This document shows, one piece after another, positions 1 to 64,000 of a DNA stretch of 64,000 nucleotides. The notes beneath the pieces were generated by a model, which did not search any database, was not told where the DNA came from, and saw only the letters and a program-made list of their open reading frames with translations. Origin of the DNA: Bacteroidetes bacterium UBA6161. GTDB taxonomy: Bacteria > Bacteroidota > Bacteroidia > NS11-12g > UBA955. Positions within the stretch are counted from its first letter, which is position 1; each line of letters begins with the position of its first letter. The stretch lies in assembly GCA_002422315.1 (NCBI GenBank), contig DIUJ01000068.1, positions 30,882 to 94,881 on the forward strand. Reading direction: 5' to 3'. A program made the translations under genes and the position numbers.

Positions 1-17
1 GCACTACAATAAGAAGT

Positions 18-359
18 GTGCTCTTTCATCATTTTCCCCATTTAGACAAAAAAGCAGCTAAAAAGAGAGAATCTAGGCAGTTTACTATGTTTGACAAGCA
101 GGTAGAAGCTAAACTAAATTGGAAATTAGAAACAATAAGTTTAATTGAGCTTGGAGCAGCACTTTCAGAAGTAAATGCTTTTGGAAGTAAAACCACTAGA
201 AAAGAGATTTGGGAGGCATTGTCAGTGGCCTTTAATGTGAATTTAGAAAGACCAGAAAGTGCCCTTAGCCAATTAAAGCACCGAAAAATAAATCCAACAC
301 GTTTTCTCGATACCCTCAGATATTCAATGATTAAGCTTATTGATAAGAGCCTAGACTAA
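18..359 (+). CDS. hypothetical protein
   Basis: Intact 113-aa ORF directly upstream of the Xis-like HTH gene. No recognisable motif. Confidence 0.35.
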   Translation: MLFHHFPHLDKKAAKKRESRQFTMFDKQVEAKLNWKLETISLIELGAALSEVNAFGSKTTRKEIWEALSVAFNVNLERPESALSQLKHRKINPTRFLDTLRYSMIKLIDKSLD

Positions 360-447
360 AATAAATCGTTAATGAGTCATTAGTGAGTCATTAATTCATT
401 TTTTCGGCAACCCATAGTCTTGCAATCACAAAATAATTGAAAAACGT

Positions 448-756
448 ATGGAAATTATCACAATGGAAAGCAATGCCTACAAGCTCCTGATTCAGAAGCT
501 CGACGAGGTACATGCAGAACTTAAAAAGCTACAAGACCCTGCCAAGGAATTGTCTCGGGAATGGGTAGATGCCTATGATGTTATGAATATGCTGCATATA
601 AGCAGACGTACATTAAGCAAGTACCTGCAATCTGGAAAACTACAGTATTCCAAAATTCAGAACAAAAACTACTTTAGGTTGAAGGACATCGAGGAGTTTT
701 TGATGCATAACCACCGTTCACGTGCTCGTATTAATCAAAATCATCATGGGGCTTAA
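448..756 (+). CDS. helix-turn-helix DNA-binding protein, excisionase/MerR-like (mobile-element Xis-like)
   Basis: 102 aa. The central segment 'DVMNMLHISRRTLSKYLQSGKLQYSKI' is a classic HTH. Position upstream of a primase is typical of Bacteroidetes integrative/mobilizable elements. Confidence 0.55.
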   Translation: MEIITMESNAYKLLIQKLDEVHAELKKLQDPAKELSREWVDAYDVMNMLHISRRTLSKYLQSGKLQYSKIQNKNYFRLKDIEEFLMHNHRSRARINQNHHGA

Positions 757-2827
757 CAAAGAAGAAATATTGCATGCAACAGACCGAGGACTAAAGGTAT
801 TTACTTACTTTCTAAGGTCCAATTATCCTGGCATAAACAAGCCTTTCAAAAATCCTTTTTATGAGGATACCAAAGCTGCTTGCCATGTATATTTTGAAAA
901 AACCAGTAACCAGTATCGCTTTATAGATTTTGGAGACAGTTCCTACAACTGTGATTGCTTTGGTTTTGTGGCTTTGGTATTCAATCTGCAATGCAGCAAT
1001 GCTGAACATTTTTTGCAGGTTATGGAAATTATAGACCGTGAATTAGTGTTAGGTCTGGCAAACAACCACGATAAAATCAGAGAAATTACCAAGCAATTTC
1101 CGGAAGTAAAAGTGGCTTCTGAAATAGAGTCCTTAACTATTGCCGATATGAGAAACAACGTTTCTAAAAAATTCATACCTCCCATGTTTAAGGATTATTC
1201 TCAAACCGAAATTAATTTTTGGGGAATGTATGGCATAGATATGCAAACCCTAAAGAAATACAATGTGGTTTCTTTGCAGCGCTTTTATGGAACAAACAAG
1301 GATGGAAAAGAATACCAAATAGAAAGTGCAGTAGACGAGCCTATGTTTGGGTATCTTGGTAAACGCTTTTTAAAAGTGTATAGACCTCGCTCCAACAATC
1401 GCTTTTATTATTCCGGTGATTTGCACGAAGGCTATTGTTTTGGCTTGAAACAATTGCCATTAAGAGGCGATATTTTATTCATTACCGGAGGAGAAAAGGA
1501 TGTATTGAGTTTGGCTGCAAGGGGATTTAATGCTATTTGCTTTAACTCCGAAACCGTTACTATTCCTAAGAACCTGGTTAGGCGTTTGTCTTTTCGTTTC
1601 AAACATATTGTGCTGATGTACGACAAAGATGAAACAGGCTGCAAGGCAATGGAAAAACAGGTGAACCAACTCAAAGAGTTTGATGTAAAAATGCTGCTAT
1701 TGCCACTTAAAGGAACGCCTCAACAAAAGGATATTAGTGACTTTTTTAAAATAGGACATACTGCCCAGGATTTAATGAAATTATTTCGTGATTTATTGGA
1801 TGTACTGTATGAAGAAACCATGAGTTTGCTGCGAAGCTTTGAGGTGGACTATGACAAGGCACCGGCTGTACCCGAAGCAGTAATAGCTATAAACGAAGTG
1901 CCAATTGGATCTGCGGGTAACCTTATGGCAATTACAGGCCCCGAAGGCAGTGGCAAATCGAATTATTTGGGCGCTGTTTTGGCAGGAACCATGGTTGCGG
2001 AAGGAACAGAAGTAGATACTCTAGGAACAGAAATAGCTAGAAATACTACAGGCAAATCTGTGTTGTATTATGATACGGAACAATCCGAAGAGCAACTTTT
2101 TAAAAACTTACGTCAAATTGTAAGACGTTCGGGAGCATCGAGACCACCTTCCTGGTTCAAAACCTATGGTTTGGTGGGGATGGGAAGAAAAGACCGTTTG
2201 GTAAGCATTCTTCACTCCATGGATAGGTTTTATTATGAACATGGAGGCATTCACCTTGTAGTGATAGATGGTATAGCAGATTTGATAGATGGGGTAAACG
2301 ATGAAGAAAAGTCTGTAGCGCTTATAGACGAGTTGTTTCGGCTTGCCGGTATTTACAAAACGTGTATTTTGTGTGTATTACATTTAAGCCCAAGCGGCTA
2401 TAAGCTTAGGGGGCATTTGGGTTCAGAGATACAACGTAAGGCTGCCGGGATATTGTGTATAGAAAAGGAGGAGGACAAAACCCAATCCCTTGTGAAAGCT
2501 TTAAAAGTAAGAGACGGAAGTCCGTTGGATGTACCTCAAATAATAATGGCTTGGGACGATACACAAAAATTCCATGTATTTGTAGGCGAAAAAGACAAAG
2601 CTCGGCCACAAGAACGCAAGATTGAAGAGCTATCCGACATTGCACGTCATATATTTGAGCGAGAGGAAAGCCTAAACTACATGAAAATCATCTATGAGTT
2701 ACAAGAGCGACTTCATGTTAAAGAAAGGCAAGCCAAAAACTACCTTAAATTTATGCGTGACAACCACATTATCGAAGCTTTGCCAGGGGAAACCAATGTG
2801 TACAAACTGAAAATCCCACCCTTTTAA
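722..2827 (+). CDS. primase-helicase: Cys-cluster zinc-binding region + Toprim + C-terminal P-loop (RepA/DnaB-like) ATPase
   Basis: Cys cluster 'CHVYF...NCDCFGF'. Toprim-like 'ILFITGGEKDVLSLAARGFNAICFNSE'. Walker A 'ITGPEGSGKSNYLG' and Walker B 'HLVVIDGIADLIDG'. The true start is probably the internal Met (MGLNKEE, ~746). Confidence 0.65.
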   Translation: MLVLIKIIMGLNKEEILHATDRGLKVFTYFLRSNYPGINKPFKNPFYEDTKAACHVYFEKTSNQYRFIDFGDSSYNCDCFGFVALVFNLQCSNAEHFLQVMEIIDRELVLGLANNHDKIREITKQFPEVKVASEIESLTIADMRNNVSKKFIPPMFKDYSQTEINFWGMYGIDMQTLKKYNVVSLQRFYGTNKDGKEYQIESAVDEPMFGYLGKRFLKVYRPRSNNRFYYSGDLHEGYCFGLKQLPLRGDILFITGGEKDVLSLAARGFNAICFNSETVTIPKNLVRRLSFRFKHIVLMYDKDETGCKAMEKQVNQLKEFDVKMLLLPLKGTPQQKDISDFFKIGHTAQDLMKLFRDLLDVLYEETMSLLRSFEVDYDKAPAVPEAVIAINEVPIGSAGNLMAITGPEGSGKSNYLGAVLAGTMVAEGTEVDTLGTEIARNTTGKSVLYYDTEQSEEQLFKNLRQIVRRSGASRPPSWFKTYGLVGMGRKDRLVSILHSMDRFYYEHGGIHLVVIDGIADLIDGVNDEEKSVALIDELFRLAGIYKTCILCVLHLSPSGYKLRGHLGSEIQRKAAGILCIEKEEDKTQSLVKALKVRDGSPLDVPQIIMAWDDTQKFHVFVGEKDKARPQERKIEELSDIARHIFEREESLNYMKIIYELQERLHVKERQAKNYLKFMRDNHIIEALPGETNVYKLKIPPF

Positions 2828-3096
2828 TACAAATTTAGAATTTAGTTTTTCTAATACTGAATTTGGATTAACCCTGACACCCTGACGAACCTGCATAGCA
2901 TCTATCAGGTTGTAAGGGTCGTCAGCCCAAAGGGCAAAATAAGCATTAGCGTAATTTGGGTTTAATACGGTATTCGTATGGTTTTAAGGCAAAAGTCTTT
3001 AAACTGTACTACAAGCATCACCTATTTGTCGTAGAAGACCGATAATTTTAGGTGAAAATTGATTTGTTCTGATAAATTTGTCTTCACTTCGCACTT

Positions 3097-3127
3097 AAAA
3101 CCCTGACTTATGTCGGGGTTTTTTGTT
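3097..3127 (+). terminator. rho-independent terminator-like hairpin + T-run after the primase gene
   Basis: 'aaaaccctgac ttat gtcggggtttttt': GC stem followed by a T stretch. Confidence 0.45.
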
Positions 3128-3312
3128 TGCTATGCATTGATATTATCCACATTGACCCTATTTGTCGGAAAATTTTTTGCTTGAATGAGGTAAAGTTGTG
3201 AGATAAAATATATTTTTGAAAACGAAGTGTAAAACAAGTCCTTAGTTATTCACTATTAAAAGAAAACGAAAGTAGTTAAGGTGATTTAGCTAGTTGAATA
3301 GGAAAACAGAAA

Positions 3313-4878
3313 ATGAAACAGAAAAAAGAAGTTAAAGAAAAAGCAATTGAAGTAACCCTTTGGGAAGCTGCAAATAAATTGAGAGGAAGCGTAGAACCAG
3401 CCGAATACAAACACGTTGTATTGGGCCTGATTTTCTTAAAATTTGCAAGCGACAAATTTGAAGAACACCGATCCAAACTCATTGCCGAAGGCAAAGAAAA
3501 ATACATTGAAATGGCAGAGTTCTACAACATGAGCAATGTGTTTTTCTTAGAAGAAATATCCCGTTGGAGCTACATTGTAAAAAAGGCCCGTCAAAATGAT
3601 ATTGCTTTAATCATTGACACTGCACTTCACACAATTGAGAAAGACAATAAATCATTGAAAGGTGCATTGCCCGACAACTATTTTTCACGTTTGGGCTTAG
3701 ATAAAACCAAATTAGCTTCGTTGATTAGTGAAATTGATAGCATCAACACTTTAAAAGACAAAGAACAAGATTTGGTTGGACGTGTTTATGAGTATTTTTT
3801 GAAAAAGTTCGCAATTGCGGAAGGAAAAGGAAAAGGAGAATTTTATACCCCAAAAACGATTGTAAACCTCATTGCTGAAATGATTGAACCGTACAAGGGA
3901 ATCATTTATGACCCTGCTTGTGGTTCAGGTGGTATGTTTGTGCAGTCCATCAAGTTTATTGAAGCGCACCAAGGAAATACCAAAAACATTGCAATTTACG
4001 GACAAGAATACACTAAAACAACCTACAAACTGGCTAAGATGAACTTGGCCATTCGTGGCATATCTGCTAACCTTGGTGAAAAAGATGCCGATACTTTTGC
4101 AGACGACCAACACAAAGATTTAAAAGCCGATTACATCATGGCAAATCCTCCCTTTAATCAAAAAGATTGGAGGGGTGAAAATGAATTGATTGACGACCCA
4201 CGTTGGAGAGGTTATGATGTTCCGCCAAAAAGCAATGCGAATTATGGTTGGATTCTGAACATGGTTTCCAAACTTTCTGACAATGGTGTAGCAGGATTTA
4301 TATTGGCTAACGGTGCATTGAGTGGTGGTGGTGAAGAGTATAAAATTCGTAGAAAACTCATTGAGAATAATTTGGTAGAAGCCATTGTGATTATTCCCCG
4401 AAACACCTTTTATACCACAGATATAAGTGTTACACTTTGGATTCTGAACAAAAACAAAAAAGCAAGAACAGTTGAAATAAACGGTAAACAAAAAAACTAT
4501 CGCGACCGTGAAAAAGAAATCCTGTTTATGGATTTAAGGCGTTGGGGTACAGAATACGAAAAGCAATTCATTGAGCTTCTACCTGAAGACATTGAAAAAG
4601 TGGCTGACAATTACCACAACTGGCAACAAGTAGATTATAAAACAACCTACAAGGATGTACCAGAGTATTGCTACTCGGCTCATTTTAACCAAATACAAGA
4701 AAACGACTTTTCATTAGTGCCAAGTAAATACATTGAATTTGTTGACCGTGATAGCGGCATTGATTTTGATTCTGAAATGAAACGCATACAAAAAGATTTT
4801 AAAACCCTTTTGAAAGAGGAAAAAGAGTCACAAGAACAATTGATTAACGCTTTTAAAGTACTAGGCTATGAACTATAA
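3313..4878 (+). CDS. hsdM: Type I restriction-modification system M subunit (N6-adenine DNA methyltransferase)
   Basis: N-terminal HsdM_N-like region. 'DPACGSGGMF' SAM-binding motif and 'IMANPPFNQ' (NPPF, motif IV). Overlaps hsdS by 11 nt. Confidence 0.9.
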   Translation: MKQKKEVKEKAIEVTLWEAANKLRGSVEPAEYKHVVLGLIFLKFASDKFEEHRSKLIAEGKEKYIEMAEFYNMSNVFFLEEISRWSYIVKKARQNDIALIIDTALHTIEKDNKSLKGALPDNYFSRLGLDKTKLASLISEIDSINTLKDKEQDLVGRVYEYFLKKFAIAEGKGKGEFYTPKTIVNLIAEMIEPYKGIIYDPACGSGGMFVQSIKFIEAHQGNTKNIAIYGQEYTKTTYKLAKMNLAIRGISANLGEKDADTFADDQHKDLKADYIMANPPFNQKDWRGENELIDDPRWRGYDVPPKSNANYGWILNMVSKLSDNGVAGFILANGALSGGGEEYKIRRKLIENNLVEAIVIIPRNTFYTTDISVTLWILNKNKKARTVEINGKQKNYRDREKEILFMDLRRWGTEYEKQFIELLPEDIEKVADNYHNWQQVDYKTTYKDVPEYCYSAHFNQIQENDFSLVPSKYIEFVDRDSGIDFDSEMKRIQKDFKTLLKEEKESQEQLINAFKVLGYEL

Positions 4879-5989
4879 GCGTATAGGCGACTACATACAT
4901 TTAGTGGACAACCGAAATAAAGATTTAGCGGTTTCACTGCTAAGAGGTGTTTCAACAACAAAACAGTTAATTGAGTCTGTTGCGAATATGTCAGGAGTTA
5001 GTTTGCACAATTACAAGGTTGTTGGAAATCGGCAGTTTGTATATGTGTCTGACACATCAAGACGAGGAGATAAAATTGGTGTTGCACTGAATACTGGCGA
5101 ACCTTGCGTAGTTTCAAGTATTTACACAGTGTTTGAAACTGATGAAAATTATTTATTGCCTGAGTATTTGTTCATTTGGTTCAATCGTTCAGAATTTGAC
5201 CGATACACAAGATTTCATTCGTGGGGCAGTGCAAGAGAAACTTTTGATTGGGCTGATATGTGTGAAGTAAAGATTCCTATCCCAGCCATTGACGAACAAC
5301 GAAAATTTGTAGCCCTCTACAACGGTTTATTGACCAACCAAAAAGTGTATCAAAATAGCTTGGATGATTTGCAGTTGATTTGTGACACCTACATTGAAAA
5401 TCTAATAAAAATCGAAGAGCCGAAAACACTTGGAGATTATATTGAGCAATCGGATGAAAGGAATAATGATTTGAAAATTGATAACCTTATAGGAATAAGC
5501 GTGAATAAGGTTTTTATGGAAACCAAATCTAACAAAGATAGACTCGACTTGTCAAATTATAAAATTGTTCGTCCGAGAGAGTTAGGATATGTCTCGGTAA
5601 CCTCAAGAAATGGAGAGAAAATTTCAATAGCAATTTTAGATGGTGAAGCAGGTCTTGTTTCAAGTACTTATACAGTGTTTAGAGTTAAAGACACTTCATT
5701 TTTATTACCTGAATATTTGTTTTTGTTTTTTAAGAGAACTGAATTTGACCGTTACGCTAGATTTAACTCTTGGGGCAGTGCTAGAGAAACATTTGATTGG
5801 GTTGATATGTGTAATGTGAAATTACCCATTCCCGACATCAAAGTACAAGAAGCCATTGTTACCATTTACCATACCTTAGAAACTCGTAAACGGATCAATG
5901 AGCAATTAAAAAACACCATTAAACCACTTTGTCCTGTGTTGATGAGGGGTGTTGTGGGGAGTGTGAAACTTGAAACTGTAAATTCCTAA
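4868..5989 (+). CDS. hsdS: Type I restriction-modification system S (specificity) subunit
   Basis: Two target-recognition halves, each ending in a conserved repeat: 'FDRYTRFHSWGSARETFDWADMCEVKIPIP' and 'FDRYARFNSWGSARETFDWVDMCNVKLPIP'. Confidence 0.9.
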   Translation: MNYKRIGDYIHLVDNRNKDLAVSLLRGVSTTKQLIESVANMSGVSLHNYKVVGNRQFVYVSDTSRRGDKIGVALNTGEPCVVSSIYTVFETDENYLLPEYLFIWFNRSEFDRYTRFHSWGSARETFDWADMCEVKIPIPAIDEQRKFVALYNGLLTNQKVYQNSLDDLQLICDTYIENLIKIEEPKTLGDYIEQSDERNNDLKIDNLIGISVNKVFMETKSNKDRLDLSNYKIVRPRELGYVSVTSRNGEKISIAILDGEAGLVSSTYTVFRVKDTSFLLPEYLFLFFKRTEFDRYARFNSWGSARETFDWVDMCNVKLPIPDIKVQEAIVTIYHTLETRKRINEQLKNTIKPLCPVLMRGVVGSVKLETVNS

Positions 5990-8202
5990 TGATTACATCC
6001 ATAAACATAAAGAATGTAGCAACCTATGACCCAGTGAATGGGGTTGAAATAGATGGTTTAAAAAAAATAAACTTTATCTATGGGGCTAATGGATGTGGTA
6101 AAACAACTTTATCAAACTTTTTGCTGTATCCTGGTGATACGAAATTTGCTAATTGTGTTTTAAACTGGGAGAATCAAACTCCACTCAATACTTTAGTTTA
6201 CAACAAAGAGTTTAGAGAACAGAACTTTGGCAAAGGTAAATTGAATGGAGTATTTACACTTGGACAGGCTACAAAAGAGGAAATTAAGGTCATTGAAGAA
6301 AAAACAGATCAACTAAAAACGATAAAAGATGATGGGCAAAAAAAGCGTGAAACACTAAACGTTCAAAAAAAGAAAAGAGAGGATTTAGAAAAAGAATTTA
6401 CTGAAAGTTGTTGGAAGAAAATCTATAAAAAGTATGATCAAGAATTTAAGGAAGCCTTTGTTGGTTCAATGAGATCTGGAGAGTTATTCAAAAATAGGTT
6501 ACTTCAAGAATTTGAGAATAACTCTGCTACTCTAATAACTTTAGAAGAGCTAAGAGAAAAGGCGAAAACAATTTTTGGAGAAGTTCCACAAAATATATTA
6601 TCCATAAGCGAAATTAATTATGACAGAATAATTGAAATCGAAGGTAATACAATTTGGGCAAAAATTATTGTTGGGAAAGCTGATGTAGATATTGCCAAAT
6701 TAATTCAAAAATTGAATATAACCGATTGGGTCAACCAAGGAAGAACTTATATACAAGAAGAGGTTGAAACTTGCCCATTTTGCCAACAAAAAACAATTAC
6801 AGATGATTTCAAAAATCAATTAGAAAGCTTTTTTGATGAAACTTATTTAACAGATATAAAATCACTTAAAGAATTAAAACAAGAATACAATTCATTGACT
6901 CAAAACATTATCAATGAGCTAAACGAAATTGAAACAAACCAAAAGAACTTTACAGGCTCTAAATTGAATATAGATAAGTTTTCAGCTTATCTAAAAACAT
7001 TAATAAGTCAGATTACGACCAATAGTGAATTTTTAAACAACAAATTAAAAGAACCAAGCAGAAGTATTGAATTAATATCACTCAACGAACAACTTGACTT
7101 GATAAATGATTTAATAAAAATTGCCAATGCAGAAATCAAAAAACACAACGATATAGTACTCAATTTCAATACTGAAAAAAGTACATTGATACAATCAATA
7201 TGGAAATTCATTATAGAAGAATTTAGAAACGAAATTACAAAGTATAACACTGATAAAAACGGGCTAGACTCTGGAATTTTGGCATTACAAACTCAATTAA
7301 CTACTAAGCTCACTGAACACGGTACGTTAAAAGCTGAAATCCAAAATTTAAGCAAAAACGTTACAAGTATTCAGCCAACTGTGGATGAAATCAATAGACT
7401 TTTGAAATCCTATGGTTTTCTAAACTTTGAAATTGTACCCACAGCGGAAAATGGATTTTATCAAATTCAACGTGAAGATGGTGAAATTGCTGAAGACACT
7501 CTAAGTGAAGGTGAAATTACGTTTATTACTTTTTTGTATTATTTGCAACGTGCTAAAGGAGGTGAAACAGAAGAATCGGTTAATGAAGAAAGAATCTTAG
7601 TTATTGATGACCCCATTTCTAGTTTAGATAGTAATGTGTTGTTTGTAGTAAGCACATTGATCAAGGAAATAATCAAAACTGTAAAATCAGAGACGGGAAA
7701 TATCAAACAGATTATTCTTCTTACCCACAATGTTTATTTTCATAAAGAAGTTTCTTACGAAGGATTGAACAGAAAAGGTGAGAAATCTCAATTTTGGATT
7801 TTACGTAAGAATAACAAAGTTTCTACAGTCCATTATTATGCTGATAAAAATCCAATTCAATCATCTTATGAACTACTCTGGCGAGAAATCAAGGAATGGG
7901 AAAACAATTCAGGTATAACCATTCAAAATACATTAAGAAGAATACTTGAAAACTATTTCAGCATTTTGGGAAGTAAACGAGATGATGTTTTAATCAATAA
8001 ATTTTCAAATCAAGAAGAAAGAGAAATATGCAGGTCTTTATTGAGTTGGGCAAACGAAGGTTCTCATACGTTACCAGATGATTTGTTTATTGAAGCTCCA
8101 GACGGTACGATAACTAAGTATTTAGATGTGTTTAAGAATATTTTTAATCACACAGAAAATATTGGTCATTATAATATGATGATGGAATTAGAAAGCGATT
8201 GA
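5989..8202 (+). CDS. Rad50/SMC-like ABC ATPase with CxxC zinc hook (AAA_13-type), RloC/PrrC-like putative anticodon nuclease
   Basis: Walker A 'GANGCGKTT'. 'CPFCQQ' sits ahead of a long coiled-coil insert. Signature-like 'LSEGE', Walker B/D-loop 'ILVIDDPISSLD' and H-loop 'LLTHN'. C-terminal 'R-x3-E ... H' (TLRRILEN...EGSHTL) resembles the PrrC ACNase triad. Start overlaps the hsdS stop (TAATG). Confidence 0.55.
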   Translation: MITSINIKNVATYDPVNGVEIDGLKKINFIYGANGCGKTTLSNFLLYPGDTKFANCVLNWENQTPLNTLVYNKEFREQNFGKGKLNGVFTLGQATKEEIKVIEEKTDQLKTIKDDGQKKRETLNVQKKKREDLEKEFTESCWKKIYKKYDQEFKEAFVGSMRSGELFKNRLLQEFENNSATLITLEELREKAKTIFGEVPQNILSISEINYDRIIEIEGNTIWAKIIVGKADVDIAKLIQKLNITDWVNQGRTYIQEEVETCPFCQQKTITDDFKNQLESFFDETYLTDIKSLKELKQEYNSLTQNIINELNEIETNQKNFTGSKLNIDKFSAYLKTLISQITTNSEFLNNKLKEPSRSIELISLNEQLDLINDLIKIANAEIKKHNDIVLNFNTEKSTLIQSIWKFIIEEFRNEITKYNTDKNGLDSGILALQTQLTTKLTEHGTLKAEIQNLSKNVTSIQPTVDEINRLLKSYGFLNFEIVPTAENGFYQIQREDGEIAEDTLSEGEITFITFLYYLQRAKGGETEESVNEERILVIDDPISSLDSNVLFVVSTLIKEIIKTVKSETGNIKQIILLTHNVYFHKEVSYEGLNRKGEKSQFWILRKNNKVSTVHYYADKNPIQSSYELLWREIKEWENNSGITIQNTLRRILENYFSILGSKRDDVLINKFSNQEEREICRSLLSWANEGSHTLPDDLFIEAPDGTITKYLDVFKNIFNHTENIGHYNMMMELESD

Positions 8203-8239
8203 GCCCAACACAATATTGAATAATTAGAATAAAAGGATT

Positions 8240-9109
8240 ATGAATAACAAAGACATGATATTTAACATTTACTACGTGAACTTCCCAAAAGTTTACGAAA
8301 TAAAAATGATGCTCAACAACATGATTCTTTCTGGACAACAAATAGAGAAAGGTAAAAGTGTTGAGGGAGAAGCATACTTAAAAACAAAATTGGGCTTCAA
8401 TATCATGGACATTTTTAAACTTGGTGATGCGGAAGCAGGTGGAAACATTAAGGGTGCTGGTTCTAAAAAAGTTTTAGAAACCTTTGAAATAAAAACAACT
8501 AAATCAGTAATTCTAAACGAAATTGTTGAAAAGAGTAATAAGATTTCGGATTTAAAAAATATCAAAGAAGGAGAATTGATTCAAATTAATAATGTAAATC
8601 TATCGCTTGAAAATGAAGCGGAACTCAGAACAGTAAAATTGTTTACAAGCGGTTCTTTTAAAGGTCTTTCATTACCAGATACAAATGGTCTTGATATTAA
8701 CAACCTTTTCAATTCCATGTTTAAAGATTATGCTTATAAAATGAAAGGTTCATTAGACGGTTCAGAGGATGATTTGCTTGTGAAAATACCTTTCACTTTT
8801 GAGAACGAGTTTGAAAGTTCTTATAGTGTTGACGACCTCTTTATTGGTAAAGTCTCAATAATAGGTTTATACAAGGGAAAAATAAAAATTGACCAACTCC
8901 GTAATTCATTTGAATTTTATAAAGATTTGGGCGAATTAACTCAACTTCAAAATACTGGTGTAACAAGTAAAAATGAAGAAATTCAAGACAGCCAGTATAA
9001 AAAGGAAGATGTAAAGGATAATTTTTTTGCCAGTTCAAAATTTAGCGATAAAGAATTCCATTATATAGATCTTTTAGCCATTGTTCAAAATATTAGCATT
9101 CCTGAATAA
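8240..9109 (+). CDS. hypothetical protein (unknown function, inside the hsd operon)
   Basis: Intact 289-aa ORF, 38 nt after the RloC-like gene and 9 nt before the AAA+ gene. No recognisable motif. Confidence 0.5.
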   Translation: MNNKDMIFNIYYVNFPKVYEIKMMLNNMILSGQQIEKGKSVEGEAYLKTKLGFNIMDIFKLGDAEAGGNIKGAGSKKVLETFEIKTTKSVILNEIVEKSNKISDLKNIKEGELIQINNVNLSLENEAELRTVKLFTSGSFKGLSLPDTNGLDINNLFNSMFKDYAYKMKGSLDGSEDDLLVKIPFTFENEFESSYSVDDLFIGKVSIIGLYKGKIKIDQLRNSFEFYKDLGELTQLQNTGVTSKNEEIQDSQYKKEDVKDNFFASSKFSDKEFHYIDLLAIVQNISIPE

Positions 9110-9118
9110 TATAAAATT

Positions 9119-10318
9119 ATGGAAAAGGAGTTAACATATTTTGAGCGAATAGATTTCAACGAGTTCAGAGAGCTAAAAGAATCTGAAGGTTTTCTTATTG
9201 AAAGCATTTCAGATTATATAAAAGACAAAAATTTAATCGAACAAATTGATCCGCTCAATGTAATAATTGATATAACCGCATTATCTGGTTATTCAGCATC
9301 AATGCAAGCCTTTTCTGAAGAATTATTAATACCCTTTGACGATTCTATATTATTTATTGCTGATATTAAACACGAAGAAACCTTCAACTACGAACTAAGA
9401 TATTGCTTTACAAAAATTGATTACTGGAAATCTAAAAAAGACAAATCAGACGATAAAGTTGAGAATACAAATAAATCAAAAAGTAAGCACAAGAAAATAA
9501 CTGACCTATCAGAGGATGAGTTAGGGGTCTTCTTTCAAGAATTTAGAAAAAGTCTTTATGGACATGAAAAATTCAAAGATGATTTTTTTGATTTAACCAA
9601 GACTTTTAGGGTTTTCAATGGAATTAGGGAGCATAAAATATTATCACTTTTTTTACTTGGGGAATCAGGCGTTGGAAAAACGGAAGTTGCTAACTCTATT
9701 TACAAATGCTTGGGCGGAATGAAGAAACTTGCTAAAGTTAATTTCGGGAATTACAGTAGTGAGTTTTCATTAAGTTCACTTATAGGAAGTGCGCGAGGGT
9801 ATATCGGAAGTGATGATGGAGAAATATTTATCAGAGTTAGAGATACTGATATAGGAGTAATATTAATTGATGAATTTGAGAAGTCAAATGCAACTCTTTT
9901 TAACTACTTTTTAGATGTATTGGAAAGCGGTAAACTAGTCAGCTCTTTAGCTGAAGAAATTGACTTAGATGGCTTCATAATAGTTTTCACTTCAAATATT
10001 AGCAAAGAGGACTTTTCAAATAAGATTTCTCCAGAGCTAAGATCAAGGTTCGACTACAAATGTCAATTTACCTTACTCTATAATGAGGACAAGAAAAAAT
10101 ATGTTGAATTTAGGGTGAATAGTATTGTTAGAAAGGTAAATGAGAAATATAAAATACAATTAGAAGAGAACTTACATGAACGTTTTTTAACTCAAATCAA
10201 TGTTTCTGATTACAATAACATGAGAGATTTAAATAAAAAAATCAAAACAGTATTTGTTGATTATGTTACAAGCGAGAAATTAGCATTGCATGAACTCGAA
10301 AAAGAAATAAGCGAATAA
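9119..10318 (+). CDS. ClpA/ClpB D2-like (AAA_2-type) AAA+ ATPase with unknown ~170-aa N-terminal domain
   Basis: Walker A 'LLGESGVGKTEVANS'. 'VILIDEFEKSNATLFNYFLDVLESGKL' parallels ClpB D2 '[27 protein letters not shown]', and 'IIVFTSN' parallels the ClpB sensor region. Stop overlaps the hsdR start (TAATG). Confidence 0.6.
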   Translation: MEKELTYFERIDFNEFRELKESEGFLIESISDYIKDKNLIEQIDPLNVIIDITALSGYSASMQAFSEELLIPFDDSILFIADIKHEETFNYELRYCFTKIDYWKSKKDKSDDKVENTNKSKSKHKKITDLSEDELGVFFQEFRKSLYGHEKFKDDFFDLTKTFRVFNGIREHKILSLFLLGESGVGKTEVANSIYKCLGGMKKLAKVNFGNYSSEFSLSSLIGSARGYIGSDDGEIFIRVRDTDIGVILIDEFEKSNATLFNYFLDVLESGKLVSSLAEEIDLDGFIIVFTSNISKEDFSNKISPELRSRFDYKCQFTLLYNEDKKKYVEFRVNSIVRKVNEKYKIQLEENLHERFLTQINVSDYNNMRDLNKKIKTVFVDYVTSEKLALHELEKEISE

Positions 10319-13300
10319 TGAAATTCACAGAAGAAAAATTAGAAAAGGCATTTGCTGAGTTACTGGGACAAGAAGGATTTCCGCACTACACAGGCATTAC
10401 AATTTCTCGTAATCCAGATGAAGTATTGATTGAAGAAGATTTACAAAACTTCTTATTGTCGCAATATGCCCATCAAGGTATCACGATCAATGAAACCAAA
10501 TCGATTATTCTTCAACTCAAATCCCTTTCTGCTACTGATTTATACGAAAGCAACAAAACCTTTCTTAACATGCTTTCTGACGGTTTTATTTTGAAAAGAG
10601 AAGACCGCAACCAAAAAGACATTTACATACAATTAATTGATTATACAGGATTAAACAAACACCGTCAACCTGACGAAGAACAATTAATTTCAGTAGTAGC
10701 AGAAGGCAAAGGGGAATACGGAAAAGACAATAACATTTACAAATTTGTTAATCAACTAGAAATTGTTGGAACGGAAAAACGTATTCCTGATGGCATTGTG
10801 TACATCAATGGTTTGCCTTTGGTGGTGTTTGAGTTTAAAAGTGCCATACGTGAAGAAGCTGCCATTTTTGATGCATTCAAACAATTAACGGTTCGTTACC
10901 GCAGAGATATTCCCGAACTGTTTAAATACAACGCTTTTTGTGTGATAAGTGATGGCGTAAACAACAAAGCAGGTTCTTTTTTTGCTCCCTATGAGTTTTT
11001 CTACGCTTGGCGTAGAGTAGCAGGTTTGGCAAAAGATGTGGACGGTATAGACAGTATGTTTACCCTTATTCAAGGTATGTTTGATAAAAACCGTTTACGT
11101 GATATTATCCGAAACTTCATTTACATACCCGACAGCTCAAAGAAAAACGAAAAAATTGTGTGTCGCTATCCACAATATTATGCAGCAAGAGCCTTGTATG
11201 AGAATATAAAACATACACAAAAACCTGAAGGAGACGGTAAAGGAGGAACTTACTTTGGTGCCACAGGTTGCGGAAAAAGTTTTACCATGCTTTACCTCAC
11301 ACGTTTGTTAATGAAAAGCGAATACTTTGAAAGCCCAACCATAGTTTTAATAACAGATAGAACAGACCTTGACGACCAACTTTCGGGGCAATTCACCAAT
11401 GCCAAAAACTTTATTGGAGATAGTACAATCATAAGTGTAGAAAGTAGAGCGCATTTAAGAGAATTGGTACAAGGCAGACAAAGTGGCGGGGTTTTCCTTA
11501 CAACGATTCATAAGTTTACAGAAGATACCGAATTACTTACCGAAAGAACCAACGTAATTTGTATTTCAGATGAGGCACACAGAAGCCAAACCAACCTTGA
11601 CCAAAAAGTAAAAGTCACCGAAAAAGGTGTTACCAAATCTTATGGTTTTGCCAAATATTTACACGATTCTTTACCCAACGCAACCTTTGTTGGTTTCACA
11701 GGAACACCAATAGACGCAACCCTTGATGTATTTGGTAAAGTGGTAGATGCTTATACTATGACAGAGTCCGTAAAAGATGAAATTACTGTTCGGATAGTTT
11801 ATGAAGGTCGTGCAGCAAAAGTGGCGTTAAAAAACAGTGAATTAGAGAAAATCGAAAAATATTACGAAGAAGCAGCAGAATTAGGAGCAAACGATTATCA
11901 AATAGACAAAAGTAAACTCGAAACAGCCAATATGTACACGATTTTGGGTGACCCTGACCGTTTACGTGCCGTAGCAGAAGATTTTGTGAACCATTATGAA
12001 AAGCGAATTTCAGAAGGAGCAACTGTAAAAGGAAAAGCACTATTTGTAAGCAGTAGTCGTGAAATCGCTTATGAATTGTACAAAAATATAATAGCATTGA
12101 GACCTGAATGGGCTGAAATTAGAGAAGCAGAAGAAGGTATTGAATTAACCGATAAAGATAAAAGGGAATTAAAACCGATTGAGCGTGTAAAAATGGTAAT
12201 GACCAGAGGAAAAGACGACCCAAAAGAACTTTGGGATATGTTAGGCACTTCTGACGACCGAAAAGAACTCGACCGCCAATTTAAAAATCCGAAATCGAAT
12301 TTCAAAATAGCCATTGTAGTAGATATGTGGCTCACTGGTTTTGATGTACCTTTCTTAGATAGCATATACATTGATAAACCGATACAACAACACAATTTAA
12401 TTCAAACCATTTCAAGAGTAAACCGAAAATTTGAAGGCAAAAACAAAGGTTTGGTAGTGGATTATATCGGCATCAAAAAACAAATGAATTTGGCACTTGC
12501 CAAATACAACAAAGGTGACGAAGACAACTTTGAAGACATTACACAATCTTTAGTAGTAGTTAAGGACCATTTGGATTTATTAGCCAAATTGATGCACACA
12601 TTTGACAATACAAAGTATTTCAAAGGAAGTACCATAGAACAATTAAACACCTTAAACCTTAGTGCTGAATTTGTGCAAAAAACCAAAGATTCAGAAACCC
12701 GTTTTATGGGCTTAGTAAAGCGACTAAAAGCCGCTTATGATATTTGTGCAGGAAGTGAAAAACTAACCCAAGCAGAAAGAGACTACACACATTTCTATTT
12801 GGCTATTCGTTCCATTATTTTCAAATTAACCAAAGGTAATGCACCCGACACGGCACAAATGAACGCAAGAGTTCGGGAAATGATAAAAGAAGCCTTAGAA
12901 AGTGATGGTGTGGAAGAAATATTCAAACTTGGAGACGAAAACGAAACCGAACAAGATATTTTTGATGAAGATTATTTAGCCAAAATCAACAAAATCAAAT
13001 TACCCAACACAAAAATCAAATTACTTCAACAGCTATTGGCGAAAGTAATTGGAGAAATCAAAAAGGTAAACAAAGTAAAAGGAATTGATTTTTCAAAAAA
13101 GATGCAAGCCTTAGTTGAACGCTACAACCAGCGAGATGAGAATGATATACTCAGAAGCGAAGTATATGAGGAAATGGCAGATGCCTTAACTGAATTAATC
13201 TGGGAGGTTCACAAAGAATTTTCAGCAGGAGACGCATTAGGAATTGACTTTGAAGAAAAGGCCTTTTATGACATTCTAAAAGAACTTTGTATCAAATACG

Positions 13301-13530
13301 ACTTCAATTACCCAGACGACAAAATGATTGAATTGGCAAAAGCCGTGAAAGACTTAGTAGATGGTCAAGCCAAATTCCCTGATTGGAACAAACGTGACGA
13401 CATCAAATCAGCTTTGAAAGTTGGACTCATTCTCTTGCTTGACGAATTTGGCTATCCACCTGTAGAGAGAGACGAAGTATATGTGGAGATTTTTGAACAA
13501 GCAGAAAATTTTAAAAAGAATAGGGGGTAG
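10318..13530 (+). CDS. hsdR: Type I restriction enzyme R subunit (DEAD/DEAH helicase-nuclease)
   Basis: N-terminal 'IPDGIVYINGLPLVVFEFKS' (nuclease/HsdR_N). Motif I 'GATGCGKS', DEAH 'ISDEAHRSQ' and motif VI 'QTISRVNR'. 1070 aa. Confidence 0.9.
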   Translation: MKFTEEKLEKAFAELLGQEGFPHYTGITISRNPDEVLIEEDLQNFLLSQYAHQGITINETKSIILQLKSLSATDLYESNKTFLNMLSDGFILKREDRNQKDIYIQLIDYTGLNKHRQPDEEQLISVVAEGKGEYGKDNNIYKFVNQLEIVGTEKRIPDGIVYINGLPLVVFEFKSAIREEAAIFDAFKQLTVRYRRDIPELFKYNAFCVISDGVNNKAGSFFAPYEFFYAWRRVAGLAKDVDGIDSMFTLIQGMFDKNRLRDIIRNFIYIPDSSKKNEKIVCRYPQYYAARALYENIKHTQKPEGDGKGGTYFGATGCGKSFTMLYLTRLLMKSEYFESPTIVLITDRTDLDDQLSGQFTNAKNFIGDSTIISVESRAHLRELVQGRQSGGVFLTTIHKFTEDTELLTERTNVICISDEAHRSQTNLDQKVKVTEKGVTKSYGFAKYLHDSLPNATFVGFTGTPIDATLDVFGKVVDAYTMTESVKDEITVRIVYEGRAAKVALKNSELEKIEKYYEEAAELGANDYQIDKSKLETANMYTILGDPDRLRAVAEDFVNHYEKRISEGATVKGKALFVSSSREIAYELYKNIIALRPEWAEIREAEEGIELTDKDKRELKPIERVKMVMTRGKDDPKELWDMLGTSDDRKELDRQFKNPKSNFKIAIVVDMWLTGFDVPFLDSIYIDKPIQQHNLIQTISRVNRKFEGKNKGLVVDYIGIKKQMNLALAKYNKGDEDNFEDITQSLVVVKDHLDLLAKLMHTFDNTKYFKGSTIEQLNTLNLSAEFVQKTKDSETRFMGLVKRLKAAYDICAGSEKLTQAERDYTHFYLAIRSIIFKLTKGNAPDTAQMNARVREMIKEALESDGVEEIFKLGDENETEQDIFDEDYLAKINKIKLPNTKIKLLQQLLAKVIGEIKKVNKVKGIDFSKKMQALVERYNQRDENDILRSEVYEEMADALTELIWEVHKEFSAGDALGIDFEEKAFYDILKELCIKYDFNYPDDKMIELAKAVKDLVDGQAKFPDWNKRDDIKSALKVGLILLLDEFGYPPVERDEVYVEIFEQAENFKKNRG

Positions 13531-13531
13531 T

Positions 13532-13897
13532 ATGGAAGAAATAGAAAAGAGTGAAAGCAATAAGTTAATCATTATAGGAAATGGTTTTGACTTGTCGTTA
13601 AGAATTAAAACAAGTTATAAAGACTTTTTACTTTGGTTGTTGCAGAAGTATATAAAGAAGACTTATGAAAAGAAGCATGCAACTCATCCAAAATATAAGA
13701 TAATTAATCAATTGTCTAAAGAAGAAGAAAGATTAAAAGTGAACCTCCTTTCAGAAAACGGAGCTAAAACAGTATTAGTGCAGATGGGAAACCACAATGA
13801 AATGACAACACTGCCTCAATCAATATTAGGTAAGACAGATGTTCCATTTTATGGGAATAGTCAAATGTTGTTACAGAAATCGGTGTTGGGAGAGTAA
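13532..13897 (+). CDS. AbiH-like abortive-infection protein, N-terminal fragment (possibly truncated)
   Basis: Starts 'MEEIEKSESNKLIIIGNGFDLSLRIKTSYKDFL', matching the conserved N-terminus of the AbiH family (LIIGNGFDLxHGLxTxYxDF). Only ~122 aa against ~300+ for full AbiH. The track ORF start (13481) overlaps hsdR, so the ATG at 13532 is preferred. Confidence 0.4.
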   Translation: MEEIEKSESNKLIIIGNGFDLSLRIKTSYKDFLLWLLQKYIKKTYEKKHATHPKYKIINQLSKEEERLKVNLLSENGAKTVLVQMGNHNEMTTLPQSILGKTDVPFYGNSQMLLQKSVLGE

Positions 13898-13908
13898 AAA
13901 TTTGAAGT

Positions 13909-16344
13909 ATGGCAAAGAAAAAACATTTAAAATTATTAAGTGATAAACAACTTGAAGAAGTTGCCAAAATAGAGTTTAAATATGGGTTTGGTGGTAATGA
14001 AGACGATGAAGAAGAAAATACACAACCTAATTATTATAGACAAGCATCCAATCTTCGTGTAAGTATCGAAAACTTTTCAATTGAACAAGAGCAAAAATAT
14101 GCTCGGAAGGATAGAAGTCTTGAAATACCTGCGGATGTTGATTATATTCAAATTAACTTTGTGTCACAATTCGTAATTAGTAAATACTTTAATGAATATT
14201 ACAAGAAATTTGGACTTGAAGCAATAAATTTTTCCAATTTCGGGAAAACGGGTCTATTTGCAATTATCGAAAGAGATTTATTTCAGACATATCTTAATGA
14301 AATAAATAACTTTATTCAATTTGGGCTCAACCTTAATCCAGAGAGCAAATACGATAATTATGTTACTTATGTCAATGGTTTCAAGCTGTTAACAGCTAAA
14401 GACATTATACGCTTTAAAGTAGATGAAATCGGCAAAGTAGTTTGTCTCTCATTAGTTGAATTGCCCTTAGACTTAAAGTTACAATCACTCTTAATTGATT
14501 CATTAATTGCTTTTCTTGAAAGTAAAAATATATCATATTATTTTGACAAAACTGTAAACAGGATTGAACTATTAGATATACCCTTTGAGCAAGTACAGTT
14601 GATTGCGGAGAATTTCGACATCATCCAAAATGCCACCTGCTCTTTATCAACCATAGTAAGGCCATCTGAATTCAACTTTGTTAAAAGAGAATACGGTTTC
14701 AATATTTCAAATGCAGATGAAAATTTGCCAGTGATCGGAATTATTGATACAGGTATTAGTATGGATACACCCCTTAAATCCATTACAATTCAAGATGCCT
14801 CATTTAGTTTGGAAGGCAATCCTTTAATAGATGTTTCAGGCTATAAAAGAGAAGGTCACGGCACAGCAGTAGCGGCATTGGCTGCTTTAGGAAGGCTTAA
14901 TCATTTAAATAAGTTTCAAGGTGAAATAAGAGCAGATGCAAAACTTCTATCAATAAAATTGTTCGAAAGTGGCAATGGCTATTTATCCGAAACCCAAGTG
15001 GTAAAAATGCTGTATGATGCGAAAAGTAAGTACCCTCATATAAAGTTGTTCGTCTTAACTACTTGTTATGATAAGTTCAAAGCTAAAAACGAACCCTTTA
15101 GTTCTTACACTTATGAGTTAGACAAATTTGCTCATTCAACAGATAGTTTAATATTTATTTGCACTGCAAACAATAGAAATGCTATAAATGAGAATACTGA
15201 TTATGACTTGGCTTATTTCAATTCAGTACACACCAATCTTTCAACGCCAGCGGATAGTCTTAATAACGTTACTGTTGGTGCAGCCGCAGAGAATTTAAAC
15301 GGTGATACTTTTTATGGTATATCAAGTGGCAGAGAATACCCAACCCTATACTCACGAAAAGGGCATATAGACTTGGCAGCTGTTTTTCCTCGCAATAAGT
15401 CCAATAAAAATTATTTCAAACCAGATGTAATTGATTGCGGTGGCGATTTAGGTTTTTACAATCCTTCAGCTATTGATTACATTGATAATTCTGCGATGGC
15501 TGTTTTATCAGCACGCCCGGAATTGGGCTACATTTTAGAAACTGGCACAAGCTTGTCAGCTCCTTTAACCGCAAATTTAGCTGCAAAAATTTTAAAAGAA
15601 TATCCTCATATAAATGCTCAAACAGTTAAAGCACTTATTATAAATGGTGCATCTTTAAATAATATTCAATTTCCAAAACAGGTTAGTCATTTACTTAATG
15701 TTACAGCCGGTAACGGTTTTGTTGATGTTGAAGAAAGTTTGTTTTCCAATGAAAATAGAGCCACATTGATTTTGGAAGATGAGATTTCCAATACTGATCT
15801 AAAGATTTACCCAATAAACTTCCCTAAGTATTTAGTTGAACATGATTTAGGTCGTAAGAAAGGATTGGTAAAAATTACTGCAACATTGTGTTTTAGTTTC
15901 GAACCAATATTAAATAACCAACTATCATACAATCCTATTCATATGGCATTTAGTTTTTTCAAGAACCATAGTGCTGATGAAATTAATGCGAAAAATGATG
16001 ATTTTAATTCGAAACTAAGGTCTTCACTATCTTGGTCACAAAACGGTAGAAACGTTTCCAAACCAATTCCGTTTTCTAATTCTCAGAAAATCAATTTTAC
16101 TATTGATTTGAACCATTTAGTTACAGAAAATCAAGTGTTGAAATTAGCCGTTCATTGCAAGGTTTCAACTCAAATTGTTGGTGGTTTACCAGCAGGTTAT
16201 CCAAAGCAATTTCCATTTTCAATGGCTATAACTATAGAAGAAAATACTAAAAAGAAATCAGGCAAACTTTATGATGAACTGCGTGCAATAAACAACTTAG
16301 AAGTAATTAGTGATATTGAACTGGACAGTTCTATTGATGTATAA
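13909..16344 (+). CDS. subtilisin-like (S8) serine peptidase domain protein with unknown N- and C-terminal domains
   Basis: Catalytic triad in subtilase order: D 'IGIIDTGIS', H 'HGTAVAALAAL', S 'GTSLSAPLTA'. 811 aa. No signal peptide is apparent, so it is probably cytoplasmic. Confidence 0.7.
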   Translation: MAKKKHLKLLSDKQLEEVAKIEFKYGFGGNEDDEEENTQPNYYRQASNLRVSIENFSIEQEQKYARKDRSLEIPADVDYIQINFVSQFVISKYFNEYYKKFGLEAINFSNFGKTGLFAIIERDLFQTYLNEINNFIQFGLNLNPESKYDNYVTYVNGFKLLTAKDIIRFKVDEIGKVVCLSLVELPLDLKLQSLLIDSLIAFLESKNISYYFDKTVNRIELLDIPFEQVQLIAENFDIIQNATCSLSTIVRPSEFNFVKREYGFNISNADENLPVIGIIDTGISMDTPLKSITIQDASFSLEGNPLIDVSGYKREGHGTAVAALAALGRLNHLNKFQGEIRADAKLLSIKLFESGNGYLSETQVVKMLYDAKSKYPHIKLFVLTTCYDKFKAKNEPFSSYTYELDKFAHSTDSLIFICTANNRNAINENTDYDLAYFNSVHTNLSTPADSLNNVTVGAAAENLNGDTFYGISSGREYPTLYSRKGHIDLAAVFPRNKSNKNYFKPDVIDCGGDLGFYNPSAIDYIDNSAMAVLSARPELGYILETGTSLSAPLTANLAAKILKEYPHINAQTVKALIINGASLNNIQFPKQVSHLLNVTAGNGFVDVEESLFSNENRATLILEDEISNTDLKIYPINFPKYLVEHDLGRKKGLVKITATLCFSFEPILNNQLSYNPIHMAFSFFKNHSADEINAKNDDFNSKLRSSLSWSQNGRNVSKPIPFSNSQKINFTIDLNHLVTENQVLKLAVHCKVSTQIVGGLPAGYPKQFPFSMAITIEENTKKKSGKLYDELRAINNLEVISDIELDSSIDV

Positions 16345-16347
16345 ATC

Positions 16348-17373
16348 TTACTTATTGAGTGCTTGTTTTTCAGCTTCAACAAGTTCCTTCCATATTTGAG
16401 TATCAATTTTGCCACTCAATTTTTTTTCAGGTTCTTTTGCTGCAAATAAGCTTCTTTTAATGGCAGTAATCAATGTTTTTTGAATGCTGTAGTAGGAAAG
16501 ACCCAGGCATTCTTTTATTATTTTGTTCGCAATAATTTTTTTGTCAAATGAGAATACACCATTCTTCAGGGTTAATGCAATTAACTCTTGTATCTCCTTT
16601 TCATTCGGCAATTTAAATTCAATGATATTATCAAATCTTCTAATCAAGGCTTCATCAAGCATATCTTTTTGATTTGTAGCAGCTATAACGATACTACTTT
16701 GCGGTAGGTAATCAAAAAGTTGAAGAATTGTGTTTACAACTCGTTTCATCTCTCCGTGATCTTGGCTATAATCTCTTATTTTTCCAAGACTATCAAATTC
16801 ATCTAAAAATATGATACAATCTTCTATCGCAGCTTTCTTGAAGATTTTAGATAGGTTTTTGCTTGTTTCACCTAATTTCGAAGAAACAATAGCCCCGAGA
16901 TTAATAACAACCATCATTTTCTTTAACTCTCCTGCAATAACATAAGAAGCCAGTGTTTTTCCGCAACCGGAAGGTCCGTACATTAAAACTTTATTGGCTA
17001 CAGGCAACTCAAACCTTCTAAGGATTTCAATCTTTTGGTGTTCTTCAATGAAAAATTTTAGCTCGTTTTTTACACTTCCCTCTGCAATAATATTTTCAAG
17101 TGTATAGTCCGATGTTACTTTCTCAAGAATTAATTCAGCAATTTCTCTGTCATCCAACTTCTGGTAATAATTGTCAGAGCCAACTTTGGTAAGCGTGTTT
17201 GTGCCTTGCTGTTTTATTGCATCTTTCAGTATAGATTGGAGCTGAATTGCAAAATTTAGTTTTTTAGTTTTCTTTGAATGTTCAATAAGTTCATTGAGTA
17301 CAGACAATAGCCTTTCCTGGTCATTTTCAAGACCGAATTTGGCTATATCTTTTATGTATTCAAACTGACTCAT
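16348..17373 (-). CDS. classical AAA ATPase (SRH-containing, FtsH/CDC48-clade-like)
   Basis: Walker A 'YGPSGCGKT', Walker B 'IIFLDEFDSL', and SRH with Arg fingers 'IAATNQKDMLDEALIRRFD'. Convergent with the S8 gene and 3 bp from it. Confidence 0.75.
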   Translation of the reverse strand: MSQFEYIKDIAKFGLENDQERLLSVLNELIEHSKKTKKLNFAIQLQSILKDAIKQQGTNTLTKVGSDNYYQKLDDREIAELILEKVTSDYTLENIIAEGSVKNELKFFIEEHQKIEILRRFELPVANKVLMYGPSGCGKTLASYVIAGELKKMMVVINLGAIVSSKLGETSKNLSKIFKKAAIEDCIIFLDEFDSLGKIRDYSQDHGEMKRVVNTILQLFDYLPQSSIVIAATNQKDMLDEALIRRFDNIIEFKLPNEKEIQELIALTLKNGVFSFDKKIIANKIIKECLGLSYYSIQKTLITAIKRSLFAAKEPEKKLSGKIDTQIWKELVEAEKQALNK

Positions 17374-17647
17374 TGTTTAAAAACTATGGCACAAAGATAA
17401 TTGATTTAAATCGAAAATCAGAATCAATAAGGCCTTTTTTGAAAACCTGTGCTTTATGTCTATTTATGTGAATATTGTCAATTATAGAGCGACTAATGGT
17501 GTATTAATGTGCCTCTATTTTTACGAATAAACTCATTGGAAAATCTGTTGTTTGAAGATATTATACTAAAAAAAACATATCTCTATAAGAAAAAGAATTG
17601 GCTAAAAACATTACTTTTTTGAGGCATATACAGCAAGTTCGTTAGTT

Positions 17648-20068
17648 TTACCTCATCAAATGCACAGATATATTTTCTGTAACAGATCTAAAAGGTGCAG
17701 CACCAGTTTCAATTGAATTGAAAGTTACACGTACAATATATACCCCAGATTGGACTTGTTGTCCTTTGTATGACCCGTCCCATGCTGCTTGCGGGTCTTG
17801 GCTATCGAAGAGGAGTTCTCCCCAACGGTTATAGACGGTCATTCTTGATACTATCCAGCCTTCTGCAACTGGTCTGTAGGTGTCGTTTTTTCCGTCTCCA
17901 TTGGGAGAAAATGAATTGGGCATGTATATACCGTATTGTTTGAAATAGGGCATGCACTCACTTATTTCTTCACATTCTCCCCGGGTAACTCTCACAGCAA
18001 AAAGCCCATTGTATGGTGGATGGAAATCTTGCGAATCTGCTCCTTCAACAGTTGTGAAATTGTTGTTACAATCATACCACTGATAATTTGCTCCCGAAGG
18101 CAATGCCCTCAAAATGGGTAAACGCTCTTCAATTCTTGCAACAATGGGAGGATAAAACGAAATTTCTACAGTAGATAAACTATCACAACCTTCAGTTGTA
18201 CTTAGTGTATCAGTATATCTACCCTCACTATTTAAGATTCTACCATTAAAATTGTAGGTCTCGCCCTCACAAAGAAAAACGGGTAGAATAAACTCAGGTG
18301 CAGGGGTGACAGTGATGTTGGTAGTAACAATACTATCACAACCCTCAGTAGTTTTAATTGTGTCCACATAAGTGCCGCTTTCCCAGTATTCGTTGTTTGC
18401 AATGCTATAGCTTTGACCTGCGCAAATAGTTACATCAATCAATGTGTCTGGAGGAGGCAATACAATAAGGTGGGTATAGACAATGCTATCGCAACCCTGA
18501 TAGGAAGTAAACGTATCGAGAAAATCGCCACTAACTGAGTGTTCTTTATTGCCCACCCAAAAGCTAGAACCTGAGCAAATAATTAGGGTATCGTTGCTCA
18601 CAAAAGTGTCTGTGCAATTGGCGAATTTGCATATAAATCCATTTTGATAGCCTTTAGCAATAAGGGTTTTGGAGGAATCTCCGGGGTCAAATTCAACTGT
18701 GTCTGCAAAAACACCTGCCACATAGAGTGCTCCATAAGAACCCTTATACACGGCATTGCCTCTATCATTCATTTTTCCTCCCATACTTTTTGCCCATACA
18801 AACTCTCCAAGACTATCATACTGGGCAACAAAAATATCTGTAGCTCCGTTAGAAGTTAAAAAGTAATTATTTGAGTTTGGGTCAAAATCAACTGTGTTAG
18901 AAAAATATCCGACTAGTAATATGTTATTTTGATTGTCAATAGTTAGACTAGATAATGTAGCAAACATTAGATTAGATTCAGACGCAAAATGTTTTACCCA
19001 ATTTAGTTGTCCATTCGAATCGTATTTAGCTAAAAATAAATCAAAAGCATTTGGTTTATTTGATGTTAAGCGATAGTTGCTTATTCCTGTGTCTAGATTT
19101 ATTGTTCCAGTAAACCTACCCCAAGCAATTACTTCTCCGCTATTATTAGTTCCTGATATAATAAAAGGATTACTATTTGAATTAGTTATTTGTTTAACCC
19201 ATTTAAAATCACCCCATATATCTAATTTTAGTATAAACTGATTGGAATTATTTATAGGTGAGGAGGTTAGTATCTCCCCCTCAAAATCAACTATACCTCT
19301 AAAATGTCCTGAAATAATTACATTATCAAATGAATCTATGCTTAGACTTGATGACCACTCATCACCAGTTCCCCCATATTTTTTTGCCCATTTGAATTCT
19401 CCTTCTGAGTTTAACTTTAAAATAAAAATATCATTATTACTTCCTGCCGAAGTTAATCTGAATTCGATTAATGTATCTGGATTAAAGTCAATAGACCTTT
19501 TAAACCATCCAGAAATGTAGATATTAGAATGTTTGTCAATTTTCAATAATGGCCATAAGATTGTAGAGTTATTTTCGATTGCGTTTGTTTTCTTTACCCA
19601 AATAAAACCCCCATTTTGATTAATTTTCAAAACAAAAAGTTCTCTTGAATTTGTTTTTGTAGATAAAACATTTGAACCGCCACTAGGATTAAAATCTATA
19701 TTCCCAATAAACTCTCCCGCAATAACAAGGTGTCCAACAGTATCAATTGCAATGGAAACAGCTTTGGAGCTTGTGTTTGAACCAACTACACCAACCTTTT
19801 TTGCCCAAACAAAATTTCCATTCTTATCTAATTTAGAAATAAATCCTAAACTAGTGCTTACTGTATTTAATAAAAAGGAGTTTTCTCCTGGGTCAAAATC
19901 GACTATACCATTAAAAGCGCCCACACTATATACATTCCCAGAGTCATCTATCACCATACTATAGATTTGCGCATTATCCCCCTCAAACCCCTTTACCCAT
20001 TGCATATTTTGAGCATTAGTAATTGTTGCAAAGAGTATGAATAGATACAGAGAAAGTGCTTTTTTCAT
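17648..20068 (-). CDS. secreted beta-propeller-repeat protein with T9SS type-B (gliding-motility/CHU_C) C-terminal domain
   Basis: Signal peptide 'MKKALSLYLFILFATITNA'. Repeated 'G..F..W.K' beta-propeller units and Cys-rich repeats. C-terminal 'MPNSFSPNGDGKNDTY...IVRV'. Confidence 0.7.
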   Translation of the reverse strand: MKKALSLYLFILFATITNAQNMQWVKGFEGDNAQIYSMVIDDSGNVYSVGAFNGIVDFDPGENSFLLNTVSTSLGFISKLDKNGNFVWAKKVGVVGSNTSSKAVSIAIDTVGHLVIAGEFIGNIDFNPSGGSNVLSTKTNSRELFVLKINQNGGFIWVKKTNAIENNSTILWPLLKIDKHSNIYISGWFKRSIDFNPDTLIEFRLTSAGSNNDIFILKLNSEGEFKWAKKYGGTGDEWSSSLSIDSFDNVIISGHFRGIVDFEGEILTSSPINNSNQFILKLDIWGDFKWVKQITNSNSNPFIISGTNNSGEVIAWGRFTGTINLDTGISNYRLTSNKPNAFDLFLAKYDSNGQLNWVKHFASESNLMFATLSSLTIDNQNNILLVGYFSNTVDFDPNSNNYFLTSNGATDIFVAQYDSLGEFVWAKSMGGKMNDRGNAVYKGSYGALYVAGVFADTVEFDPGDSSKTLIAKGYQNGFICKFANCTDTFVSNDTLIICSGSSFWVGNKEHSVSGDFLDTFTSYQGCDSIVYTHLIVLPPPDTLIDVTICAGQSYSIANNEYWESGTYVDTIKTTEGCDSIVTTNITVTPAPEFILPVFLCEGETYNFNGRILNSEGRYTDTLSTTEGCDSLSTVEISFYPPIVARIEERLPILRALPSGANYQWYDCNNNFTTVEGADSQDFHPPYNGLFAVRVTRGECEEISECMPYFKQYGIYMPNSFSPNGDGKNDTYRPVAEGWIVSRMTVYNRWGELLFDSQDPQAAWDGSYKGQQVQSGVYIVRVTFNSIETGAAPFRSVTENISVHLMR

Positions 20069-20170
20069 AGTTAGCTTGTTTCAAAAGTAGTGAATATAAT
20101 TTAAAAAATAAACCATCTCCTATTCTTTCATTGAATAAGAGATGGTAAAAAATAGCATATAGTTGCCTTT

Positions 20171-22849
20171 CTAAAGCACTATTATCTTGTGTATTTCAAC
20201 TTTATTATCCATACTGACTTTAAGCAAATATACTCCTGCTGCCAGATTAAAGGTAGTGCGCCCTTTTGCGCTGCTTGTTTGAATAAGTCTTCCATCAACC
20301 GTATAGAGTTCGTAAGCAATATCACCCATTTCAGGAGAATTAGGAGTTGATACAATTGTAACTCCACCGCCAACAGGGTCAATAAGTAAGCTTACATTTA
20401 CCAAATTGTTGTCTTGGATTTTTTCAAAGTATTTTTTTTGGTTTTCGGGTCTAATCAAGGGCGCAAAGTCTTCATCCTCAAAAAATTCAAAATCTTCTTC
20501 GCCATCCATCCCTTCTTCACCGTCTTCTCCTTCTTCACCAGTTACTTCGTCATATTCAATAGGCTCTCTTGGACCATAGGGATTTAAGCCACTTCCACTC
20601 CAGCTACCAGCTCCCGAAAACCTGTAATTATAATAACAGTTTGAAGTTTCAACACGTGATTTGCTAGGGTCATCAAAATCAGTTAAAACGCCTACTTGGG
20701 TTGGGTAAACTTCTGGTTCATATTCAAAAAGTTTCCAAGTGTTAGTACCATCGTAAAAAGATATTATGGTCTTTGAGCCAGTCATAGAAACCACATTTGC
20801 TCCAACTCCAAGATATGAAATTCCAGGTTTGTAGCCAACTAAATCTGTAATACCTAACATTTTTTTAACCATAATGTCATATAAACTACCATCCCTCATA
20901 TAACAGTTGAATCTAATATTTGGACTACCTGTTTGAGTGTAATATAAAACTTGTTGACCATGATGACTTTCTTCGTAATAGACAGGAAAGCTTGAGCCAT
21001 TTGTAGGGTCGATAAATCTAAAGTTATTAGCATCTGCTTGAATACCAGATGTTCCGTTGAGCGAATATAATTGTTCAAACACTTTATTACAATTGCATAT
21101 TTCTATTGTATATGAAGGGGGAGGGGGTTGACAAAAAGTCCATTTATTGCTTCCCAAGTTACATGCGATTAGAGCATCAACAGTAGTTAAACTTAATCCA
21201 TCATAATAATTATTTGCCAAAGGAAGGGTTAAATACTTCGTTGAATATCCTCCTATTCCTCCTCTTCCTGCTCTTCCTCCTTTGATACTAACTTTAGAGG
21301 AAAGAGATTGGTTTCCAGTTGAGTTTTTCATAATCCAAATAGTTCCGCTGTTTCCTCCGTTACCTCCATCACCTCCTTGCGCACCAACGCCACTTAAACC
21401 TGTACCGCCAACACCTCCAGATGGAACAATATCTCCTGAATTACAACCACCTGCTGTACCATCCCCACCATTTCCACCTCTTCCTCCATCTCCACCTGTT
21501 TGTCCTGTCCTTCCGTTTTCTCCATCTACAAAAAGAAACTTAGTGCTTACATTAACTATGTATGATTTTGCTTTTAATAATATTATTCCACCACCTCGAG
21601 CAGCAGGGGCGGCTTTTCCACCAGGGTTACCGTCAAAACCAGAAAAGCCAGGTTGTGCCTGAAAAGGAGCTGGAAGAAATGTTTCTAATGAATTTACACC
21701 ACCATCACCTCCATATCCACCTGCACCTGCTCCGTCACCTCCACTAATTCCAGGCAAGCCTGCATCACCCATTCGCAATGTTGTCCAATTACTAGACCTA
21801 TCAGGGTCACTTGGCGAATATATTTCTACATCATTAAAATCAGTATTTGTGCCTTGATCGCGGTTGCTATCATCTGGCCCCTCTCCGTTATCTCCATTTC
21901 TTATATTAGTTAGTGGATTTGCTGTTAAATTGAGATCATCAAAACTAAATTCTAATGCAGAACCTCCCCCAGTTTTGCATAAATATCCATGTTTATTAAT
22001 ATCATTTATATCAATTGGAGGATCTGTCCCTGCTGGCATAGGAACACCATTTCCTGGAGTATATGCATTATCAATTGGGCCTGCATGAGGTCCACCAGGC
22101 CAACCACCATTTGCTGAAGAGTTTTTTGCTGGAGCTGCATTTCCTACCCCTCCTTGCCCAATTAGAGGAGTGCTACTAGACCAACCAACATGATATCCTT
22201 TTGCTGCAGAATTAATTATACCACCATTGAAATTTAATTCATTTGCAACAATCAATGCTGTAATCCCACCAGTTCCATCTTCATGGTCATAAGGACGACA
22301 AGTTAGTTCTCCTCCTGGATCCAAATCCATATCCCAATAAATGGGAACTCTGCTAATTTGTATTCTATCATTAGCAGTTACTGAGAAAGTCGGAAGCCCG
22401 TAAGGAGCAACAACCCTTAATATTTTTGTAGAACAATTATATGAAACAATGGTAACCCTTGTGTGATTTCCAACAGTAGTGGTTCCAGATGTAGTATGGT
22501 CTTCCATCTGAATCAATAAACACCATTTGTCACTACTAAATGCTAAACTACAAGGATGGATATAGTTTGGAACATCATCCCAATCTTTTGGAGGAGCAAT
22601 TTCAATATCATATATATCTGGAGAAGAACTGACTAGGGTAATATCTAAAACTCTTGCCCTGTTATCATCCGTATATACTTTTGTGTTTATTGCAATACTT
22701 GAAGCATCAACTTCTGGATTTCCTGAACCGGAAGGCCAACCTGCAAACTGACCTAGAACGTTTGAAGCAAAAAACATAAATAATGTTAGAACTGGATAAT
22801 ATTTGTAACCACCAATCTTGCTTTTTAATAATCGTATTTTATTTTTCAT
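20171..22849 (-). CDS. large Gly-rich secreted protein with T9SS type-A (Por_Secre_tail) C-terminal domain
   Basis: N-terminal TM/signal. Long 'GGxGGxGG' tracts. C-terminal 'GVYLLKVSMDNKVEIHKIIVL'. Confidence 0.65.
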   Translation of the reverse strand: MKNKIRLLKSKIGGYKYYPVLTLFMFFASNVLGQFAGWPSGSGNPEVDASSIAINTKVYTDDNRARVLDITLVSSSPDIYDIEIAPPKDWDDVPNYIHPCSLAFSSDKWCLLIQMEDHTTSGTTTVGNHTRVTIVSYNCSTKILRVVAPYGLPTFSVTANDRIQISRVPIYWDMDLDPGGELTCRPYDHEDGTGGITALIVANELNFNGGIINSAAKGYHVGWSSSTPLIGQGGVGNAAPAKNSSANGGWPGGPHAGPIDNAYTPGNGVPMPAGTDPPIDINDINKHGYLCKTGGGSALEFSFDDLNLTANPLTNIRNGDNGEGPDDSNRDQGTNTDFNDVEIYSPSDPDRSSNWTTLRMGDAGLPGISGGDGAGAGGYGGDGGVNSLETFLPAPFQAQPGFSGFDGNPGGKAAPAARGGGIILLKAKSYIVNVSTKFLFVDGENGRTGQTGGDGGRGGNGGDGTAGGCNSGDIVPSGGVGGTGLSGVGAQGGDGGNGGNSGTIWIMKNSTGNQSLSSKVSIKGGRAGRGGIGGYSTKYLTLPLANNYYDGLSLTTVDALIACNLGSNKWTFCQPPPPSYTIEICNCNKVFEQLYSLNGTSGIQADANNFRFIDPTNGSSFPVYYEESHHGQQVLYYTQTGSPNIRFNCYMRDGSLYDIMVKKMLGITDLVGYKPGISYLGVGANVVSMTGSKTIISFYDGTNTWKLFEYEPEVYPTQVGVLTDFDDPSKSRVETSNCYYNYRFSGAGSWSGSGLNPYGPREPIEYDEVTGEEGEDGEEGMDGEEDFEFFEDEDFAPLIRPENQKKYFEKIQDNNLVNVSLLIDPVGGGVTIVSTPNSPEMGDIAYELYTVDGRLIQTSSAKGRTTFNLAAGVYLLKVSMDNKVEIHKIIVL

Positions 22850-22992
22850 AATGACTTTTATTTAGTTAAACTCAACTGTCTAACAAAGACAGTAATTAAA
22901 ATTTCAAATTGAGAACTTATACTCCCAATTTGCTTTGTAATTTTAGTAGCTATAAGAATTGCACGAACCAAAGAAATCATGCATTTTATAAA

Positions 22993-23340
22993 TTCGTTTT
23001 CATAGTCCTTTTTCGGACAGCGAACAATGTGGTAAATAGCTATATTATTAAAATGAGAACTAAAAAGGACAAAACAGCAAATTCTGCGGCAAGCATAATT
23101 GAATCTGCCATAATAGTAATGAACTCTACTGACTTGGTCGGTTGCCGAGCAGCTGTTCTGTCCTTCTCCATGGGGTCTTGAATAGCTAATTCAATTTCCT
23201 ATAGAGGCAAGTTTTTATAAGCTTATTTGCAATACAAATTACAGTTAATAAACATTAGATTACCAAACATATTGAATGAATAAAACAAATTTCAGGAAAT
23301 TCCCTGAGATAAACTCTCAGGAAATTTCCTGAATATTTTT
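22993..23340. repeat. direct repeat copy 1 (~345 bp) ending in a 40-bp hairpin + T-run
   Basis: About 95% identical to 28397-28740. Contains 'ttcaggaaattccctgag ataaact ctcaggaaatttcctgaa' followed by 'tatttttt'. Confidence 0.85.
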
Positions 23341-23751
23341 TAATTTAACTCCTGTTTTAAGGAGTATTTATATTTCATTTCATAGTAAAAAAATAAAAAC
23401 TATGACTCTGCCACTCACCTGTAATTGTAAAAATTGGACTGTAAAACAAAAAATAGTTCTTAATACTATTGGAATGGTTCAACATGATATTGTTTGATAT
23501 CATTCAGTTGTATTCTAAAACTTGAAGCAGAGAGTGGGTAAATTGATTAAACCTTTACCCAGGAAAATTAATTACTACATTATCAAATGGAAATCTTTAA
23601 TTTCCATTCTTTGTGTAGGGTTTAGCTTTTTGCAAAATTATTCCGCTACCTCATGTTGCAGGAATATTTACTCTATTTTTAAGGAATTTTGAGAAGTTTT
23701 TTCTCTCGTTCCTATTTCACAAGTTGTTAAAAGAAAAGTTAGCAAAGGGAG

Positions 23752-25494
23752 TTATCTCAATAAGTTAAGCGTTCCTCTATATATGTACTTTTTATCCGGC
23801 TGTGTGAAGATATAATATTGTATAATTATGGTATAAACACCTGCTTGGCAGGGTTTGCCATCAAATGTTCCATCCCATGCAGAGCCTAGGTTTTCGCTTA
23901 CAGATAGGATTTCTCCCCAGCGGTTTAGTACACTTATTTGTGCTGAACTTATATTCACACAATTAATAGATAACACATCGTTAAGTCCATCTCCATTAGG
24001 GCTGAAAGCATTTGGAAAACCGCATATATCAGAAAACTCTGGGCAATATTCTTCCAGATAGAATGTATCTCTTACTATACAGCCCAAGCTGTCTGTAAGG
24101 GTAAGATAAACATAGCCTGTGTCTGCACTTGCAAACTCTGTACCTGTTTGATCTGTTCCGTTTATTTGCCAAAATGCACTCACTCCTTGTTCTTCAATAT
24201 GAATCTGCAAACGGTTAAAATCATTGCGGGTATATTTGCAAAGACTGTCAATATGTTGAATAGAATACGCAGGTGTTTCTTTTCCAAAAACATAAAGTGT
24301 ATCATATTCACCATTCCATAAACCAACAATCTGTTCAACTGCTTTGGTTATTTCTAAATGCAAAACATCACTCACAACCTCACTGCCATTTTCTAATATC
24401 CAAGTAATTTCTCTCCCAAAAGCTTCTCTCAACTCAATTTTCTCCCCAATACAAACAGCAGTGTCCTTAGTTAAAGAAAAACTATCTAAAGCGATAAGAT
24501 AAACACTGTCAATAAAGGCATACATTTCCCAATCAGAATATGCTATGCAACTGTCTCTAATTATACTGCATGGGAAGTTAAAGAGCCATTTTATCATGTT
24601 TTGCTGTTCTCTCTTCCAAAAATTACCAATAGTCAAGTGGGTAAAAGTGTCTTCTGCTACAAACTCCCATGAATACTCAATCCATTCTCCTTTGCTCATA
24701 AAAGGCTCGGATATTCTGAACTGCGGGGGGTGAGTGTTAAAAGGGATTTCTGGTGTACCAATGCCCGGTTTATAGTTGACAGGCTGATTTGTAGATAATA
24801 GAATGCCCAGACCGTCAGTCAGATAAGTATTCCATTCTTGTAAAGGCCAATTAAATTGGTACGACCCTGAATTAGGTACGCTCCTTTCTATTTTGACCGT
24901 GTCAGGGATGTTGTTTGTGTCTATGAAGTTATTAGCAGTAGCAAAAAAACCTATCTTATATCTTATTCCTTCTTTTAAAGGCTGTTTCAGAATATTAGTC
25001 ATGTAGTTTGTGTTTAAATTGCTATACATATAACTATTGATTGACATATTTTCAGTTATACTGTCATTGAAGTGATAATAAAATCCACCTTGTGACAAAC
25101 TAATTACAGCCATTTTAGTGCCATGAAAAGCTGAGTCTATATTTGCTAAGTTCACAAATAATCGTGAGCTATTATCAAACAGAAAAGGGTGAGAATGGCT
25201 GTGATAGGATTCTGTTATCGGCATGTTACTAAGGGGGTAAAAAGTATCTGGCAGGTTATTTCCTCCGCAATCCCCAAAGGCGTTGGGTGAAGCGCATGAG
25301 CTCCAGTAATCGGCATATTGGATGTTCGCAAGTGGAGGACGAGAATACCAGTCGGGATAACTTAACTTACCCCAAAAATGCTGCTGTTCGAAACTGCCAT
25401 TCTGCACAAGGTTTTGTGCAGTAATTGGCAAGGACAGCAGCAGAACAACTGCTGCTGCCACAAACCTATTAATTATTGCCGATTGATAGCGCAT
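23752..25494 (-). CDS. secreted protein with T9SS type-B (CHU_C) C-terminal domain
   Basis: Signal peptide. C-terminal 'FPNAFSPNGDGLNDVLSI...GVYTIIIQY'. Confidence 0.65.
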   Translation of the reverse strand: MRYQSAIINRFVAAAVVLLLSLPITAQNLVQNGSFEQQHFWGKLSYPDWYSRPPLANIQYADYWSSCASPNAFGDCGGNNLPDTFYPLSNMPITESYHSHSHPFLFDNSSRLFVNLANIDSAFHGTKMAVISLSQGGFYYHFNDSITENMSINSYMYSNLNTNYMTNILKQPLKEGIRYKIGFFATANNFIDTNNIPDTVKIERSVPNSGSYQFNWPLQEWNTYLTDGLGILLSTNQPVNYKPGIGTPEIPFNTHPPQFRISEPFMSKGEWIEYSWEFVAEDTFTHLTIGNFWKREQQNMIKWLFNFPCSIIRDSCIAYSDWEMYAFIDSVYLIALDSFSLTKDTAVCIGEKIELREAFGREITWILENGSEVVSDVLHLEITKAVEQIVGLWNGEYDTLYVFGKETPAYSIQHIDSLCKYTRNDFNRLQIHIEEQGVSAFWQINGTDQTGTEFASADTGYVYLTLTDSLGCIVRDTFYLEEYCPEFSDICGFPNAFSPNGDGLNDVLSINCVNISSAQISVLNRWGEILSVSENLGSAWDGTFDGKPCQAGVYTIIIQYYIFTQPDKKYIYRGTLNLLR

Positions 25495-25518
25495 ATTACA
25501 AACAAAGATAGCATAAAA

Positions 25519-28026
25519 TTAATTAACTATAAGCTTATAGCTCGACACATTTCCTTCTTTTGTTATTGTAACAAGATAAGTTCCTTTTGCAAAGTTATTT
25601 GTATTTACTGTGTATTGCCTTAGATTTGTCTGTACCTTGTATATTTCTCTTCCAAGTAAGTCATAAACTACAATTGTTTTGATTTGATTTGGTTCTTGCA
25701 TAACTGCCTCTTCATTAAAATCGTTATCCCTAATTACAAACATATCAGTATGTTGCATGAAGGATACCCATTCTCTATTGTGTTCTTGTATATTATCGTT
25801 GGGTAATACCAGCAAAGTACTAGGGTTTCTGTTAAAATGTATGGTTGGGTCAACATCTGGAACTGGTTCCGGCAAAGTTTCACCTGTTTTTCCAAATTCA
25901 AGATCGTCTTCGTCCATGTATGGATGCCATGCAAAGCAACGTGTTGTATCAATTTTAAACGATTGTGTGGAAGTACCAGGAAACTCATAGAAAATAAATC
26001 TGTCCTGAATAGGAGCATTAATTGAAACATACTTCATTACAGGTAATCCTCCTATTTCACTGAATTTATATTCAAAATGGTCCGTTGTAATAATTTGCTT
26101 ATCCGCAGGAAGAACTATATCACTTCCTGTTAGGGTAGGAAATTGTTTTTGAGGTGTTTCAAGGTTGCTTATAAGGGAGAGAAAAACTTCTTCTGCTTGG
26201 TCTCGTTCATAAAAGCGACATACATACTTAATTCCAGCCCCAATATTGTGGGTTGTTGTCAAAGTAGCTTTAGTAATATCAAACACACTTTGCCAGTTTC
26301 CAGCAGTCCAAGTAATGTCAGTGCCTGAAATTACTCCTGATGCTGAAGCGTATTCTGCTTCGAAGGGATACATAGCCATATCACAGTTGCAATACCATTG
26401 AATGGCACTTCCTCCTCCACTATTACATCTTTCGTAGTCATTTGAGAGATCAATACCGTCAGGTTCCTGCACAAATGGTGGATTAAAGGGTATATGCCTA
26501 AAAGCTCCTTGTCCTCCAAAACCGTTTGATCCTGACTTCAAGTTCACCCAATTCATAGTAAAAGCCATTCCAAAAAAATGAAATTCGGGCTGTGGGATTG
26601 AAGATGCATTGGTATATAAAAAGATTGTCCCACCTTTTCCACCTAAACTGCCATCACCACCATCAGAGGGTGTGCCTGGTTCTCCGCTTCCACCTGTTCC
26701 ACCCGAGAACCAAACGTTAGGGTCCGAAATGCTTCCTTGACCACCAAAACCACCAGCACCTGGCGCTCCCCCCATTTCTCCTGTTTTGCCATGTTCTCCT
26801 TGCTGTCCAGCTGCATTTAGCCATCCATTCATCATTCCTTGATGGTCCGATGAATTTCCCATGTCATCCCAAAAATTAAGAGTTTTAATGAGAATAATGC
26901 CTCCGCCACGTGCCCCTCTACCTGCATCTCCTCCTTTCCCTCCATCATCACCATGATTTCCGTTTGCTCCCATTATGGGGGTTGAATGTCCGGAAGCACC
27001 TCCTGTTCCACCATGCCCTGCTCCACTTCCTCCTTCTCCACCTTTGAATGCATCAAACCCTCCTTTTGTATAACCTGCTGAACCCATGACAGCAATATTG
27101 CTAAAAATATTAGGAGCCCCATAATTGTAGGCAGTAAAAACCAGTGGACTGACTTGTGTTCCAGGGTTTCTATTATTCATTTCGTTGTCTCCTGGAGTTC
27201 CCGCTGTGCCGCTAGTTCCATTTGTACCCGGGTTTGGAGTTAAACAATAATCAGAGTATGGAATAGGAGACAAATAGCCGTCATTGTTATACATATTGTC
27301 TCCTGCTCCGCCACTTCCTCCTTGGCCAAATGTAATGTTCTCAGGATAAAAACCGCAACCTTCAGCTGTAATAACTGATCGATGAATTTTTGTCTGACGA
27401 GCAGAGTAGCACAATACCCCACCAGTATAGCCATCCCAAGGCTTACACCTGACAACTGCATGATTAAGGGTTAAAATATTGAATCTTGGAATCAGTAATA
27501 CCTGCAATCTGGACGATGGATTACCTGGACTACCTTGTTCTGTTTCAAAAGCATAAGAATACTTGCTTACATGAATCTCAACTGGGTTTGCCATTAAATC
27601 AACCCCTACAACATTAAGTTCTTCAAACCACCCACCAGCAACCCCATCACTTCGTTTCATCTGAATAAGCATTGCTCTTTGACCTGATACCGCCCCCCAA
27701 TCACTTTGTCCATGAGAATGTACCACATCTAAATAAAGTATATCGTGGGTGGTTGGCGTTCTATCAACATGTGTGACATGTGCCCTTGTATTATCAGTGA
27801 ACCAATCTATACCAGAAATAGGTAGTGGAGATGGGTCGCTTGGAGTAGGATATCCAGTCATAAATTGTCCTTTGATCAGAGGTGCATGAAAAATAAATCC
27901 AATAAACGCAAGTATAGTAAGTAAATGAAAAACTTTTGTTGGCTTGCCATTGGGATGATGTGCATGTTTGTAAATTTCACTACATGATGCACGGTTCTGT
28001 GATTTCGTAATTTTTTTCATAAGCAT
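25519..28026 (-). CDS. large Gly-rich secreted protein with T9SS type-A C-terminal domain; paralog of 20171-22849
   Basis: N-terminal TM. Gly-rich tracts and a shared 'GGGIILIKT' motif (compare 'GGGIILLKAKS' in 20171-22849). C-terminal 'GTYLVTITKEGNVSSYKLIVN'. Confidence 0.65.
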   Translation of the reverse strand: MLMKKITKSQNRASCSEIYKHAHHPNGKPTKVFHLLTILAFIGFIFHAPLIKGQFMTGYPTPSDPSPLPISGIDWFTDNTRAHVTHVDRTPTTHDILYLDVVHSHGQSDWGAVSGQRAMLIQMKRSDGVAGGWFEELNVVGVDLMANPVEIHVSKYSYAFETEQGSPGNPSSRLQVLLIPRFNILTLNHAVVRCKPWDGYTGGVLCYSARQTKIHRSVITAEGCGFYPENITFGQGGSGGAGDNMYNNDGYLSPIPYSDYCLTPNPGTNGTSGTAGTPGDNEMNNRNPGTQVSPLVFTAYNYGAPNIFSNIAVMGSAGYTKGGFDAFKGGEGGSGAGHGGTGGASGHSTPIMGANGNHGDDGGKGGDAGRGARGGGIILIKTLNFWDDMGNSSDHQGMMNGWLNAAGQQGEHGKTGEMGGAPGAGGFGGQGSISDPNVWFSGGTGGSGEPGTPSDGGDGSLGGKGGTIFLYTNASSIPQPEFHFFGMAFTMNWVNLKSGSNGFGGQGAFRHIPFNPPFVQEPDGIDLSNDYERCNSGGGSAIQWYCNCDMAMYPFEAEYASASGVISGTDITWTAGNWQSVFDITKATLTTTHNIGAGIKYVCRFYERDQAEEVFLSLISNLETPQKQFPTLTGSDIVLPADKQIITTDHFEYKFSEIGGLPVMKYVSINAPIQDRFIFYEFPGTSTQSFKIDTTRCFAWHPYMDEDDLEFGKTGETLPEPVPDVDPTIHFNRNPSTLLVLPNDNIQEHNREWVSFMQHTDMFVIRDNDFNEEAVMQEPNQIKTIVVYDLLGREIYKVQTNLRQYTVNTNNFAKGTYLVTITKEGNVSSYKLIVN

Positions 28027-28396
28027 AAATTTATTTTTTTAAATCGACTTGAAACTCTTTCAAGCATTGTTTAATATAAACGGACAAAAGGGTCTGATTG
28101 TCCAGCAGAAAAGAAACACAAGCTTGTGTCTATTCACTTAAAAAAAGAATCAAACTGTGTAGTAATACCTTGCCAGCCTATACTTTAATTTTGAGGTTAA
28201 AAACGTCAGTGCATTGGCAAAAGTGTGAAGTTATTTGTGAAAACTATGCAGCATATTTTAGTATCTACTGTCTGCAAGCAGTTTCAAATTTGCATTATCT
28301 GCACTCACGAAAAAGGCGAGCTTGGATACTGATTAGAAGAAACGAACTCTGACCGCATTATTTGAATTCACAAAATCTACTTAACTATCATCTATA

Positions 28397-28740
28397 TTCG
28401 TTTTCATAGTCCTTTATCGGACAGCGAATAATGTGGTAAATAGTTATATTATTAAAATGAGAACTTAAAAGGACAAAACAACAAATTCTGCGGCAAGCAT
28501 AATTGAATCTGCCATAATAGTAATGAACTCTACTGACTTGGTCGGTTGCCGAGCAGCTATTCTGTCCTACTCCATGGGACTTGAATAGCTAATTCGATAT
28601 TCCATAGAGGCAATTTTTATAAGCTTATTTGCAATACAAATTACAGTTAATAAACAGTAGATTACCAAACATATTGAACGAATAAAACAAATTTCAGGAA
28701 ATTCCCTGAGATAAACTCTCAGGAAATTTCCTGAAATTAA
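28397..28740. repeat. direct repeat copy 2 (~345 bp) with the same hairpin
   Basis: Aligns base-for-base with 22993-23340. Weaker similarity continues to a shared 'actATGact' start context at 28801 / 23399. Confidence 0.85.
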
Positions 28741-28803
28741 TTAATATTTTTTTTATTTTATGGAGTAATGAAATATCATTGCAGGGTTAATAAATAAAAT
28801 ACT

Positions 28804-29187
28804 ATGACTACACCAAACACCCCAGAGGCACAACCTATTAGTTGGGACGAAGCACAAATCATGATTCAATCTTACCGAACTAAGTTTCCCAACACTTTAG
28901 TCAACGAAGATAATCAACGACTTGATGGTTTTAGAATCCCAGTAACAGAAATTGTTAAAATCATACAAAGTATGCCTTTAGTTCCACATACAGGACCTCA
29001 AGAAGCATATACCTATTGTAAAGATATATTTATGATGCCTGCCGTTAGAGTGAGTGATACAGATCCGGAAGTTGAAGTTTTTACTCTTGTTGTTGCAGGA
29101 ATCGATGCAGATAACAAGATTATCAAAAATGCTGTTTATGAGTACGTAAGACCATGTCCATGGTTTTGCCCCACAAACTTCTTTTAA
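28804..29187 (+). CDS. hypothetical protein
   Basis: 127-aa ORF directly downstream of repeat copy 2. No motif found. Confidence 0.4.
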   Translation: MTTPNTPEAQPISWDEAQIMIQSYRTKFPNTLVNEDNQRLDGFRIPVTEIVKIIQSMPLVPHTGPQEAYTYCKDIFMMPAVRVSDTDPEVEVFTLVVAGIDADNKIIKNAVYEYVRPCPWFCPTNFF

Positions 29188-29191
29188 CTAA

Positions 29192-29854
29192 ATGGAAACT
29201 TACGATGTTTTTCATCTATTTATTGTTTCCCTAATATTCCTTATTGCAATTTTTGGACTTTACAATTATAATCAATTAAGTGCCTTTGGCACATCTTTGT
29301 TTTTCTTTACAGCCTTTCTTTTTATAAGTGAAGCAATAAGCTTTTATTTTGCAATTAGAATGAAATCTAATACAGTGTTTTTTCATATAGTCCCGTACTT
29401 TCATCATTTGTTTATTACAGCTACCTATTTCAGTTTGTTTAAAGGTAATCCGAAATTAAGGAGATTTACAGTGTATAGCATTTTGCTTTTTTTTGCATTT
29501 TCATTGGTCAATACCGTTTTCTTTCAGGATCTAAACCAAGTCCCAACATTAAGCATTATTCTACAAAGTTTCTTAATTATTGTTTATACCTCGATACATT
29601 TTTATGTTATCATTTCTGACTATAAAGGACAAACACTCAGTAAAAACAATGAATTTTGGTTTAGTACAGGAAACCTGTTTTATTACCCCTGCTTAATGCT
29701 GTTATGGTTATTAATAGTTTACCAGAAAGATTATGAACAAGCTTTACCAGGATTCATTTTTTTCTTACTTATTTTGGCGAATATTTTCTTGTATATTTTT
29801 TATTTCTTCGCCCTTTTTACTGATGTAAAAGTTAATAATACAAAAGATAGTTAA
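29192..29854 (+). CDS. polytopic membrane protein (possible detached sensor module of the downstream kinase)
   Basis: About six hydrophobic helices. Ends 3 nt before the histidine kinase ORF. Confidence 0.45.
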   Translation: METYDVFHLFIVSLIFLIAIFGLYNYNQLSAFGTSLFFFTAFLFISEAISFYFAIRMKSNTVFFHIVPYFHHLFITATYFSLFKGNPKLRRFTVYSILLFFAFSLVNTVFFQDLNQVPTLSIILQSFLIIVYTSIHFYVIISDYKGQTLSKNNEFWFSTGNLFYYPCLMLLWLLIVYQKDYEQALPGFIFFLLILANIFLYIFYFFALFTDVKVNNTKDS

Positions 29855-29857
29855 ACA

Positions 29858-30649
29858 ATGAAAAATTTACTAGTTCTATCTGAAACTAACTTTGTAAACT
29901 ATATTGCCATCATTGTTATTCTGATGCTATTGGTATTATTTTCATTGTTCACTTATCTCATTTATAAGTACTATCAAAAACAACAAGAGTCAAAACTTGC
30001 GTTAAAGAATTTGGAAGTAATCCATAAAAAAGAACTACTAAACATGCAAAGTGAAATTACCAAACAAGTTCTGAAAACAATTGGAATGGAGTTACATGAT
30101 GATGTAAGCCATCATTTAGTCATGCTAAAACTTGAAGCAGAGAGTGGTAAAATTGATTTTAGTAAAGGCAGTTCTGAACTTAGTGATAGGCTTGGCAATG
30201 TTTTAAAAACGCTTCAAGGGATTACTAGTTTTTTTAGCACCTTAGACAATGATTTTCTTGATGTTATTAGTAATATCGAAGACGATATAAACCGAATTAA
30301 TCAAAAAGGAATGATAAAAATAAACTATGACAATCAGAACCCAGAAACTCCTGAAAGCCTTTTGTCTAGATTGTATATATTTAGAATTTATCAAGAAGTA
30401 ATTACTAATATTTACAGACATTCCCAAGCCAAAGAAATGGATATCATGTTACTTTCTGACCAAAAAAACTTTATTATGATGATGAATGACTATGGTAAAG
30501 GTTTTGAAACGAATTTGCTAAATCAAACAGAAGGAAAGTTTGGACTTAATAATATAAAAAACAGGTGTGATTCGATAGGCGGATCTTTTTCAATTATGTC
30601 GAAACTAGGTCAAGGTACTAACATAGTAATTAAAATACCTCTAGAATGA
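29858..30649 (+). CDS. sensor histidine kinase, HisKA_3 (NarX/LiaS-type) + HATPase_c
   Basis: One TM helix. H-box 'GMELHDDVSHHLVMLKLE'. G-box region 'GKGFE...FGLNNIKNR...GTNIVIKIP'. Confidence 0.75.
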   Translation: MKNLLVLSETNFVNYIAIIVILMLLVLFSLFTYLIYKYYQKQQESKLALKNLEVIHKKELLNMQSEITKQVLKTIGMELHDDVSHHLVMLKLEAESGKIDFSKGSSELSDRLGNVLKTLQGITSFFSTLDNDFLDVISNIEDDINRINQKGMIKINYDNQNPETPESLLSRLYIFRIYQEVITNIYRHSQAKEMDIMLLSDQKNFIMMMNDYGKGFETNLLNQTEGKFGLNNIKNRCDSIGGSFSIMSKLGQGTNIVIKIPLE

Positions 30650-31317
30650 AACGTAATAGAAATTCCAAAATAAGAGTATGGATTGTTGATGACCACTTGC
30701 TATTTACAGAAAGTTTAAAGTCTGTAATAGAATCGAATTGCGAATATATTAAAGTTGAACAAAAAGCTTCTAATGGAAAAGAGTTATTAGAATTACTAGA
30801 AAGAAAAAAACATCCTAATTGCATTTTGTTAGATATTCAAATGCCTATTATGGGAGGATTGAAATTTTTAGAGTATTATAAACACAATTACCCAAATCTT
30901 AATATCCTTATTTTATCGATGCATTGCGATAAACTTAGTATTAGTAGGGCATTAATTTACAAAGCAAAGGGGTTTGTTTCAAAGAATATTTCACAATCGG
31001 AATTGATAGAAGCAATTAAAACAGTAGCACTTGGAGAAAAGTATATTCAGAATGATTATAAAGATTTATTCAACGAAATCCTAACAGAAAGAGAAGAAAT
31101 AAATGGAAAAGTACTAAAGTTTACTGCAAAAGAAAGTGAATTTATTCGACTTTGTCTAGGGGACTGTTCTTATACAGAAATAGCCGACATTATGAATGTT
31201 ACTTACAAAACTATTGATACACATAGGTATAATATTTTCAAAAAGCTAGGAGTAAAAAGTCGGAATGCTATGTTAATTCATTTGAGAGAAAGAGGTTGGC
31301 TTGAAGGTAATGAATAA
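30646..31317 (+). CDS. response regulator, NarL/FixJ family (REC + LuxR-type HTH)
   Basis: REC 'VWIVDDHLLF...LLDIQMP'. C-terminal LuxR HTH 'SYTEIADIMNVTYKTIDTHRYNIFKKLGV'. Overlaps the kinase stop (ATGA). Confidence 0.85.
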   Translation: MKRNRNSKIRVWIVDDHLLFTESLKSVIESNCEYIKVEQKASNGKELLELLERKKHPNCILLDIQMPIMGGLKFLEYYKHNYPNLNILILSMHCDKLSISRALIYKAKGFVSKNISQSELIEAIKTVALGEKYIQNDYKDLFNEILTEREEINGKVLKFTAKESEFIRLCLGDCSYTEIADIMNVTYKTIDTHRYNIFKKLGVKSRNAMLIHLRERGWLEGNE

Positions 31318-31328
31318 AAATACATTTT

Positions 31329-32219
31329 TCAAATATATATAGAATTCTTCGCTCTCTTCAAATACTTTATAAACTTATCCGAGCCTAAGACTTCTATTTC
31401 ATTCAAGAAGCCCATTACAAATCTTCCGGGGCCTTTGAAGCTATGCACAGGGGCTTTGAAAAGGTATTGGTTGGTATTGGGAATAGGCTTTATGTAGGGT
31501 AGGCTCATGGGGTATTCCTCTTTGAGTAAAAGGCTAGCCCTTAGGCTCATGTTCCATTCTATTTCTTGTGCTTCATTTTTGCCCTGGAAACCAAAAATAT
31601 CTGGTTTATAGTATTTGTGTTCAGGCTCAAAGGCAAAGTCTGAATTTAAAACTTGCACTTCCGAGATTCGTTCAATACTAAAAAGCTTGTTGCTAGCAGA
31701 AGCAATCTCGTATGCAGAAACTGTACTGTAGTTTTCGGTAAAGCACATGGGTTCCACCAAGCGGTCGGCAATGGTTTGGCTGCTTGCAGAATAATATCCT
31801 TTTAGCAAGACTTGCTTTTTTTCCTGTATTGCCAAAGATAGGCTTTCAACTATTTTAGCTAAGTGAGCATTGTAAACAGTTTGGACACCAAGTTCTACTT
31901 CGGAAGAAGATCTGATTTTGTGGTAGATACTATCCGTCAAAGGACTTGATTTACCTACTGTATGCAATAGCATGGTCAAATATTCTGTTTCCTGGGTCGT
32001 AAAAACAGGTTTGTTGTCATTCTCACCTGGAATGAAATATTTGCCATGCATATCTTTTTCTATTTTAATTCCCATTTCTTGTAGCAGGTCCATGTATCTG
32101 TAAACAGACCTTCCCGTGATACCAAGTAAAATAGCCAAGTTTTGATTGGATTTATGGGGCTCCGATTTCAGATGGTTTATGAGCTGAAAAAGGCGATAAA
32201 TTCGGTTTTGATTAAACAT
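31329..32219 (-). CDS. HTH + WYL-domain transcriptional regulator (YafY-like)
   Basis: N-terminal 'NRIYRLFQLINHLKSEPHKSNQNLAILLGITGRSVYRYMDLLQEMGIKI' is a YafY-type wHTH. The C-terminal two-thirds has WYL-like length and architecture. Start taken at the internal Met (MFNQ...). Confidence 0.55.
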   Translation of the reverse strand: MFNQNRIYRLFQLINHLKSEPHKSNQNLAILLGITGRSVYRYMDLLQEMGIKIEKDMHGKYFIPGENDNKPVFTTQETEYLTMLLHTVGKSSPLTDSIYHKIRSSSEVELGVQTVYNAHLAKIVESLSLAIQEKKQVLLKGYYSASSQTIADRLVEPMCFTENYSTVSAYEIASASNKLFSIERISEVQVLNSDFAFEPEHKYYKPDIFGFQGKNEAQEIEWNMSLRASLLLKEEYPMSLPYIKPIPNTNQYLFKAPVHSFKGPGRFVMGFLNEIEVLGSDKFIKYLKRAKNSIYI

Positions 32220-32394
32220 GTGGAAAAGTTTTGCGACAAATAAAGTCAAAATGAAGCAAATAGCCAAGTGTTTAACTCTATTTATCTCGAAATTAATGAT
32301 ATGGGTAATTGTTTTTTATTTATGTTTGAAGAAAGGAAATTTATTAATCATAAATGCCTATTTATAAGTTATAACATCTTAAAATTAAAACTCA

Positions 32395-32901
32395 ATGTAC
32401 CCAGTTAAATTAGGCTTCGAAGGCGCGAAAGAACGAATCAATAAATTATTAGAAAATAATCATTACGCTGAAAGTTTGGTAACTTCTGTTTTTACAGCGG
32501 AGAAAACAGTCCGAAGAACACTGCGCCAGCTAATTGTATCATCCGGTTTCAAGAGTACAATAGCAAACAAAATAATATCAAGGCTTTCAGGGATTTATCA
32601 ACTTGTTGAAGCATGGGAAATTTATGATCCTCAACATAGGAAATTAACGAAAATTGTAAAATCAAACGATATTGAGATTATAAAATTAGCCGCTCAAAAA
32701 AGAAACAAACTAATTCATGGAGAGCAAGTTTTTAAACTTGAGTTATGTAAAGAAGAGACATTAAAAGTTATTAGAGCTCTTGATAATATTAAGAATTGCT
32801 TTGACGAAGAATATGGATATAGTGGTTGGACAAATATATCTACCAGAAAAATAAGTATGCTTCATAAAGATCCAAAGATTAAGGAAACAATAAAAATATG
32901 A
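32395..32901 (+). CDS. hypothetical small protein with HEPN-like Rx4-6H motif
   Basis: 168 aa, predicted all-alpha, with 'AAQKRNKLIHGEQ' (R-x4-H). Divergent from the WYL regulator. Confidence 0.3.
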   Translation: MYPVKLGFEGAKERINKLLENNHYAESLVTSVFTAEKTVRRTLRQLIVSSGFKSTIANKIISRLSGIYQLVEAWEIYDPQHRKLTKIVKSNDIEIIKLAAQKRNKLIHGEQVFKLELCKEETLKVIRALDNIKNCFDEEYGYSGWTNISTRKISMLHKDPKIKETIKI

Positions 32902-33086
32902 ATAAATGATTTTGGAGATTTATAAAACGAAAAAGCAATTAGTTAAACTGAGATAAAACCCAAAATTATGCTTACTTACAGAATTGAGTATAGAAATGGT
33001 GAAATTTAAGAGTTAATACGTTAATCGTATACTTTGCAAAAAACTCTTTTTTTGTATCGCTAAAAACCATCCAACTTCTAATTTTC

Positions 33087-34592
33087 TCACTCCATTTTCA
33101 AACTCCCACCGCCATTGAATCTCCCACTAGCTGTGGCCATTTTATTTTCTACGGTAATGATTACATCTACTTCGTGAGCCAGTTCATTTCCTCCACGGAA
33201 TTTACCGTCTTTGGTGGAGTGAAACACAAATACAAAACCGATGCGAGGGTATTTGTTTTTAAGTTTCACCATATCAGACAACTCCATACCGGCCCTGCTT
33301 ACACTGTCTATAAACACAAAATCATAGGCACTTAAATTGCTGGGTAATTTTTCCGCAAAATAAAGCTCTGGGTGGGTAGCATTTACCCTTTGTATTTTAT
33401 CTTTAAGCGTATAGCCATACCCCTCCTCAATAGCAGCGTATAAAACAGGTCCGTGCTTGCTTGCCAGTTCGTTTGCAAACTCCAACATGAGGGTGCTTTT
33501 GCCGCTTTTGGGTTGGCCAAATACCATGGCAGTAAACCCTACACTTGGATCGCCAATAAGTTCTCGGAACTTGCCTTTTAAGCCTATGGTTTCAAAATCC
33601 ATACGCATAAGTTCTTGGCTGCTCATCGTATCCTTACTTTTTTGGGGTCCTGGGCTTTCTTTTTTTTTTGAAGAACTACTGTAGGTGTGTGCACCCAACA
33701 GACCTTTGATTCCGTTTAATTCTCCTTGGCTAATAGCCGGAGTCGCTTTTTTCTCTCTAAGATAAACAGCCAAAGACTTAAAGGCAGCATTTAAACGGTC
33801 GGAATACGGGTCTGATTTGCTTATTTTACCAGACTTTACCATGCGTTCCATTGCATTTTTTAAGCGCAGGGCTTTGTCTTCCACACCCGGTTTGCCATGT
33901 ATAGAAAGGTAACGTTTAAGCAAAGCAATAGACTCGCGAATTCTTTCGGAAGAAGCTATTTCCTGGTAATGTTTTAAGTTCTTAGAATCAATCTTAAACT
34001 CAGCTGTATCTTCCATTTTATCCAGGGCACTAATAAGTTGATTTTGGATTTGTAAAATTTCTTTAGCGTAAGGAGATGTTTTTCGGATACGCTTTTCTAG
34101 CATGGCTTTCTGAAGAGAAGACAACAAACTTAGTACACTTTTTTTCGTTCTTACCTTTCCGTCCATAGCAGCATATCGTTTGATAAAAGTAATTTCAATT
34201 GGTATCATTTCAACCCTTTTAGAAGTATCTTCTGCCTTTTCTTTTTTGGGTTTAGCCACTCTTTTGGAAGCTACGTTTTTTTTTACAGCAGGCTTTGGAT
34301 CGCTTGTGCTTTTCGCCTTACTTACTTTTGCTTTGCTTGGAGCTTTGCGAGGCGTTTTGGCATTTGTATTGGGTTGGCTATCCGTCTTTGGTGGATTAGA
34401 CTTTAAGTAGGCATTTAGTTTTTCAATGTAGTTGTCAACAACTCTTTGAATGGTGTCGTTGCTATTATATGCTTGCTTGTTGTTGCTTAGGGCTTTCCTG
34501 GCCAAATCGTCTCCTTTTTTAAGCGCTTCTGGCAAAGAGGAGAAAGATATATTTTGTGTTTTTTCGGTATAGTTGTTTATGGTAATCATCAT
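33087..34592 (-). CDS. P-loop ATPase (RecA/DnaB-fold C-terminal domain) with Lys-rich disordered N-terminal half
   Basis: Walker A 'GQPKSGKSTLMLEF' and Walker B 'DFVFIDSVS'. N-terminal '...KAPSKAKVSKAKSTSDPKPAVKK...'. Confidence 0.5.
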   Translation of the reverse strand: MMITINNYTEKTQNISFSSLPEALKKGDDLARKALSNNKQAYNSNDTIQRVVDNYIEKLNAYLKSNPPKTDSQPNTNAKTPRKAPSKAKVSKAKSTSDPKPAVKKNVASKRVAKPKKEKAEDTSKRVEMIPIEITFIKRYAAMDGKVRTKKSVLSLLSSLQKAMLEKRIRKTSPYAKEILQIQNQLISALDKMEDTAEFKIDSKNLKHYQEIASSERIRESIALLKRYLSIHGKPGVEDKALRLKNAMERMVKSGKISKSDPYSDRLNAAFKSLAVYLREKKATPAISQGELNGIKGLLGAHTYSSSSKKKESPGPQKSKDTMSSQELMRMDFETIGLKGKFRELIGDPSVGFTAMVFGQPKSGKSTLMLEFANELASKHGPVLYAAIEEGYGYTLKDKIQRVNATHPELYFAEKLPSNLSAYDFVFIDSVSRAGMELSDMVKLKNKYPRIGFVFVFHSTKDGKFRGGNELAHEVDVIITVENKMATASGRFNGGGSLKME

Positions 34593-34601
34593 TGTAAAAA
34601 A

Positions 34602-37600
34602 TTAAAAGTCTAATAATTCTAGTTCTAGTTCTAAAGCTTCTGCTTCAAGAGTAAGTAAATCAAAGTCTGCCTCCTGCTCCTCGGATTCAAAATCTTCGGT
34701 ATCATCCACAGGGTCGCTTGGGGGGAGCTCCACTTTAAAGTCCAACAAATAGTTAAGTTTGGCAAATTCCTCTGCGCGTTGTTCCGCGCTTCTACCTTCC
34801 ACCTGAAGGGCTGATTTCTTTTTTTGGATTTCCTCACGTAGTTCTTCCCAGCGAGGAGAATTGTTGTCACCTTGGTAGCGTTCCCCTTGTTTTTTTAATG
34901 CCTCTAGTTCTTGGGTATAACTAGCAACAACTTGATCTAAATCAGAATCAATGGAAAAACCCTTGCTTTTGAGAACTGTTTTTTCTGTTTTTCTTACTTT
35001 AGAAACATATTCTTTGAGGTATTCTAAAATGTAGCGATTGGAGAAATACACCCCAAGAACCACATAGCTAGCATCTATCTTTCTGCCTAAAGCAATCAAA
35101 TCTTTATCCGATATTTCACTTGCCGCAAGAAGCGATTCGATTTCATTGTGAAGTTCTACTGCTTTTTTGTGGTTCTTTACCCTTTGCAGCTCTTCGGAAT
35201 CGGGTTCAATCATCCAATTGCTGTTTTTAAGCGATGCTAAAAAAGCACGTATGGCATCTATGGCTCTTTCTCTATAATTCTTATAGTAGCCTATATCGCG
35301 CTTAATTTCTTCAATAAGCCCAATAGCATAGCGAATGCGTTTGTATTGGCGGTTAAGTTCTTCTTTTTCCTGGTCAAAGAACATTCGTACCAACCTGTCA
35401 ATATCAGTAATTAATGCAAGTTTAATTTCTTGAGGGTCCAAGCTTTCTAAATCCAATACATTGCCCCTGTCGCCCCTAAACCAAATATCATTTATTCGAG
35501 AGGTTTTTTCTTCCAACTTTTGAAAGACAAACACATCCATACTATCTTGAATAAGTGGCATCACAACCCTCACATATTCAAATTGATTGCCTTGTCTCCA
35601 AATACGGCCTTCCAATTGACGAATATCCGTTGGGTTCCATTCTGGATAGCAGTTATAAATTACCGTTCCTCGTCTTTGAAGGTCTATGCCTTCGCGAATG
35701 GTAGCAGTTCCAATAATTACTTTTACCACTCCATCCAGGAAGGCTTCTTTTACGGTTTCTTTCCGGGTATCATTTATTTCAGAAGAAATAATTTCTACCT
35801 CATCCACCTTCGTTTTGGCGAAAAACACCCCTCGTTTAAAGCCTAGTTCCTCTTCTAAATATTGTTTAATTAAACTAAAAAACTGTTTGCCACGGTTCAT
35901 ATATATTACCTGCCCAGAAACATCTTCTCCTTGCTTTTGATGGTACTTTTTCACTGATTTTATACACTCCATTACATAGGCTATTTTAGGACTGTTTTCT
36001 ACAAACTCTTTATAGTTTTCAGGAGTGCCATTAAGTAAATAAGGAGACAGTGCATTGTCTAAACTATACGCTAATGCTCTAAATAAGTTCCCCATATCTA
36101 ATTTACCTTCAGTGGATTTTTTGGCCAGGCTTACAATGCGGTTTTGGTTTTCACGCTGCATGGGGGTCATATTGATATAGGTAAGTGCTTGTTTAGCCGT
36201 TGGCAGTCTTTGTTCTGGCTTGTTTTCAAGCAAATTATAAATCATGGGAAGGTTTATTTTTTTAGGTCTTTTCACACCTGCTTCTTCCCCTGTTTTATAA
36301 AGGATATGGTTATATATAAGTTTTTGAAGTACCCTTCGGTTGGTAAAGCTTTTGATAACCTCTTTTTCTACGATTTCTTCCTTATAATTTGCGGTCCATT
36401 CTACAGTAGGTAAAACAAACAAATCAAAGAAGGTGTCAATATTGTAAATACCGCTACCAATAAGGCTTTCGTATCCTACCAAAGAAAGCATAGAATAAAT
36501 TTCCAGGGGGGAATTAGAAAAGGGTGTAGCTGTGAGCAACATGGTATTACGGCCATACTTACGTTGAACATAGTTAAGCAAGAGAAAAGCTTTTTGTCCT
36601 GTTTCAGAAACAGCAGATTGGATATTGTAACGTTTTCCTTGGTCTTCATCGCTTTTAACAGTAGCAAATACATTTTTACACCTATGGGCCTCGTCTATCA
36701 CCACATAATCAAAGCCAAGTGCATCTACATCTGCTACGGTATTTTTTAAGCCAACACCAATCATTTCCCTAAACTTTTGGTATTTGATTTCTTTATCTCT
36801 TTGAGATTTTTCATTGCTTTGACCAAGAATATTTACCAGTTCAGTAAACAGCTCTTCTGAAACCTGTTTACCAAACCCCAGGCGTTTAAACCCTTCATAA
36901 GTTACCAAGGTGATACTCTTTTCAGGAACTGCCTTGTTGAGGTTTATTTTCTTAACGGTTTCTGTTCCTAAGTTATACCATTCATTGATACTTACATCGG
37001 TATAAGACAACACGCCAGGTACAAACTCTCCAGTTCTTTTGTCGGTATACCCAACGAGTTCACCCACCCATTTTTTATAGGTTGGTTTAGGAACCACAAT
37101 CAAAGGCCTACTACATTTGCCGGAATACATTGCATGGGCTAGGTTTGTTATAGCAGTCATAGTTTTACCCACGCCCACATCAAAGGCATTGATACCGGAA
37201 CCCATAGCTTCCATAAAAGCGATGCCCTCTCTTTGAATATCGGTAATTTGCAATACACCGCTTTTAAACCTTCGAGAGCACTCAAATCCTATAGGTACTT
37301 TGTGGTGTTTTATATCACTTTGGCCATTATACAATCTGTTCCAGGAATAATCCAATCGTTGTTGGTCCTGGAAGGTGAGTACCTCGTGCAAAAACTTAGA
37401 AAACAATTTTTCGCCTTCTTCTCTTGCATTGGCTTTAAGTTCGGCTTTTTCCTCCTTACTCAACCTATCATCGCGAAGGGGCCTATTTGCTATATAATAA
37501 TCTGCAATGTCTATGGCACTACTCTTGTTAAACTCCGTTTCCTGTAGCGTAAAAAGCCATTTCACATAGACCTCTTGTAAGGAAAACTTTCTTTCGCCAT

Positions 37601-38507
37601 CAAATCGAAGGTTGATACTGTCTTTGGAACTTTTACGTGAAATTTTACCATTCACTTTTTTAAACTCTTCTGCATTTTCTACATCCATATACTCCTCACG
37701 AACTAGCGTTATGAAAAAGGTATCTACACTTGCAGCAAAATCAGAAATAGCAGTAACAATGGGTCTTTCTTTTTCATCTGGATTGGTAACAGTCATTAGC
37801 AAAGGTTTTGCCTCTTGAATTTGTTTTGCATGTTGTTGGTACACTTCTGTACCCCAGGTATCTATAATGATACTTTTGTCTGATTCTAGCTGAAGCTCCC
37901 TGTCGTACATGTTGCCATAGGTAAATACAGGCAATGGTAGTAATTCCCCGCCATGATAATACAGTGCGCCTTCTTTCACAAGGCGATTAAGTTCCACCTG
38001 GTTGTTGGTACTCTCGCCAGGGATTAGTTTGCAATCCACAGTGTGCAAAAGAAACAAGCCCGCTCCGGCCCTTACTACATGGAATTTGGAACCTAAGTTT
38101 CCTTCTTGGTCTCTGATCCATTTGCCAATGACCTCGCCAGGATATGCCATTCTTATTTCCTGCATCCTGGTATCGTACAAGATAGTTTCCTTAACTACCT
38201 CCACATTTTTAGTTTTTTCTCCTGCTTTCAGGTAAAAATCCTCCCATCCCTTCATTGGTGTTCCCACACTACGCTTATACCAAACCCAAGCTTGTATTTC
38301 ACTCTTGGTGATGCCTTTATTGTAGCGTTCTACTACCTCTGCAAAAGGCATTACATTGTCAGACTTGGTATTTCCTAATCCAGAAAGTGTCGGCTTTTCG
38401 TCCAAGAGTTTTTTTAAATCCTCTTTTCTCCAGGCTAAACTAGCTGCCAAGTAAGGGTTTATTTTTCCGAGCGCTTGGGCGCTTTTAATTCCATTTAAAT
38501 AACTCAT
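34602..38507 (-). CDS. SNF2/DEAH-family helicase, 1301 aa, with acidic Leu/Glu-repeat C-terminus
   Basis: Motif I 'GVGKT', motif II 'DEAHRCKN', motif III 'LLTATP' and motif VI 'QLEGRIWRQG'. Tail '...EALELELELLDF'. Confidence 0.8.
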   Translation of the reverse strand: MSYLNGIKSAQALGKINPYLAASLAWRKEDLKKLLDEKPTLSGLGNTKSDNVMPFAEVVERYNKGITKSEIQAWVWYKRSVGTPMKGWEDFYLKAGEKTKNVEVVKETILYDTRMQEIRMAYPGEVIGKWIRDQEGNLGSKFHVVRAGAGLFLLHTVDCKLIPGESTNNQVELNRLVKEGALYYHGGELLPLPVFTYGNMYDRELQLESDKSIIIDTWGTEVYQQHAKQIQEAKPLLMTVTNPDEKERPIVTAISDFAASVDTFFITLVREEYMDVENAEEFKKVNGKISRKSSKDSINLRFDGERKFSLQEVYVKWLFTLQETEFNKSSAIDIADYYIANRPLRDDRLSKEEKAELKANAREEGEKLFSKFLHEVLTFQDQQRLDYSWNRLYNGQSDIKHHKVPIGFECSRRFKSGVLQITDIQREGIAFMEAMGSGINAFDVGVGKTMTAITNLAHAMYSGKCSRPLIVVPKPTYKKWVGELVGYTDKRTGEFVPGVLSYTDVSINEWYNLGTETVKKINLNKAVPEKSITLVTYEGFKRLGFGKQVSEELFTELVNILGQSNEKSQRDKEIKYQKFREMIGVGLKNTVADVDALGFDYVVIDEAHRCKNVFATVKSDEDQGKRYNIQSAVSETGQKAFLLLNYVQRKYGRNTMLLTATPFSNSPLEIYSMLSLVGYESLIGSGIYNIDTFFDLFVLPTVEWTANYKEEIVEKEVIKSFTNRRVLQKLIYNHILYKTGEEAGVKRPKKINLPMIYNLLENKPEQRLPTAKQALTYINMTPMQRENQNRIVSLAKKSTEGKLDMGNLFRALAYSLDNALSPYLLNGTPENYKEFVENSPKIAYVMECIKSVKKYHQKQGEDVSGQVIYMNRGKQFFSLIKQYLEEELGFKRGVFFAKTKVDEVEIISSEINDTRKETVKEAFLDGVVKVIIGTATIREGIDLQRRGTVIYNCYPEWNPTDIRQLEGRIWRQGNQFEYVRVVMPLIQDSMDVFVFQKLEEKTSRINDIWFRGDRGNVLDLESLDPQEIKLALITDIDRLVRMFFDQEKEELNRQYKRIRYAIGLIEEIKRDIGYYKNYRERAIDAIRAFLASLKNSNWMIEPDSEELQRVKNHKKAVELHNEIESLLAASEISDKDLIALGRKIDASYVVLGVYFSNRYILEYLKEYVSKVRKTEKTVLKSKGFSIDSDLDQVVASYTQELEALKKQGERYQGDNNSPRWEELREEIQKKKSALQVEGRSAEQRAEEFAKLNYLLDFKVELPPSDPVDDTEDFESEEQEADFDLLTLEAEALELELELLDF

Positions 38508-38953
38508 AATTCCAATAAATTTAATTCTGTTTCTAAAGCTAGTGCCTCTAGTTCATCTAGTCCTATGCTTGTTTTGCTACCCAAAGTAGTATCAATTGCT
38601 TTCTCTACATCTTTTCTATCCCCTTGTATGGTAACAGGAAAATCACGTGAGCTAGTGCCTACTTCTTTGCCGCATACCTTCCAAGGATAGAGTTGGAAAT
38701 ATGTATTAAAGGTCATCCATTCAGTAAAACTTAAAGATGCATTACTCAAGTCTTGTTCTTTTAAAATTCTTTTTTGTATTGCTTCCGCATCTGCATCTAC
38801 AGGAAAAACTCCATTTCTTAATTGAGAGATGTAGGTTTCCAATCTTTTTGCATCGTCCTTTTTAGCATCTTTCAAAAAAGAAGTTAAGCGGATTCGCAGG
38901 TCATGCAGCGCTTCAATTCGCGCGCGTAATTGTTGTGGATTTAAGCTTGCCAT
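38504..38953 (-). CDS. hypothetical protein with acidic Leu/Glu-repeat C-terminus
   Basis: 149 aa. Tail 'LDELEALALETELNLLEL' resembles the helicase tail. Overlaps neighbours (ATGA). Confidence 0.4.
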   Translation of the reverse strand: MASLNPQQLRARIEALHDLRIRLTSFLKDAKKDDAKRLETYISQLRNGVFPVDADAEAIQKRILKEQDLSNASLSFTEWMTFNTYFQLYPWKVCGKEVGTSSRDFPVTIQGDRKDVEKAIDTTLGSKTSIGLDELEALALETELNLLEL

Positions 38954-39699
38954 TCCATTTCAATTTGAGGGATAATTGCTTCCGGTATTCTGTTTTCACG
39001 AATTACCTTTTCCAAAATTCTTTCTTCCATTTTCAAAAACCCTTCTCTGCTATGTATCTGCTTGAATACATAAGGCGAATTGGCTTTAGTTACAGCTTTT
39101 AGTGCTTGTAATACACGCTGTCTCATTTTTATAACCAGGTCATTGTCTTCGTTTTCTAGCCCCGACAATGAAGCTTCTCCTTTGTCGGCAAATGAATAAT
39201 AGCCATCTGTGGTAACGATAATATGGTCTAAAATACTTATATCAAACATTGCAGCGGCATCTTTAAGTTTTTTAGTCATCCTTTTATCCGCATCACTAGG
39301 GTTTAGGTTTCCGCTAGGATGGTTGTGAGAGATAACCATTCCTTTGGCCAAGGTTTTAATGGCAACAGCCGTCACAAGCTGAATGTCAACCTGGGTAGAG
39401 TTGATTGTACCTTTAGAATGCTTGTAGTACCCTATAATTCTATTTCCTTGGTTCATGTACAATACCACAAAGTGTTCCTGGACTTCCAACCCTTCAAAGA
39501 TTACTTCTTTTACAAAGTCATAGGCATCTCTAGAGCTTTTAATTTGATTGAATTGAAGGCGTTCTTCCTTAAAAGTGATGTCAATTTCTCTTACATTAAA
39601 ATCGCGTTCTATCTCACTTAGATTGATTTCTAGGTCGGACATGTCTACGCTGTCCATGATTATTATTCCATTTTGTTGTGGTATTTTATAAGGTTTCAT
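38941..39699 (-). CDS. RadC-like JAB/MPN-domain protein
   Basis: 'HNHPSGNLNPSDADKRMTKKL' is the JAMM-type RadC/DUF2466 signature. N-terminal domain unknown. Confidence 0.65.
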   Translation of the reverse strand: MKPYKIPQQNGIIIMDSVDMSDLEINLSEIERDFNVREIDITFKEERLQFNQIKSSRDAYDFVKEVIFEGLEVQEHFVVLYMNQGNRIIGYYKHSKGTINSTQVDIQLVTAVAIKTLAKGMVISHNHPSGNLNPSDADKRMTKKLKDAAAMFDISILDHIIVTTDGYYSFADKGEASLSGLENEDNDLVIKMRQRVLQALKAVTKANSPYVFKQIHSREGFLKMEERILEKVIRENRIPEAIIPQIEMEWQA

Positions 39700-39700
39700 A

Positions 39701-40456
39701 TTACAGTTTTCTTAAAATAATTATATCCGTAGGCACTTGACTGAATTTAAAAACCGGAGGCAAGCGGTAAGCATCAACTAGCTCTGCAATTTGGCCAATG
39801 GTTTCTTTTTCTCCTTGATAAGTGATTCCACTGCGCATGATATTACTAGAAGTAAGATAAACCAATAAGCCACCTGGTTTGAGCATCTTTACTCCGTAGT
39901 ACATGAAAAAAAACTCCATTTGTTTCATTTGTGGGGTTCGGAAATAGCTTGAATATTGGTTTACATGTTTGCCGTAGGGAGGATTAGAAATTACCAATGA
40001 AAATGGGTAGTCTGAAAGCCAGGTTAAACCCTTTTTGTAGGGTTGGGTAAATCTATCGGGCTCCATAAAAGCGGTTTCGAAATATTGGTTGTACACCTTT
40101 GTTCCAGGGTATAAAATCTGCGCTATTCTAGCAGAGGTAGGGTTAATTTCAAATCCAGTAATTTCTTTCTTATTCGGTGCATCTTTAAACAATCTACCGG
40201 AAGCGCAAGCAGGTTCTAAAACAGGGCCTCCTTTGTAGCCATGGTATTTAGCCAATTCCCACATTTTAGCACAAAGCCAGTCTGGAGTGTAAAACTCATA
40301 TAAAACACCTTGCCCTTGTGCTCCTTTTGAACCATGACCTCCAGCGCCTTCATATTGGGCAATAAAGGTTTTATCCGCCAAAGAATAGGTCTCTTTTCGG
40401 GCATCCTTTTGTTTGATTAAGGCCTCAATCTTATGGTTCAGTTCAAGTTGATTCAA
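39701..40456 (-). CDS. N6-adenine DNA methyltransferase (gamma-class, NPPY)
   Basis: 'LEPACASGRLF' SAM motif followed by 'ISNPPYGKH'. Confidence 0.6.
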   Translation of the reverse strand: MNQLELNHKIEALIKQKDARKETYSLADKTFIAQYEGAGGHGSKGAQGQGVLYEFYTPDWLCAKMWELAKYHGYKGGPVLEPACASGRLFKDAPNKKEITGFEINPTSARIAQILYPGTKVYNQYFETAFMEPDRFTQPYKKGLTWLSDYPFSLVISNPPYGKHVNQYSSYFRTPQMKQMEFFFMYYGVKMLKPGGLLVYLTSSNIMRSGITYQGEKETIGQIAELVDAYRLPPVFKFSQVPTDIIILRKL

Positions 40457-41055
40457 GGTTGAATTTTAAGAAAAGTGGAATAGTGAATTTGTGCATTAGG
40501 ATTTTTAAGACTTACCCTTTGCATGAGTTTCCTTTTTGAGAAAATCCATAGCCAGGGCTTTTCTCTTGGCCCTTTAAAAACCACTTGAACCAAAGTATCT
40601 TTATAAGACAAATCCAGTTTTTGCTTATTTTCATGCAACACTCCATTAACCCTAAAGAAACCATCGTAATAGGAAAATACTTTATGCTGTTGGGTGTCTA
40701 AAACTATAGTATCGTGTAGAACAAGTTCTACTGTTTTGGCAGCTTCAAAAGAAGTGACTCCAAAGTTTTGCACTTTTGAGAGTTTTACCTTTAGGTTGCT
40801 AATTTCATTTTTAATTTCAGGCAAAAGGGTTGTAAGTTCTTGAGCACGTAGTGAAAGTACTGTGTTTTCAACCATTAAAAGTCCGTTTTCTGTTTCTAAT
40901 TGCTTGCTTTCTTGGGAAAGTAGGGAAGTAGTTTTAAGTAACTGTTTGTACTTGCTTTGTTCTTTTTTCCAAGAAAGAAATAATGCAACGGCCACTACTA
41001 AAAGCAGGGCGAAGGCAAACAAATTGGCTAGTTGAGTAGTGATTGATCGTATCAT
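40453..41055 (-). CDS. membrane-anchored coiled-coil protein
   Basis: One N-terminal TM helix followed by a coiled-coil region. Confidence 0.35.
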   Translation of the reverse strand: MIRSITTQLANLFAFALLLVVAVALFLSWKKEQSKYKQLLKTTSLLSQESKQLETENGLLMVENTVLSLRAQELTTLLPEIKNEISNLKVKLSKVQNFGVTSFEAAKTVELVLHDTIVLDTQQHKVFSYYDGFFRVNGVLHENKQKLDLSYKDTLVQVVFKGPREKPWLWIFSKRKLMQRVSLKNPNAQIHYSTFLKIQP

Positions 41056-41249
41056 TCTTTGGGGTCACTTGGTCTTTTGGTTTCGGCCCATATATAGGTG
41101 GATAAAATGGTCATAACCCCTGCTATGCAAGTAGTTGCTACTGCTTCCATATTTCTAAACATTGCCACATAAGTGGTAAGCACCAAGAAAATAGAAGCGC
41201 CTAATGTGAGCTTGAATCGAGTTCTTTTGTCCACTATATTCTTGTCCAT
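41052..41249 (-). CDS. small two-TM protein (holin-like)
   Basis: 65 aa, two hydrophobic helices and a charged C-terminus. Sits in a lysis/structural neighbourhood. Confidence 0.3.
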   Translation of the reverse strand: MDKNIVDKRTRFKLTLGASIFLVLTTYVAMFRNMEAVATTCIAGVMTILSTYIWAETKRPSDPKE

Positions 41250-41485
41250 TGTCCTTGAAATGTTTCAATGATTAATTGTCCATTTTCAATTAAAAGCCTT
41301 TGGTTTCCAAAATCATCTAAGATTTCAGGGTTTTGCACCCAGTAGATATAGCCATCTGCAATAACGATATGCCATTGCGACCCCAAGAAAGCCTGGGGAG
41401 CAGCAAATCGCTTTTCCCCAGACACTACTTGAGTAGAGACAGTATCCATTGCATCTTCTATTTGCTTAGCTTTTAATCTGTCCAT
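41234..41485 (-). CDS. hypothetical protein
   Basis: Intact ORF packed tightly in the operon. Confidence 0.3.
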   Translation of the reverse strand: MDRLKAKQIEDAMDTVSTQVVSGEKRFAAPQAFLGSQWHIVIADGYIYWVQNPEILDDFGNQRLLIENGQLIIETFQGQWTRI

Positions 41486-41496
41486 GTCTTATTTTT

Positions 41497-42438
41497 TTAG
41501 TTCCAAGCATATACCACAGTTATGGTATCGGAAGCTTCTGTTTCGTAAGGTACGGTATAGGTTAGTTGGTTGCTACCGGGTGTAAATACCACTGTTTTTA
41601 CTGCAATTCCATTAAAGAATACCAAGGGCACAAAACCTGCTGCAAGGGTATTGGCAACGGTTACAGGAGCAGGAATGTTAGCGGCTGCTGTAATCCCAGT
41701 AATGAACTCTCTTTCTTGGGTAAAAGCGTCCTCCTTGGTATTTGCCATAGCCAAAGCATCGTCTGCGGTGCTTTGTGCCGTTGCTGCATCTGCAACTGCG
41801 GTATTTGCTGTGGACTGAGCTGCTGCCGCTGCGGTATTGGCTGTATTGGCAGTGTTTTGGGCATTGGCTGCTGCGGTTCCTGCGGCATTAGCATTGCTTA
41901 GCGCTGTATTTGCAGTACTTGTAGTGCTTGCCAGTTCACTTTCCATGTTGTCCAGATTTACTGCCTGGGTAACAGTTACATGTCCTAGCTTTGTTTTTTC
42001 AGCATCTGTGTAAGCGTTGGTATCGGCATTACTTTCGTAGGATGTTTTAATTGCAGTTGCAGAAATAGCATTGGTAAAAATGTCTTCATCTGCAATTTTT
42101 ACAAAAGTTGATGTACTACCTACACCATCTGTAATTGCGGTAACAATATACAATGCCCATTTACCGTCTCCATCGTTGGTCACAAATACCCTGTCGGATA
42201 CTTTTAAACCGCTAAGGGCGTTTCTTTCGGCAATGGTATCTACACTGTGTGCATTGTCGGCACCTGCAACCAAAGATTGTACTTCAGATTTGGAATATAC
42301 ATCCAAGTTTGTTCGTGCGGTGGAAGGGGTAACGTCCGATAGGTTGTTGGACTTTTTTACTACTTCGCTGTCAAGGGCTCTAGCTGCTAAATCTGCAACC
42401 AGGCCTTGTACCTGTTTCTGTTTGATAAATTCACTCAT
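41497..42438 (-). CDS. fibre/receptor-binding-like protein with Ala/Asn/Thr repeats
   Basis: Repetitive 'TANTA...NANAAGTAAANAQNTANTANTAAAAAQSTANTA' stretch typical of phage fibre shafts, followed by a beta-rich C-terminus. Confidence 0.45.
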   Translation of the reverse strand: MSEFIKQKQVQGLVADLAARALDSEVVKKSNNLSDVTPSTARTNLDVYSKSEVQSLVAGADNAHSVDTIAERNALSGLKVSDRVFVTNDGDGKWALYIVTAITDGVGSTSTFVKIADEDIFTNAISATAIKTSYESNADTNAYTDAEKTKLGHVTVTQAVNLDNMESELASTTSTANTALSNANAAGTAAANAQNTANTANTAAAAAQSTANTAVADAATAQSTADDALAMANTKEDAFTQEREFITGITAAANIPAPVTVANTLAAGFVPLVFFNGIAVKTVVFTPGSNQLTYTVPYETEASDTITVVYAWN

Positions 42439-42468
42439 TTTTTATTTTTATTTAAGTTTTAGGGTTGT

Positions 42469-42867
42469 TTAGGTTATGATTATTGGGTAGCGTACTACCA
42501 GTTTGTCGCTTGTTTCTAAAGCAAAGTTGCCATGCCAGTATATTCTATCTGCTTCAATATGGTAGTCTGCTTGCACGCCATGGGTGTAGAGGATATTGTT
42601 TACTGTGAGAAATACAGATTCTTTATCTTCCACGGTGTCGGGCATATAGAATACGGTATCACCATCAAATCGAATGTCAAGTGTTCTTGAAATCCAATCC
42701 ATAATAAAAATGCCACCACCTGAAATTTCTTGACAAGTAGAAATGCGAAATACCTCCCCTTGGATGATTATTTCATCATTTATCTTATCGCCAATAAGGC
42801 CAAGAATTTCTCTTGCAGTAAAGGTTTTTGCGTCTCCTGTACTTACTTTTCTTAATATAAATGGCAT
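42469..42867 (-). CDS. hypothetical protein
   Basis: Intact 132-aa ORF. Confidence 0.3.
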   Translation of the reverse strand: MPFILRKVSTGDAKTFTAREILGLIGDKINDEIIIQGEVFRISTCQEISGGGIFIMDWISRTLDIRFDGDTVFYMPDTVEDKESVFLTVNNILYTHGVQADYHIEADRIYWHGNFALETSDKLVVRYPIIIT

Positions 42868-42968
42868 TTCTTACTTTGTTTTTTTACGCTTCTTTCCTCT
42901 AATGATTAACCAGGTAATTAAACCAGCTGCCAGGAGAGGACCTCCTGAAAAGCCGGGATCGGGTAGGA

Positions 42969-43433
42969 TTAAGTCAAGCCCTTTTTTTTTACAATAGCGG
43001 CAATGCTATTAAAGGTTGATATAATCCCTTTTCTATAAGCTTCGCGGCTATCTCCATTTGCTTCGCTGATGTAAGGACTGTAAGCTATAGCCTGTGCGTA
43101 TGCTATGGCATCCTTGTTTACAGCGTGTGCAGTCTTATACTTGCTAGAGATAAGTCGCGCGAAGTCATAGAAACTGTCTTGTTCGGTTTTGTAAATCCGA
43201 AACTTTAAGGCGTATTGGTTTTGACCAACCGAGAAGCTGCCATCCCAAAACTCATTGGGCGAACCTGCTGCGGTAATTCCAAAAAAATTCTTGCGAACCC
43301 TGGCACCATAACTACTGCCCCATGCAGATTCAAATGCTGCTTGGGCCAATATGATTTCAGGGGTCATGCCAAATCGGGTTCCTGCTTTTTTGGCTATTGG
43401 GTAATAGGTGGTGGTAAATGTTTCTTTATCCAT
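42969..43433 (-). CDS. peptidoglycan hydrolase, FlgJ-type glucosaminidase domain (lysin)
   Basis: 'GMTPEIILAQAAFESAWGSS...FFGI' matches the mannosyl-glycoprotein endo-beta-N-acetylglucosaminidase family. Confidence 0.7.
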   Translation of the reverse strand: MDKETFTTTYYPIAKKAGTRFGMTPEIILAQAAFESAWGSSYGARVRKNFFGITAAGSPNEFWDGSFSVGQNQYALKFRIYKTEQDSFYDFARLISSKYKTAHAVNKDAIAYAQAIAYSPYISEANGDSREAYRKGIISTFNSIAAIVKKKGLT

Positions 43434-43437
43434 GTTC

Positions 43438-44490
43438 TTAACTCTTTATTATGTGTTTTGTGTTTACCCATCGGTCTATCCCTTCTAAAGTTCTTACCAG
43501 GGTGTATTCAATACCTTTTCCGCTTAAACTCATGACCGGGTAGCCAAGTAAAATATTGGGTTCTACATAAGTTATAGGCTTAAATTGTGCATCTAATATT
43601 GGGGTGTTTTGAATAGTAATAATTCGTGAACCCGGTGCCGATAACCAACCAAGCGAAGTGATGGGTAGTAAGTATTTGGTGGCTCCTTTGGTAGTAGGGT
43701 ATTTGGCCTCCATCGCGGAAACCGTACTAAATTGTTCTGTATAGTTAGCGGAAGCACTTATCCAAAGGATCTTTGTTTGGCCAATTTGATTGGCATAGGT
43801 ACTAGGCATGCCTCCTGTGGGAGATACTTTATAGGCTATTTCAATAAACTTTACATTGTTTTTGCCGTCGTAGTGTTGTTTTCCTGTAGCATATCCTACA
43901 AACTCTCCGGCTCTTGCTGTTCTAAAAATGTTTTTGTTACCAATAAATTCATACCATGCATCCTGGTAGCTTGCATCGGGGGAGGTGCGAATAAATACAT
44001 TTTGTTTTGCTACAATTAGTCTTTGTGCCTGTGTATAAGCGCCACTTGGAACAGTGCCTGAACCACCGGAGCTTGTATTGCTTTGTTGGTTGATTCTATT
44101 GTTTGCTACTGTTTGCAAAAAATTGTTAAAGTCTTTGCTGCCTAGTTCGGATTGTAAATCAGAAAGCAATTCAGAGCGATACAAGTTGCGATAAGCAGAG
44201 GATACCCCTTCTAAATTATAGATTTGGGTAGCAATTTGTTCAATTGCATTCTCATTTGTACCATCGGCCCACATCATCCAGGAAACACCACTTGGGTTCA
44301 TGGCCGAACGCAAGCCCATGGCCTGTCTTACCTCGGCAGATTGGTCGGCTAGGTTCGCAGTTTTACGTTCCCTATACTCTTGGAGCACACGCTTGCCAAC
44401 CCTATACCCAATATAGAGTCCACCGGCAATCACCAAGCCACGAATTACTTGTTGTTGCATATTGGAGGATATGAATTCGCCTTTACTCAT
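43438..44490 (-). CDS. hypothetical structural protein
   Basis: 350 aa, N-terminal TM helix, no motif. Confidence 0.35.
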   Translation of the reverse strand: MSKGEFISSNMQQQVIRGLVIAGGLYIGYRVGKRVLQEYRERKTANLADQSAEVRQAMGLRSAMNPSGVSWMMWADGTNENAIEQIATQIYNLEGVSSAYRNLYRSELLSDLQSELGSKDFNNFLQTVANNRINQQSNTSSGGSGTVPSGAYTQAQRLIVAKQNVFIRTSPDASYQDAWYEFIGNKNIFRTARAGEFVGYATGKQHYDGKNNVKFIEIAYKVSPTGGMPSTYANQIGQTKILWISASANYTEQFSTVSAMEAKYPTTKGATKYLLPITSLGWLSAPGSRIITIQNTPILDAQFKPITYVEPNILLGYPVMSLSGKGIEYTLVRTLEGIDRWVNTKHIIKS

Positions 44491-44656
44491 GTCAATAATA
44501 TTCTAATACGCATTTGCACCGTTTTGTCTTTCAGCTTTTTGGATATTTGCTGCCATTCTTTGGCACTAAAAGCACCACTCATTTCGCTCATAGATTGTGC
44601 GATGCTCGCAGCATCTATCTCGTTTTTTGCTTGTATCTGAATCTCTTTTTTTATAC

Positions 44657-45454
44657 TCATGGTTGTTTTTTTTGTGCATGTAATTGTCCTAGTAAGCTGC
44701 CAATCAAGTCGGGATTGTTGTTCAACTCAATAAATACCAAGTAGAGGTGTCCCAGTTGGGTGTCATCTAGTCCTCTCATAAATTCTGTTACCAGGTCTAT
44801 GATAGTTTCTCTTTGGTCTTTTTCTGAGTTTTCATTTTCATGGCTTGGTGCAGAATGGTCTTGCAATCCTGCAAGCATTCCAAGAGTTCCTCCCAGAGCT
44901 GTTTTACTCAACATTTTGGCAAGTCCTGGTAGGGCAAGGCCTATAATGTTGGAATAATACTCCAAGTTCTTTTTAGCATCTACCACATTTTCTAATTCGC
45001 CTAGCTGTTGCCTTAGCGAATCGTTTTCTTGTTCCAGTTGGTCGCGCATTGCCCTAAGCTCTTCCAATTCGTTGTTGCGCATGATTTCTTCAAGCTTGGT
45101 GTTTAGCATTCGGTTTACTTCTGCCTCACCTAGCCCTTGGAATTCTGTTTCTTTGGCAAGTTTAATTTCTTGTTCCGGCTCCAGGTTAAAAGTTTTTGTC
45201 CATAAGAGTTCTTCATTTTCGCCTCTTAACTCCACACGGATTTTATCCGGTTGTTCACTTTCTACATACGTGAGAAGTAAGCGTGAAAAATTTTCAGATG
45301 CAGCTCTTTCAAAACTGTTTACTTTTTTTCCGCGTTTGCTAAAAACGGTACTACAATAGATGGTATCATATCCTTGTAAGTTTTGCGCTTTAATTGCTTT
45401 TTTACAGGCAGAAGTAATGTTGTACAGTTTGTTTTTTAATGGGTCTCTACTCAT
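44657..45454 (-). CDS. coiled-coil protein (scaffold/assembly-like)
   Basis: Strongly helical, Glu/Leu-rich heptads. Confidence 0.35.
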   Translation of the reverse strand: MSRDPLKNKLYNITSACKKAIKAQNLQGYDTIYCSTVFSKRGKKVNSFERAASENFSRLLLTYVESEQPDKIRVELRGENEELLWTKTFNLEPEQEIKLAKETEFQGLGEAEVNRMLNTKLEEIMRNNELEELRAMRDQLEQENDSLRQQLGELENVVDAKKNLEYYSNIIGLALPGLAKMLSKTALGGTLGMLAGLQDHSAPSHENENSEKDQRETIIDLVTEFMRGLDDTQLGHLYLVFIELNNNPDLIGSLLGQLHAQKKQP

Positions 45455-45783
45455 ATTCTTGGTATTGCACGTATAAATTCTATTTGAGGTATGGCACCAG
45501 GAGAAGGAAGTTTAATACTCATTTGGCCTCCGAATTCTTGGATTTTGGTTATGGTTTTACTGTCCCAACTAGCATCTACTTGAAGCACAGAAGTTTCGCT
45601 TGCTATTACCGTTCCTTGCGGGAGGGTATGGGTTAGCAAGTAATAAAAGGCACGGTCCGCATCAGTGTACAGCTTTACAGTTCCGGGAGGTACCAGCAGC
45701 GTATAGATGTCCATGTAGTAGTCGTCCACTTTTCGGGTGGCCAACAGTCTTTGGATATACGCTATGGACTCGATTGAAATCAT
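45451..45783 (-). CDS. hypothetical protein
   Basis: ATGA-coupled to neighbours. Confidence 0.3.
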   Translation of the reverse strand: MISIESIAYIQRLLATRKVDDYYMDIYTLLVPPGTVKLYTDADRAFYYLLTHTLPQGTVIASETSVLQVDASWDSKTITKIQEFGGQMSIKLPSPGAIPQIEFIRAIPRI

Positions 45784-46190
45784 ACTGTATGGAGATGAAA
45801 TGTGAACCTAACCTTGTATGGTTGAAATACTTCCGGTGAATGAATATCCTGTTCGCCTAAGTCTCTGTAGTAGCCAGTGACCAATCTGTTTTCCTTAATC
45901 GGAACTTGCAAGGGTAACATGCCTGGTCTAAATTGGGTCTGATCTGAAAATACCTCTTGTTTTGTAAATGGTACTATGAAGTTGACAGGGTGAATCTTTT
46001 TGCCTTCAAATTCTAAAGAGTATTCACCAAATACAGGAATTACAGTTTTGTTTGTTGGAATAATGCCTACAATCATGGCCTGCACTCCAAAACATTCTGA
46101 AACATCTCCCGGTAAACTAAAGTCTATGGGAACCGCTTGCTCATTGCGGTAAACCTGTATGGTTTTTGTCAATCTTCTTATTCTACTCAT
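45780..46190 (-). CDS. hypothetical protein
   Basis: ATGA-coupled to neighbours. Confidence 0.3.
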   Translation of the reverse strand: MSRIRRLTKTIQVYRNEQAVPIDFSLPGDVSECFGVQAMIVGIIPTNKTVIPVFGEYSLEFEGKKIHPVNFIVPFTKQEVFSDQTQFRPGMLPLQVPIKENRLVTGYYRDLGEQDIHSPEVFQPYKVRFTFHLHTV

Positions 46191-46567
46191 TTTAAATTTT
46201 CATTTACTAACCAAAGAAAAACCTTGGCTTCATAAGGGAAGCCTTGGTCTGTTATTCCTGCATCTCGGTAGCGGCCTTCAAAAGCATTTCCTGCGGCTTC
46301 AATGTATTCTTCAAACAAGAAAAACTTCTCATTAGGGGCAACACCTTGCCCACAAGTAATAAGCCGCACATCGTGGTCTTCTTCCAAAATGTCAATGCCT
46401 CCCACTTTTAAACTTAGCGTAGATCCATATTCAAGCAAAGGATTGGGTAAAGCCACGAAAATGCCACGGATACGCTTGTATGCTTTGTCCGTTGCTCCGG
46501 TAAAGCGTACAGAAACTCCTGGGGTGGGAACTCCTATGCGAATAAGTTGAAATTTATGGTTTTTCAT
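46187..46567 (-). CDS. hypothetical protein
   Basis: ATGA-coupled to neighbours. Confidence 0.3.
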   Translation of the reverse strand: MKNHKFQLIRIGVPTPGVSVRFTGATDKAYKRIRGIFVALPNPLLEYGSTLSLKVGGIDILEEDHDVRLITCGQGVAPNEKFFLFEEYIEAAGNAFEGRYRDAGITDQGFPYEAKVFLWLVNENLK

Positions 46568-46578
46568 GGCTGATTACC

Positions 46579-47283
46579 TTAGGCTTTGATGATAATTGTA
46601 CCACGCATTATGGCTTTAACAAAGGTTCTTGCTGGAGCATTTGCTCCCCATTCCAAATTGAACTCAATGGTTTGTTGGTCTTTGATTAGCTTGGGGTTGT
46701 CTAATTCATATTGACCCACAGGTACATTTTGTCCGCTTGTGTTAAACAATTCACAAGAAGCATTTTGCAACAAGGTGGTGCCGTTTGCAATGAATTCAAA
46801 TTCGCCATTTCTTAGGTAGTCTGGCAAAACGGTAAAATTCACATCAAAAACTGTTTCGTCCTGTCCTGCGGTTCCTGCAAGTAGGGTAAGGGCATTTAAC
46901 AAGAAGTAGTTGCCTTTTTCTAATTTCGCAGAGGAAATATTAGATACTCCAACCACTTTGTTGTCGTCGTCTTTAAGCAGCTTCTGAACCTTACTTCCTG
47001 ATATGTCTTTTACTACATAGTAGGCTGCATCTACAGCTTGTAAGGTTTGCCTTGCCAAGCCTTCTTGGATTTCTTTGGGCAACATGTGCAAGCGCTTTTC
47101 TAATTCTCCACGGGAACCGCGACTTGCTGCGGAACTACGTGTTTTTGCAAACTGCCTAATGCTTCGTGCAAAGGTCTGTTTGGCCGAAGGGCTAGCTGCA
47201 TCCATGGCTGCTACCAATTCGGACTCTGCAACTGCACCTAATAAGGTGAATTCGCTTTGGGTAATTTCTCCTAATGACATCAT
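46579..47283 (-). CDS. hypothetical protein (candidate capsid component)
   Basis: 234 aa with a beta-rich C-terminal half. Placement only. Confidence 0.3.
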   Translation of the reverse strand: MMSLGEITQSEFTLLGAVAESELVAAMDAASPSAKQTFARSIRQFAKTRSSAASRGSRGELEKRLHMLPKEIQEGLARQTLQAVDAAYYVVKDISGSKVQKLLKDDDNKVVGVSNISSAKLEKGNYFLLNALTLLAGTAGQDETVFDVNFTVLPDYLRNGEFEFIANGTTLLQNASCELFNTSGQNVPVGQYELDNPKLIKDQQTIEFNLEWGANAPARTFVKAIMRGTIIIKA

Positions 47284-47306
47284 AATGTTATTCTTTGGGT
47301 TTTGGG

Positions 47307-47810
47307 TTAAATAATTTCAAAATCTGCTTCTACAGCATTGCCAGTGTTGTTATTGTTAGAGGAAATAGACTCCTGGTAGGGTGTGTAATTTCCTGCACTT
47401 AATTGTGGGAGGTCGGGATTGTACCTTTTAGGGTTCAATCTTGCAAGGTCTTGATATACGCTCAATGGACGAGCAAATGAGCCTATATTACCAAGTCCGG
47501 AAATACCTGCTAAAAGGTCTTTTTTCAATACTACTTTTACAGTACTTACTACACCGCTTGCGCCTACTCCGGCTGCTACAAGTTTCAGGTTGGGGTCTTT
47601 GAGCTTCATTGCTCCAATTACTCCTGCTCCTAGTTGAACAGCAGGTTTAATAAGCTTTTTGACCTGGAAGCCAGGCGCGTTATCGTCTACTTTTAACATG
47701 GAGTCCAAGGCTTTTCCGCCCATGGAGCCCAGGACCAATCCTCCACTGATCATTGCCAGTGATTTTAGCTCGCCCATCATGGCGTTGCTGTTTCTTTTTT
47801 TTGTTCTCAT
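47307..47810 (-). CDS. hypothetical protein
   Basis: 167 aa, Gly/Ala-rich hydrophobic stretch. Confidence 0.3.
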   Translation of the reverse strand: MRTKKRNSNAMMGELKSLAMISGGLVLGSMGGKALDSMLKVDDNAPGFQVKKLIKPAVQLGAGVIGAMKLKDPNLKLVAAGVGASGVVSTVKVVLKKDLLAGISGLGNIGSFARPLSVYQDLARLNPKRYNPDLPQLSAGNYTPYQESISSNNNNTGNAVEADFEII

Positions 47811-47816
47811 GGGATT

Positions 47817-49655
47817 TTATTTAAGGGTTAATTTTTTAATTGCTGTGTAATTTGAACTCTTGGTTTTTCTTTTTGAGCTCGTTGCTTTTCGTTTATAAGT
47901 TCTCTTTTTAGGACCTGCCAATCCATTCATTCCTCTCTTTTTAGGCTTGAACACCAAGTAAGCTCCAAATGCAAGTGCACCTGCTCCTGCAATTGCAATT
48001 CCAGGATTTTTCTTTATAAATGACATGATTCCACCTGATTCGGTGTTTGTAACGGGTGAGGGAAGGCTTGGAATAACTGATACCATATTCCCAGAAGAGG
48101 TGTTTGGAGTGACTGTTACTAATTCAGGATAACTAGCACTTGGTAGTAAAGTTGCCGTTGTAACAGAAGGGCTAAAGCTTGGAGAAGGGGGAGTATAGCT
48201 AGGTGTAGGAGTAGAATAATTGGTGCTTATTCCTTGTTCTGCTGCTTCCGCCTCTGCCACTAAGTTGTTTGTATTTATATCCTCTCCTGGGGCTATTAAA
48301 CCAGTTTCTTGTAAGATCTTTAATGTCGCAATAATTAAAGGTGTAGCAGCTGCAATGGCTGCCGACATAGAAATAGGTTCTCCAAGGTTTTCGTATGTAT
48401 CAGTGTAGCCTAGTCCTCCAGCTCTACCTTTTAAAATGGCATCTTTTAGTGCTTGTCTATCCCCTTGTAGCTTGTCAACATACAGGTTTTCTATCCTGGA
48501 TAATGCTGTCTTTGCTCTTGTCCATTCGTTAGATGAAATGCCTCTTGCTGCGGCTTCGCTTTGTGAAGCATAAGCCCATTTGAGCTTGGTGCCCATTCGC
48601 TTTAAATTTAATCGCATCGCAGCCAAAAAACCAAGTCTAGCTACTACACTGATAGGGTTGTATTGTACAACCGCATCTACCACCGCTTTGCCTGCATCTA
48701 CAATTCCACTGCCTACATTGCTCAAAAAATTTCCTACTTTTTCAAACAAACCGCTCATACCTTGTGGCGAATAGTCTGTGTTTTCACCAAATAGTCCACT
48801 GTTTTGTTTGATTTGGATTTCATTGGCTATCAGTATTGCTATCGCTTCATCGCGTTTGTCTGTATTCCAATAGGTTAGAGCATAGTCTAGCATTTTAATA
48901 AACCCTTCCGGGTCTTCTACGCTTGCTATCATAGAGGGGTTTTGTGCAATGCTGTTTCGGGTTGCTACCAGGTAGTTGTACATGGCTTGTAATTGCTCCT
49001 GTTGCGAAACGCTCATTAAGTCTGCCGGAATATCTGTTCCAAACAGTACTTGGGTTAAAGGTTCGTTGTGGCCACTTAGTACTGCCACATCAATTCCGGA
49101 TAAGTTCATAGTAAAATCTTTTTTTTGGGTAAAGGGTTTTTCATAATCAAAACTGGATAAAACAGCATCAATCAGAATAAGATTAGATTGGTCAGGAACC
49201 ACCACATACACATGTTGGTAATGCTCGCTTCCATATTTTGTGATACGAAAAGAATGGGGAATCTTTAGGTTGGTTAATATAGAAGAACAGAATATAGAAA
49301 AACAGTCGCAGTCAATACCTGATTTGCGGTCAGACCAGGACCTAGCAGGCCTTCTGAGCTCCTCTAGTCCTTGTTTGTCTAAGCGATACTGTATGTGGTG
49401 GTACAAGAAATTCCAAATATTTCGGCAGGTCTCACGCTTGGTATTGCTGCTTAATATGGGGGCGATTTGTTTGGTATCGTCTATGTATTTCCAAACCACA
49501 CGTTTCATTAAGTCCACCGTTTGATGCACTTCTCCGTCTTCAATTATAATACGGTCTTGTGATTCGGGTTTTGGGAAATAACGATCGTATTCCGCACCAC
49601 TTTTTATCGGACGGTAGCCTGTAGTAATGGACCCTATGTGGAATGTGTTACTCAT
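47817..49655 (-). CDS. virion-associated protein with transglutaminase-like Cys-protease core and Lys-rich TM tail
   Basis: Cys 'GIDCDCFSIF', His 'HYQHVYVVV' and Asp 'LILIDAV' in transglutaminase-core order. C-terminal TM + 'KKRTYKRKATSSKRKTKSS'. Confidence 0.4.
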   Translation of the reverse strand: MSNTFHIGSITTGYRPIKSGAEYDRYFPKPESQDRIIIEDGEVHQTVDLMKRVVWKYIDDTKQIAPILSSNTKRETCRNIWNFLYHHIQYRLDKQGLEELRRPARSWSDRKSGIDCDCFSIFCSSILTNLKIPHSFRITKYGSEHYQHVYVVVPDQSNLILIDAVLSSFDYEKPFTQKKDFTMNLSGIDVAVLSGHNEPLTQVLFGTDIPADLMSVSQQEQLQAMYNYLVATRNSIAQNPSMIASVEDPEGFIKMLDYALTYWNTDKRDEAIAILIANEIQIKQNSGLFGENTDYSPQGMSGLFEKVGNFLSNVGSGIVDAGKAVVDAVVQYNPISVVARLGFLAAMRLNLKRMGTKLKWAYASQSEAAARGISSNEWTRAKTALSRIENLYVDKLQGDRQALKDAILKGRAGGLGYTDTYENLGEPISMSAAIAAATPLIIATLKILQETGLIAPGEDINTNNLVAEAEAAEQGISTNYSTPTPSYTPPSPSFSPSVTTATLLPSASYPELVTVTPNTSSGNMVSVIPSLPSPVTNTESGGIMSFIKKNPGIAIAGAGALAFGAYLVFKPKKRGMNGLAGPKKRTYKRKATSSKRKTKSSNYTAIKKLTLK

Positions 49656-50149
49656 ACAATTTTCTGCACAGGGGATTCGTAATACATATTGTTTATATAC
49701 GTTGAATACTTGTATTCAAGAGGTATTGCCAATGTCTTAAAGTCAAGTTTACCACTCTGATTATAACTTGTAAGGATTGACGGGATTTTAGTTATTAAAG
49801 ACCCTATATAGCCTGTTAGCGACATCCAGGGTATTGAAATTTCTGCTACTTCAAGCGAAGTTTGCGTTTGTGGTGCAATGGTAAAAGTTTTGGTTTGAGG
49901 CACTGAGCTAGCCAGGTATTTTCCTCCGGTACTCAGTGTTATGACAGGTTTTGTAATAAAAATTGCGGTGTTTGTAGGGTTGTCTAGTGCTATGTCAGTT
50001 CTGATTACCAAGCCATTGGTATCGGCTTTGTGAATGCGAGGGTTTAAAGTACGCACCACGGAATTATCACTAATACGTTTTAGGCCTACAAGCCTGGTGC
50101 TCAAGTAAATTAAGCCTCCAATAATGCCAAGTGTAAGGAGCTTATTCAT
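49652..50149 (-). CDS. hypothetical protein with N-terminal TM helix
   Basis: 165 aa. Confidence 0.3.
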   Translation of the reverse strand: MNKLLTLGIIGGLIYLSTRLVGLKRISDNSVVRTLNPRIHKADTNGLVIRTDIALDNPTNTAIFITKPVITLSTGGKYLASSVPQTKTFTIAPQTQTSLEVAEISIPWMSLTGYIGSLITKIPSILTSYNQSGKLDFKTLAIPLEYKYSTYINNMYYESPVQKIV

Positions 50150-50405
50150 GGTCTTTCTCCTTTTTTCTTATACGGCTAAACAAAAAATCCCAGGTTACTT
50201 TCACACAATAACCCACACTAGCACTTACCACGGCATAAAAAGCAACGTCCACAACCCCATGCAAGGAAATTGCAGACAAAGTCATTTGTTCCGAAATGGC
50301 TCTTGTTACTCCGCCAACCATTCCGGAGGCTGTAGCTGCTAATGATAAACTGTGGTCGTGTTGCATTGGTATTTCTCTCTGTATCGAAGAGCGAAATAGC
50401 AACAA
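50142..50405 (-). CDS. small membrane protein
   Basis: 87 aa with hydrophobic helices. First gene of the minus-strand block. Confidence 0.3.
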   Translation of the reverse strand: MLLFRSSIQREIPMQHDHSLSLAATASGMVGGVTRAISEQMTLSAISLHGVVDVAFYAVVSASVGYCVKVTWDFLFSRIRKKEKDHE

Positions 50406-50646
50406 GTCCCTAACACAAAAAGGACTTAGAAGGAGTTAAGAGGGGATAAGAGGGAATAGGAGGAAATAGTGTTAAATTTCGAGTGTAATTATTTGGTTTG
50501 GTGAAGAAAAAGAGATATTTTTGAGGACTTGGTTATTGTGCTATAAAATAGCAATATATCCATAAAACGCTCTTGTTTTCGGTAAAAATTCCCCAAAACT
50601 ACAAGATGACAAAAATAAAAACTGACTAATAAACTAAAGTTTTAAA

Positions 50647-51732
50647 ATGATAGACTTCAACTTTCTTTTAGTTAATAGATTGATTATTCATACAATTAAT
50701 GCTAAACAAGATGGACAAGATAGTGCTAGTGTAGACGCTTCAAATGAAATTTCTGAAATAGACCATTATGTTTTAGAAATTATCAGAAACCGTCTCATTG
50801 ATGCCGCTGGTCGTAATTCAAAAGCGTTTGAACTTGAAATAGAAAATTCAAATTCGGACTCGTTTTTTGAACTATCAAGCGAAATGTCTGAACTTGACGA
50901 AACTGCATTTATTCAACGTACAACAGAAATTGCTGAACTTTTGGCAGACAGTCAAAGAAGAGTATCAATTCCTGGAGGCTATCTTCTGATTTTGGATTGC
51001 TTAGATAATGAAAGCAACCTTCCTATAATCATTGTTATTAAAGCAGAACCACACGAAGCATTACAATTTTCAATAAATGGTGGACATACTCAAGTGAGTG
51101 TTTTACATAAAGTTTTTCTTTCACCTTCTCAAAAACTTTACAAGATTGGTATCATTTACAAAAAAACTGAAGAAGAAACAGAGAACGTAAATGAACAATT
51201 CGGTTGTTTCTTATATGACGATCAGTTTAGGACAGATACTCATCCTGCCGAATATTTTTATAAAGACTTCTTAGGTTTTACAGTAGGGAATAATGCAAAA
51301 ATTCAATCTCAAAGATTTTATGATAAGACCAAAAGCTTCATTTTGAAAAATGTACAAGACTTAGAAACAAAAACACATTTGGTCTCAGCATTAAAAAATG
51401 AGTTTTCAATTAACCAAAATGACACAGTCGATCCAATTAATTTTGCGAATACTTACATTCCAACAGAAAATGGTTTGAGAGATACCTATATTGGTGACGT
51501 TTGTCATGAACTTCCACTTGCTATTGTTAAAGACGATAGCTTAATAAAAATAAAATTAGCTAAACGAAAAATAGATTTTCCAAGCAATATTAATCTAACA
51601 GGACCAGAAGAAGGCTTTGACAATAGAGTGGAAATTATAAGTGATTTAGAAACTATTCAAAACCTTGAAGCTGACAATCCTAATTATACTATTGTAAAAA
51701 TATCAGGCAAGCCGTATTCTTCAAATGAATAA
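50647..51732 (+). CDS. hypothetical protein, possibly nucleoid-associated NdpA/YejK-like
   Basis: N-terminal 'LLVNRLIIHTI' pattern as in NdpA-family proteins. Overlaps the downstream gene by 8 nt. Confidence 0.3.
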   Translation: MIDFNFLLVNRLIIHTINAKQDGQDSASVDASNEISEIDHYVLEIIRNRLIDAAGRNSKAFELEIENSNSDSFFELSSEMSELDETAFIQRTTEIAELLADSQRRVSIPGGYLLILDCLDNESNLPIIIVIKAEPHEALQFSINGGHTQVSVLHKVFLSPSQKLYKIGIIYKKTEEETENVNEQFGCFLYDDQFRTDTHPAEYFYKDFLGFTVGNNAKIQSQRFYDKTKSFILKNVQDLETKTHLVSALKNEFSINQNDTVDPINFANTYIPTENGLRDTYIGDVCHELPLAIVKDDSLIKIKLAKRKIDFPSNINLTGPEEGFDNRVEIISDLETIQNLEADNPNYTIVKISGKPYSSNE

Positions 51733-52708
51733 CAAGGAACAAGAAATATTAGAGCAGTTCAACTCAATTAAACCACATTTGAAAATTTGGGGCGAAATTG
51801 TAGATACCTATCTTGTAAATAAACTCTTGCAAGATATGATAGAAGAGCACCTAATTAAGATTTATCCCTGCTTTAGGATTAAAGATGATAAGTCTTATCT
51901 ATTTAAAGCCTTATACAGGAAAAAGAACTATCGAAATCCTATAGAAAATATTGAAGACAAAATAGGAACAAGGATAGTAGTTTTGAAATCTGACGATATA
52001 AAAATTGTTCAACAAAAAATTCTAGAAGCAAATTTTTGGGTATCAAAACTCACTAAGAATATAGACCAAGAAATAGAAGACAAGCCAAATATATTTGATT
52101 ACCAATCTTCACACATTATTGTTAAACCATTGGGTAAAGATGAAAATTTCCCAAATGAAGTAATCAACTCATTAACCTGTGAAATCCAAATTAGGACACT
52201 ATTGCAACATGCATTTGCAGAAGTGAGCCATGATAGCACATATAAAGGCCCTTATAAGAATGACAAAGAAATACTTCGCAAATTAGCAAAAGCAATGGCT
52301 CTAATGGAAGCCACTGACGATTATTTTTGTAATATTTTTAAAATGATGTCAGATGAGAAAAGGCATTATGCACTTTATTTAAAGGAGTTGATTAACTTGT
52401 TTAGACAATTTAAAGAAGATTTTGACAATGATGAACTAAACTTATTCATAACTGACAGCATTTTTGACCTATTGGAATGTGAAAATATTTCAATTCAAGA
52501 ATTGGAAGTTTTCACTGCAAAGCACTATTCAGACCTGGTAAAATATATTCAGCCACAAAACGGACTATTATTTCAGCAGCCAACAATCATTTTGATACTG
52601 TATTATTTTTATAATAAGAGGACGTTTTTAAAGGATAATTGGACTCTTGATACAGAAGCTTTAAAAAGAATTTATCAAGTCACTACTACTTCATTTAATT
52701 CATATTAA
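51725..52708 (+). CDS. RelA/SpoT-domain nucleotidyltransferase (small alarmone synthetase-like)
   Basis: 'GTRIVVLKSDDI' (G-x-R motif) and 'SHIIVKP...CEIQIRTLLQHAFAEVSHDSTYK', which is the (p)ppGpp-synthetase 'EIQIRT...WAE..H...YK' signature. Confidence 0.65.
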   Translation: MNNKEQEILEQFNSIKPHLKIWGEIVDTYLVNKLLQDMIEEHLIKIYPCFRIKDDKSYLFKALYRKKNYRNPIENIEDKIGTRIVVLKSDDIKIVQQKILEANFWVSKLTKNIDQEIEDKPNIFDYQSSHIIVKPLGKDENFPNEVINSLTCEIQIRTLLQHAFAEVSHDSTYKGPYKNDKEILRKLAKAMALMEATDDYFCNIFKMMSDEKRHYALYLKELINLFRQFKEDFDNDELNLFITDSIFDLLECENISIQELEVFTAKHYSDLVKYIQPQNGLLFQQPTIILILYYFYNKRTFLKDNWTLDTEALKRIYQVTTTSFNSY

Positions 52709-52927
52709 AACATACTTGGTTTTGCTTTTAAAGCAGGGATTGTATAAAATGCCCTTTTTTGTTGAACTAAATTTAATTAAAGTTATTTCTAATTCGGCCA
52801 TTAAGTGATATGATTACTTTTTTAAAACTATATTTTAACTTGGGTTTTAAATTTTAGAAATTACTATTGAAATCAAATCAACTTAATTTGCTTTGCCAAA
52901 AAAAAGTATTTTTTTTGTTAATTATCT

Positions 52928-53206
52928 TCACGGCTCCCCAATAAACCTTACCACCAACCTAACCTGTTCTGGAGTGAGGGTACGCAGACCTTTTTTAAAT
53001 CCTGTTTCTAGGAGTTCGCAGTGTAAGGCTTCATTTCGTTCTATCCAGGCTCGAAGGCGAGCAGAAGCACTTTTGCTACTTATGTTGGGCATGTAGAGTT
53101 GAGCGAGCTCTCCAAACCCATAAGTCCTAATTCTGAATTCCCCATCATTCATGCAGCAAAAGTAGAAAATACAAATTCTCAGTGTTAGTGCATAGTTCGG
53201 AAGCAA
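52928..53206 (-). CDS. DUF4248-domain protein
   Basis: 'FRIRTYGFGELAQLYMP...ARLRAWI...TPEQVRLVVRFIGEP' matches the Bacteroidetes DUF4248 pattern. Confidence 0.6.
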   Translation of the reverse strand: MLPNYALTLRICIFYFCCMNDGEFRIRTYGFGELAQLYMPNISSKSASARLRAWIERNEALHCELLETGFKKGLRTLTPEQVRLVVRFIGEP

Positions 53207-53247
53207 TTTGGAATTTTTTGCCCACTATTCAAATCATATCTCTATAA

Positions 53248-53293
53248 AGGGCAATGGGCAATCCTATATATATATAGGATTGCCCATTGCCCT
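53248..53293. promoter_or_regulatory. 46-bp perfect palindrome with AT-rich centre plus direct ATTGCCC heptamer iterons
   Basis: 'agggcaatgggcaatcctatata|tatataggattgcccattgccct'. Further 'attgccc' copies at 53317 and 53376. Confidence 0.5.
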
Positions 53294-53381
53294 AGAGGGG
53301 TGATTATGAAAATAAAATTGCCCTAAAACCTATATTTATCAATACTTTAAGACAATAAATTTCCATGCAAAATGCATTGCC

Positions 53382-53885
53382 CTACAAAAGGGTCAATTTA
53401 TCCCATTTTTTAACCCAAATAAACTTGCCATTTAATTTAGATTTTTCCAAAATTTCTGCGTTTTTAATTCCATAAGCAATCAAAACAGAAGGAGCTCCTG
53501 CACTGTCACCTTGGGTGCCGTTACTATGGTAAAACCGTATTCTGCCTTTTAAAAACAAAACCGCATCTGCTTTACTCCATACCTGTTCAAAAAACATCTT
53601 GGTTTCTGTTCTAGCAAAGGTAAGAGCAATGCAATTGCCATGGGCTACACACTTATCTAACCATAGGTTTGTTTCATTGCCATAAGGAGGATTGCACCAA
53701 ACCCTGCCAGTCCAGGGTTTGGTTAATCCATTGTCTAAAAGTGTAAAGTGTTTGGTGGCTGTATCCCAGGGACGCTTTACAGGACTACATGGGTCTAAGT
53801 CAAATTTACCCAATGCACGTATTAATTCCGGAGGGGTTAGCCACTCATCTTTACCTGTTTTATTCCTTTCAAACGAAGTATCCAT
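53382..53885 (-). CDS. phage-type DNA N6-adenine methyltransferase (Dam, T4-Dam-like family)
   Basis: 'DEWLTPPELIRALGKFDLDPCS' and 'CNPPYG' are characteristic of the phage Dam family. Confidence 0.7.
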   Translation of the reverse strand: MDTSFERNKTGKDEWLTPPELIRALGKFDLDPCSPVKRPWDTATKHFTLLDNGLTKPWTGRVWCNPPYGNETNLWLDKCVAHGNCIALTFARTETKMFFEQVWSKADAVLFLKGRIRFYHSNGTQGDSAGAPSVLIAYGIKNAEILEKSKLNGKFIWVKKWDKLTLL

Positions 53886-53895
53886 AATTCTCTTC

Positions 53896-55131
53896 TTATT
53901 TGGCCATTTCCATTTTCGTTCTTAAAGACATTCCCATCATTTCCTGGGCTATTTTCTTATCTACAATTCGCGCGTAATGCTGTGTACTTTTAATGTTCGA
54001 GTGTCCAAGCATACGACTAACAGATTCTATGGAAACCCCATTTTGAAGGGTTACAGTTGTTGCGAAAGTATGCCTGGCTACGTGGTAAGTAAGCTTTTTT
54101 TCTATTTGGCAGAGATCCGCAATTTCTTTCAGATAGGCATTTAGTTTCTGATTGCTCAATACAGGCAACACTTTGTCATTTGCCCTTAATTGTGAAATAT
54201 CTGCGTACTTATCAATGATCCGTTTGGCAATATCTAACAGAGGAATTTGGCTTCGCTGTTTGGTTTTTTGTCTTCGGGTTTTAATCCACCACATACCATC
54301 TGGTGTACGTTCTAGCTCTGCTTTGGTAAGTTTTGCTACATCCGCATAAGCGAGCCCTGTATAGCAGGAAAATAGAAACAAGTCACATACATGTTCAAGC
54401 CTTTGGAAATCGAATTTCTTGCTTACCAAACGCTGTAATTCTTCATCGTCTAGGTAAGGCCGGTCTGTTTCCTTTAAGGTGAGTTTAAAGCCATCGAAGG
54501 GGTCGTTTTTTATCCAATTTGAACGTATAGCTCGCATGGTGATTTTTTTGAGGAATTGCAGAAATTTAATAGAGGTATTGTAGGTGCAATCTTTTTCAGC
54601 CATAATATACTGGTGAAACTCACGAATCACATTGTACTTAACGGATGCAATAGGCATATCTTCCATTCGATAGTAGGATTTTAGGAAGGCATGGAAATGA
54701 TTTCGGGTAGTGTTGTGTTTTTGCCACAAGGTGTAGGAGCATTGTTTTCCAATGGTCTTTTTCAGTTCTGTGTTGTGTTCATCCCAAATAGCCAGGATAG
54801 TGCGAGCTTCACCATTGTGAATGCCGAACATGTAGTCTCGAATCATGGCAGCAGTAATGTGGTCTGTGTCGCGTGTAAGTTCTGTAAATGCAGCATAGGC
54901 CTTGGAACGTAAGGTTTCAATGAATAGGGTAATTTCCCTTGTGTATTCATCTTTGTTGTACGGAGTTCCGCGACTTTGGTTCCAATCTTCAGGGTTTACA
55001 CGCCTTCGGATAAAGGTAGCCACTTGGCTTCCATTAATGGTGATACGGAGCATGATAGGAGCTCCTTCATTGTTGGTTTTAGCTCTGTTGAGGTAAAACA
55101 TGAGGTTGAAAGTGTTTTTTCTTGACGACAT
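53896..55131 (-). CDS. tyrosine-type site-specific integrase (Bacteroidetes phage integrase with Arm-binding N-terminus)
   Basis: C-terminal 'HVARHTFATT...MLGHSNIKSTQHYARI' (R-H-R-Y catalytic set). N-terminal 'FYLNRAKTNNEGAPIMLRITING' arm-binding domain. Confidence 0.85.
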   Translation of the reverse strand: MSSRKNTFNLMFYLNRAKTNNEGAPIMLRITINGSQVATFIRRRVNPEDWNQSRGTPYNKDEYTREITLFIETLRSKAYAAFTELTRDTDHITAAMIRDYMFGIHNGEARTILAIWDEHNTELKKTIGKQCSYTLWQKHNTTRNHFHAFLKSYYRMEDMPIASVKYNVIREFHQYIMAEKDCTYNTSIKFLQFLKKITMRAIRSNWIKNDPFDGFKLTLKETDRPYLDDEELQRLVSKKFDFQRLEHVCDLFLFSCYTGLAYADVAKLTKAELERTPDGMWWIKTRRQKTKQRSQIPLLDIAKRIIDKYADISQLRANDKVLPVLSNQKLNAYLKEIADLCQIEKKLTYHVARHTFATTVTLQNGVSIESVSRMLGHSNIKSTQHYARIVDKKIAQEMMGMSLRTKMEMAK

Positions 55132-55454
55132 AAAAATTTAGTTTGTGTCTAGGTGTTTTTTGTCGTTAACCAAAAAGGGTAACGATTATTTACACTTTTG
55201 ACGGGTTGTCGTCCTCACTTCGCGATGCAAAGGTAAAAGTTAACAGTTACCTTTTGCTTTGCATAATGTTGCATATCAAGGCATTAAGTTGGAACCCTAA
55301 AAAATCGTTACCTCCGTTACCCCCAAAAAAAAGGGTAACGATTTGAATAATTTAAAGTGCCAAAACATGCATTTTTCTGCCAACCTTAGAAAACAAAAAA
55401 CCCTGTAAATGCCATGATTTACAGGGTTTTGCCAAGAACGTTCCTCTTGACATG

Positions 55455-55539
55455 CGGAGAGAGAGGGATTCGAACCCCCGGACCTGTAACAGTCAACGGT
55501 TTTCAAGACCGCCGCATTCGACCGCTCTGCCATCTCTCC
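55455..55539 (-). tRNA. tRNA-Ser (anticodon TGA)
   Basis: Reverse complement 'GGAGAGATGGCAGAGCGGTCGAATGCGGCGGTCTTGAAAACCGTTGACTGTTACAGGTCCGGGGGTTCGAATCCCTCTCTCTCC'. 7-bp acceptor stem, anticodon loop CTTGAAA, long variable arm, and T-loop TTCGAAT. Confidence 0.85.
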
Positions 55540-55605
55540 AGTTCTTCTTTGGCCGCTTGGCCTCAAAAGGAGTGCAAAAATAGAAAAATTATTTTGAAGT
55601 GCAAA

Positions 55606-56568
55606 TTAATTTTCAAAAGTATTTTGTTTTTTTACATGCTTGCTTTTTTCGTTGGCTACCTTGTTTATGCTGTGGTTTAATTCAAAGCCTATTAGTATAG
55701 AATATACGTTTACATAGATCAACAACATCATGGCTATAATTGCGCCTATAGAACCATATACCTTGTTGTAAAGGTTAAAGTGGTTTACATAGGAGGTGAA
55801 AGCGTAGGTGGAGATAAGCGATAGGGTAGTGGCAACTATACTCCCTGGGCTTATCAATCGCCACTTGCTTATGCTCGAAGGCGCATAGTGGTATATAAAC
55901 GATATGGTATAAAATACCAGAGAGGTAAGGGTTAGTGTTTCTATTATAAACAAGCCCGCATTTACCAAACTTTCGTTCATGCCCCACTTGGATAGGTTTG
56001 CAGAGATATAACCGCCTATAATGAGTACTACAATAGATAGCAGAAGCAAGAGGGTAACCAACAGTGTAATAAAGATAGAGGTTATTCTTTTTTGTAAAAA
56101 ATTGCGTTTTTTCTTGATTTCTGTCTCCAATGAACTGTCAAAAGCGCTCATCATATTGTGTACCCCATTGGAAGCAAAATAAAGTGCCGATATAAAACCC
56201 ACACTTAATAGGCCACTTCTTTGGTTTTTTACTATATCTGTAATGGAGTCATTTATGGTAGAAAAGGAACTCTGTGGCAAGAAAAAATTTAAGGTTTCTA
56301 AGATACCCTCTTTTAGATTAGGAATGGGTATATAAGCAACCAGTGTAAATAGAAAGATGATAGCAGGAAATAAGGCCAGGAAAAAATTAAAGGACAATGC
56401 CCCTGCATACAAATTAAAAATTGGTTTGCGTGCATAAGAAAAAAACAAAGACAATATTTCATAAAGCGATGCACCATGAAAGCCAGGAGGGAAAATACCA
56501 CTCATGAAATTGGCGACAATTTTCTTTATATTTTTGAATATGACACGAAAGATGTTTTTTTGAGGCAT
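55606..56568 (-). CDS. YihY/BrkB-family membrane protein
   Basis: 'LYAGALSFNFFLALFPAIIFLFTL' and several TM helices. Confidence 0.7.
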   Translation of the reverse strand: MPQKNIFRVIFKNIKKIVANFMSGIFPPGFHGASLYEILSLFFSYARKPIFNLYAGALSFNFFLALFPAIIFLFTLVAYIPIPNLKEGILETLNFFLPQSSFSTINDSITDIVKNQRSGLLSVGFISALYFASNGVHNMMSAFDSSLETEIKKKRNFLQKRITSIFITLLVTLLLLLSIVVLIIGGYISANLSKWGMNESLVNAGLFIIETLTLTSLVFYTISFIYHYAPSSISKWRLISPGSIVATTLSLISTYAFTSYVNHFNLYNKVYGSIGAIIAMMLLIYVNVYSILIGFELNHSINKVANEKSKHVKKQNTFEN

Positions 56569-56572
56569 AGTT

Positions 56573-57358
56573 TTAAAATCTAAGAATGAAGTTTTCTTTT
56601 TCTTGTTCTTTCCTTACAAAAAGTATACCGACCATAAAAAGATCGATACTTACATGAAAACGAGAGTCTTTTTCTAGTATATGCCAAGCTTCTTCCATCT
56701 CACCACTCCATCTTATATCGTCTAAAATTAGGATGCTATGGTTATGGCATTTTTGCCAAATTAGGTCAACATAGTGCAGGGTAGCATCTTTCCTGTGGTT
56801 GCCGTCTATAAATGCATAATCAACTCGGGGTAATTGAGAAAGCAGTAGGGGTAGACTTTGGTCAAAATTTCCTTCTATGCTAGTTATTTTCTCTTGTAGT
56901 CCGGTTTTTTCAAAGTTGTAGTTGGCTATTTCTAAGAGCTTAGGGTTTCCCTCTAAGGTGTATAGGTGACCATTTTGTAATCCACTTGCTTGGTACATGG
57001 CGCTTATGCCTAAGTTGGTGCCTAGTTCTATGCAGTATTCTGGCGAATATGCTGCGCAAATTCTATGCAGAAGCTTGGCGTATTTGCTATTTTTGGCAGC
57101 CGAAGCCGCAATCTTTTGAACAGTACTTTGGTATGTTTTTTTTTCAACCGCCCCTAAGTCTAGCATATTTACTTTGGTTGGTGATTGCAACATTTTTTGC
57201 CTAATCAACTCAATATCATAAAATACAGGGTTCTCGTATTTTTGATACAGAACCCTGTCGGCAAATGCATATACAAAAGGGGAGTGGGTGCCATGCCTTG
57301 TTTTGGCAAGCAACAAATATTTTATATAGTCAAAAAGCAATGCAACCTTGTACAGCAT
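56573..57358 (-). CDS. class I SAM-dependent methyltransferase (O-methyltransferase-like)
   Basis: 'CIELGTNLGISA' motif I. 'LEGNPK...FAFIDGNH' resembles family-3 O-MTases. Confidence 0.55.
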   Translation of the reverse strand: MLYKVALLFDYIKYLLLAKTRHGTHSPFVYAFADRVLYQKYENPVFYDIELIRQKMLQSPTKVNMLDLGAVEKKTYQSTVQKIAASAAKNSKYAKLLHRICAAYSPEYCIELGTNLGISAMYQASGLQNGHLYTLEGNPKLLEIANYNFEKTGLQEKITSIEGNFDQSLPLLLSQLPRVDYAFIDGNHRKDATLHYVDLIWQKCHNHSILILDDIRWSGEMEEAWHILEKDSRFHVSIDLFMVGILFVRKEQEKENFILRF

Positions 57359-57366
57359 GCTCTTTT

Positions 57367-59226
57367 TTATTTTTTAACAGAACGAATAATGCGAAGTTCT
57401 TGTTCGTTTTTGTGTATTAATTCTTTGATTTTTTCGATCTTTTCTTCCATCTGAGATTTTAACTTGTCCGCATTTTTTGAGTTTGCAAAAAACTCAATGT
57501 TATTTTGCAGTGTAATTAACTCAGATTGTAAAGCCTTCATTTTATCTTGAACCTTTCTCTCTTCGCCTTGTAAAGCAAATTTTCCATTGCTTTTTTCTGC
57601 AAGCATTTCATAGTGTTCTTTGGCTCTGTTTTTCTTAAACTCTTCTGCAGAAAGCTTAAATTTATTTAAAATAGAATCGTTAATTTCATCGTAAGCTTTT
57701 CTGATTTTTTGGAATTTGCTAGAAGGCACAAAACCAATTTTTGACCATTCGCGCTGAAAATCCCTTAGTTTGCTTAATACAGATTCTCCATTTGCATCTG
57801 CTTCATTTAGAAGTTCTTGCATTTTGGCCAAAATTGCTTCTTTCAGTGTTAGGTTTTCTTTTTCTACCTCTTTTTGGGCGCTACGTTGAATGTCTCTGCG
57901 CTTAAAAAACTCATCGCATATGGCTCTAAATTTTGCCCAAATTTCGTTGGAGTACTTTTCAGGAACTGGGCCTATTGCTTTCCATTTTTCTTGCAGCTGA
58001 ATAAGTTCTATACTGCCTTTGTCCAAATCACTGCTTTGGGCAGATTTTTCTGCTTTTGCAATCAACTCCAATTTTTGCTTGTAATTGTTTTCTTTGTCGT
58101 GGCTTAGGTTGCCAAAAAACTCTTTTCTATTGGTATAAAAAGTGTTTTGCGCTTCTCTAAATCTTTTCCAAATTTGATCGCTTACAGACTCAGGAACAGG
58201 TCCTATGTTTTTCCATTCTGTAAAGATATCTTCAATTTCTTTGCCTTTGCTGTTCCATTCTTTAACCTTAGTATATGGAACCTCAGCTATTTGTTCTATT
58301 TTATCGCACAAAAGAGTTTTAAGGTCTAGGTTTTGCTTGCGCTGTTCCTTCATTTCCTCAATTTTCCTCTTGTTTTGTTCTATAACATTGTCGCTTGCAG
58401 TTTTAAAAGTATTCCAAATTTCTTCGCTAAACTCTTTGGGAACAGGTCCTATGTTTTTAAAGTCTTCGTGGTATTTGTTTAAAAGAATATGGGATTTTTT
58501 TATGGATTTTTCTTCTAGTAATTCGCCCACTTTTTTACACAATTCTATTTTAGACTCAAGGTTCTTCTGCCTGTCTAGGTCTTTTAATTCATTGAAAATA
58601 GAAAGATTGTCATAAAACTTATCTAACAAGAAACGATAGGTTTCCCATAGTTCTTGCATTTGTTCTTGTGGTATTCTTCTAATTTGTTTCCATTGTCTTT
58701 GAAGCTCTTTTAATTCATTCAGCGAACTTTCTTTTTCTTCAGATTCAGTAAGAACACGAATTTTTTCAAGAATTTCTTTCTTAGCTTTTAAATTTTTAAT
58801 TTTTTCTAATTCAGCTTGTTCTTTTTCTTTGGCTCTTCTTTCCAAAAACTTAGTGTAAGCAGCATAAAAATCATTTTTTAAAGGGTCTATACTAGGTTTA
58901 AAATTCCTAGGTTCGTTGCCTTGTGCTACAAATTCTTGTAAATTTCTTTCCCTATCTTTTTTTATGATTTCATCGAAAAGCAAACGCATTTTCTTATACG
59001 ATTCATTAGCCTCCGAAATATTTGGGTGGAAAATTAAATCGTTGGCTTTTTTAACGAAATCTTCTTTTGTGAACATAGAATAGTCTGTTCTGTCTGTGTG
59101 CATTTCAGAATCTTCCATTTCTAAAGTTTCATCTTCGTCTTGATGGTTTCCCGCTTGTTCCAAAGCATCAATTTTGATACTTTCCTCTTCTTCCGGGTTC
59201 TCGGGGGTAAATTTGTTAGAAGTCAT
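57367..59226 (-). CDS. DUF349-repeat protein
   Basis: Repeated 'EIW..F...D.FF' units ('QIWKRFREAQNTFY', 'EIWAKFRAICDEFF'). Start placed at internal 'MTSNKF' to avoid overlapping the divergent gene. Confidence 0.6.
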   Translation of the reverse strand: MTSNKFTPENPEEEESIKIDALEQAGNHQDEDETLEMEDSEMHTDRTDYSMFTKEDFVKKANDLIFHPNISEANESYKKMRLLFDEIIKKDRERNLQEFVAQGNEPRNFKPSIDPLKNDFYAAYTKFLERRAKEKEQAELEKIKNLKAKKEILEKIRVLTESEEKESSLNELKELQRQWKQIRRIPQEQMQELWETYRFLLDKFYDNLSIFNELKDLDRQKNLESKIELCKKVGELLEEKSIKKSHILLNKYHEDFKNIGPVPKEFSEEIWNTFKTASDNVIEQNKRKIEEMKEQRKQNLDLKTLLCDKIEQIAEVPYTKVKEWNSKGKEIEDIFTEWKNIGPVPESVSDQIWKRFREAQNTFYTNRKEFFGNLSHDKENNYKQKLELIAKAEKSAQSSDLDKGSIELIQLQEKWKAIGPVPEKYSNEIWAKFRAICDEFFKRRDIQRSAQKEVEKENLTLKEAILAKMQELLNEADANGESVLSKLRDFQREWSKIGFVPSSKFQKIRKAYDEINDSILNKFKLSAEEFKKNRAKEHYEMLAEKSNGKFALQGEERKVQDKMKALQSELITLQNNIEFFANSKNADKLKSQMEEKIEKIKELIHKNEQELRIIRSVKK

Positions 59227-59299
59227 TTCTATTAATAAGCTTTTTAAAAGGGTAGCAAAGATAAAAAAAACAACTATTTTTGGCAGCCTTTCTTTTAAT

Positions 59300-60148
59300 A
59301 TGTCAGTAAAAATAATTGAGTGCCCAAGAGATGCCATGCAAGGCTTGTCAAAGTTTGTTCAAACAGAGGATAAAATATTGTATATTAACAAGTTGATTGA
59401 TGTAGGTTTTGATTTTCTAGACTGTGTTAGTTTTGTTTCTCCCAAGTCTGTTCCTCAAATGAGAGACAGCAATAAGGTGATTACTCAATTGAATTCTTCT
59501 TCTAAAACGTCATTTATTGCCATAGTTGCCAACTTAAGAGGTGCTCAAAACGCAGTTTTATATCCAAATATTTCAGTAGTTGGCTTTCCTTTTTCGGTTT
59601 CTTCTCAGTTTCAATTAAGAAATACCAACAAATCCCAAGAGCAATCTGTTCAGGAGGTTATTGCCATTAAACAAGAATTGGATAAACACAACAAGGAAAT
59701 GGTTTTGTATTTGTCCATGTGTTTTGGAAATCCCTATAAAGAGGATTGGTCAATTTCTTTGGTTTTAGAATGGGTAAAGGTATTTGCTGATTTAGGAATT
59801 CGGGTTATTTCTCTGAGCGATACAGTAGGTATAGCAAAAAACAAGGATATTTTCGAAATATTTACCATTTTGCAAAAAGAATACCCTGCAATTGAATTTG
59901 GTGCCCATTTGCACACACGCCCCCACGACTGGGAGTTAAAACTAGAGGCTGCATATACCGCGGGTTGCAGGCGTTTTGATGGTGCAATGAATGGATTGGG
60001 TGGATGCCCTTTTGCAACAGATTCTCTTACGGGCAATTTGTCTACCGAAAATTTAATTCATTTTTTAAGCAAACAAGGAGTAAAATTGGATTTGAATATG
60101 GATGCTTTTGAAGAGGCAAGAATGATGGCCACTCGGATTTTGGGTTAG
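59300..60148 (+). CDS. HMG-CoA lyase-like (HMGL family) protein
   Basis: 'VKIIECPRDAMQGLSKF' N-terminal motif plus an aldolase/TIM-barrel region. Confidence 0.65.
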   Translation: MSVKIIECPRDAMQGLSKFVQTEDKILYINKLIDVGFDFLDCVSFVSPKSVPQMRDSNKVITQLNSSSKTSFIAIVANLRGAQNAVLYPNISVVGFPFSVSSQFQLRNTNKSQEQSVQEVIAIKQELDKHNKEMVLYLSMCFGNPYKEDWSISLVLEWVKVFADLGIRVISLSDTVGIAKNKDIFEIFTILQKEYPAIEFGAHLHTRPHDWELKLEAAYTAGCRRFDGAMNGLGGCPFATDSLTGNLSTENLIHFLSKQGVKLDLNMDAFEEARMMATRILG

Positions 60149-60200
60149 ACTTGAACCTTTATCTCTTTAATATCGTATTGATTATTAAAAACATGTGTGT

Positions 60201-60908
60201 GGTTGGTGAAAAACACCAACCACGGCGTATATTTTTAAGTTCTCGTAGGAAATGTCATGGTGAGGTTCTCGAACCACGACATTTCCTCTCTTTAATGGTT
60301 CGAGAGCCTCACCATGACAAACTCTTTTTTCCTTTTGTTGGTGTTTGTCTGTCCCCAATTTATTGGTGGACCACCTACCAACCGCAAAGCATCAGAGATC
60401 AGTCTAGTTTTCCTTGTGATTGGTGAAAAACACCAACCACGGCGTATATTTTTGAAATGGTTGATGGCCCGCCGTGCATGATGAAGAAAATGGAGTAAGG
60501 AGTGGTTGATGAAAAACACCAACCACGGCGTATATTTTTAAGTTCTCGTAGGAAAAGTCATGGTGAGGTTCTCGAACCACGACATTTCCTCTCTTTAATG
60601 GTTCGAGATCCTCACCATGACAAACTCTTTTTTCCTTTTGTTGGTGTTTGTCTGTCCCCAATTTATTGGTGGACCACCAACCAACCGTAAAGCATCAGAG
60701 ATCAGTCTAGTTTTCCTTGTGGTTGGTGAAAAACACTAACCACGGCGTATATTTTTAAGTTCTCGTAGGAAATGTCATGGTGAGGTTCTCGAACCACGAC
60801 ATTTCCTCTCTTTAATGGTTCGAGATCCTCACCATGACAAACTCTTTTTCCCTTTGGTTGGTGTTTGTCTGTCCCCAATTTATTGGTGGACCACCAACCA
60901 ACCGCAAA
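60201..60908. repeat. tandem array of structured repeats (4 x 36-bp hairpin module A, 3 x ~180-bp module B)
   Basis: Module A 'ggttggtgaaaaacaccaaccacggcgtatattttt' at 60201, 60418, 60504 and 60721. Module B at 60237, 60540 and 60757 carries a ~22-bp-stem hairpin plus T-run. Confidence 0.85.
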
Positions 60909-60910
60909 AA

Positions 60911-62347
60911 TTAGTCTAATTTATTCCTAACTATTTCATTTACCTTTTTTGGGTCTGCAGAACCTTTGGAAAGTTTCATTACCTCTCCTACAAACAAACC
61001 TAATAATCCTTTTTTGCCATTTTGGTATTCGGCTACTTTTTCTGGCATACTTTCCAATACCTTTAAAACCCAATTCTCTAGTTCTTCGGAATTAGTATTT
61101 TGTAAAATATTGTTTTTTGTAGCTATTTCTATAGGTTCTAAAGAAGGATTGGCAATAAGTTCGGGAAGAACTACAGATACTGCAGCCGTGTGGCTAATGG
61201 TATTTTCCATTACCAATTGGATTAATTTGGAAAGCTGTGTAGGATTTAACGGGAAAAGTGAAATATCTTTTGCTTGTTCGTTTAACCAAGATTTTATGGG
61301 GCCTAAGATCCAATTTGCAGCTGTTTTAGCATGTTTGCATTGTGCATACAATTCAGTAAAATAAGCGGCTGTATCTCTATCTTCTGTGAGTACTTGTGCA
61401 TCATAATCTGAAAGGCCTAGTTGTTGTGTGAATTTTTCAAATAATGCTTTGGGTAATTCTGGTAAACTTATTTTTACCTTATCCAAAAACTCTTGGTTTA
61501 TGATGAAAGGGGGTAAATCTGGTTCTGGGAAATAACGGTAATCTTGGGCTTCTTCTTTGCTTCGCATGGAAATAGTGCTACCATTGGCAGCATTAAAGCT
61601 ACGGGTTTCTGATACAATTTTTTCTCCTGCCAATACCGCTTCTGTTTGACGTTTTATTTCAAATTCTATGGCTCTTTTTACATTGGTCATAGAATTCATG
61701 TTTTTTACCTCTACTTTAGTTCCAAAGGTTTGGGAGCCTACAGGTCGTATGGAAATATTGGCGTCGCAGCGCATGCTTCCTTCTTCCATGTTTCCATCGC
61801 ATATATCCAGGTATCGCACCAGTTTTCTAATTTCGGAAACAAAGTGGTAAGCCTCTTCTCCGCTTCTAATTTCTGGTTCGCTTACTAATTCCACCAAGGG
61901 TACACCTGCTCTGTTGTAATCTATCAAGCTGTCGTATAGGTCTTGGTCGTGCATGCTTTTACCAGAGTCTTCTTCCATATGAATTCTGGTAATGGTAATT
62001 TTTTTGTTACCATTGTTGCTAGGTATTTCTACAAATCCGCCTGTGCAAATTGGGGTTTTGTCTTGAGATATTTGATATCCTTTGGGCAAGTCGGCATAGA
62101 AGTAGTTTTTTCTAGCATATCCATTTAATTGGGTAATGTTGCAATGAAGAGCAAGCCCTAGTTTTGTGGCATATTCAATGGCAGAAATATTGTGCATAGG
62201 AAGTGTGCCTGGGTGGCCTAAGCTTATAGCACTTACCAATGTATTTGGGGATTCGCCATACAATGCACTGTCTGCACAAAAAGCTTTGCTTTGAGTTTTT
62301 AACTGAATATGGATTTCTAATCCTATAACTGCTTCAAATTCTTGCAT
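60911..62347 (-). CDS. gatB: aspartyl/glutamyl-tRNA(Asn/Gln) amidotransferase subunit B
   Basis: 'MQEFEAVIGLEIHIQLKT' N-terminus and a GatB/YqeY C-terminal domain. Confidence 0.9.
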   Translation of the reverse strand: MQEFEAVIGLEIHIQLKTQSKAFCADSALYGESPNTLVSAISLGHPGTLPMHNISAIEYATKLGLALHCNITQLNGYARKNYFYADLPKGYQISQDKTPICTGGFVEIPSNNGNKKITITRIHMEEDSGKSMHDQDLYDSLIDYNRAGVPLVELVSEPEIRSGEEAYHFVSEIRKLVRYLDICDGNMEEGSMRCDANISIRPVGSQTFGTKVEVKNMNSMTNVKRAIEFEIKRQTEAVLAGEKIVSETRSFNAANGSTISMRSKEEAQDYRYFPEPDLPPFIINQEFLDKVKISLPELPKALFEKFTQQLGLSDYDAQVLTEDRDTAAYFTELYAQCKHAKTAANWILGPIKSWLNEQAKDISLFPLNPTQLSKLIQLVMENTISHTAAVSVVLPELIANPSLEPIEIATKNNILQNTNSEELENWVLKVLESMPEKVAEYQNGKKGLLGLFVGEVMKLSKGSADPKKVNEIVRNKLD

Positions 62348-62377
62348 TTTACTAATTTAAAAAGGAGGGGGTTACGT

Positions 62378-62827
62378 TTAGTTATTCAATAGGTTTTTTA
62401 ACATAGAAGCTACAAGAGCGCCATCTGCTCTTCCTGCTATCTCTTTTACAGCCAAAGGCATTACTTTGCCTAAGTCTTTCATGCTAGAGGCGCCACTTTG
62501 GCTTATAAGGTTTTCCAAAATATTTTTAAGTTCTTCTTCTCCTAGAGCTTTAGGTAGGTATTCTTCTAAAACCAATAGCTCTTCTTGTTCTTTGCTTGCA
62601 AGGTCTATTCTGTTTTGTTGTTCAAATACCGCAATACTATCTTTTCTTTGTTTGGCTAGTTTTTGAATCGCTTTTAAGCAGGTTTCGTCATCGGGTTCGC
62701 CGGCACCGGTTTCGGTTGCTAAGATTAAAAAAGCAGATTTCATGGACCTAAGTGCACGAAGTCTTGCTTCGTTTTTAGCCTTCATGGCCTCTTTTATTTG
62801 TTCGTTTACTTGTTGGAATAAAGACAT
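62378..62827 (-). CDS. yqeY: GatB/YqeY-domain protein
   Basis: 149 aa. 'VNEQIKEAMKAKNEARLRALRSMKSAF' as in YqeY. Confidence 0.7.
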   Translation of the reverse strand: MSLFQQVNEQIKEAMKAKNEARLRALRSMKSAFLILATETGAGEPDDETCLKAIQKLAKQRKDSIAVFEQQNRIDLASKEQEELLVLEEYLPKALGEEELKNILENLISQSGASSMKDLGKVMPLAVKEIAGRADGALVASMLKNLLNN

Positions 62828-62861
62828 GGTGCAAAATTAGTAAATACTATGGGAATTTGAA

Positions 62862-63632
62862 TTAAATAAAAAAGTCGAAACTGTCGCCACGCAAACCAAG
62901 TCTTAGTGCTTCTAAAGCAGATACTTCGTTTACTGCAATATTTCCTAAATTTATATTTGAACCATAAAGTTTTATAAACCAGACTTGCTGAGATTTTTGT
63001 GGGGCTTCCCAAATTACATTGTCAATATTTATTTTACGTTCAATTTCTGCCACCAAGCCTGTGCGTATTTCTCCACTTCCTCTAAACACGCCTACTGTTC
63101 CACTTTCTCTAGATTCAGCTACTACTTTCCATGCGCCTGCCTGTAATTCGTTTTCCATCATTTCTATCCAAGCATAGGGAGGGATAATCTTTTCAGCATC
63201 TTTGGAGCCTACTTCGCTTAACACTTTATATTCTTTTGCAAATTGGCTAATCAATTCACATTTTTTCTCATGTTCTAGGGAAATGCTACCATCAGAAATT
63301 TCTATTGTACTTATTCCTAAATTGTCTATGAGTCTTTTGTAATCCTCAATTTGGTTTCTAACTAAGTAAGCTTCGAAAAGTGTTCCACCTAGATAAATAT
63401 CTAAACCTGCTTGTTTGTATATGGCAATTTTTTCTTTTAGTTTAGGGGTCACAAGCGATGTTCCAAATCCCAGTTTTACTAGGTCTATAATATGTTCTCC
63501 AGACTCTGCAAGGCTAGCTGCTTGGAAGGTACTTAAGCCCTTGTCCATAACCATGGTTATGCCATTTTCTCTAGGCTTATTTGGGCGTTCAGGAAGGTTT
63601 GTTAACTTAAATAAATCGTGGTTAATAGTCAT
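62862..63632 (-). CDS. (2R)-phospho-3-sulfolactate synthase (ComA)-like protein
   Basis: 'KPRENGITMVMDKGL' and TIM-barrel length match the ComA family. Confidence 0.55.
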   Translation of the reverse strand: MTINHDLFKLTNLPERPNKPRENGITMVMDKGLSTFQAASLAESGEHIIDLVKLGFGTSLVTPKLKEKIAIYKQAGLDIYLGGTLFEAYLVRNQIEDYKRLIDNLGISTIEISDGSISLEHEKKCELISQFAKEYKVLSEVGSKDAEKIIPPYAWIEMMENELQAGAWKVVAESRESGTVGVFRGSGEIRTGLVAEIERKINIDNVIWEAPQKSQQVWFIKLYGSNINLGNIAVNEVSALEALRLGLRGDSFDFFI

Positions 63633-63653
63633 AAGTTTGCAAAGTAAAGCATT

Positions 63654-63947
63654 CTAAAACAATTCTCTAATACTAATTACTTCTGGGTCGTGTAAAAGTT
63701 CTTTGTCTATACTCTCTAAATATTCCAATGACTTGGCAGGGTCTTGCATAAAACAATTCAACAATTCTACATGGTGTACCTTGTTTCTTCCCTCTAACTT
63801 GTATACAAGCGATTTAAGAATAAGCATAAGTAGTTCGTTTTCATTTTTTTGAGAAATTTCTTCCTCGTATACCATGGTAGCCATAGGCAGCATTTCCAAT
63901 CTGTAAAATATTCCGAAAAAGGTTAAAACAAACTGATCGGGCTGCAT
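63654..63947 (-). CDS. hypothetical protein
   Basis: 97-aa ORF near the window edge. Confidence 0.25.
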   Translation of the reverse strand: MQPDQFVLTFFGIFYRLEMLPMATMVYEEEISQKNENELLMLILKSLVYKLEGRNKVHHVELLNCFMQDPAKSLEYLESIDKELLHDPEVISIRELF

Positions 63948-64000
63948 GAATCTAAGCTCTTTTGCCTTGTTGTAATTGTCTAAAATATCTGATTCTCTGT

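Follow-up and report, generated by a model that had tools for sequence, protein, structure and literature searches.

The stretch of DNA analysed here (the window, 64 kb in length) carries two direct repeats of about 345 bp, both of which lie 5' of minus-strand cassettes that pair a T9SS cargo gene of the Por_Secre_tail type with one of the CHU_C type. Copy 1 is located 143 nt upstream of an 892-aa T9SS gene. Copy 2 occupies a divergent intergenic region, with an 835-aa T9SS gene (minus strand) on one side and an operon encoding a 127-aa protein and a two-component system (plus strand) on the other. The following features are referred to throughout:

17648-22849, minus: T9SS cargo cassette 2 (892-aa Por_Secre_tail protein, 20171-22849; 806-aa CHU_C protein, 17648-20068), following copy 1 along the minus strand
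22993-23338, minus (strand taken from the minus-strand promoter evidence): core of repeat copy 1, 95-96% identical to copy 2
23264-23271, minus: perfect -7 box TATGTTTG (TAnnTTTG) in copy 1, with an alternative -7-like box TAATTTGT at 23241-23234
23291-23333, no strand: hairpin of copy 1, made up of two tandem 16-bp palindromes, TCAGGAAATTCCCTGA (23292-23307) and the perfect TCAGGAAATTTCCTGA (23317-23332)
23339-23420, plus: decayed rightward promoter and first six codons of the 127-aa gene, 70% identical to 28741-28822, box mutated to TATTTCATTTCA
23450-23548, plus: histidine-kinase pseudogene fragment, 79% identical to 30062-30158, with a 2-nt indel and in-frame stops
23752-28026, minus: T9SS cargo cassette 1 (835-aa Por_Secre_tail protein, 25519-28026; 580-aa CHU_C protein, 23752-25494)
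28027-28396, minus: conserved non-coding leader that links copy 2 to the start codon of the 835-aa gene, similar to related locus L028
28397-28740, minus: core of repeat copy 2, the parental copy, 95-96% identical to copy 1
28666-28673, minus: same -7 box in copy 2, with the alternative box at 28643-28636
28693-28735, no strand: twin palindromes of copy 2 (28694-28709 and 28719-28734), same sequence as in copy 1
28774-28781, plus: rightward -7-like box TATCATTG, 22 nt before the ATG of the 127-aa gene
28804-31317, plus: intact operon for the 127-aa protein, a 220-aa membrane protein, a HisKA_3 histidine kinase and a NarL/LuxR-type response regulator (223 aa, 30646-31317)

The 127-aa protein is conserved and has no match in Pfam or NCBIfam; its AlphaFold model is poor (pLDDT 56.6), a fold match was not found, and a protein-guided scan of metagenomes for relatives found none.

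The repeat pair and the decayed flank of copy 1

The first-pass annotation, made from the sequence alone, had described direct repeats of about 345 bp and 95% identity that bracket two T9SS cargo genes. Both statements are borne out, the genes (CHU_C and Por_Secre_tail) being encoded, however, on the minus strand. The limits of the repeat fall at 22989/22993-23333/23338 and 28393/28397-28735/28740, giving a spacing of 5402-5404 bp, and a global alignment of copy 1 with copy 2 contains 330 matches, 12 mismatches and 6 gap positions (~95%). Of the identical runs, the longest measures 77 nt and another 56 nt, while about half of all differences are gathered in a 47-nt patch (23165-23211). Both copies were found, identical, in two independent assemblies (ENA and JGI), and the repeat is therefore not an assembly artefact; the assemblies are 99.93% identical to each other and hold the same differences between the copies.

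The copy-number check proposed with the annotation, run on the 64-kb window, returned these two copies only, and a 19-mer of the core has just the same two sites there (chance expectation, 0). Among 185,579 species-representative GTDB genomes, a core 21-mer had one match, by chance, in an unrelated high-GC MAG. A core 23-mer was without a match in JGI metagenome contigs, as was the repeat unit in viral contigs, plasmids and phages, and an nhmmer profile search of all collected loci recovered no more copies of core or leader.

The surroundings of the two copies differ between left and right. The left flanks are unrelated (shuffle p 0.1-0.9) and the junction there is sharp; the right flanks are related, with none of 2000 shuffles scoring as high. 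The weaker similarity that had been noticed up to an ATGACT start is real (70% over 83 columns), and so are the 31-aa ORF after copy 1 and the 127-aa ORF after copy 2, the stretch 23402-23420 being the counterpart of the first six codons of the 127-aa gene. Moreover, homology runs on past the start codon, 23450-23548 matching the histidine-kinase gene at 30062-30158 (97 nt; E 2e-18) with mismatches spread evenly over the codon positions (6/5/9). Homology thus reaches into fragments of neighbouring genes on one side and stops at a discrete junction on the other, as expected of a segmental duplication. From the operon debris right of copy 1 it follows that copy 1 is a decayed partial segmental duplicate of the control region and the 5' part of the operon. 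The repeat is not a free-standing element; a two-way control region was copied in part, the copy is decaying, and the repeat is what has stayed well preserved.

This preservation is uneven. Divergence amounts to ~4-5% in the core versus 21-30% in the decayed flanks (Fisher p 6e-7 to 4e-12). The debris has diverged at least six times as much as the retained part, and on the right high identity ends where the palindromes end. The low divergence of the core is the one unexplained feature of a locus that is otherwise fairly ordinary.

Two other origins of the repeat were considered and rejected. The geometry would fit a tandem duplication of the whole module (cassette, control region and operon), but homology stops at the left edge of the core, and the identity of only 22% between the 892-aa and 835-aa proteins over their N-terminus also counts against it. 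Derivation from a pseudogene of a local protein was tried by searching both intergenic regions (tblastn) with all ORFs of the window and with retrieved proteins, and gave self-hits only. A search for an empty site in the nearest relative with an 892-type cassette (L032) found its inter-cassette region without similarity to either intergenic region.

Palindromes, predicted promoters and leader

At the right end of each copy lies a nested palindrome, just as the annotation had it. The hairpin has a 19-bp stem with 7 G-C pairs, a loop of 5-7 nt and A/T-rich flanks; its arms are themselves palindromes (self-complementary at 14/16 and 16/16 positions), the centres of which are 25 bp apart in the window. 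A T-run had been reported to follow the hairpin in both copies. On the plus strand, it does so directly in copy 1, but in copy 2 it starts 12 nt later; T-rich sequence follows the hairpin in relatives too. For the full hairpin, a terminator scan gave a minus-strand call in each copy, whereas a stem-loop followed by a U-tract on the plus strand was found only for the inner palindrome of copy 1. The copy 1 hairpin sits, on the minus strand, ~420 nt downstream of the 580-aa gene; in copy 2 and in the related loci L004 and L028, the hairpin sits between divergent promoters or genes. Palindrome spacing varies among lineages (22, 25 and 27 bp), and the L028 hairpin is plain, its arms not being self-palindromic. 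The distance from the centre of the nearer palindrome to the rightward box, in contrast, is 46.5-47.5 nt in three lineages. With two 16-bp palindromes, a fixed promoter distance and an adjoining regulator operon (the response-regulator gene lies 2 kb from the palindromes), the region carries the sequence marks of a NarL/LuxR-type operator. Degenerate palindrome patterns recovered only unrelated iteron- or operator-like arrays from viral contigs.

The rightward -7-like box of copy 2 has counterparts in L004/L005 (TATGGTTG) and L006 (TATGATTG), and in the three loci with an intact 127-aa gene a box of the form TAT[CG][AG]TTG stands 22-31 nt ahead of the ATG, on the downstream side of the hairpin. 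Most likely, this predicted promoter drives the 127-aa/two-component operon. Since the box lies downstream of the hairpin, the 345-bp unit is outside the operon 5' UTR and cannot be an attenuator of the operon. According to the related contigs, the ancestral layout would have had the hairpin between two outward-facing promoters. L004 retains the palindromes, although only a truncated kinase gene and no regulator gene are found beside its operon.

In the leftward direction, both copies hold a perfect match to the Bacteroidetes -7 box TAnnTTTG as defined in PMC9723704. Such a match is expected by chance on one strand of 345 bp in about one case in five (0.69 per kb per strand). In promoters of Bacteroidetes sigma-A, a -33 TTTG lies about 19-21 nt upstream of the -7 box. 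L004 and L028 have perfect minus-direction promoters, in which the -33 TTTG is the aligned counterpart of the TTTG of TATGTTTG; at the homologous position they read TTTG-N21-TACCTTTG and TTTG-N21-TACATTTG, respectively. The relatives' TTTG-N21-TAnnTTTG arrangement is not kept in the window, where the spacing between -33 and -7 elements is 14 nt for the perfect box, or else the non-consensus TTTG-N22-TAATTTGT has to be assumed. Read along the minus strand, the repeat consists of the twin palindromes, the putative leftward promoter and a lineage-specific leader of ~220-265 nt, for which core body no homologue was detectable in L004 or L028. The block between copy 2 and the 835-aa gene is shared more widely: in L028, the sequence preceding the orthologous gene matches positions 28031-28343 with 74% identity over 319 nt, the proteins themselves being only 42% identical, and the block is conserved in part with L004. 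Long leftward 5' leaders would therefore be ancestral here. The implied 5' UTRs measure about 400 and 630 nt, and a terminator-like hairpin lies at 22932-22905, between copy 1 and the 892-aa start; the median 5' UTR in a flavobacterium is 24 nt (PMC9723704).

As to RNA identity, an Rfam 15 scan of the window at gathering score returned only a tRNA, and at E<=10 only chance miRNA/snoRNA-like matches on the hairpin came up; the RNA-family check that had been suggested for the repeat is thus negative even at this threshold. The whole unit folds with z-scores of -5.1 to -6.8 over both strands (plus strand, -5.1 and -5.6), the minus strand folding at least as well as the plus strand. When the hairpin is left out, folding is weak (z -1.4 to -3.3; plus-strand body alone, -3.3 and -1.9), and the predicted structure of the leader is likewise weak. 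No compensatory change was seen between the two sequences of the variable hairpin at 23165-23211, arm-swap chimeras of which fold as well as the native forms; some substitutions between the copies favour the plus-strand fold and others the minus-strand fold. Six-frame translation revealed no ORF kept in both copies. A 43-aa minus-strand ORF with a hydrophobic C-terminus in copy 1 (23171-23040) is interrupted in copy 2 by two stop codons, and a search of 1.84 billion representative proteins yielded no homologue. A type I toxin-antitoxin module, which pairs a small hydrophobic peptide with an antisense RNA and is often duplicated in tandem, was rejected, the small ORF being conserved neither between the copies nor in relatives.

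Interpretation and competing explanations

The reading we favour, at roughly even odds and on the strength of sequence comparison, is that a divergent control region underwent partial segmental duplication, of which the copies are what remains at high identity, and that copy 1 may have been co-opted for cassette 2. The parental region (copy 2) lies between a minus-strand T9SS cassette and the plus-strand operon, and the duplicate carried the control region along with the 5' part of the operon; what copy 1 had of the rightward promoter, of the 127-aa gene and of the kinase gene has decayed to debris. To judge by the relatives, a hairpin or twin-palindrome operator would be flanked by two outward-facing sigma-A promoters, the leftward of which, just left of the hairpin, would start a long untranslated leader into the T9SS cassette. 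The 345-bp repeat would accordingly be made up of the palindromes, the leftward promoter and the initial 220-265 nt of the transcript that this promoter starts. Identity of 95-96% may have been kept in copy 1 through its co-option as a combined terminator and promoter/leader in front of the 892/806-aa cassette. Both cassettes would thereby come under the same control, plausibly exerted by the adjacent response regulator binding to the palindromes. At the related locus L035, too, a LuxR-type regulator gene lies divergently beside an 892-type cassette. The minus-strand terminator call in both copies suits an insulation of cassette 2 from read-through out of cassette 1, while the L028 arms, which are not self-palindromic, weaken the twin-operator reading. 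The repeat most likely serves the minus-strand surface-protein genes and not the small plus-strand ORFs; in calling it a duplicated leader/promoter element, the first-pass annotation was right as to its kind (part of a duplicated upstream control region) and most likely wrong as to strand and target.

Several observations count against the co-option reading. A uniform identity of 95-96% over ~300 bp exceeds what a promoter/leader usually needs, and gene conversion could give the same. The implied UTRs are long, the hairpin at 22932-22905 intervenes, the -33/-7 spacing deviates from that of the relatives and the box has the chance frequency given above. Furthermore, the core body is without a homologue in L004/L028, folding is weak, compensatory change is missing and no regulator is encoded beside the L004 operon. 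As to the low core divergence, selection on the co-opted leftward promoter/leader is favoured over gene conversion.

A stronger version of the co-option reading, which we consider unlikely, holds that the leftward transcript (the 220-265-nt body plus the 320-370-nt block at 28027-28396) is an undescribed cis-regulatory leader of T9SS cargo genes, switched via the twin palindromes by the NarL-type system, in which case core identity would reflect purifying selection on an RNA or DNA element that Rfam lacks. Somewhat more weight, though still tentatively, is given to copy 1 being dead, with identity kept up by ectopic gene conversion (perhaps initiated at the break-prone palindrome) or by a second, later copying, and with the short flank islands, isolated by deletions, diverging freely. 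Such a neutral relic would account for the uniformly low divergence over ~300 bp with its identical runs of 77 and 56 nt, which is beyond the usual need of a promoter/leader, as well as for a core body that is not conserved in the nearest relatives, folds weakly and does not covary; also the patch at 23165-23211 is the kind of mosaic typical of patchy conversion. A conversion tract needs homology on both sides, yet the high identity reaches the left junction without any homology beyond, where a diverged margin would be expected, and on the right it ends exactly where the functional-looking palindromes end. Besides, copy 1 differs from copy 2 in the same way in both assemblies.

The remaining explanations concern the repeat as a unit. 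It is improbable that it is a rightward sRNA gene or a structured leader/attenuator ended by hairpin and T-run and acting on the next ORF, as the annotation had offered. In its favour, plus-strand folding of the full unit is good (z -5.1 and -5.6), T-rich sequence follows the hairpin, directly so in copy 1, and a hairpin between divergent genes, which has no adjoining gene to terminate, could mark the end of an intergenic RNA. These z-scores, however, come almost wholly from the hairpin and are at least equalled on the minus strand, and neither compensatory change nor a match in Rfam at E<=10 is found. No plus-strand -7 box exists within the unit; the sole candidate, TAnATTCG, straddles the junction, upstream of which the copies are unrelated, and so an sRNA gene would be without a conserved promoter, just as the U-tract, displaced by 12 nt in the functional copy 2, is not conserved. 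The attenuator version, for its part, conflicts with the operon box downstream of the hairpin in three loci, which leaves the unit outside the mRNA. A programmed switch, whereby the repeats delete or amplify the 5.4-kb segment with the 835/580-aa cassette or the palindromes serve a site-specific recombinase, is very improbable. The annotation's idea of deletion or amplification is possible mechanistically, the identical runs being adequate RecA substrates, and, given the palindromic arms, the hairpins of the two copies are also mutual inverted repeats. Yet no variant arrangement occurs in the available assemblies: all those long enough to show the arrangement have the same one, and a short Logan contig simply breaks at the repeat. 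The only integrase gene is 25 kb away beside a tRNA, none for a recombinase being nearby, and the pseudogene debris shows the repeat to be a by-product of duplication. Hardly credible at all is insertion of a small non-autonomous mobile element at both sites (a MITE or an IS200/IS605-derived palindrome-associated element), despite the discrete size, the sharp left boundary, small hairpins near both ends and a body that is missing from the homologous L004 and L028 regions like a ~205-220-nt insertion. There are just two copies in 64 kb, and collections of genomes, metagenomes, viruses, plasmids and phages gave no real match; a terminal inverted repeat linking the two ends of the unit was not reported, the right third (promoter and palindromes) is ancestral in position, and homology continues past the right end into gene debris, which transposition would not carry.

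If the co-option reading is true, the locus would show regulatory rewiring in progress: a two-way region was copied, its redundant half decayed and the half facing the second cassette was kept. Should the cis-regulatory leader exist, the duplication would illustrate how a regulon grows in nature when a control module is copied; under gene conversion, the repeat would be an ordinary relic, of note chiefly as a hazard to assembly and a potential substrate for deletion. The regulation of T9SS cargo genes is poorly known outside a few model species, and testable handles are provided by the leader (74% nucleotide versus 42% amino-acid identity) and by the palindrome pair beside a dedicated two-component system.

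Comparison with known systems

Regulators of the NarL/LuxR group (GerE-type HTH) bind palindromic operators at the centre of divergent promoter regions, e.g., NarL at 7-2-7 sites, or LiaR in promoters beside liaFSR-like operons. The region of copy 2 resembles these in its neighbouring genes, which encode a HisKA_3 kinase, a NarL/LuxR-type regulator and an accessory membrane protein, and in its two 16-bp palindromes between outward-facing putative promoters at a constant distance to the predicted -7 box in three lineages. It differs in the variable palindrome spacing, in the plain hairpin of L028 and in the palindromes of L004, near which no regulator is encoded. With bidirectional Rho-independent terminators it shares the 19-bp stem with 7 G-C pairs, the A/T-rich flanks and the minus-strand call in both copies. 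Unlike these, the hairpins of copy 2, L004 and L028 sit between divergent promoters, where there is nothing for them to terminate; the arms are palindromes, and conservation does not extend to the plus-strand U-tract.

The locus also resembles cases in which partial segmental duplication spreads a regulatory region to a neighbouring paralogous gene and the redundant part becomes a pseudogene: homology breaks off sharply on one side and runs into decaying gene fragments on the other, and the direct repeats are a few kb apart. It differs in that divergence of the retained part is at least six times lower than in the debris, for which strong constraint or concerted evolution is needed. In F. psychrophilum, 64 structured 5' regions and Flavo-1 hits have been reported (PMC9723704). 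The window matches the long 5' leaders of Flavobacteriia in its long untranslated stretch from a putative sigma-A promoter to a secreted-protein gene and in the block before the 835-aa gene that is more conserved than the protein; it departs from the structured ones in having no Rfam family match, in its weak predicted structure and in the lack of covariation support among two or three sequences.

Copy number and gene context of the repeat

The ~345-bp direct repeat reported in the first-pass annotation is real. Repeat search and MAFFT place its copies 5402-5404 bp apart, and their global alignment comprises 330 matches, 12 mismatches and 6 gap positions, with a longest identical run of 77 nt. 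A core 19-mer is found at these two sites only in the 64 kb (chance expectation 0), and both copies, with identical inter-copy differences, recur in two assemblies of this organism that were made independently (ENA and JGI). A short Logan contig ends inside the hairpin; assemblers typically break at repeats. The locus is organised as follows.

17648-20068, minus: CHU_C protein, 806 aa (cargo cassette 2)
20171-22849, minus: Por_Secre_tail protein, 892 aa (cargo cassette 2)
22993-23338: repeat copy 1, hairpin at 23291-23333
23402-23548: pseudogene debris, i.e., six codons of the 127-aa gene, ~30 nt, then a 97-nt histidine-kinase fragment (aa 69-100)
23752-25494, minus: CHU_C protein, 580 aa (cargo cassette 1)
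25519-28026, minus: Por_Secre_tail protein, 835 aa (cargo cassette 1)
28397-28740: repeat copy 2, hairpin at 28693-28735
28804-31317, plus, 3' of copy 2: operon for the 127-aa protein, a 220-aa membrane protein, a HisKA_3 kinase and a NarL/LuxR-type response regulator

The first description holds for the nested palindrome, for the ATGACT start context and for the ORFs of 31 and 127 aa. The two genes bracketed by the copies do encode T9SS cargo, but on the minus strand, and the plus-strand T-run abuts the hairpin in copy 1 but not in copy 2. Both copies lie 5' of a minus-strand cargo cassette, 143 nt (copy 1) and 370 nt (copy 2) from the start codon, while a live plus-strand operon follows copy 2 only. 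In both cassettes the Por_Secre_tail protein precedes the CHU_C protein, with only 22% identity between the 835-aa and 892-aa proteins when their N-termini are compared.

This two-gene cassette represents a conserved family—a Por_Secre_tail (type A CTD) protein of ~800 aa and, after it, a CHU_C protein, with 835/580-like and 892/806-like subtypes—which recurs at the compared loci L011/L012, L013, L028, L029, L031 and L032. Cassettes are often found in tandem (L032 carries two consecutive 892-type cassettes), and the same samples also yielded a third cassette, on a separate contig (L011/L012). On the Logan contig L035, a 225-aa GerE/LuxR-type regulator (3753-4430, minus) is divergent from an 892-type cargo gene (4709-7282), a second case of this regulator class beside the family. 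Directly upstream of homologous cassette genes, L013 has about six tandem ACAAGTAC units (~7920-7970) and L030 a (CA)n run of ~14 units (~55-85), which may be slipped-strand phase-variation tracts. In the JGI assembly (L002, 6708-9223) the 835-aa gene is split into two ORFs of 592 and 263 aa, for which a real frameshift or a homopolymer error may account; across 20 kb, 6 mismatches and 8 gap openings separate the two assemblies.

A decayed segmental duplicate

That copy 1 belongs to a segmental duplicate that has since decayed is well supported. Right of the core, similarity continues at 70% identity over 83 columns and takes in six codons at the start of the 127-aa gene (0/2000 shuffles scored as high). 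A further stretch, 23450-23548, aligns with kinase-gene positions 30062-30158 at 79% identity (E 2e-18), including a 2-nt indel and in-frame stops, a match found again independently as family D4. Kinase-fragment mismatches by codon position are 6/5/9, the even spread expected for neutral decay, and the 31-aa ORF is a chimera of 127-aa-gene codons and kinase debris. Since homology reaches the kinase gene, the duplicated piece spanned from the core's left edge into that gene; ~1.2 kb was later lost internally. On its left side the core borders sequence that is unrelated between the two loci (shuffle p 0.1-0.9), which makes 22993/28397 a true junction. Still farther right, 23572-23662 shows same-strand similarity to the 892-aa gene interior (21517-21607; 65% over 91 nt, lenient scoring), which may be chance.

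The locus belongs to a known kind of process, the partial duplication of a segment that carries regulatory sequence. What is unusual is the six-fold or greater gap between core divergence (4-5%) and that of the debris (kinase fragment 21%, promoter/start flank 30%; Fisher p 6e-7 and 4e-12). As selection still acts on the flank in one lineage, a neutral core should have diverged at least as far as the flank; either constraint or homogenisation must, thus, have kept it similar.

Related loci and predicted promoters

Homologues of the 127-aa protein (78-82% identity) occur on a few metagenome contigs, and the comparison is based on three or four related loci in searchable collections. At the same upstream place, L004/L005 and L006 carry two tandem palindromes that differ in sequence from those of the window (TCAGGG-N4-CCCTGA, twice, and GGGGGAAATTTCCCCC, twice, respectively), followed by a conserved box, TAT[CG][AG]TTG, that precedes the ATG by 22-31 nt. 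Measured back from this box, the distance to the nearer palindrome's centre is 46.5-47.5 nt in all three lineages, although the intervening sequence differs; in copy 1 the box is mutated. Its position predicts a rightward promoter 3' of the hairpin, leaving the 345-bp unit outside the operon mRNA. Of the proposed "duplicated leader/promoter element", therefore, the duplication of an upstream control region stands, while a role as operon leader or attenuator is most likely wrong, given the position of the box in three lineages.

In L004, the hairpin is adjoined on its left by a perfect leftward promoter motif, TTTG-N21-TACCTTTG. The aligned position in L028, an orthologue of the 835/580 cassette (protein identity 42% and up to 71%), reads TTTG-N21-TACATTTG, with a plain 18-bp hairpin before it. 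The window retains the aligned TTTG within a perfect TATGTTTG box (23271-23264 and 28673-28666) in a shifted layout, TTTG-N14-TATGTTTG or TTTG-N22-TAATTTGT.

Downstream of this promoter, between copy 2 and the 835-aa start codon, a non-coding block (28027-28396, minus) shares 74% nucleotide identity over 319 nt with L028 (289-597), and is, thus, better kept than the cargo protein at 42%—unusual for what would, from sequence comparison, be a cargo leader. Coding is ruled out, given indels of 1, 2, 4 and 6 nt (not multiples of 3). The block includes near-perfect stretches such as TGTGTTTCTTTTCTGCTGGACAATCAGACCnTTTTGTCCG, has no Rfam match and yields a weak predicted consensus structure; it may be an undescribed 5' leader. 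Part of it also precedes an unrelated gene in L004 (1675-1754), and its occurrence in both relatives suggests that long leftward leaders are ancestral at the locus. Relative to L028/L004, the window has ~205-220 extra nt between the promoter-proximal part and the block. This stretch is the repeat body (22993 to ~23215), for which a homologue was not detected, including in L004 and L028; the repeat, hence, combines an ancestral part (palindromes and leftward promoter) with a lineage-specific leader stretch.

Functional reading and competing explanations

We give about even odds to the reading in which the hairpin or twin palindrome would act as a shared operator/insulator between two outward promoters and the repeat would be the leftward half, comprising terminator-like hairpin, promoter and leader. 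Copy 1 would persist because, having been co-opted, it now precedes the 892/806 cassette, and both cassettes would share one input, plausibly the response regulator encoded next to copy 2. By analogy, the palindromes resemble NarL/LuxR-type operators and the hairpin bidirectional terminators. Against this reading stand the non-canonical spacing of the leftward promoter, a terminator-like hairpin (22932-22905) before the 892-aa start, a perfect -7 box expected by chance about once in five on any given strand, a conservation more uniform than such elements normally need, and implied 5' UTRs of ~400 and ~630 nt (the median in F. psychrophilum is 24 nt; PMC9723704).

The main rival holds that copy 1 is dead and is kept similar by gene conversion (concerted evolution), which accounts for the uniform identity and for the clustered differences in patch 23165-23211, but fits poorly with high identity up to a junction lacking homology beyond. 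A plus-strand sRNA or attenuator is unlikely. The whole unit does fold stably (z -5.1 to -6.8, both strands), but z drops to -2.7 and -3.3 (copy 1) or -1.4 and -1.9 (copy 2) once the hairpin is removed; the repeat has no Rfam match, and arm-swap chimeras of the most variable hairpin match the native forms in folding. Applied to the two sequences, RNAalifold detects wobble-compatible changes for either strand: one long helix favours the minus strand, two hairpins the plus strand. A plus-strand promoter could only lie on or outside the junction, where the loci are unrelated, which counts against such an RNA. No ORF kept in both copies was found, nor relatives of the 43-aa ORF of copy 1. A programmed recombination switch, with the intervening 5.4-kb segment as its substrate, is likewise improbable. 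The mobile-element alternative (IS/MITE) is unlikely, too: sensitive blastn and an nhmmer profile found no third copy in the window, and none was found in JGI metagenome contigs, viral contigs, plasmids, phages or 185,579 representative genomes (a single match, in a high-GC MAG, is chance). Within the sequence covered, this lack of other copies and the homology continuing into gene debris make a MITE-type repeat very unlikely; the repeat search reported no terminal inverted repeat joining the unit's two ends.

Elsewhere in the window, a tyrosine integrase (53896-55131) lies beside tRNA-Ser (55454-55539), and the region 33087-55539 includes a long run of minus-strand genes, most of which could not be annotated, that also encodes an AAA_24 protein, a 1301-aa SNF2-type helicase, DUF8306 and RadC. 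The region probably represents an integrated mobile element or a prophage-like island; a search with a 14-nt seed revealed no att repeat. Two adjacent genes (50647-52708), within this putative island or at its edge, encode an NA37 nucleoid-associated protein homologue and a small RelA/SpoT-domain protein. The viral contigs L008 (5343-5455) and L010 (1276-1700) contain long tandem arrays of a 25-bp unit with the palindrome TCAGGTAnnTACCTGA, which look iteron-like and are unrelated to the window.

Follow-up and report, generated by a model that had tools for sequence, protein, structure and literature searches.

Organization of the Locus

The locus lies in a window of 64,000 nucleotides (the whole stretch of DNA that was analyzed) from Bacteroidetes bacterium UBA6161 and consists of a tightly packed block at positions 33087-40456, in which ORF calls placed five genes, all on the minus strand, with the transcription order MTase, RadC, DUF8306, SNF2 and ATPase (Table 1). 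Neighboring genes of the block either overlap, by 4 nt and 13 nt, or are separated by gaps of 1 nt and 9 nt. The first-pass annotation had described a co-directional block within an integrated element, encoding an NPPY adenine MTase, a RadC-like JAB protein, a giant DEAH/SNF2 helicase of 1301 aa and a RecA-fold ATPase with a Lys-rich tail. Position, shared direction and integrated setting were borne out, and Pfam searches recovered the corresponding domains of all four proteins. However, the fifth gene, encoding the DUF8306 protein, had been missed, and the Lys-rich stretch of the ATPase is an N-proximal linker rather than a tail.

The block follows directly behind lysis and particle genes, with genes overlapping or nearly abutting, and belongs to the same array as the co-directional genes upstream. 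The gene order of this upstream array is conserved in about 60 loci; homologues of its DUF6549 protein are found in Bacteroides siphophages, and the 234-aa capsid candidate is modelled as a beta-sandwich, for which jelly-roll/capsid matches were weak. The opposite end is marked by the element's tyrosine integrase, adjoining tRNA-Ser(tga), an arrangement present in 14 of the 20 related loci scanned, and AAGGGTAACGATT occurs in two copies, at 55175 and 55331. NA37 and RelA_SpoT, the evident cargo of the element, occupy a locus of their own on the other strand. Neither a terminase, a portal or a recognized capsid family nor conjugation genes were found in the element, and it had no relatives in IMG/VR. 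We infer that the carrier is a virus-like element of ~22-24 kb integrated at tRNA-Ser of a Bacteroidota genome; its family is uncharacterized and widespread in Bacteroidota. The Type I R-M island reported earlier for the same window was located with all of its HsdM, HsdS and HsdR genes.

Table 1. Positions of the block, its shared peptides and surrounding features in the window.
Feature	Position	Strand	Remarks
LPD36-like N-terminal helices + gamma-class N6-adenine DNA MTase, 251 aa	39701-40456	-	Pfam N6_Mtase/Eco57I; first half of accessory cassette
RadC-like JAB protein, 252 aa	38941-39699	-	PF04002; near-core gene of element
DUF8306 protein, 149 aa	38504-38953	-	PF26972 in homologues; between RadC and SNF2
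SWI2/SNF2-type ATPase/translocase, 1301 aa	34602-38507	-	Pfam SNF2-rel_dom + Helicase_C; second half of MTase-helicase dyad
RecA-fold NTPase, 501 aa	33087-34592	-	Pfam AAA_24/AAA_25; core gene of element
Shared C-terminal peptide on SNF2	34602-34646	-	consensus LELEALALELELELL[DE][FL]
Shared C-terminal peptide on DUF8306	38507-38557	-	
Upstream array genes	40453-50405	-	small membrane proteins, 612-aa transglutaminase-like, 234-aa capsid candidate, 126/136/110-aa proteins, glucosaminidase, fibre-like protein, DUF6549
Tyrosine integrase	53896-55131	-	adjoins tRNA-Ser(tga)
tRNA-Ser(tga) integration target	55454-55539	-	beside tyrosine integrase
Type I R-M HsdM	3313-4878		same window
Type I R-M HsdS	4868-5989		same window
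Type I R-M HsdR	10318-13530		same window

Proteins of the Block

The motifs of the MTase (GAGG37, YTP56 and NPPY158) are intact, and the N-terminal helix/TP motif and NPP(Y/F) of DarB-type gamma-class N6-adenine MTases are both present. The stretch holding GAGG37, QYEGAGGHG, aligns with QYEGSGGQS of gp15 from the Leptospira phage LE1 and represents the LPD36-like GxG[GAS] feature directly before the MTase. A target-recognition domain was not recognizable in the protein by Pfam search. Among 1.84e9 representatives searched, most of the closest relatives end exactly where this MTase ends, while the long members among them carry LPD3/DUF6908 polyvalent domains, one with a fused SNF2.

Enzymes of the SNF2 type move along double-stranded DNA and remove proteins bound to it. 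The motifs of the SNF2 protein (GVGKT445, DEAH605 and QLEGRIWRQG964) are likewise intact, with GVGKT, DEAH and motif VI invariant in 11 homologues. No other protein of the element is as strongly conserved (median identity 67%). Cargo of an arms race does not usually behave in this way, and elements that have SNF2 might use it for housekeeping. The Persicobacter plasmid pPP10 carries a related module, in which a Strawberry-notch SF2 helicase stands in the place of SNF2 at the same position.

The DUF8306 protein ends in an acidic Leu-rich peptide, LDELEALALETELNLLEL, that is shared with SNF2, whose C-terminus reads LEAEALELELELLDF; alignment of both revealed the private peptide LELEALALELELELL, a consensus carried by the SNF2 and DUF8306 tails listed. 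When the last 16 residues of ORFs were screened with a composition filter (acidic, hydrophobic-rich), such a C-terminus was found in 56 of 76 SNF2 and 32 of 93 DUF8306 ORFs. The only other matches were 11 of 106 homologues of a 167-aa membrane protein, whose tail differs in sequence (...EEDLAYIEII), and two of 3652 unassigned ORFs. One of these two looks like a DUF8306 homologue. The AF2 model of DUF8306 is mainly helical (pLDDT 73) and had no fold match in the PDB.

For RadC, PF04002 scored 129.7 bits (cut-off 22.1), and the intact motifs HNHPSG125 and SDAD135 provide the HxH...S..D metal-binding signature of the JAB fold. A role in nucleic acid processing is predicted for this protein. The ATPase is composed of an N-terminal domain, a Lys-rich linker (aa 76-125) and a C-terminal RecA-fold domain (aa ~323-495) with intact Walker A and Walker B motifs at 359 and 425; the element encodes no other protein with a canonical Walker A. 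Its closest solved chains are RadA/Sms (5lkm/8rxc), with PDB 5lkm covering residues 342-483. Identity as a bacterial RadA/Sms was rejected, since only the ATPase core matches (TIGR00416, 30 bits versus a cut-off of 403); the protein ends soon after this core and has no room for a Lon-like domain. It is probably a packaging or DNA-translocation enzyme, most likely driving genome packaging or translocation, or replication.

Presence of the Cassette Among Relatives

In a sample of about 44 related elements anchored on the capsid-candidate gene, nine were without MTase, DUF8306 and SNF2 together while keeping RadC and the ATPase. These nine span at least two sub-branches of the clade to which the window belongs and are otherwise complete in their gene set; the missing parts correspond to two segments flanking RadC, and the RadC and ATPase genes overlap there. 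Since MTase, DUF8306 and SNF2 are missing together, they constitute one accessory cassette that close relatives can do without, in line with the anti-defence cargo that had been proposed. In contrast, the proposal that the whole block forms one module did not hold, as the ATPase belongs to the element's core genes and stands outside the cassette and RadC is nearly always core, a frequent but separable partner. Among helicase-anchored loci, 67 of 83 had MTase and SNF2 matches together, and four had no detectable RadC. The position of RadC relative to the cassette varies, with RadC before the MTase in two loci, after SNF2 in one, and matches on both sides of SNF2 in two others. DUF8306 obligately accompanies the SNF2 gene and is fused into the helicase in four relatives; another has a RadC-SNF2 fusion, and two further fused relatives were found, one of them 1985 aa long. 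Three loci carry an insertion of an additional C5 MTase within the cassette.

Proposed Function and Alternatives

We propose that MTase, DUF8306 and SNF2 form an unfused equivalent of the LPD36-MTase-SWI2/SNF2 dyad, with P1 DarB as the archetype, acting in anti-restriction at DNA entry, a reading to which we give about an even chance of being correct. Because the cassette is located at the 3' end of a long particle/lysis gene array, it is, judged by gene order alone, probably made late together with the particle proteins; a promoter/terminator scan gave no informative signal on the timing of the block. Particle or DNA might then be loaded with the cassette proteins, the C-terminal peptide common to SNF2 and DUF8306 being a possible means. 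In a newly entered cell, SNF2 would translocate as a motor along the element's own DNA and carry or activate the MTase, which, having no target-recognition domain itself, could methylate adenines broadly; alternatively, restriction complexes would be displaced. In either case protection would be achieved ahead of cutting by host Type I or other R-M systems. The Type I system in the same window is circumstantial in this respect, and the leading-end logic of mobile elements that had been invoked is not applicable because conjugation genes are absent.

Alternatively, the whole block might be a replication/recombination module, in which SNF2 would serve as a replicative or fork-remodelling motor, the ATPase as a Sak4/RadA-like recombinase or helicase and RadC as a nuclease, while the MTase would mark progeny DNA. 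This is consistent with the strong conservation of SNF2 and with the lack of any other recognizable replication gene in the element or its relatives, as well as with several features of the ATPase, namely homologues in the early/replication regions of tailed Bacteroidota phages, one of them beside MuA/MuB in Winogradskyella phage Peternella, and a weak match to the Sak4-like PHROG 124. However, the nine otherwise complete relatives indicate that MTase, DUF8306 and SNF2 are not essential for replication, and this joint absence fits an anti-defence role. Moreover, the block closes the particle operon, behind the lysis genes and away from the integrase/regulatory end, pPP10 has Rep and ParAB of its own in addition to the related module, and the best homologues are polyvalent/DarB-type proteins and not replication helicases, so that a replication module appears unlikely.

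The variable presence of the cassette would fit defence cargo equally well, and Type I/III R-M, DISARM and BREX systems likewise combine an MTase with an SF2 helicase. The cassette could therefore be a provirus-borne defence of R-M-like, DISARM/BREX-like or Type III-like nature that excludes competing phages to the benefit of the lysogen, and weak PADLOC/NCBIfam matches to DrmD, BrxHII and a PLD-helicase were indeed obtained. We consider this improbable, since these matches cover only the generic Helicase_C lobe and are far under the cut-offs (67 versus 1100 bits for PLD anti-phage), while matches to polyvalent proteins of virion modules are far stronger. In addition, effector or partner genes such as a nuclease, PLD, DUF1998 or PglZ are absent, and the cassette forms part of the late array with no sizeable intergenic gap, whereas NA37 and RelA_SpoT are set apart from it. 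Finally, a take-over or remodelling device, in which SNF2 strips the incoming or induced genome of nucleoid proteins or, like RapA, of stalled RNA polymerase while methylation provides a self-mark for transcription timing or packaging, would accommodate the general activities of SNF2 enzymes (discussed in PMC5512222), the MTase without a recognizable target-recognition domain and a weak RapA match, but is very improbable given that the RapA similarity (19 bits) is not specific beyond the P-loop region and that DarB, the only family member with genetic data, has an anti-restriction phenotype (PMC12707154).

Comparison With Known Systems

An adenine MTase together with an SF2/SNF2 helicase is likewise found in DISARM (DrmD/DrmMI), BREX (BrxHII/PglX) and Type III (Mod/Res) systems. 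Membership in these was rejected, as the DrmD score (42 bits) was far below the cut-off (610), PADLOC matches cover only residues ~900-1000, and none of the partner genes DrmA/B/C, PglZ/BrxC or the Res nuclease is present.

The C-terminal ATPase domain is homologous to gp40 of the Salisaeta phage SSIP-1 (residues 323-479 against 3-178, BLASTP, 3e-20), a phage that infects a Bacteroidota-related host and has a membrane but no tail (PMC4124505, PMC4958249). The resemblance includes the Walker A/B core and the status of sole NTPase in a tailless-virus gene set. Gp40 is annotated as a virion structural protein and is a predicted packaging ATPase, a role that is itself prediction only (PMC4124505). 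Three genes downstream of gp40, SSIP-1 encodes gp43, a 2319-aa MTase+ParB protein also annotated as virion structural, which is not homologous to the MTase or SNF2 described here; the SSIP-1 genome is larger (43.8 kb), and its structural proteins matched none of the particle-gene families of the element.

All domain types of the block are catalogued among polyvalent proteins (Iyer et al., 2017; PMC5512222), for whose LPD36-MTase-SWI2/SNF2 module, RadC and Sms/RadA a role during DNA entry is predicted. Here, the MTase is linked to SWI2/SNF2 by conserved neighborhood downstream of particle/lysis genes, although the domains are distributed over separate genes instead of one giant polypeptide; fused relatives exist elsewhere. 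The best sequence matches, better than DarB, were LE1 gp15 and the fused MTase-helicase families PHROG 1685/11801 (143 bits for the MTase; 268 bits for the helicase, the latter against PHROG 1685). In gp15 the GxGG motif and MTase match at 494-737 (MTase residues 3-250, 1e-26) and the helicase with its N-terminal region at 903-1823 (SNF2 residues 186-1098, 4e-84; both BLASTP), and its gene lies between the portal and major-head genes. In contrast to the split genes of the element, gp15 is a single polypeptide of 1971 aa with a 490-aa N-terminal extension and is without DUF8306 and the shared C-terminal peptide.

DarB of P1/P7 (2255 aa) occurs in the virion and shields DNA in cis against Type I R-M and BREX, by a mechanism that is itself not settled (PMC12707154). 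It is packaged in the head, where its loading depends on DarA/Hdf/DdrA. As part of the Dar anti-restriction system it likewise has an N6-adenine MTase (TP...NPPY) followed by a SWI2/SNF2 motor and is encoded among virion-morphogenesis or late genes. BLASTP aligned MTase residues 52-250 with P7 DarB 88-274 (3e-18), and SNF2 residues 362-742 and 917-1111 with DarB 778-1189 (E 4e-20) and 1461-1648 (E 1e-9), respectively; tblastn with the helicase matched darB of both P1 and P7, and the DarB-like PHROG 10089 scored 72 and 85 bits with MTase and helicase. The DarB domain content assigned at first to MTase plus helicase was thus recovered in colinear order, while the single-polypeptide architecture was not, since DarB is one ~2200-aa chain and the element has separate ORFs with RadC and DUF8306 between them. 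Further differences are the low identity (24-27%, over parts of DarB), the absence here of the long C-terminal region of DarB and, among the element's proteins searched with Pfam, PHROG and NCBIfam, of recognized DarA/Hdf/DdrA/DdrB/Ulx-like partners, and a carrier that to all appearances is no tailed phage. Judging from the colinear alignments with LE1 gp15 and P1/P7 DarB and from the polyvalent-protein domain types, the homology of MTase and helicase to the DarB class is real, and by these comparisons the cassette is a DarB-like methylase and helicase module of a known kind, in unfused form.

Gene content of the block and its surroundings

The block at 33087-40456 comprises five ORFs, all on the minus strand and overlapping or nearly abutting (Table), in which the motifs of the MTase (GAGG37, YTP56, NPPY158), RadC (HNHPSG125, SDAD135), the SNF2 helicase (GVGKT445, DEAH605, QLEGRIWRQG964) and the ATPase (Walker A 359, Walker B 425) are intact. 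The first-pass annotation had placed the block correctly, as a co-directional group with an MTase, RadC, a helicase and an ATPase, and required small corrections: it had overlooked the gene of the DUF8306 protein, and the Lys-rich stretch that it described as a tail of the ATPase is an N-proximal linker (aa 76-125). The block forms the 3' end of a co-directional array of ~17 kb (50405 down to 33087), which also encodes several small membrane proteins, a 612-aa transglutaminase-like protein, a conserved protein of 233-234 aa, proteins of 126, 136 and 110 aa, a glucosaminidase, a fibre-like protein and DUF6549, homologues of which occur in Bacteroides siphophages. Outside the array lie NA37 and RelA_SpoT genes on the opposite strand, DUF4248, a Dam-type MTase, a tyrosine integrase and tRNA-Ser(tga). 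T9SS sorting domains in neighbouring genes identify the host as a member of the Bacteroidota. The Type I R-M island previously noted elsewhere in the window is real and contains genes inserted between hsdS and hsdR; the whole of 722-17373 looks like a defence island.

Table. Features of the window and of related loci (window positions unless a locus is named)
Feature	Position	Strand	Size	Remarks
Toprim + AAA_25 primase-helicase-like	722-2827
AAA_13 ATPase	5989-8202			hsdS-hsdR insert
289-aa protein	between AAA_13 and AAA_2 ATPase genes		289 aa	hsdS-hsdR insert
AAA_2 ATPase	9119-10318			hsdS-hsdR insert
Subtilase S8 + AAA ATPase pair	13909-16344 + 16348-17373			after Type I R-M
Element	31329-55539		~22-24 kb	integrated at tRNA-Ser; related loci L001, L004-L083, L090-L171
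HTH_11 + WYL regulator	31329-32267	-		after ATPase in window and at least 10 related loci
ATPase	33087-34592	-	501 aa	Pfam AAA_24/AAA_25
SNF2	34602-38507	-	1301 aa	Pfam SNF2-rel_dom + Helicase_C
DUF8306	38504-38953	-	149 aa	name from precomputed Pfam on homologues
RadC	38941-39699	-	252 aa	Pfam RadC, 129.7 bits
MTase	39701-40456	-	251 aa	Pfam N6_Mtase/Eco57I
NA37 nucleoid-associated-like + RelA_SpoT small alarmone synthetase-like	50647-52708	+	361 aa + 327 aa
Second orphan MTase	53382-53885	-		phage Dam family PF05869; PADLOC oMTase; adjoins integrase
AAGGGTAACGATT, exact copies	55175-55187 and 55331-55343			between integrase start and tRNA-Ser
C5 cytosine MTase PF00145	L090 17856-18611; also L125, L149		251 aa	between RadC and DUF8306
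pPP10 element, Persicobacter psychrovividus, NZ_AP025302.1	L086 1-16000			diverged particle genes

Homology of the MTase and SNF2 proteins to DarB

The proposal that the MTase and helicase represent DarB-type content is borne out by pairwise BLASTP, in which the two proteins are colinear with the fused LE1 gp15 of a Leptospira phage (MTase 3-250 with 494-737, 1e-26; SNF2 186-1098 with 903-1823, 4e-84) and with the fused DarB of phage P7 (MTase 52-250 with 88-274, 3e-18; SNF2 362-742 and 917-1111 with 778-1189 and 1461-1648). Likewise, both match the fused MTase-helicase families (~2270 columns) phrog_1685 (MTase 143 bits, SNF2 268 bits) and phrog_11801 and, more weakly, the 'DarB-like antirestriction' phrog_10089. 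Scanned in full with the MTase, a set of 1.84 billion representatives yielded 5191 relatives; in most of the best 150 of these the MTase module forms the extreme C-terminus of a protein of variable length, so that a split exactly at its end is common. The long proteins among these 150 carry the polyvalent-protein domains LPD3 and DUF6908, and one relative runs on into SNF2. Iyer et al. 2017 (PMC5512222) described the LPD36-MTase-SWI2/SNF2 dyad, with DarB as its archetype, both as a fusion and as a conserved gene neighbourhood; further polyvalent-protein domains in their list are RadC and, for Bacteroidetes, Sms/RadA.

A function of these genes in provirus-borne defence remains an alternative explanation, but it is weakened by the absence of defence partners. 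Defence-system models matched only the generic helicase C-lobe, far under their thresholds, and DISARM and BREX were rejected on scores and on missing partner genes.

Presence and absence of the cassette among related elements

In 80 genome loci anchored on the helicase, a sample biased towards helicase-bearing elements, the order ...DUF6549-MTase-RadC-DUF8306-SNF2-ATPase(-WYL regulator) was found across many Bacteroidota families, and the block always terminated the array. Because this sample favours presence of the helicase, the comparison was re-anchored on the 234-aa protein, which gave 44 loci with sufficient downstream sequence. Nine of these have the order DUF6549-RadC-ATPase, lacking MTase, DUF8306 and SNF2 and keeping every other gene, with the RadC and ATPase genes overlapping by 4 nt. 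The nine belong to the window's own clade, where they occupy at least two sub-branches beside cassette-bearing relatives; L098 and L096 are 81% identical across 10 kb, and their likeness stops at the end of DUF6549. The block is therefore not the single module that had been proposed: MTase, DUF8306 and SNF2 form a cassette that is separable from RadC and the ATPase and dispensable for the element. Since the two DNA segments flanking RadC come and go together, the MTase is functionally tied to DUF8306-SNF2.

Several variants point the same way. Among relatives RadC is shifted, absent or fused to the helicase, and DUF8306 is in some cases fused into the helicase. Three cassettes (L090, L125, L149) contain a C5 MTase, which gives them a second, predicted DNA modification activity. 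The plasmid pPP10, circular, 53 kb long and equipped with Rep and ParAB of its own, carries a related element in which a Strawberry-notch SF2 helicase (AAA_34 + Helicase_C_4, 1285 aa) occupies the SNF2 position and the ATPase is split into genes of 309 and 174 aa; this copy represents either a relative that is episomal or an element inserted into a plasmid. The reading of the cassette as a replication module still stands as an alternative, but its presence/absence pattern weakens it.

The ATPase had likewise been counted as part of the DarB-like module, a view that its retention in cassette-less elements argues against. Its core resembles RadA/Sms chains; identity as a RadA orthologue was rejected (30 bits against a cut-off of 403). 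[quoted passage not shown] The literature cites gp40 as the predicted packaging ATPase of SSIP-1, a tailless phage that contains a membrane and has two capsid proteins of the vertical single-beta-barrel type (PMC4124505, PMC4958249). Tailed Bacteroidota phages also encode homologues of the ATPase, in their early regions, for instance adjoining MuA/MuB, so that it may instead serve replication or recombination. Whichever its role, it should not be counted within an anti-restriction module.

DUF8306 and a shared terminal peptide

The same C-terminal peptide, of consensus LELEALALELELELL(D/E)(F/L), closes both DUF8306 and SNF2. When C-termini were filtered by composition for acidic, hydrophobic-rich sequence, the filter flagged 56 of 76 SNF2 ORFs and 32 of 93 DUF8306 ORFs, compared with 2 of 3652 unassigned ORFs, one of which resembles a DUF8306 homologue, and 11 of 106 homologues of a 167-aa membrane protein, whose tail differs (...EEDLAYIEII). 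The shared tag may mark either one docking site used by both proteins or pairing between them. The predicted DUF8306 structure is mostly helical (pLDDT 73) and found no fold match in the PDB; searches of the local Pfam copy, PHROG, NCBIfam and PADLOC returned nothing for DUF8306, a comparison with LE1 gp15 gave no similarity, and a literature search retrieved no publications on DUF6549 or DUF8306. As a separate observation, the 167-aa Gly-rich membrane protein itself (47307-47810, minus strand) also has a conserved acidic/hydrophobic C-terminus, ...EADFEII in the window and ...EEDLAYIEII or ...ELEFMEII among its relatives, which makes two conserved terminal peptides for the element.

The carrier element

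The tRNA-Ser/integrase junction was found in 14 of 20 related loci, and the gene order of the element is conserved in many Bacteroidota families; cultivable carriers include Croceimicrobium hydrocarbonivorans (L001) and Flavobacterium myungsuense (L014). By synteny, its distal boundary is either the ATPase stop (33087) or the WYL gene (31329). The latter is probably the element's own regulator gene, since it recurs in at least 10 loci and has an HTH protein as its counterpart in pPP10. For a 168-aa ORF between the WYL gene and the ATPase (32395-32901, plus strand), none of the related loci contains a homologue. No att repeat above shuffled controls emerged when the tRNA/integrase region was compared with 27-33 kb by exact k-mers and by local alignment. 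The two AAGGGTAACGATT copies (0.07 expected by chance) are candidate arm-type sites of the integrase. A promoter/terminator scan of the array gave no usable signal, with fewer sites than shuffles; the promoters of Bacteroidota differ from the sigma-70 type. The NA37/RelA_SpoT cargo pair separates the integrase end from the particle array; as this slot holds other genes in L090 and L091, the pair probably represents a defence or toxin moron; the RelA_SpoT protein matches the PADLOC candidate PDC-S33 (4e-11). The Dam-family MTase is cargo specific to the window copy, as no homologue was found in ~170 related loci.

Profile searches of the element and its relatives recognised no terminase, portal, HK97 capsid, conjugation gene or replication initiator, and SSIP-1 proteins showed no relation to eight particle-gene families of the element (hhalign). 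The 234-aa protein, our capsid candidate, is length-invariant and abundant in metagenomes; its model combines an N-terminal helical part with a C-terminal beta-sandwich, with weak jelly-roll/capsid matches. IMG/VR was queried with the helicase and with alignments of the helicase and of the capsid candidate; apart from L003, a distant fused homologue, nothing was retrieved. Given the lysis genes, fibre, many small membrane proteins and single NTPase, the carrier can reasonably be guessed to be a tailless virus that contains a membrane. The carrier is abundant in environmental Bacteroidota, and because it lies outside viral databases and is devoid of tailed-phage hallmark genes, it may represent an unclassified virus group, which its gene set suggests to be tailless. 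This uncharacterised element is the more novel by-product of the analysis.

Interpretation and comparison with known systems

Few predicted 'entry-phase' effectors of phages and conjugative elements are as common as DarB-type MTase-helicases. Of these MTase-helicases, to our knowledge, only P1 DarB has genetic data. Taken as the best-supported reading, MTase, DUF8306 and SNF2 constitute an accessory, unfused cassette of the DarB/polyvalent type. Its proteins are probably made together with the particle proteins and probably act on the element's own DNA at entry; they would be expressed late, be loaded into particles, methylate processively and protect against restriction. A role in genome remodelling or self-marking remains as another explanation, but is weakened by gene position. 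A bolder and rather unlikely extension is an unrecognised lineage of temperate, tailless viruses (jelly-roll capsid, internal membrane), widespread among Bacteroidota, that packages a DarB-like 'pilot' complex of MTase, DUF8306, SNF2 and perhaps RadC, recruited by the shared C-terminal LELEALALELELELL tag. If this held true, cassette-plus and cassette-minus variants would be a ready system to dissect DarB-type protection of incoming DNA. For the accessory cassette, the DarB-type module is here split into small, separate, tractable genes, DUF8306 as an obligate new partner and the shared terminal peptide hint at how its components come together or find their target, and close natural variants with and without the cassette provide a built-in control for anti-restriction tests.

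P1 Dar, the sole genetic precedent, protects DNA in cis against Type I R-M and BREX (PMC12707154). The P7 darB gene adjoins the head-processing genes proA and proB, and the gene of LE1 gp15 is flanked by portal on one side and major-head on the other. SSIP-1 gp43 was rejected as a homologue of MTase or SNF2. SSIP-1 encodes, three genes downstream of gp40, a 2319-aa MTase+ParB protein annotated as structural. It is unrelated by homology to the proteins described here, yet it shows that a tailless phage can have giant MTase proteins in its virion.

Follow-up and report, generated by a model that had tools for sequence, protein, structure and literature searches.

A gene pair of a nucleoid-associated protein and a small alarmone synthetase, probably a Type I PANGU-like abortive-infection module, on a tRNA-Ser integrative element in Bacteroidota

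The stretch of DNA analysed here (64,000 nucleotides of a contig from Bacteroidetes bacterium UBA6161, hereafter the window) carries two overlapping genes for a nucleoid-associated protein (NAP) and a RelA/SpoT-type small alarmone synthetase (SAS), which quite probably act together as an abortive-infection module of the Type I PANGU kind, complete in itself and able to move horizontally. Type I PANGU, a defence system made of a Pag1A NAP and a Pag1B/gRel SAS, was published in April 2026 with validated members from Ferrimonas futtsuensis, Pseudomonas aeruginosa and E. coli (bioRxiv 10.64898/2026.04.06.716658, preprint). The pair is a known kind of system and opens no new class; its interest lies in showing that an intact module of putative NAP sensor and alarmone synthetase exists in Bacteroidota, where a tRNA-Ser integrative element carries it. 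The original prediction had proposed an anti-phage role for the synthetase, and this is the most likely one judging from experiments on homologous systems.

The gene pair and its carrier element

Both open reading frames and the overlap between them were recovered exactly as originally placed (Table 1), and the overlap of 8 nt implies that translation of the NAP and SAS genes is coupled. The same overlap (-8) is found in most close Bacteroidota relatives of the pair, and in most other phyla it is -4 (ATGA) or -1. A candidate promoter lies approximately 125 nt 5' of the NAP start codon, with TTTG at 50492 and 50497 and a TAnnTTTG element (TATTTTTG) at 50516-50523, and is a consensus match only; scores from a scan for sigma-70 promoters and terminators were no better than those of shuffled sequence.

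Table 1. Positions of the gene pair, its parts and the neighbouring carrier genes in the window
Feature	Position	Strand	Basis or remark
Candidate Bacteroidota-type promoter	50492..50523	+	Pattern search of 240-nt intergenic region
pag1A-like NAP gene	50647..51732	+	361 aa; YejK/NdpA (NA37); proposed DNA-bound sensor/activator
Gene overlap, 8 nt, ATGAATAA	51725..51732	+	Read from sequence
pag1B-like SAS gene, whole	51725..52708	+	327 aa; RelA/SpoT-type small alarmone synthetase
SAS SYNTH catalytic domain, residues 1-178, G-loop Tyr126	51725..52258	+	Pfam RelA_SpoT, Foldseek, profile
SAS alpha-helical linker, residues 179-226	52259..52402	+	AF2 helices 181-208, 211-226
SAS all-helical C-terminal domain, residues 227-327 and stop; proposed NAP-docking 'DMK' module	52403..52708	+	AF2
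DUF4248 gene, carrier context	52928..53206	-	Pfam DUF4248 E 5.9e-25
Dam-like N6-adenine DNA methyltransferase, carrier context	53382..53885	-	Pfam Dam E 4.9e-14; phrog_111 E 7e-43
Tyrosine integrase, carrier context	53896..55131	-	Pfam Arm-DNA-bind_5, SAM_5, Phage_integrase
tRNA-Ser(TGA), probable integration target	55454..55539	-	ARAGORN

Between the pair and the integrase stand the DUF4248 gene and the Dam-like methylase. A related element at another locus (L005) likewise has a DUF4248 gene between pair and integrase (47% identity to that of the window), an integrase at the same position (48% identity) and the same tRNA-Ser beside it (98.8% identity); between the two elements the pair is 75-85% conserved, compared with 47-48% for the adjacent integration module. 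Phage-like genes of the carrier comprise a tail-fibre PHROG match, an endolysin-type glucosaminidase, RadC, methylases and an SNF2 helicase, and PHROG and Pfam scans of approximately 30 ORFs turned up no capsid, portal or terminase. An att site was sought as an exact repeat of 14 nt or more shared by the tRNA-Ser region and the remaining window, and none was found; a repeat search of the window returned only chance-like short families. On the left, the presence of two-component system genes at 29.2-31.3 kb points to an end of the carrier before ~33 kb. The carrier is best described as a tRNA-Ser integrative element with some phage-like genes. The location of a stand-alone RelA/SpoT synthetase on a mobile element was borne out, and the more specific reading of a slot between a prophage body and an integrase is partly supported: the integrase adjoins, but the capsid, portal and terminase genes and the att repeat of a prophage were missing from the scans.

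Domains, conservation and pairing of the two proteins

The SAS matches Pfam RelA_SpoT (PF04607; E 5e-13, 49.7 bits, cut-off 27) and contains the alarmone-synthetase signature and the G-x-R motif noticed at the outset (EIQIRTLLQHAFAEVSHDSTYK at residues 153-174 and DKIGTR at residues 78-83), together with a G-loop of the pattern F124-x-Y126-Q-S-x-H130. Residues D78, K79, G81, R83, E153, Q155, R157, T158, H169, Y173 and K174, as well as F124, Y126, S128 and H130 of the G-loop, are at least 90% conserved among 75 homologues from many phyla, and the synthetase active site is, to judge from the sequence, intact. When the SAS family profile was compared with the PDB, RelP (4e-12) and RelQ (1e-10) came first, followed by CapRel (3e-3), and FaRel2 was not detected; Foldseek of the SAS model likewise placed RelQ and RelP best (E 3e-8, TM ~0.68 on target), with weaker matches to CapRel (3e-5) and FaRel2 (1.7e-4). 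By profile and predicted fold, the catalytic domain is nearer to RelP/RelQ, which make (p)ppGpp, than to the toxSAS that modify tRNA, and an assignment of the SAS to the toxSAS-type toxins was rejected on this ranking. We also rejected the opposite assignment, as a RelP/RelQ housekeeping enzyme, which the original prediction had named as part of an outcome that would count against it: the catalytic domain is indeed closest there, but the protein has 327 aa and additional domains instead of the single-domain form, and its score against the NCBIfam GTPPhKinYjbM equivalog (28.8 bits) is far under the cut-off of 320.

The SAS had been described as having neither hydrolase nor regulatory domains. 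A domain scan detected no hydrolase (HD) domain, in agreement with the first part, but behind the catalytic domain come a conserved linker and a conserved C-terminal domain, and the latter occurs together with the NAP partner. Relatives that match the catalytic domain alone (L159-L161 and the Vibrio phage locus L004) have no NAP gene. In the linker, R185, A188, M191, A192, L193, E195, T197 and F201 are kept across phyla, and the C-terminal domain, modelled by AF2 with pLDDT >90, shows conservation along its entire length across Bacteroidota, Proteobacteria and Firmicutes. It had no match in the PDB (Foldseek, entries to 2026-04-08, without 9UFP). The window copy of this domain has a net charge of -6 and a pI of 4.6, and in the family the median charge is -3, with 83% of the domains negative and one conserved acidic column; because this composition is only mildly acidic, DNA mimicry by the C-terminal domain is not evident from the sequence.

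The partner had been called possibly NdpA-like, which agrees with its match to Pfam NA37 (PF04245; E 3.5e-13, 50.1 bits, cut-off 24.6) and with its AF2 model (pLDDT 83), for which E. coli YejK (9be2) was the sole significant PDB match (Foldseek E 4.5e-7, 310 columns). The NAP is homologous over its full length to the NAP genes of operons in E. coli, Klebsiella, Ochrobactrum and C. botulinum (26-30% identity, E 1e-32 to 1e-43; 27% and E 2e-35 for E. coli), and the SAS is in the same way homologous to the Rel proteins of the Klebsiella, Ochrobactrum and C. botulinum NAP-Rel operons and to that of the E. coli operon (33% identity, E 9e-47, full-length). Basic NAP columns kept across phyla are R11, K20, R49, K132, K163, K166, K242, K295, R307 and K308. 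The window NAP has a net charge of -24, whereas NAPs outside Bacteroidota have a median of -3; it belongs to a Bacteroidota sub-clade with net charges of -15 to -24 and the acidity concentrated at residues 61-90, which, as read from sequence, could change DNA binding.

Each of the 79 genome loci that could be evaluated has an NA37 ORF directly upstream of the SAS gene on the same strand (77 intact, 2 decayed), with the paired loci spanning at least eight phyla, and the pair was found on 68 of 73 IMG/VR viral contigs, where it is frequent and often near the contig end. Together with the co-evolution of the two proteins (r = 0.917; Mantel, 0/999 permutations), these data show that the pairing is not due to chance and that NAP and SAS form an obligate unit across phyla and viral contigs, so that the partner is not an unrelated, separately conserved gene, the other outcome that would have spoken against the original prediction. 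No conserved third gene or other neighbour was found across loci; a SLATT/DUF4231 third gene is confined to a gammaproteobacterial subset, where it fits the preprint's description of Cluster 1, and is absent at the window locus. Operons of a NAP and a 'GTP pyrophosphokinase', located by homology to the Klebsiella member of the pair family, occur in 4 of 5,426 complete E. coli genomes and encode full-length homologues of the window pair, as do NAP-Rel operons in Pseudomonas species. The pair is swapped as a cassette between unrelated carriers: elsewhere it resides in chromosomal islands, on plasmids and at prophage ends, its flanks are often defence or phage genes, and its neighbours include TIR, patatin, Gabija, Wadjet, Shosta or PsyrTA genes. 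PADLOC matched it to the candidate PDC-S33, and full-length PHROG families exist for both NAP and SAS. Since such genes are now labelled 'GTP pyrophosphokinase' and 'nucleoid-associated protein', the family findings are useful for annotation, and the survey helps to choose diverse representatives for asking if the nucleoid-release mechanism holds beyond Proteobacteria.

Proposed mechanism and rival readings

The mechanism proposed for the window pair is carried over from homologues of approximately 30% identity (Ferrimonas, Pseudomonas and E. coli, described in the preprint), that is, from Proteobacteria to Bacteroidota. In Ferrimonas, neither gene is toxic alone and defence needs both, the NAP is required to activate the SAS in vitro, and a NAP that is dead for DNA binding renders the pair toxic; the characterised homologue makes pppGpp from ATP and guanine nucleotides only, without labelling of tRNA, and homologous operons cut the plaquing of T4 and Bas34 by 3-4 logs (bioRxiv 10.64898/2026.04.06.716658). 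The Pag1A-Pag1B complex has been solved (PDB 9UFP), with R258, R306 and H314 as interface residues of Pag1B and K200, R203 and K204 as DNA-contact residues of Pag1A (bioRxiv 10.64898/2026.04.06.716658). By analogy, in an uninfected cell a dimer of the window NAP would be clamped non-specifically on chromosomal DNA, while the SAS would rest as an inactive homo-oligomer. Degradation of the host chromosome by an infecting phage would release the NAP, two subunits of which would bind one SAS C-terminal domain and break up the inactive oligomer; the freed catalytic domain would then transfer pyrophosphate from ATP to GTP, GDP or GMP, and the flood of (p)ppGpp along with the depletion of NTPs would stop transcription and translation, so that the infection aborts. 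On an integrative or prophage-like element, such a module would shield the host, and hence the element, from superinfecting phages. The NAP had been expected to be a new kind of antitoxin or sensor: following the homologues, it would be a sensor but not an antitoxin, and the combination of NAP and gRel is not new, having already been published.

There is some small chance that the Bacteroidota sub-clade runs a modified NAP-sensor logic, given its acidic NAP and weakly acidic SAS C-terminal domain. This could mean a lower or differently gated affinity for DNA (e.g., an intramolecular DNA-mimic patch that sets the threshold of release), a trigger distinct from bulk degradation of the chromosome, or another nucleotide as product, and the copies borne on elements could then be tuned to superinfection and not to the induction of the element itself.

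Different chemistry behind the same NAP-sensor logic is improbable. The SAS would in this case pyrophosphorylate the 3'-CCA of tRNA, as in CapRel, FaRel2 and PhRel, or would make (pp)pApp and deplete ATP, as in FaRel and Tas1, which are the chemistries that the original prediction had in mind. The acceptor specificity of SAS is not reliably predictable from sequence, the identity to the pppGpp-making homologue is only ~30%, and CapRel and FaRel2 are detectable as structural relatives; however, RelP and RelQ are far closer than either in both profile and fold, and the homologue used ATP and guanine nucleotides only and left tRNA unlabelled. Moreover, no basic tRNA-binding surface is suggested, since the N-terminal half of the SAS is net negative (-1 in the window, family median -4).

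A classical type II toxin-antitoxin system, as first proposed, we regard as quite improbable. Under this explanation a constitutively toxic toxSAS would be restrained by the NAP as a labile antitoxin until phage-induced shut-off or decay of the antitoxin frees the toxin, and the tight coupling with a partner upstream (the usual antitoxin-toxin order), the existence of several SAS subfamilies that are such toxins (PMC7229694) and the location of the module on mobile elements would all fit. The experiments on Ferrimonas point the other way, as the genes are not toxic singly, the NAP activates the enzyme instead of neutralising it, and it is the DNA-binding-dead NAP that gives toxicity. In addition, no known toxSAS antitoxin resembles a 361-aa partner with a YejK fold, and no full-length SAS copies without a NAP were seen among the loci.

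Finally, it is highly improbable that the pair has no role in defence and serves the element in steering the nucleoid or the stringent response of the host for its own maintenance or for the lysogeny-lysis decision, which would suit its place beside the integrase and regulatory region and the status of (p)ppGpp as a global regulator, but sits badly with the reduced plaquing of T4 and Bas34, with a cassette found in unrelated contexts (typical of defence cargo, not of element-specific regulators) and with the higher conservation of the pair than of the integration module between the two related elements.

Comparison with known systems

E. coli YejK/NdpA (9be2) is, like the window NAP, a member of Pfam NA37, but it is a stand-alone core housekeeping gene with 15% identity to the window NAP, which is mobile and strongly acidic and shares an operon with an effector. 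A YejK-domain defence system has been independently validated in E. coli.

RelP and RelQ (SAS2/SAS1; PDB 6ewz, 6fgj, 5dec, 5ded) are the closest solved relatives of the SAS catalytic domain, with which they share the catalytic motifs and probably the chemistry (ATP + GTP/GDP to (p)ppGpp). They are, however, single-domain housekeeping enzymes of Firmicutes (~210-230 aa, core chromosomal, without a NAP partner), whereas the window SAS has an extra linker and C-terminal domain of ~150 aa and belongs to a family found on mobile elements. With the toxSAS (CapRel(SJ46), FaRel2, FaRel, PhRel/PhRel2 and Tas1) it has in common that all are stand-alone, mobile synthetases with a role, putative for the window SAS, as growth-arresting effectors, and with CapRel also a C-terminal domain of probable regulatory function and a probable part in abortive infection. 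The toxSAS are held by an inhibiting antitoxin, separate or fused, and act on the CCA of tRNA or make (pp)pApp, and CapRel senses a phage capsid protein directly; the window system would instead, by analogy with its homologues, have an activating NAP partner and (p)ppGpp as its likely product.

The system with most in common is Type I PANGU; the comparison covers the description of its validated members and the sequences of related operons. In both cases, an NA37 gene stands directly upstream of an SAS of ~325-330 aa in a two-gene operon; the preprint takes a gap of <40 bp on the same strand as its criterion for an operon, within which the 8-nt overlap falls, and PagA is delimited as a YejK/NdpA protein (IPR007358/PF04245) of >=300 aa with E <1e-10, a range that includes the window NAP. 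The G-loop tyrosine Y129 of Pag1B from Ferrimonas has its counterpart in Y126 of the window SAS, the helical linker and C-terminal NAP-binding domain of Pag1B have a matching architecture in the AF2 model, and the predicted masses of 41.0 kDa (NAP) and 39.0 kDa (SAS) are similar to the 40.6 and 37.5 kDa of the P. aeruginosa proteins. Further likenesses are the patchy spread over many phyla, the linkage to mobile elements and defence islands, the co-evolving proteins, and the homology, full-length for both window proteins, to products of NAP-Rel operons from E. coli, Klebsiella and Pseudomonas species. A residue-number fingerprint for close relatives of the Ferrimonas proteins, taken from published positions of Pag1B (Y129, R258, E272, R279, R306, H314, E337) and Pag1A (K6, E47, K52, E278, D282) matched at most 3 of 7 residues across 80 genome loci, at arbitrary offsets, which amounts to noise.

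The window pair differs from the described members in several respects: its identity to proteobacterial members is only ~27-33%, it has the minimal form without the SLATT gene and an overlap of 8 nt rather than 4 nt, its NAP has a net charge of -24 and its C-terminal domain is mildly acidic, and it lies at the integrase end of a tRNA-Ser integrative, phage-like element; carriage by prophages is a subject that the preprint does not discuss. Its host belongs to the Bacteroidota, in which the preprint describes Type I PANGU as 'sporadic'. The gRel subgroup of SAS was itself described as a SYNTH-only RSH clade restricted to gamma-proteobacteria (Atkinson et al. 2011, PMC3153485); the host of the window pair is outside these original taxonomic bounds, and its SAS has full-length homology of ~33% to the NAP-linked SAS of Gammaproteobacteria.

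Gene content and inheritance of the pair

Both genes lie exactly where the original prediction had placed them, and the 8-nt overlap (ATGAATAA) was read from the sequence. The scores of the nucleoid-associated protein (NAP, NA37) and the small alarmone synthetase (SAS, RelA_SpoT) exceed the curated Pfam cut-offs, and the same scan detected no hydrolase domain in the SAS, as had been predicted. PADLOC gave a match to PDC-S33, a candidate defence family (E 4e−11), and the SAS did not reach the NCBIfam RelQ/YjbM equivalog (28.8 bits, threshold 320).

Positions of the gene pair, predicted SAS domains and related features (E. coli positions refer to the respective loci)
Feature	Position	Strand	Description
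NAP gene	50647–51732	+	361 aa; Pfam NA37 (NdpA/YejK 37-kDa nucleoid-associated protein family), E 3.5e−13
SAS gene	51725–52708	+	327 aa; Pfam RelA_SpoT, E 5e−13
Candidate promoter, Bacteroidota-type	~125 nt 5' of NAP start codon		TTTG ... TATTTTTG; consensus match
SAS synthetase domain	residues 1–178		alpha/beta; AF2
SAS linker	residues 181–226		pair of long helices; AF2
SAS C-terminal domain	residues 227–327		all-helical; AF2, pLDDT >90
Dam-like methylase gene, separate from the 33087–41055 set	53382–53885	−	
L087, E. coli SCU-102	5830–10090		NAP + SAS operon in tRNA-Thr island
L088, E. coli BEC1-S17-ESBL-07	7147–16957		NAP + SAS operon in tRNA-Thr island

Homologue searches returned tight families for the SAS (~325 aa) and the NAP (~360 aa), with conservation along the whole protein and mostly from Bacteroidota-type sources among the matches listed. 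Many 'longest contig' sizes recur between the SAS and NAP matches. Full-length SAS relatives were also recovered from plasmids by tblastn in Ochrobactrum, Klebsiella, and Clostridium botulinum (30–33% identity, 91–97% coverage), and at all three loci a gene annotated as 'nucleoid-associated protein' is situated directly upstream with a 4-nt overlap, encoding a full-length homologue of the window NAP (26–30% identity, E 1e−32 to 1e−43). When the Klebsiella operon served as query in a 'distant' DNA search, 4 of 5,426 complete E. coli genomes proved to have a homologous operon, annotated 'nucleoid-associated protein' and 'GTP pyrophosphokinase'; the window proteins align nearly end-to-end with its products (SAS 33% identity, E 9e−47; NAP 27%, E 2e−35). 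Both tabulated E. coli variants have a tyrosine integrase alongside and a SLATT/DUF4231 gene upstream, and their integrase-proximal position echoes the window arrangement.

Scanning a single genome for each species yielded 377 SAS relatives, the best 80 of which were examined, covering Bacteroidota, Bacillota, Alpha-, Beta-, and Gammaproteobacteria, Verrucomicrobiota, Thermodesulfobacteriota, Spirochaetota, Actinomycetota, and Rhodothermota. The original prediction had coupled the SAS to its upstream gene, and a same-strand NA37 ORF was indeed present immediately upstream at 77 of 79 evaluable loci (one contig was too short to be counted), and the remaining two have a decayed copy. These best 80 of 377 loci revealed no further conserved neighbour of the pair, the top candidate being SLATT/DUF4231 in five gammaproteobacterial loci. 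In IMG/VR, 73 viral contigs encoded an SAS relative and 68 of them the intact pair; at about 20 loci the pair is no more than ~1.3 kb away from where the retrieved stretch stops, a point that mostly coincides with the viral contig end. The NAP is absent beside three viral SAS relatives that match in the catalytic domain only, and likewise beside the SAS of a filamentous Vibrio phage (61% query coverage). Pairwise distances of NAP and SAS were strongly correlated over 75 pairs (r = 0.917, Mantel 0/999), also when distant pairs alone were considered (r = 0.79). The two-gene module is therefore inherited as a unit, with obligate linkage and co-evolution of its members, and the NAP tracks with the C-terminal domain of the SAS.

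Two of these loci deserve separate description. The Vibrio phage (10N.261.45.F7_PE002A, Tubulavirales) encodes a 336-aa SAS (3974–4984) and no NAP gene; this protein is related in the catalytic domain only (33% identity, 61% coverage) and represents a separate phage-borne SAS family. On the C. botulinum C/D plasmid p2CbBKT12695, which bears phage structural genes, ~0.8 kb and a single small ORF separate the pair (2886–4909) from a phage amidase (lysis) gene upstream of it, a position at which accessory ('moron') genes typically occur in Firmicute plasmid-prophages.

Carrier element and genomic neighbourhood

On the 3' side, the pair is followed on the opposite strand by a DUF4248 gene, the Dam-like methylase, a Bacteroidota-type tyrosine integrase, and a tRNA-Ser(TGA). 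DNA similarity between the window and its five closest relatives is confined to 50644–52680, i.e., the NAP and SAS genes. One relative (L005) has the same layout (NAP-SAS-DUF4248-integrase-tRNA-Ser) with different cargo, and its NAP and SAS (85% and 75% identity) are closer to those of the window than its integrase and DUF4248 protein (48% and 47%). At the closest relative (L007) a TIR-like effector adjoins the pair, with neither a tRNA nor a recognisable integrase gene beside it. The nearest flanking genes in the 80 genomes were heterogeneous, including patatin, 2TM/SLATT, PsyrA, SoFic, ShosA, GajB, and JetA as well as type II methylases, Mrr, and phage genes; thus, its behaviour is that of mobile defence cargo.

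Within the window, the carrier element spans roughly 33 to 55.4 kb and encodes tail-fibre-like and endolysin-type glucosaminidase proteins, RadC, two methylases, a 1301-aa SNF2 helicase, and an AAA ATPase. No recognisable capsid, portal, or terminase was found in the element and no att repeat was detected in the window; the previously proposed prophage is plausible at most. The genes at 33087–41055 (AAA_24 ATPase, SNF2/helicase, RadC, N6-adenine methylase, DUF6549), together with the Dam-like methylase, look like anti-restriction or establishment genes typical of transferable elements; the PHROG families matched by the SNF2/helicase are of DarB-like antirestriction and methyltransferase type. 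At 29858–31317, the genes of a histidine kinase (HisKA_3/HATPase_c) and of a response regulator of the LuxR type are probably host genes, which suggests a left end of the mobile element between ~31.3 and ~33.1 kb.

Further features were observed in the window. A perfect 44-nt palindrome (53249–53292; GGGCAATGGGCAATCCTATATA / TATATAGGATTGCCCATTGCCC) between the minus-strand Dam-like methylase and DUF4248 genes could act as a terminator or attenuator, or else belong to the integration module as a site bound by a protein. Overlapping ORFs on the minus strand, putative novel virion or envelope genes, form a compact run at 41.5–50.1 kb, which is headed by the gene of a 612-aa protein (47817–49655) with a weak N-terminal transglutaminase-like match, a Ser/Pro/Thr-rich region, a C-terminal hydrophobic segment, a Lys-rich tail, and no PHROG match. 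A direct repeat of ~345 nt (22989–23333 and 28393–28735, 5.4 kb apart; copies mostly 96–98% identical, 86% in a central 43-nt stretch) flanks two large ORFs on the minus strand (580 and 835 aa) without PHROG matches, as is also the case for the adjoining 806-aa and 892-aa ORFs.

Predicted structures, catalytic affinity, and charge

The AF2 model of the SAS (pLDDT 86.8) has a pTM of 0.60, which suggests that its domains are mobile relative to one another. Only the catalytic part was matched in the PDB by Foldseek, with RelQ and RelP on top (E ~3e−8, TM ~0.68 on target), followed by CapRel (3e−5), FaRel2 (1.7e−4), and the N-terminal domains of long Rel proteins (~4e−4). The SAS family profile ranked PDB sequences in the same order (RelP 4e−12, RelQ 1e−10, CapRel 3e−3) and did not detect FaRel2 among them. 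The catalytic domain is hence similar to RelP/RelQ. Its active-site motifs are kept by ≥ 90% of 75 homologues, namely D78, K79, G81, and R83, the G-loop residues F124, Y126, S128, and H130, and also E153, Q155, R157, T158, H169, Y173, and K174. The absence of a regulatory domain, as originally predicted, does not hold, given the conserved helical C-terminal domain that tracks with the NAP. Its net charge is −6 in the window (family median −3) with one conserved acidic column, and an 'acidic DNA-mimic' character shows only weakly in its composition.

The NAP model (pLDDT 83.1, pTM 0.75) had a single significant PDB match, E. coli YejK (9be2; E 4.5e−7, 310 columns). With a net charge of −24 and a pI of 4.7, this protein is strikingly acidic for a DNA-binding nucleoid protein, as is its Bacteroidota sub-clade: relatives at ≥ 50% identity have net charges of −15 to −24, and the median is −15 in 115 close homologues vs. 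−3 in NAPs outside Bacteroidota. The excess negative charge is located in residues 61–90 ('ELEIENSNSDSFFELSSEMSELDETAFIQR'), and ten basic columns are conserved across phyla.

Proposed mechanism and likeness to Type I PANGU

PANGU defence systems were defined in April 2026, with Type I, present in > 5 phyla, consisting of a YejK-like NAP (Pag1A) and a gRel-subfamily SAS (Pag1B), to which some operons add a SLATT gene (bioRxiv 10.64898/2026.04.06.716658). T4 or Bas34 plaquing was 3–4 logs lower with the Ferrimonas futtsuensis, P. aeruginosa, and E. coli systems, defence needed both genes, and neither was toxic alone (bioRxiv 10.64898/2026.04.06.716658). In Pag1B a helical linker joins the N-terminal SYNTH domain to a C-terminal 'DNA-mimicking' domain, and the G-loop Tyr129 is essential; this protein, when alone, forms an inactive tetramer of 37.5-kDa subunits that is dissolved by the 40.6-kDa Pag1A dimer, two Pag1A subunits binding the C-terminal domain with nanomolar affinity (bioRxiv 10.64898/2026.04.06.716658). 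Together they convert ATP and GTP, GDP, or GMP to AMP and (pp)pGpp, leaving tRNA unlabelled; the binding of Pag1A to long DNA is non-specific, and the protein departs from the nucleoid when T4 degrades the chromosome; a DNA-binding-dead Pag1A renders the pair toxic (bioRxiv 10.64898/2026.04.06.716658). A YejK-domain-containing E. coli defence system was validated independently (DefensePredictor study).

The most likely mechanism for the window pair, which we consider probable, is that the NAP dimer would reside on chromosomal DNA with the SAS resting as an inactive oligomer; a phage degrading the chromosome would set the NAP free to dock on the SAS C-terminal domain, and the ensuing (p)ppGpp synthesis and NTP depletion would abort the infection. 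We infer the DNA release, 2:1 complex, tetramer-to-trimer switch, product, and defence phenotype from homologues of ~30% identity. The defence role and the sensor partner originally proposed agree with the preprint's experiments on the homologous systems. The same NAP sensor coupled to the tRNA or ppApp chemistry of the original prediction is unlikely given the RelP/RelQ-like catalytic domain and the (pp)pGpp made by the homologue. A classical toxin-antitoxin pair, as originally considered, seems slightly less likely still, as homologous proteins are harmless individually and it is the loss of DNA binding by Pag1A that brings toxicity. A regulatory role outside defence is very improbable for this mobile cargo.

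Compared with the preprint's description, the window pair fits Type I PANGU on all of the following features: the order and coupling of the genes, a YejK-fold NA37 protein with a length of ≥ 300 aa, predicted masses (41.0 and 39.0 kDa for NAP and SAS), a three-part SAS with a G-loop tyrosine (Tyr126), and a patchy, multi-phylum family with SLATT/DUF4231 in a gammaproteobacterial subset. A residue-number fingerprint of the validated PANGU proteins gave no informative match among the genome loci. Points of difference are that the window NAP is strikingly acidic and that, unlike the SLATT-bearing operons, the module is in the minimal two-gene form; its host belongs to Bacteroidota, whereas the SAS subgroup gRel, as first defined in 2011, was gammaproteobacterial (PMC3153485). 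The NAP–SAS pairing is not the 'new kind' originally envisaged, having already been published as PANGU, and the window pair is a diverged member of an already described system type.

Follow-up and report, generated by a model that had tools for sequence, protein, structure and literature searches.

The spacer between an HMG-CoA-lyase-like (HMGL-like) gene and gatB holds several copies of strongly structured repeats, and it raises the question of what such an array represents: a cluster of small RNA genes, a set of transcription terminators, or a DNA repeat of the REP kind that was multiplied at this site. We have addressed this question for the window, i.e., the whole stretch of 64,000 nucleotides that was analysed, and for related loci in other genomes. 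In our view, it is likely that a non-coding 217-nt unit has recently been amplified in tandem at this site, in a strain-specific manner; the core of the unit is an inverted doublet of a hairpin repeat that occurs across phyla and flanks GIY-YIG genes.

Anatomy and origin of the array

The array occupies positions 60199-60908 and contains the 217-nt unit three times, the last copy being shortened, as well as one partial copy of 86 nt (Table 1). The initial annotation had described four copies of a module A and three of a module B in the order A-B-A-unique-A-B-A-B', and this description is borne out. Module A gave four matches (60201, 60418, 60504 and 60721) with 0-1 mismatch, and the arms of the long hairpin (24 nt, 96% complementary, separated by a 19-nt loop) and the second palindrome block, here called module B2, were each present three times, where shuffled sequences led us to expect none of any of the three; the unique piece is 48 nt long. 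Tandem Repeats Finder reports two periods, 303 nt with 1.8 copies at 97% matches and 217 nt with 1.9 copies at 96%. The ORFs predicted in the array, which had been considered repeat artefacts, are indeed without a Pfam match. What needs correction is the placement of the array "upstream of gatB": gatB is a minus-strand ORF, and the array lies 3' of both gatB and the plus-strand HMGL-like gene. The exact HMGL-like protein recurs on other contigs with identical neighbours, and the GatB_N and GatB_Yqey domains were found on a protein identical to the GatB of the window.

The long hairpin is composite. Its left arm is a complete hairpin unit and its right arm is an inverse partner of this unit, and together they form 24 bp. 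The covariance model scored the three complete units at 43.5, 36.6 and 43.5 bits on the minus strand (60248-60286, 60551-60589 and 60768-60806), and their partners at 32.2, 25.1 and 25.1 bits on the plus strand. Pattern and covariance-model scans of the 64-kb window found no further copy of module A, the hairpin arm or module B2. Each unit contains GGTTGGTG four times, and the bases shared by the ends of the 217-nt unit are limited to GGTTGGTG / CACCAACC. The three units differ from each other at 4-5 positions per pair, and these differences are uncompensated.

Table 1. Positions in the window of the repeat features and of the genes on either side
Feature	Position	Strand	Description
HMG-CoA-lyase-like gene, left flank	59300..60148	+	Pfam HMGL-like, E 3.6e-21; 3' end toward the array
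Unit 1	60199-60415	+	217 nt
Module A, copy 1	60199..60236	+	10-bp hairpin GTGGTTGGTG-AAAAA-CACCAACCAC, followed by GGCGTATATTTTT
Module A, copies 2-4	60416, 60502, 60719	+	
Complete hairpin unit 1	60247..60287	-	AGGAAATGTCGTGG-T-TCGAGAACCTC-A-CCATGACATTTCCT; 15-bp stem, 11-nt conserved loop
Complete hairpin units 2 and 3	60550-60590, 60767-60807	-	equivalents of hairpin unit 1
Partner hairpin unit 1, inverse orientation	60296..60319	+	TGGTTCGAGAGCCTCACCATGACA; own 5' stem degenerate
Equivalents of the partner hairpin	60599-60622, 60816-60839	+	
T-rich tail	60320..60336	+	AACTCTTTTTTCCTTTT; directly 3' of the long hairpin
Module B2	60337..60384	+	outer stem GTTGGTG...CACCAACC around a 23-nt block with palindrome TTGGTGGACCACC
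Module B2, further copies	60640, 60857	+	
Junction spacer	60385..60415; second copy 60688-60718	+	unit/gatB junction, with ~19 nt of the gatB 3' end including the stop codon
Partial unit	60416..60501	+	86 nt; module A and 48 nt unmatched elsewhere in the window; present in JGI contig L120
Unit 2	60502..60718	+	complete, 217 nt; 4 substitutions relative to unit 1 in the first 186 nt
Unit 3	60719..60908	+	shortened; terminates at the true gatB stop
gatB, right flank	60911..62347	-	478-aa ORF; 3' end toward the array

That the array is an assembly artefact, a single repeat having been misassembled or expanded, is extremely unlikely even though short-read contigs of three samples end within it (L116 and L120 from JGI, L121 from Logan), because an independent 139.5-kb ENA contig (L119) carries an identical 762-nt spacer, the JGI contig L120 from another sample agrees at every position from unit 1 to halfway through unit 2, the partial unit included, before it ends, and each copy has distinct substitutions. 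JGI contigs from the other sample confirm 483 nt at the start of the spacer and 172 nt at its end, and both break inside the array. The repeats are real and the order of the modules is independently confirmed, whereas the number of 217-nt units, which is only partly verified because contigs break inside the array, could have been under- or over-called by short-read assembly. As a separate observation, the tail of L122 is divergent.

The relatives of the window keep the gene order DUF349 / HMGL / gatB / YqeY / ComA and carry either no unit or one, against three in the window. The relative L141, whose GatB is 95% identical, has 61 nt between the two stop codons, with neither module A nor a hairpin unit. 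Its spacer contains one short hairpin, which corresponds to the outer stem of B2 without the 23-nt inner block, and retains the T-rich tail in part, as TTTCCCTTTGC. The spacers of L137 and L138, with an HMGL protein at least 90% identical, measure 248-250 nt and contain exactly one unit, and that of the window measures 762 nt. Counted with the covariance model, there are no hairpins in L141, two each in L137 and L138, and six in the window, at one locus. The 31-nt spacer that follows units 1 and 2 matches the unit/gatB junction of L138 at 28 of 32 positions, including the stop and the last codons of gatB.

Judged from its sequence, the array is a tandem duplication of a segment that extends from module A to ~19 nt inside gatB, because the junction spacers copy the unit/gatB junction of L138; neither independent insertions nor independently maintained genes are the source of the copies. 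The duplication appears to be local and recent, since the relatives carry no unit or one and the junctions copy the end of gatB. The difference between 61 and 250 nt may reflect an insertion or a deletion; the sole more distant relative, L142 (72% identity), has different neighbours. It should be noted that modules A and B2 gave no match in two metagenome pattern scans of a collection that lacks even the B2-bearing JGI contig, and that it is in those scans that no relatives of these modules were found outside this species.

The hairpin family across phyla

Beyond the species, it is the hairpin that recurs. The hairpin measures 27-40 nt, with a stem of the form TGTCAYSS.../...SSRTGACA and a conserved loop, TTCGAGAGCCTCA. 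The conserved apical part reads YCAYSS-T-TCGAGAGCCTC-A-SSRTGR, in which TCGAGAGCCTC is the 11-nt loop with its closing T-A pair. The inner stem alternates between CATGG/CCATG, CACCC/GGGTG, CATCC/GGATG and others, and further outward the complementary bases are specific to each locus. We searched with the arm CATGGTGAGGNTCTCGAACCA, a 21-mer with 20 specified bases, in a database of one genome per species (596 Gb), for which we estimate a chance expectation of about one match. Among the matches listed there were more than 115 loci from at least eight phyla, including CPR, Chloroflexota, Bacteroidota, Spirochaetota, Chlorobi, Nitrospinota, and Gamma- and Deltaproteobacteria, and these loci combine the conserved loop with locus-specific complementary stems.

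The loci contain 176 hairpins, compared with 3 in shuffled sequence. In a set of 86 distinct copies, pairing is seen in 75% of cells, versus 58% after column shuffles and 29-46% when the partner was slid. The covariation score is 0.45 versus 0.20, a value that none of 500 shuffles exceeded, and both-sided changes occur in 13 of 14 pairs; the inner pairs were partly selected by the filter, and the outer six were not. The hairpins fall in genes (proxy genes) in 17% of cases, compared with 78% for random positions. They are found in tandem, convergent and divergent spacers and show no clear preference in orientation relative to genes (45:30), and G-T and A-C mismatches are about equally frequent (40 versus 36). 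Some hairpins stand as singlets and most as inverted doublets; the inverse-forward doublet is the commonest arrangement, with 30 of 50 neighbouring pairs and a median gap of ~11 nt, and the gap in the window is ~10 nt. A run of at least four T follows the hairpin in 13% or 6% of cases, depending on the strand read, against a background of 8%. The strict covariance model, which assumes the 11-nt loop, misses variants with 12-14-nt loops; these were found by pattern scans.

Where the repeat is translated in databases it gives rise to spurious peptides such as MVRLSNH, FESLRVT / PFESLRVT, FDKLRVT and GSTSSP, and the ORFs predicted in the array of the window are of the same spurious kind. Literature searches for peptide and DNA strings of the repeat found nothing.

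Because the hairpins have no clear orientation bias, G-U mismatches are not in excess, T-runs are near background and Rfam offers no match, these observations suggest a DNA-level repeat of the REP kind rather than a conserved RNA gene or a standard terminator. Two alternatives have nevertheless to be weighed. The first is that the units serve the two convergent genes as ordinary bidirectional terminators that happened to be duplicated, and that the likeness across phyla reflects a favoured terminator hairpin in which no nuclease is involved. The convergent location, the T-run after the long hairpin and a simple scan that flagged module A as terminator-like on the plus strand would agree with this, and REP elements are known to act in 3' UTRs (bioRxiv 10.64898/2026.03.23.713779). 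However, the low frequency of T-runs in the family and the presence of hairpins in divergent spacers (13 cases) do not fit, and conservation of a 13-nt loop sequence across eight phyla would not be expected of terminators. The direct bracketing of GIY-YIG genes described below is left unexplained, and the relative with the 61-nt spacer manages with one small hairpin. We thus regard it as unlikely that termination is what the repeats are, which does not conflict with a secondary effect: the hairpins and T-runs may incidentally end or stabilise both convergent transcripts, and module A with its T-run, as well as the doublet with its T-run, may be candidate ends of the HMGL transcript.

The second alternative is a cluster of small structured RNA genes, in which each TATATTTT box would act as a plus-strand promoter, followed by the long hairpin and a T-run end, to yield an RNA of ~100 nt. 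This was the reading preferred in the initial annotation, and we consider it very unlikely. The box, which had been likened to the Bacteroidetes -7 element, matches this element in part, and with TTGG-N21-TATATTTT a partial match to a Bacteroidetes-type promoter can be read from the sequence. In addition, sigma-70-like matches are present at each module A (7 sites versus 2.9 expected), the array folds very stably on the plus strand (z = -6.6 against shuffles), and a T-run lies 3' of the hairpin. On the other hand, the minus strand folds better (z = -7.75), the substitutions between copies are uncompensated, and the family has neither an orientation bias nor a G-U excess. A 95%-identical relative lacks the unit and others have it once, and the duplication of the unit carried a piece of gatB along. 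When the modules were searched beyond the window, only the hairpin recurred in other genomes, without box or T-run. Rfam scans of the window (gathering threshold), of the array region (E up to 10) and of 18 related loci gave no family for the repeats, their only matches being a tRNA elsewhere and sub-threshold noise. The REP/MITE-like element, which had been named as the second choice, comes close to the evidence and is essentially right; as regards MITE traits, no clear duplication is visible at the L141/L138 boundary.

Some readings of individual segments were also dropped. Thus, GGTTCGAGA had been considered tRNA-like, and the region has no tRNA match even at E up to 10; the strands of the loop are without the GA/AG core required for a K-turn and without the CUGANGA core of a hammerhead-like motif.

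GIY-YIG nucleases beside the hairpins

Stand-alone GIY-YIG proteins bracketed by hairpin repeats have recently been described by Chenal et al. (2025, Nat Commun; PMC11893778). These proteins form the family cd10448 (Ssn), and the repeats are called NTS in Neisseria and SRM more widely. Ssn proteins bind the repeats in a single orientation and only as single-stranded DNA, and the cut falls a few bases upstream. This activity modulates transformation in N. meningitidis. The authors noted the IS-like layout and its parallel with RAYT and REP (PMC11893778). NTS correspond to dRS3, or CGTC-tagged repeats (Di Nocera et al. 2013; PMC3733652), and no transposase had come to light for these.

The loci that we selected by the hairpin motif contain five GIY-YIG ORFs, four of which abut a hairpin at a distance of at most 70 nt. 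By our own estimate, with a few hairpins per 8-kb locus, a hairpin would be found that close to a gene by chance in roughly 5-10% of cases. The layouts are inverse unit, gene, forward unit (L040); inverse and forward units, gene, forward unit (L075); three inverse units, gene, forward and inverse units (L095); and gene, forward and inverse units, on one side (L007). Hairpins flank the small stand-alone GIY-YIG gene on both sides in L040, L075 and L095, and also in L132 and L136, so that repeat, gene and repeat follow each other as in an IS. The latter two, together with L127/128 and L130, belong to the samples collected from the protein side that have the same nuclease cluster and the same type of unit. 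GIY-YIG homologues in databases often have an ORF that runs into a unit (P0002, P0005, P0010, P0015, P0068, P0088 and P0102), and the run-on peptides in such database ORFs read FDKLRVT, GSTSSP, FDSAQDD and HGELVEP. Around homologues from Algoriphagus, Dyadobacter, Sphingomonas and Methylobacterium, units of the same kind have loops of 12-14 nt (TTCGACTTCGCTCA and similar) and stand on one side of the gene or on both; homologues from Flavobacteriia (L124, L129 and L143) are surrounded by other palindromes, in which the 5' half YGTCA-N-TTCGAG is kept. We also reproduced the published layout at ssnA of N. gonorrhoeae, where 1.3 kb around the gene contain eight copies of NTS. The association between nuclease and hairpin is thus seen at about a dozen loci, which were partly selected by the motif.

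All-against-all BLAST divides the nucleases into three clusters. The SsnA-type cluster contains the proteins of N. gonorrhoeae, S. meliloti and a Spirosoma plasmid, flanked by NTS-like or other short-loop hairpins. The large-loop cluster contains the proteins bracketed by hairpins with the TTCGA-N-CTCA loop. The third cluster, YazA/UPF0213, contains B. subtilis YazA, the flanks of which gave no covariance-model match, and the protein of L071, which is unflanked. The large-loop nucleases score 38-50 bits against N. gonorrhoeae SsnA, short of the published Ssn threshold (tblastn E < 1e-10 against N. meningitidis SsnA), and 62-76 bits against YazA/UPF0213. The tblastn E-value in a plasmid collection was 5e-4. 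NCBIfam has no family for the hairpin-flanked nucleases, and a PDB search with them returned only UPF0213 structural-genomics entries.

Together, the repeat family and the nuclease cluster look like an undescribed variant of this recently described kind. Going one step further, we tentatively put forward the possibility that the TTCGA-N-CTCA hairpins and the GIY-YIG cluster that they bracket (...YYTGVTNDL..EKQIKKWSRAKKEALI) constitute a second, undescribed nuclease/hairpin partnership parallel to Ssn/NTS, and that the array in the window is a non-autonomous cluster of its target sites. Such a partnership would span CPR, Chloroflexota, Bacteroidota, Spirochaetota and Proteobacteria, and its recognition code would consist of the paired YGTCA foot and the large conserved loop.

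By analogy with SsnA and NTS, the hairpin would extrude once the DNA becomes single-stranded, as in replication, transformation or repair. A cognate GIY-YIG single-strand DNA endonuclease would then recognise the hairpin and cut nearby, which would expose sites of this kind to insertion, deletion and unequal recombination. Neither the window nor the 6 kb beyond it (~70 kb) contains a GIY-YIG ORF; the enzyme could be encoded elsewhere in the genome or have been lost, and the units in the window would be targets in trans. Nicking or stalling at extruded hairpins, together with the many short direct and inverted repeats (GGTTGGTG four times per unit), would favour unequal recombination or slippage and could have produced the expansion from one unit to three. 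At this locus the outcome may have been a change in copy number from 0 to 1 to at least 3.

A different agent would be a RAYT of the IS200/IS605 type that mobilised the repeats as REPINs or BIMEs. Extragenic imperfect palindromes, inverted doublets and clusters are what such elements show, and RAYT subclasses with atypical hairpins have been reported from Bacteroidetes (PMC6006769). Against this, the GTAG/GTGG tag is absent at the foot of the hairpin, and the gene that adjoins the repeats is a GIY-YIG nuclease. Moreover, a phmmer search with E. coli RayT (E up to 10) gave no homologue in the 115 loci and the window, 3,925 ORFs in all, a sample that is limited in this respect since RAYT genes are usually single-copy per genome. 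Mobilisation by a RAYT is therefore highly improbable.

Taken alone, the array is ordinary and of little consequence: the two housekeeping genes are separated by non-coding DNA whose amplification varies by strain, breaks short-read assemblies and generates spurious ORFs. The hairpin is of more consequence. It explains a very common class of hypothetical peptides (MVRLSNH, PFESLRVT, FDKLRVT and GSTSSP) and contig breaks in metagenome-assembled genomes of many phyla, and it ties both to a cluster of small GIY-YIG nucleases. If these nucleases act like SsnA, they would bring new sequence specificities to the one family of site-specific single-strand DNA endonucleases known so far. In that case, nuclease/hairpin pairs would be likely to shape genome dynamics well beyond Neisseria, including the tiny genomes of CPR.

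Comparison with known systems

The repeats share several features with REP, REPIN and BIME elements: they are imperfect extragenic palindromes present in multiple copies, their inverted doublets fold into a long hairpin as in a REPIN, they are common at the 3' ends of genes, and they form tandem mosaics with other motifs. Mosaics of this kind, with a copy number that varies by strain, are BIME-2-like. They differ from REP elements in that the GTAG tag is missing, the foot reading TGTCA / CTCA / TTCA, in that no RAYT was found near them, and in that their loop sequence stays conserved from phylum to phylum, REPs being described as species-specific (PMC6006769). Clusters of small RNA genes would likewise show strong hairpins with a T-run, repeated in units of ~100-200 nt, but here the transcription unit is not conserved, near-identical relatives have 0, 1 or 3 copies, and there is no Rfam family.

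The CGTC-tagged repeats (PMC3733652) are closer. Like the repeats described here, they carry a TGTC/CGTC tag followed by AT where the stem begins, occur mostly as head-to-head dimers, and are present in Bacteroidetes, Chlorobi and Spirochaetes with no dedicated tyrosine transposase. Their stem of 8-9 bp, loop of 4-5 nt and unpaired CCA tail are different; in the family described here the loop measures 11-14 nt, the tag is paired and there is no unpaired tail.

The closest parallel is with Ssn/SRM. Both systems have hairpin repeats of 20-50 nt that are almost wholly extragenic and often arranged as inverted pairs or clusters, with the 5' signature YGTCA(Y). In both, a stand-alone GIY-YIG gene of ~95 aa has the repeats on either side, in our case in genomes other than that of the window, and the nuclease has the C-terminal motif EKQ(I/L)KKW(S/N)R. 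The differences are the conserved loop, of 11-14 nt (TTCGA-N-CTCA) instead of 4 nt, and the TGTCA tag, which is base-paired here. The published SRM expression HGTCWYN(0-2)YYVSBRHN(0-5)WNVSBRGN(0-2)RNCYNB matches the NTS controls; it fails on every unit variant, and the window contains no match to it. The layout of the nucleases thus resembles that of Ssn/SRM, while they form a separate BLAST cluster and their membership of the Ssn family is putative. An Ssn-like function of the hairpins in the window is a candidate function, in which cleavage is assigned by analogy. The REP/MITE-like reading can be made more precise by describing the array as a BIME-like cluster, amplified in tandem and built of Ssn-like hairpin repeats.

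Palindromes within hairpin loops

The array units carry a 23-nt block, TGTCCCCAATTTATTGGTGGACC, located within a hairpin loop, and the same hairpin is intact and shorter in L141, the relative with a 61-nt spacer. The block, which has TGTC at its start, seems to be a small palindromic insertion in its own right. In some hairpin units of the cross-phylum repeat, at CPR and gammaproteobacterial loci, the loop is interrupted by a second perfect palindrome (for example, GAGG-AGTCCGCCCCGGGCGGACG-TCTCGAA), and these nested palindromes suggest that the loop of the hairpin unit is an insertion target.

Features discussed in the text and their positions
Feature	Sequence	Position	Remark
23-nt block	window	60351-60373, 60654-60676, 60871-60893	
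Nested loop palindrome	L107	~2750-2850	hairpin unit
Nested loop palindrome	L042		hairpin unit
Nested loop palindrome	L090		hairpin unit
Nested loop palindrome	L040	4227-4265	hairpin unit
Divergent stretch of L122	L122	1540-1590	equivalent to window 60218 onward
tRNA gene	window	55455-55539	- strand
Tyrosine integrase gene	window	~53896-55131	
Dam methylase, DUF4248, RelA_SpoT and NA37 genes	window	within ~50647-55539	left of integrase gene
GIY-YIG gene beside cas2-cas1	L124	1501-1797	

Coding potential and variation of the array

The 48 nt that are unique to the partial unit (window 60454-60501) have no match in the window or in the fetched loci, and they contain a 13-codon ORF (MVDGPPCMMKKME). 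Unit 1 is crossed by a 77-aa protein of public gene callers (window 60193-60426, corresponding to L119:10894-11127 on the independent contig with the identical spacer), which consists of translated hairpins (…CHGEVLEPRHFLSLMVREPHHDK…), has no family match and is missing from relatives without the unit. Contig L122, from another sample, is 99.5% identical as far as mid-module A (…GAAAAACACCA); its following 50 nt match nothing anywhere in the window, and represent either another spacer allele or a chimeric contig end.

Region adjoining the tRNA gene

To the left of the array, window ~50647-55539 looks like an integrated element adjoining a tRNA gene, and probably is one. Its gene positions were taken from the L119 gene table and converted to window coordinates. 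The GC content drops to 0.335-0.341 across window 50-54 kb, versus ~0.41 over the 10 kb before.

GIY-YIG gene loci

The gonococcal ssnA locus (L131, NZ_CP119142.1) lies on a sequence that PLSDB labels as an N. gonorrhoeae plasmid, yet its 2.17 Mb is the size of a chromosome; the ssnA reading frame has no obvious in-frame ATG there. In a Bacteroidota MAG (L124-L126), a GIY-YIG gene of the large-loop cluster, the hairpin-bracketed nucleases apart from SsnA, directly adjoins cas2-cas1; it has 36-nt inverted repeats (TGTCCGTTCGAGTAGCGAGGTACGAGCATATCGAGAA) on both sides and was found on more than 100 contigs.
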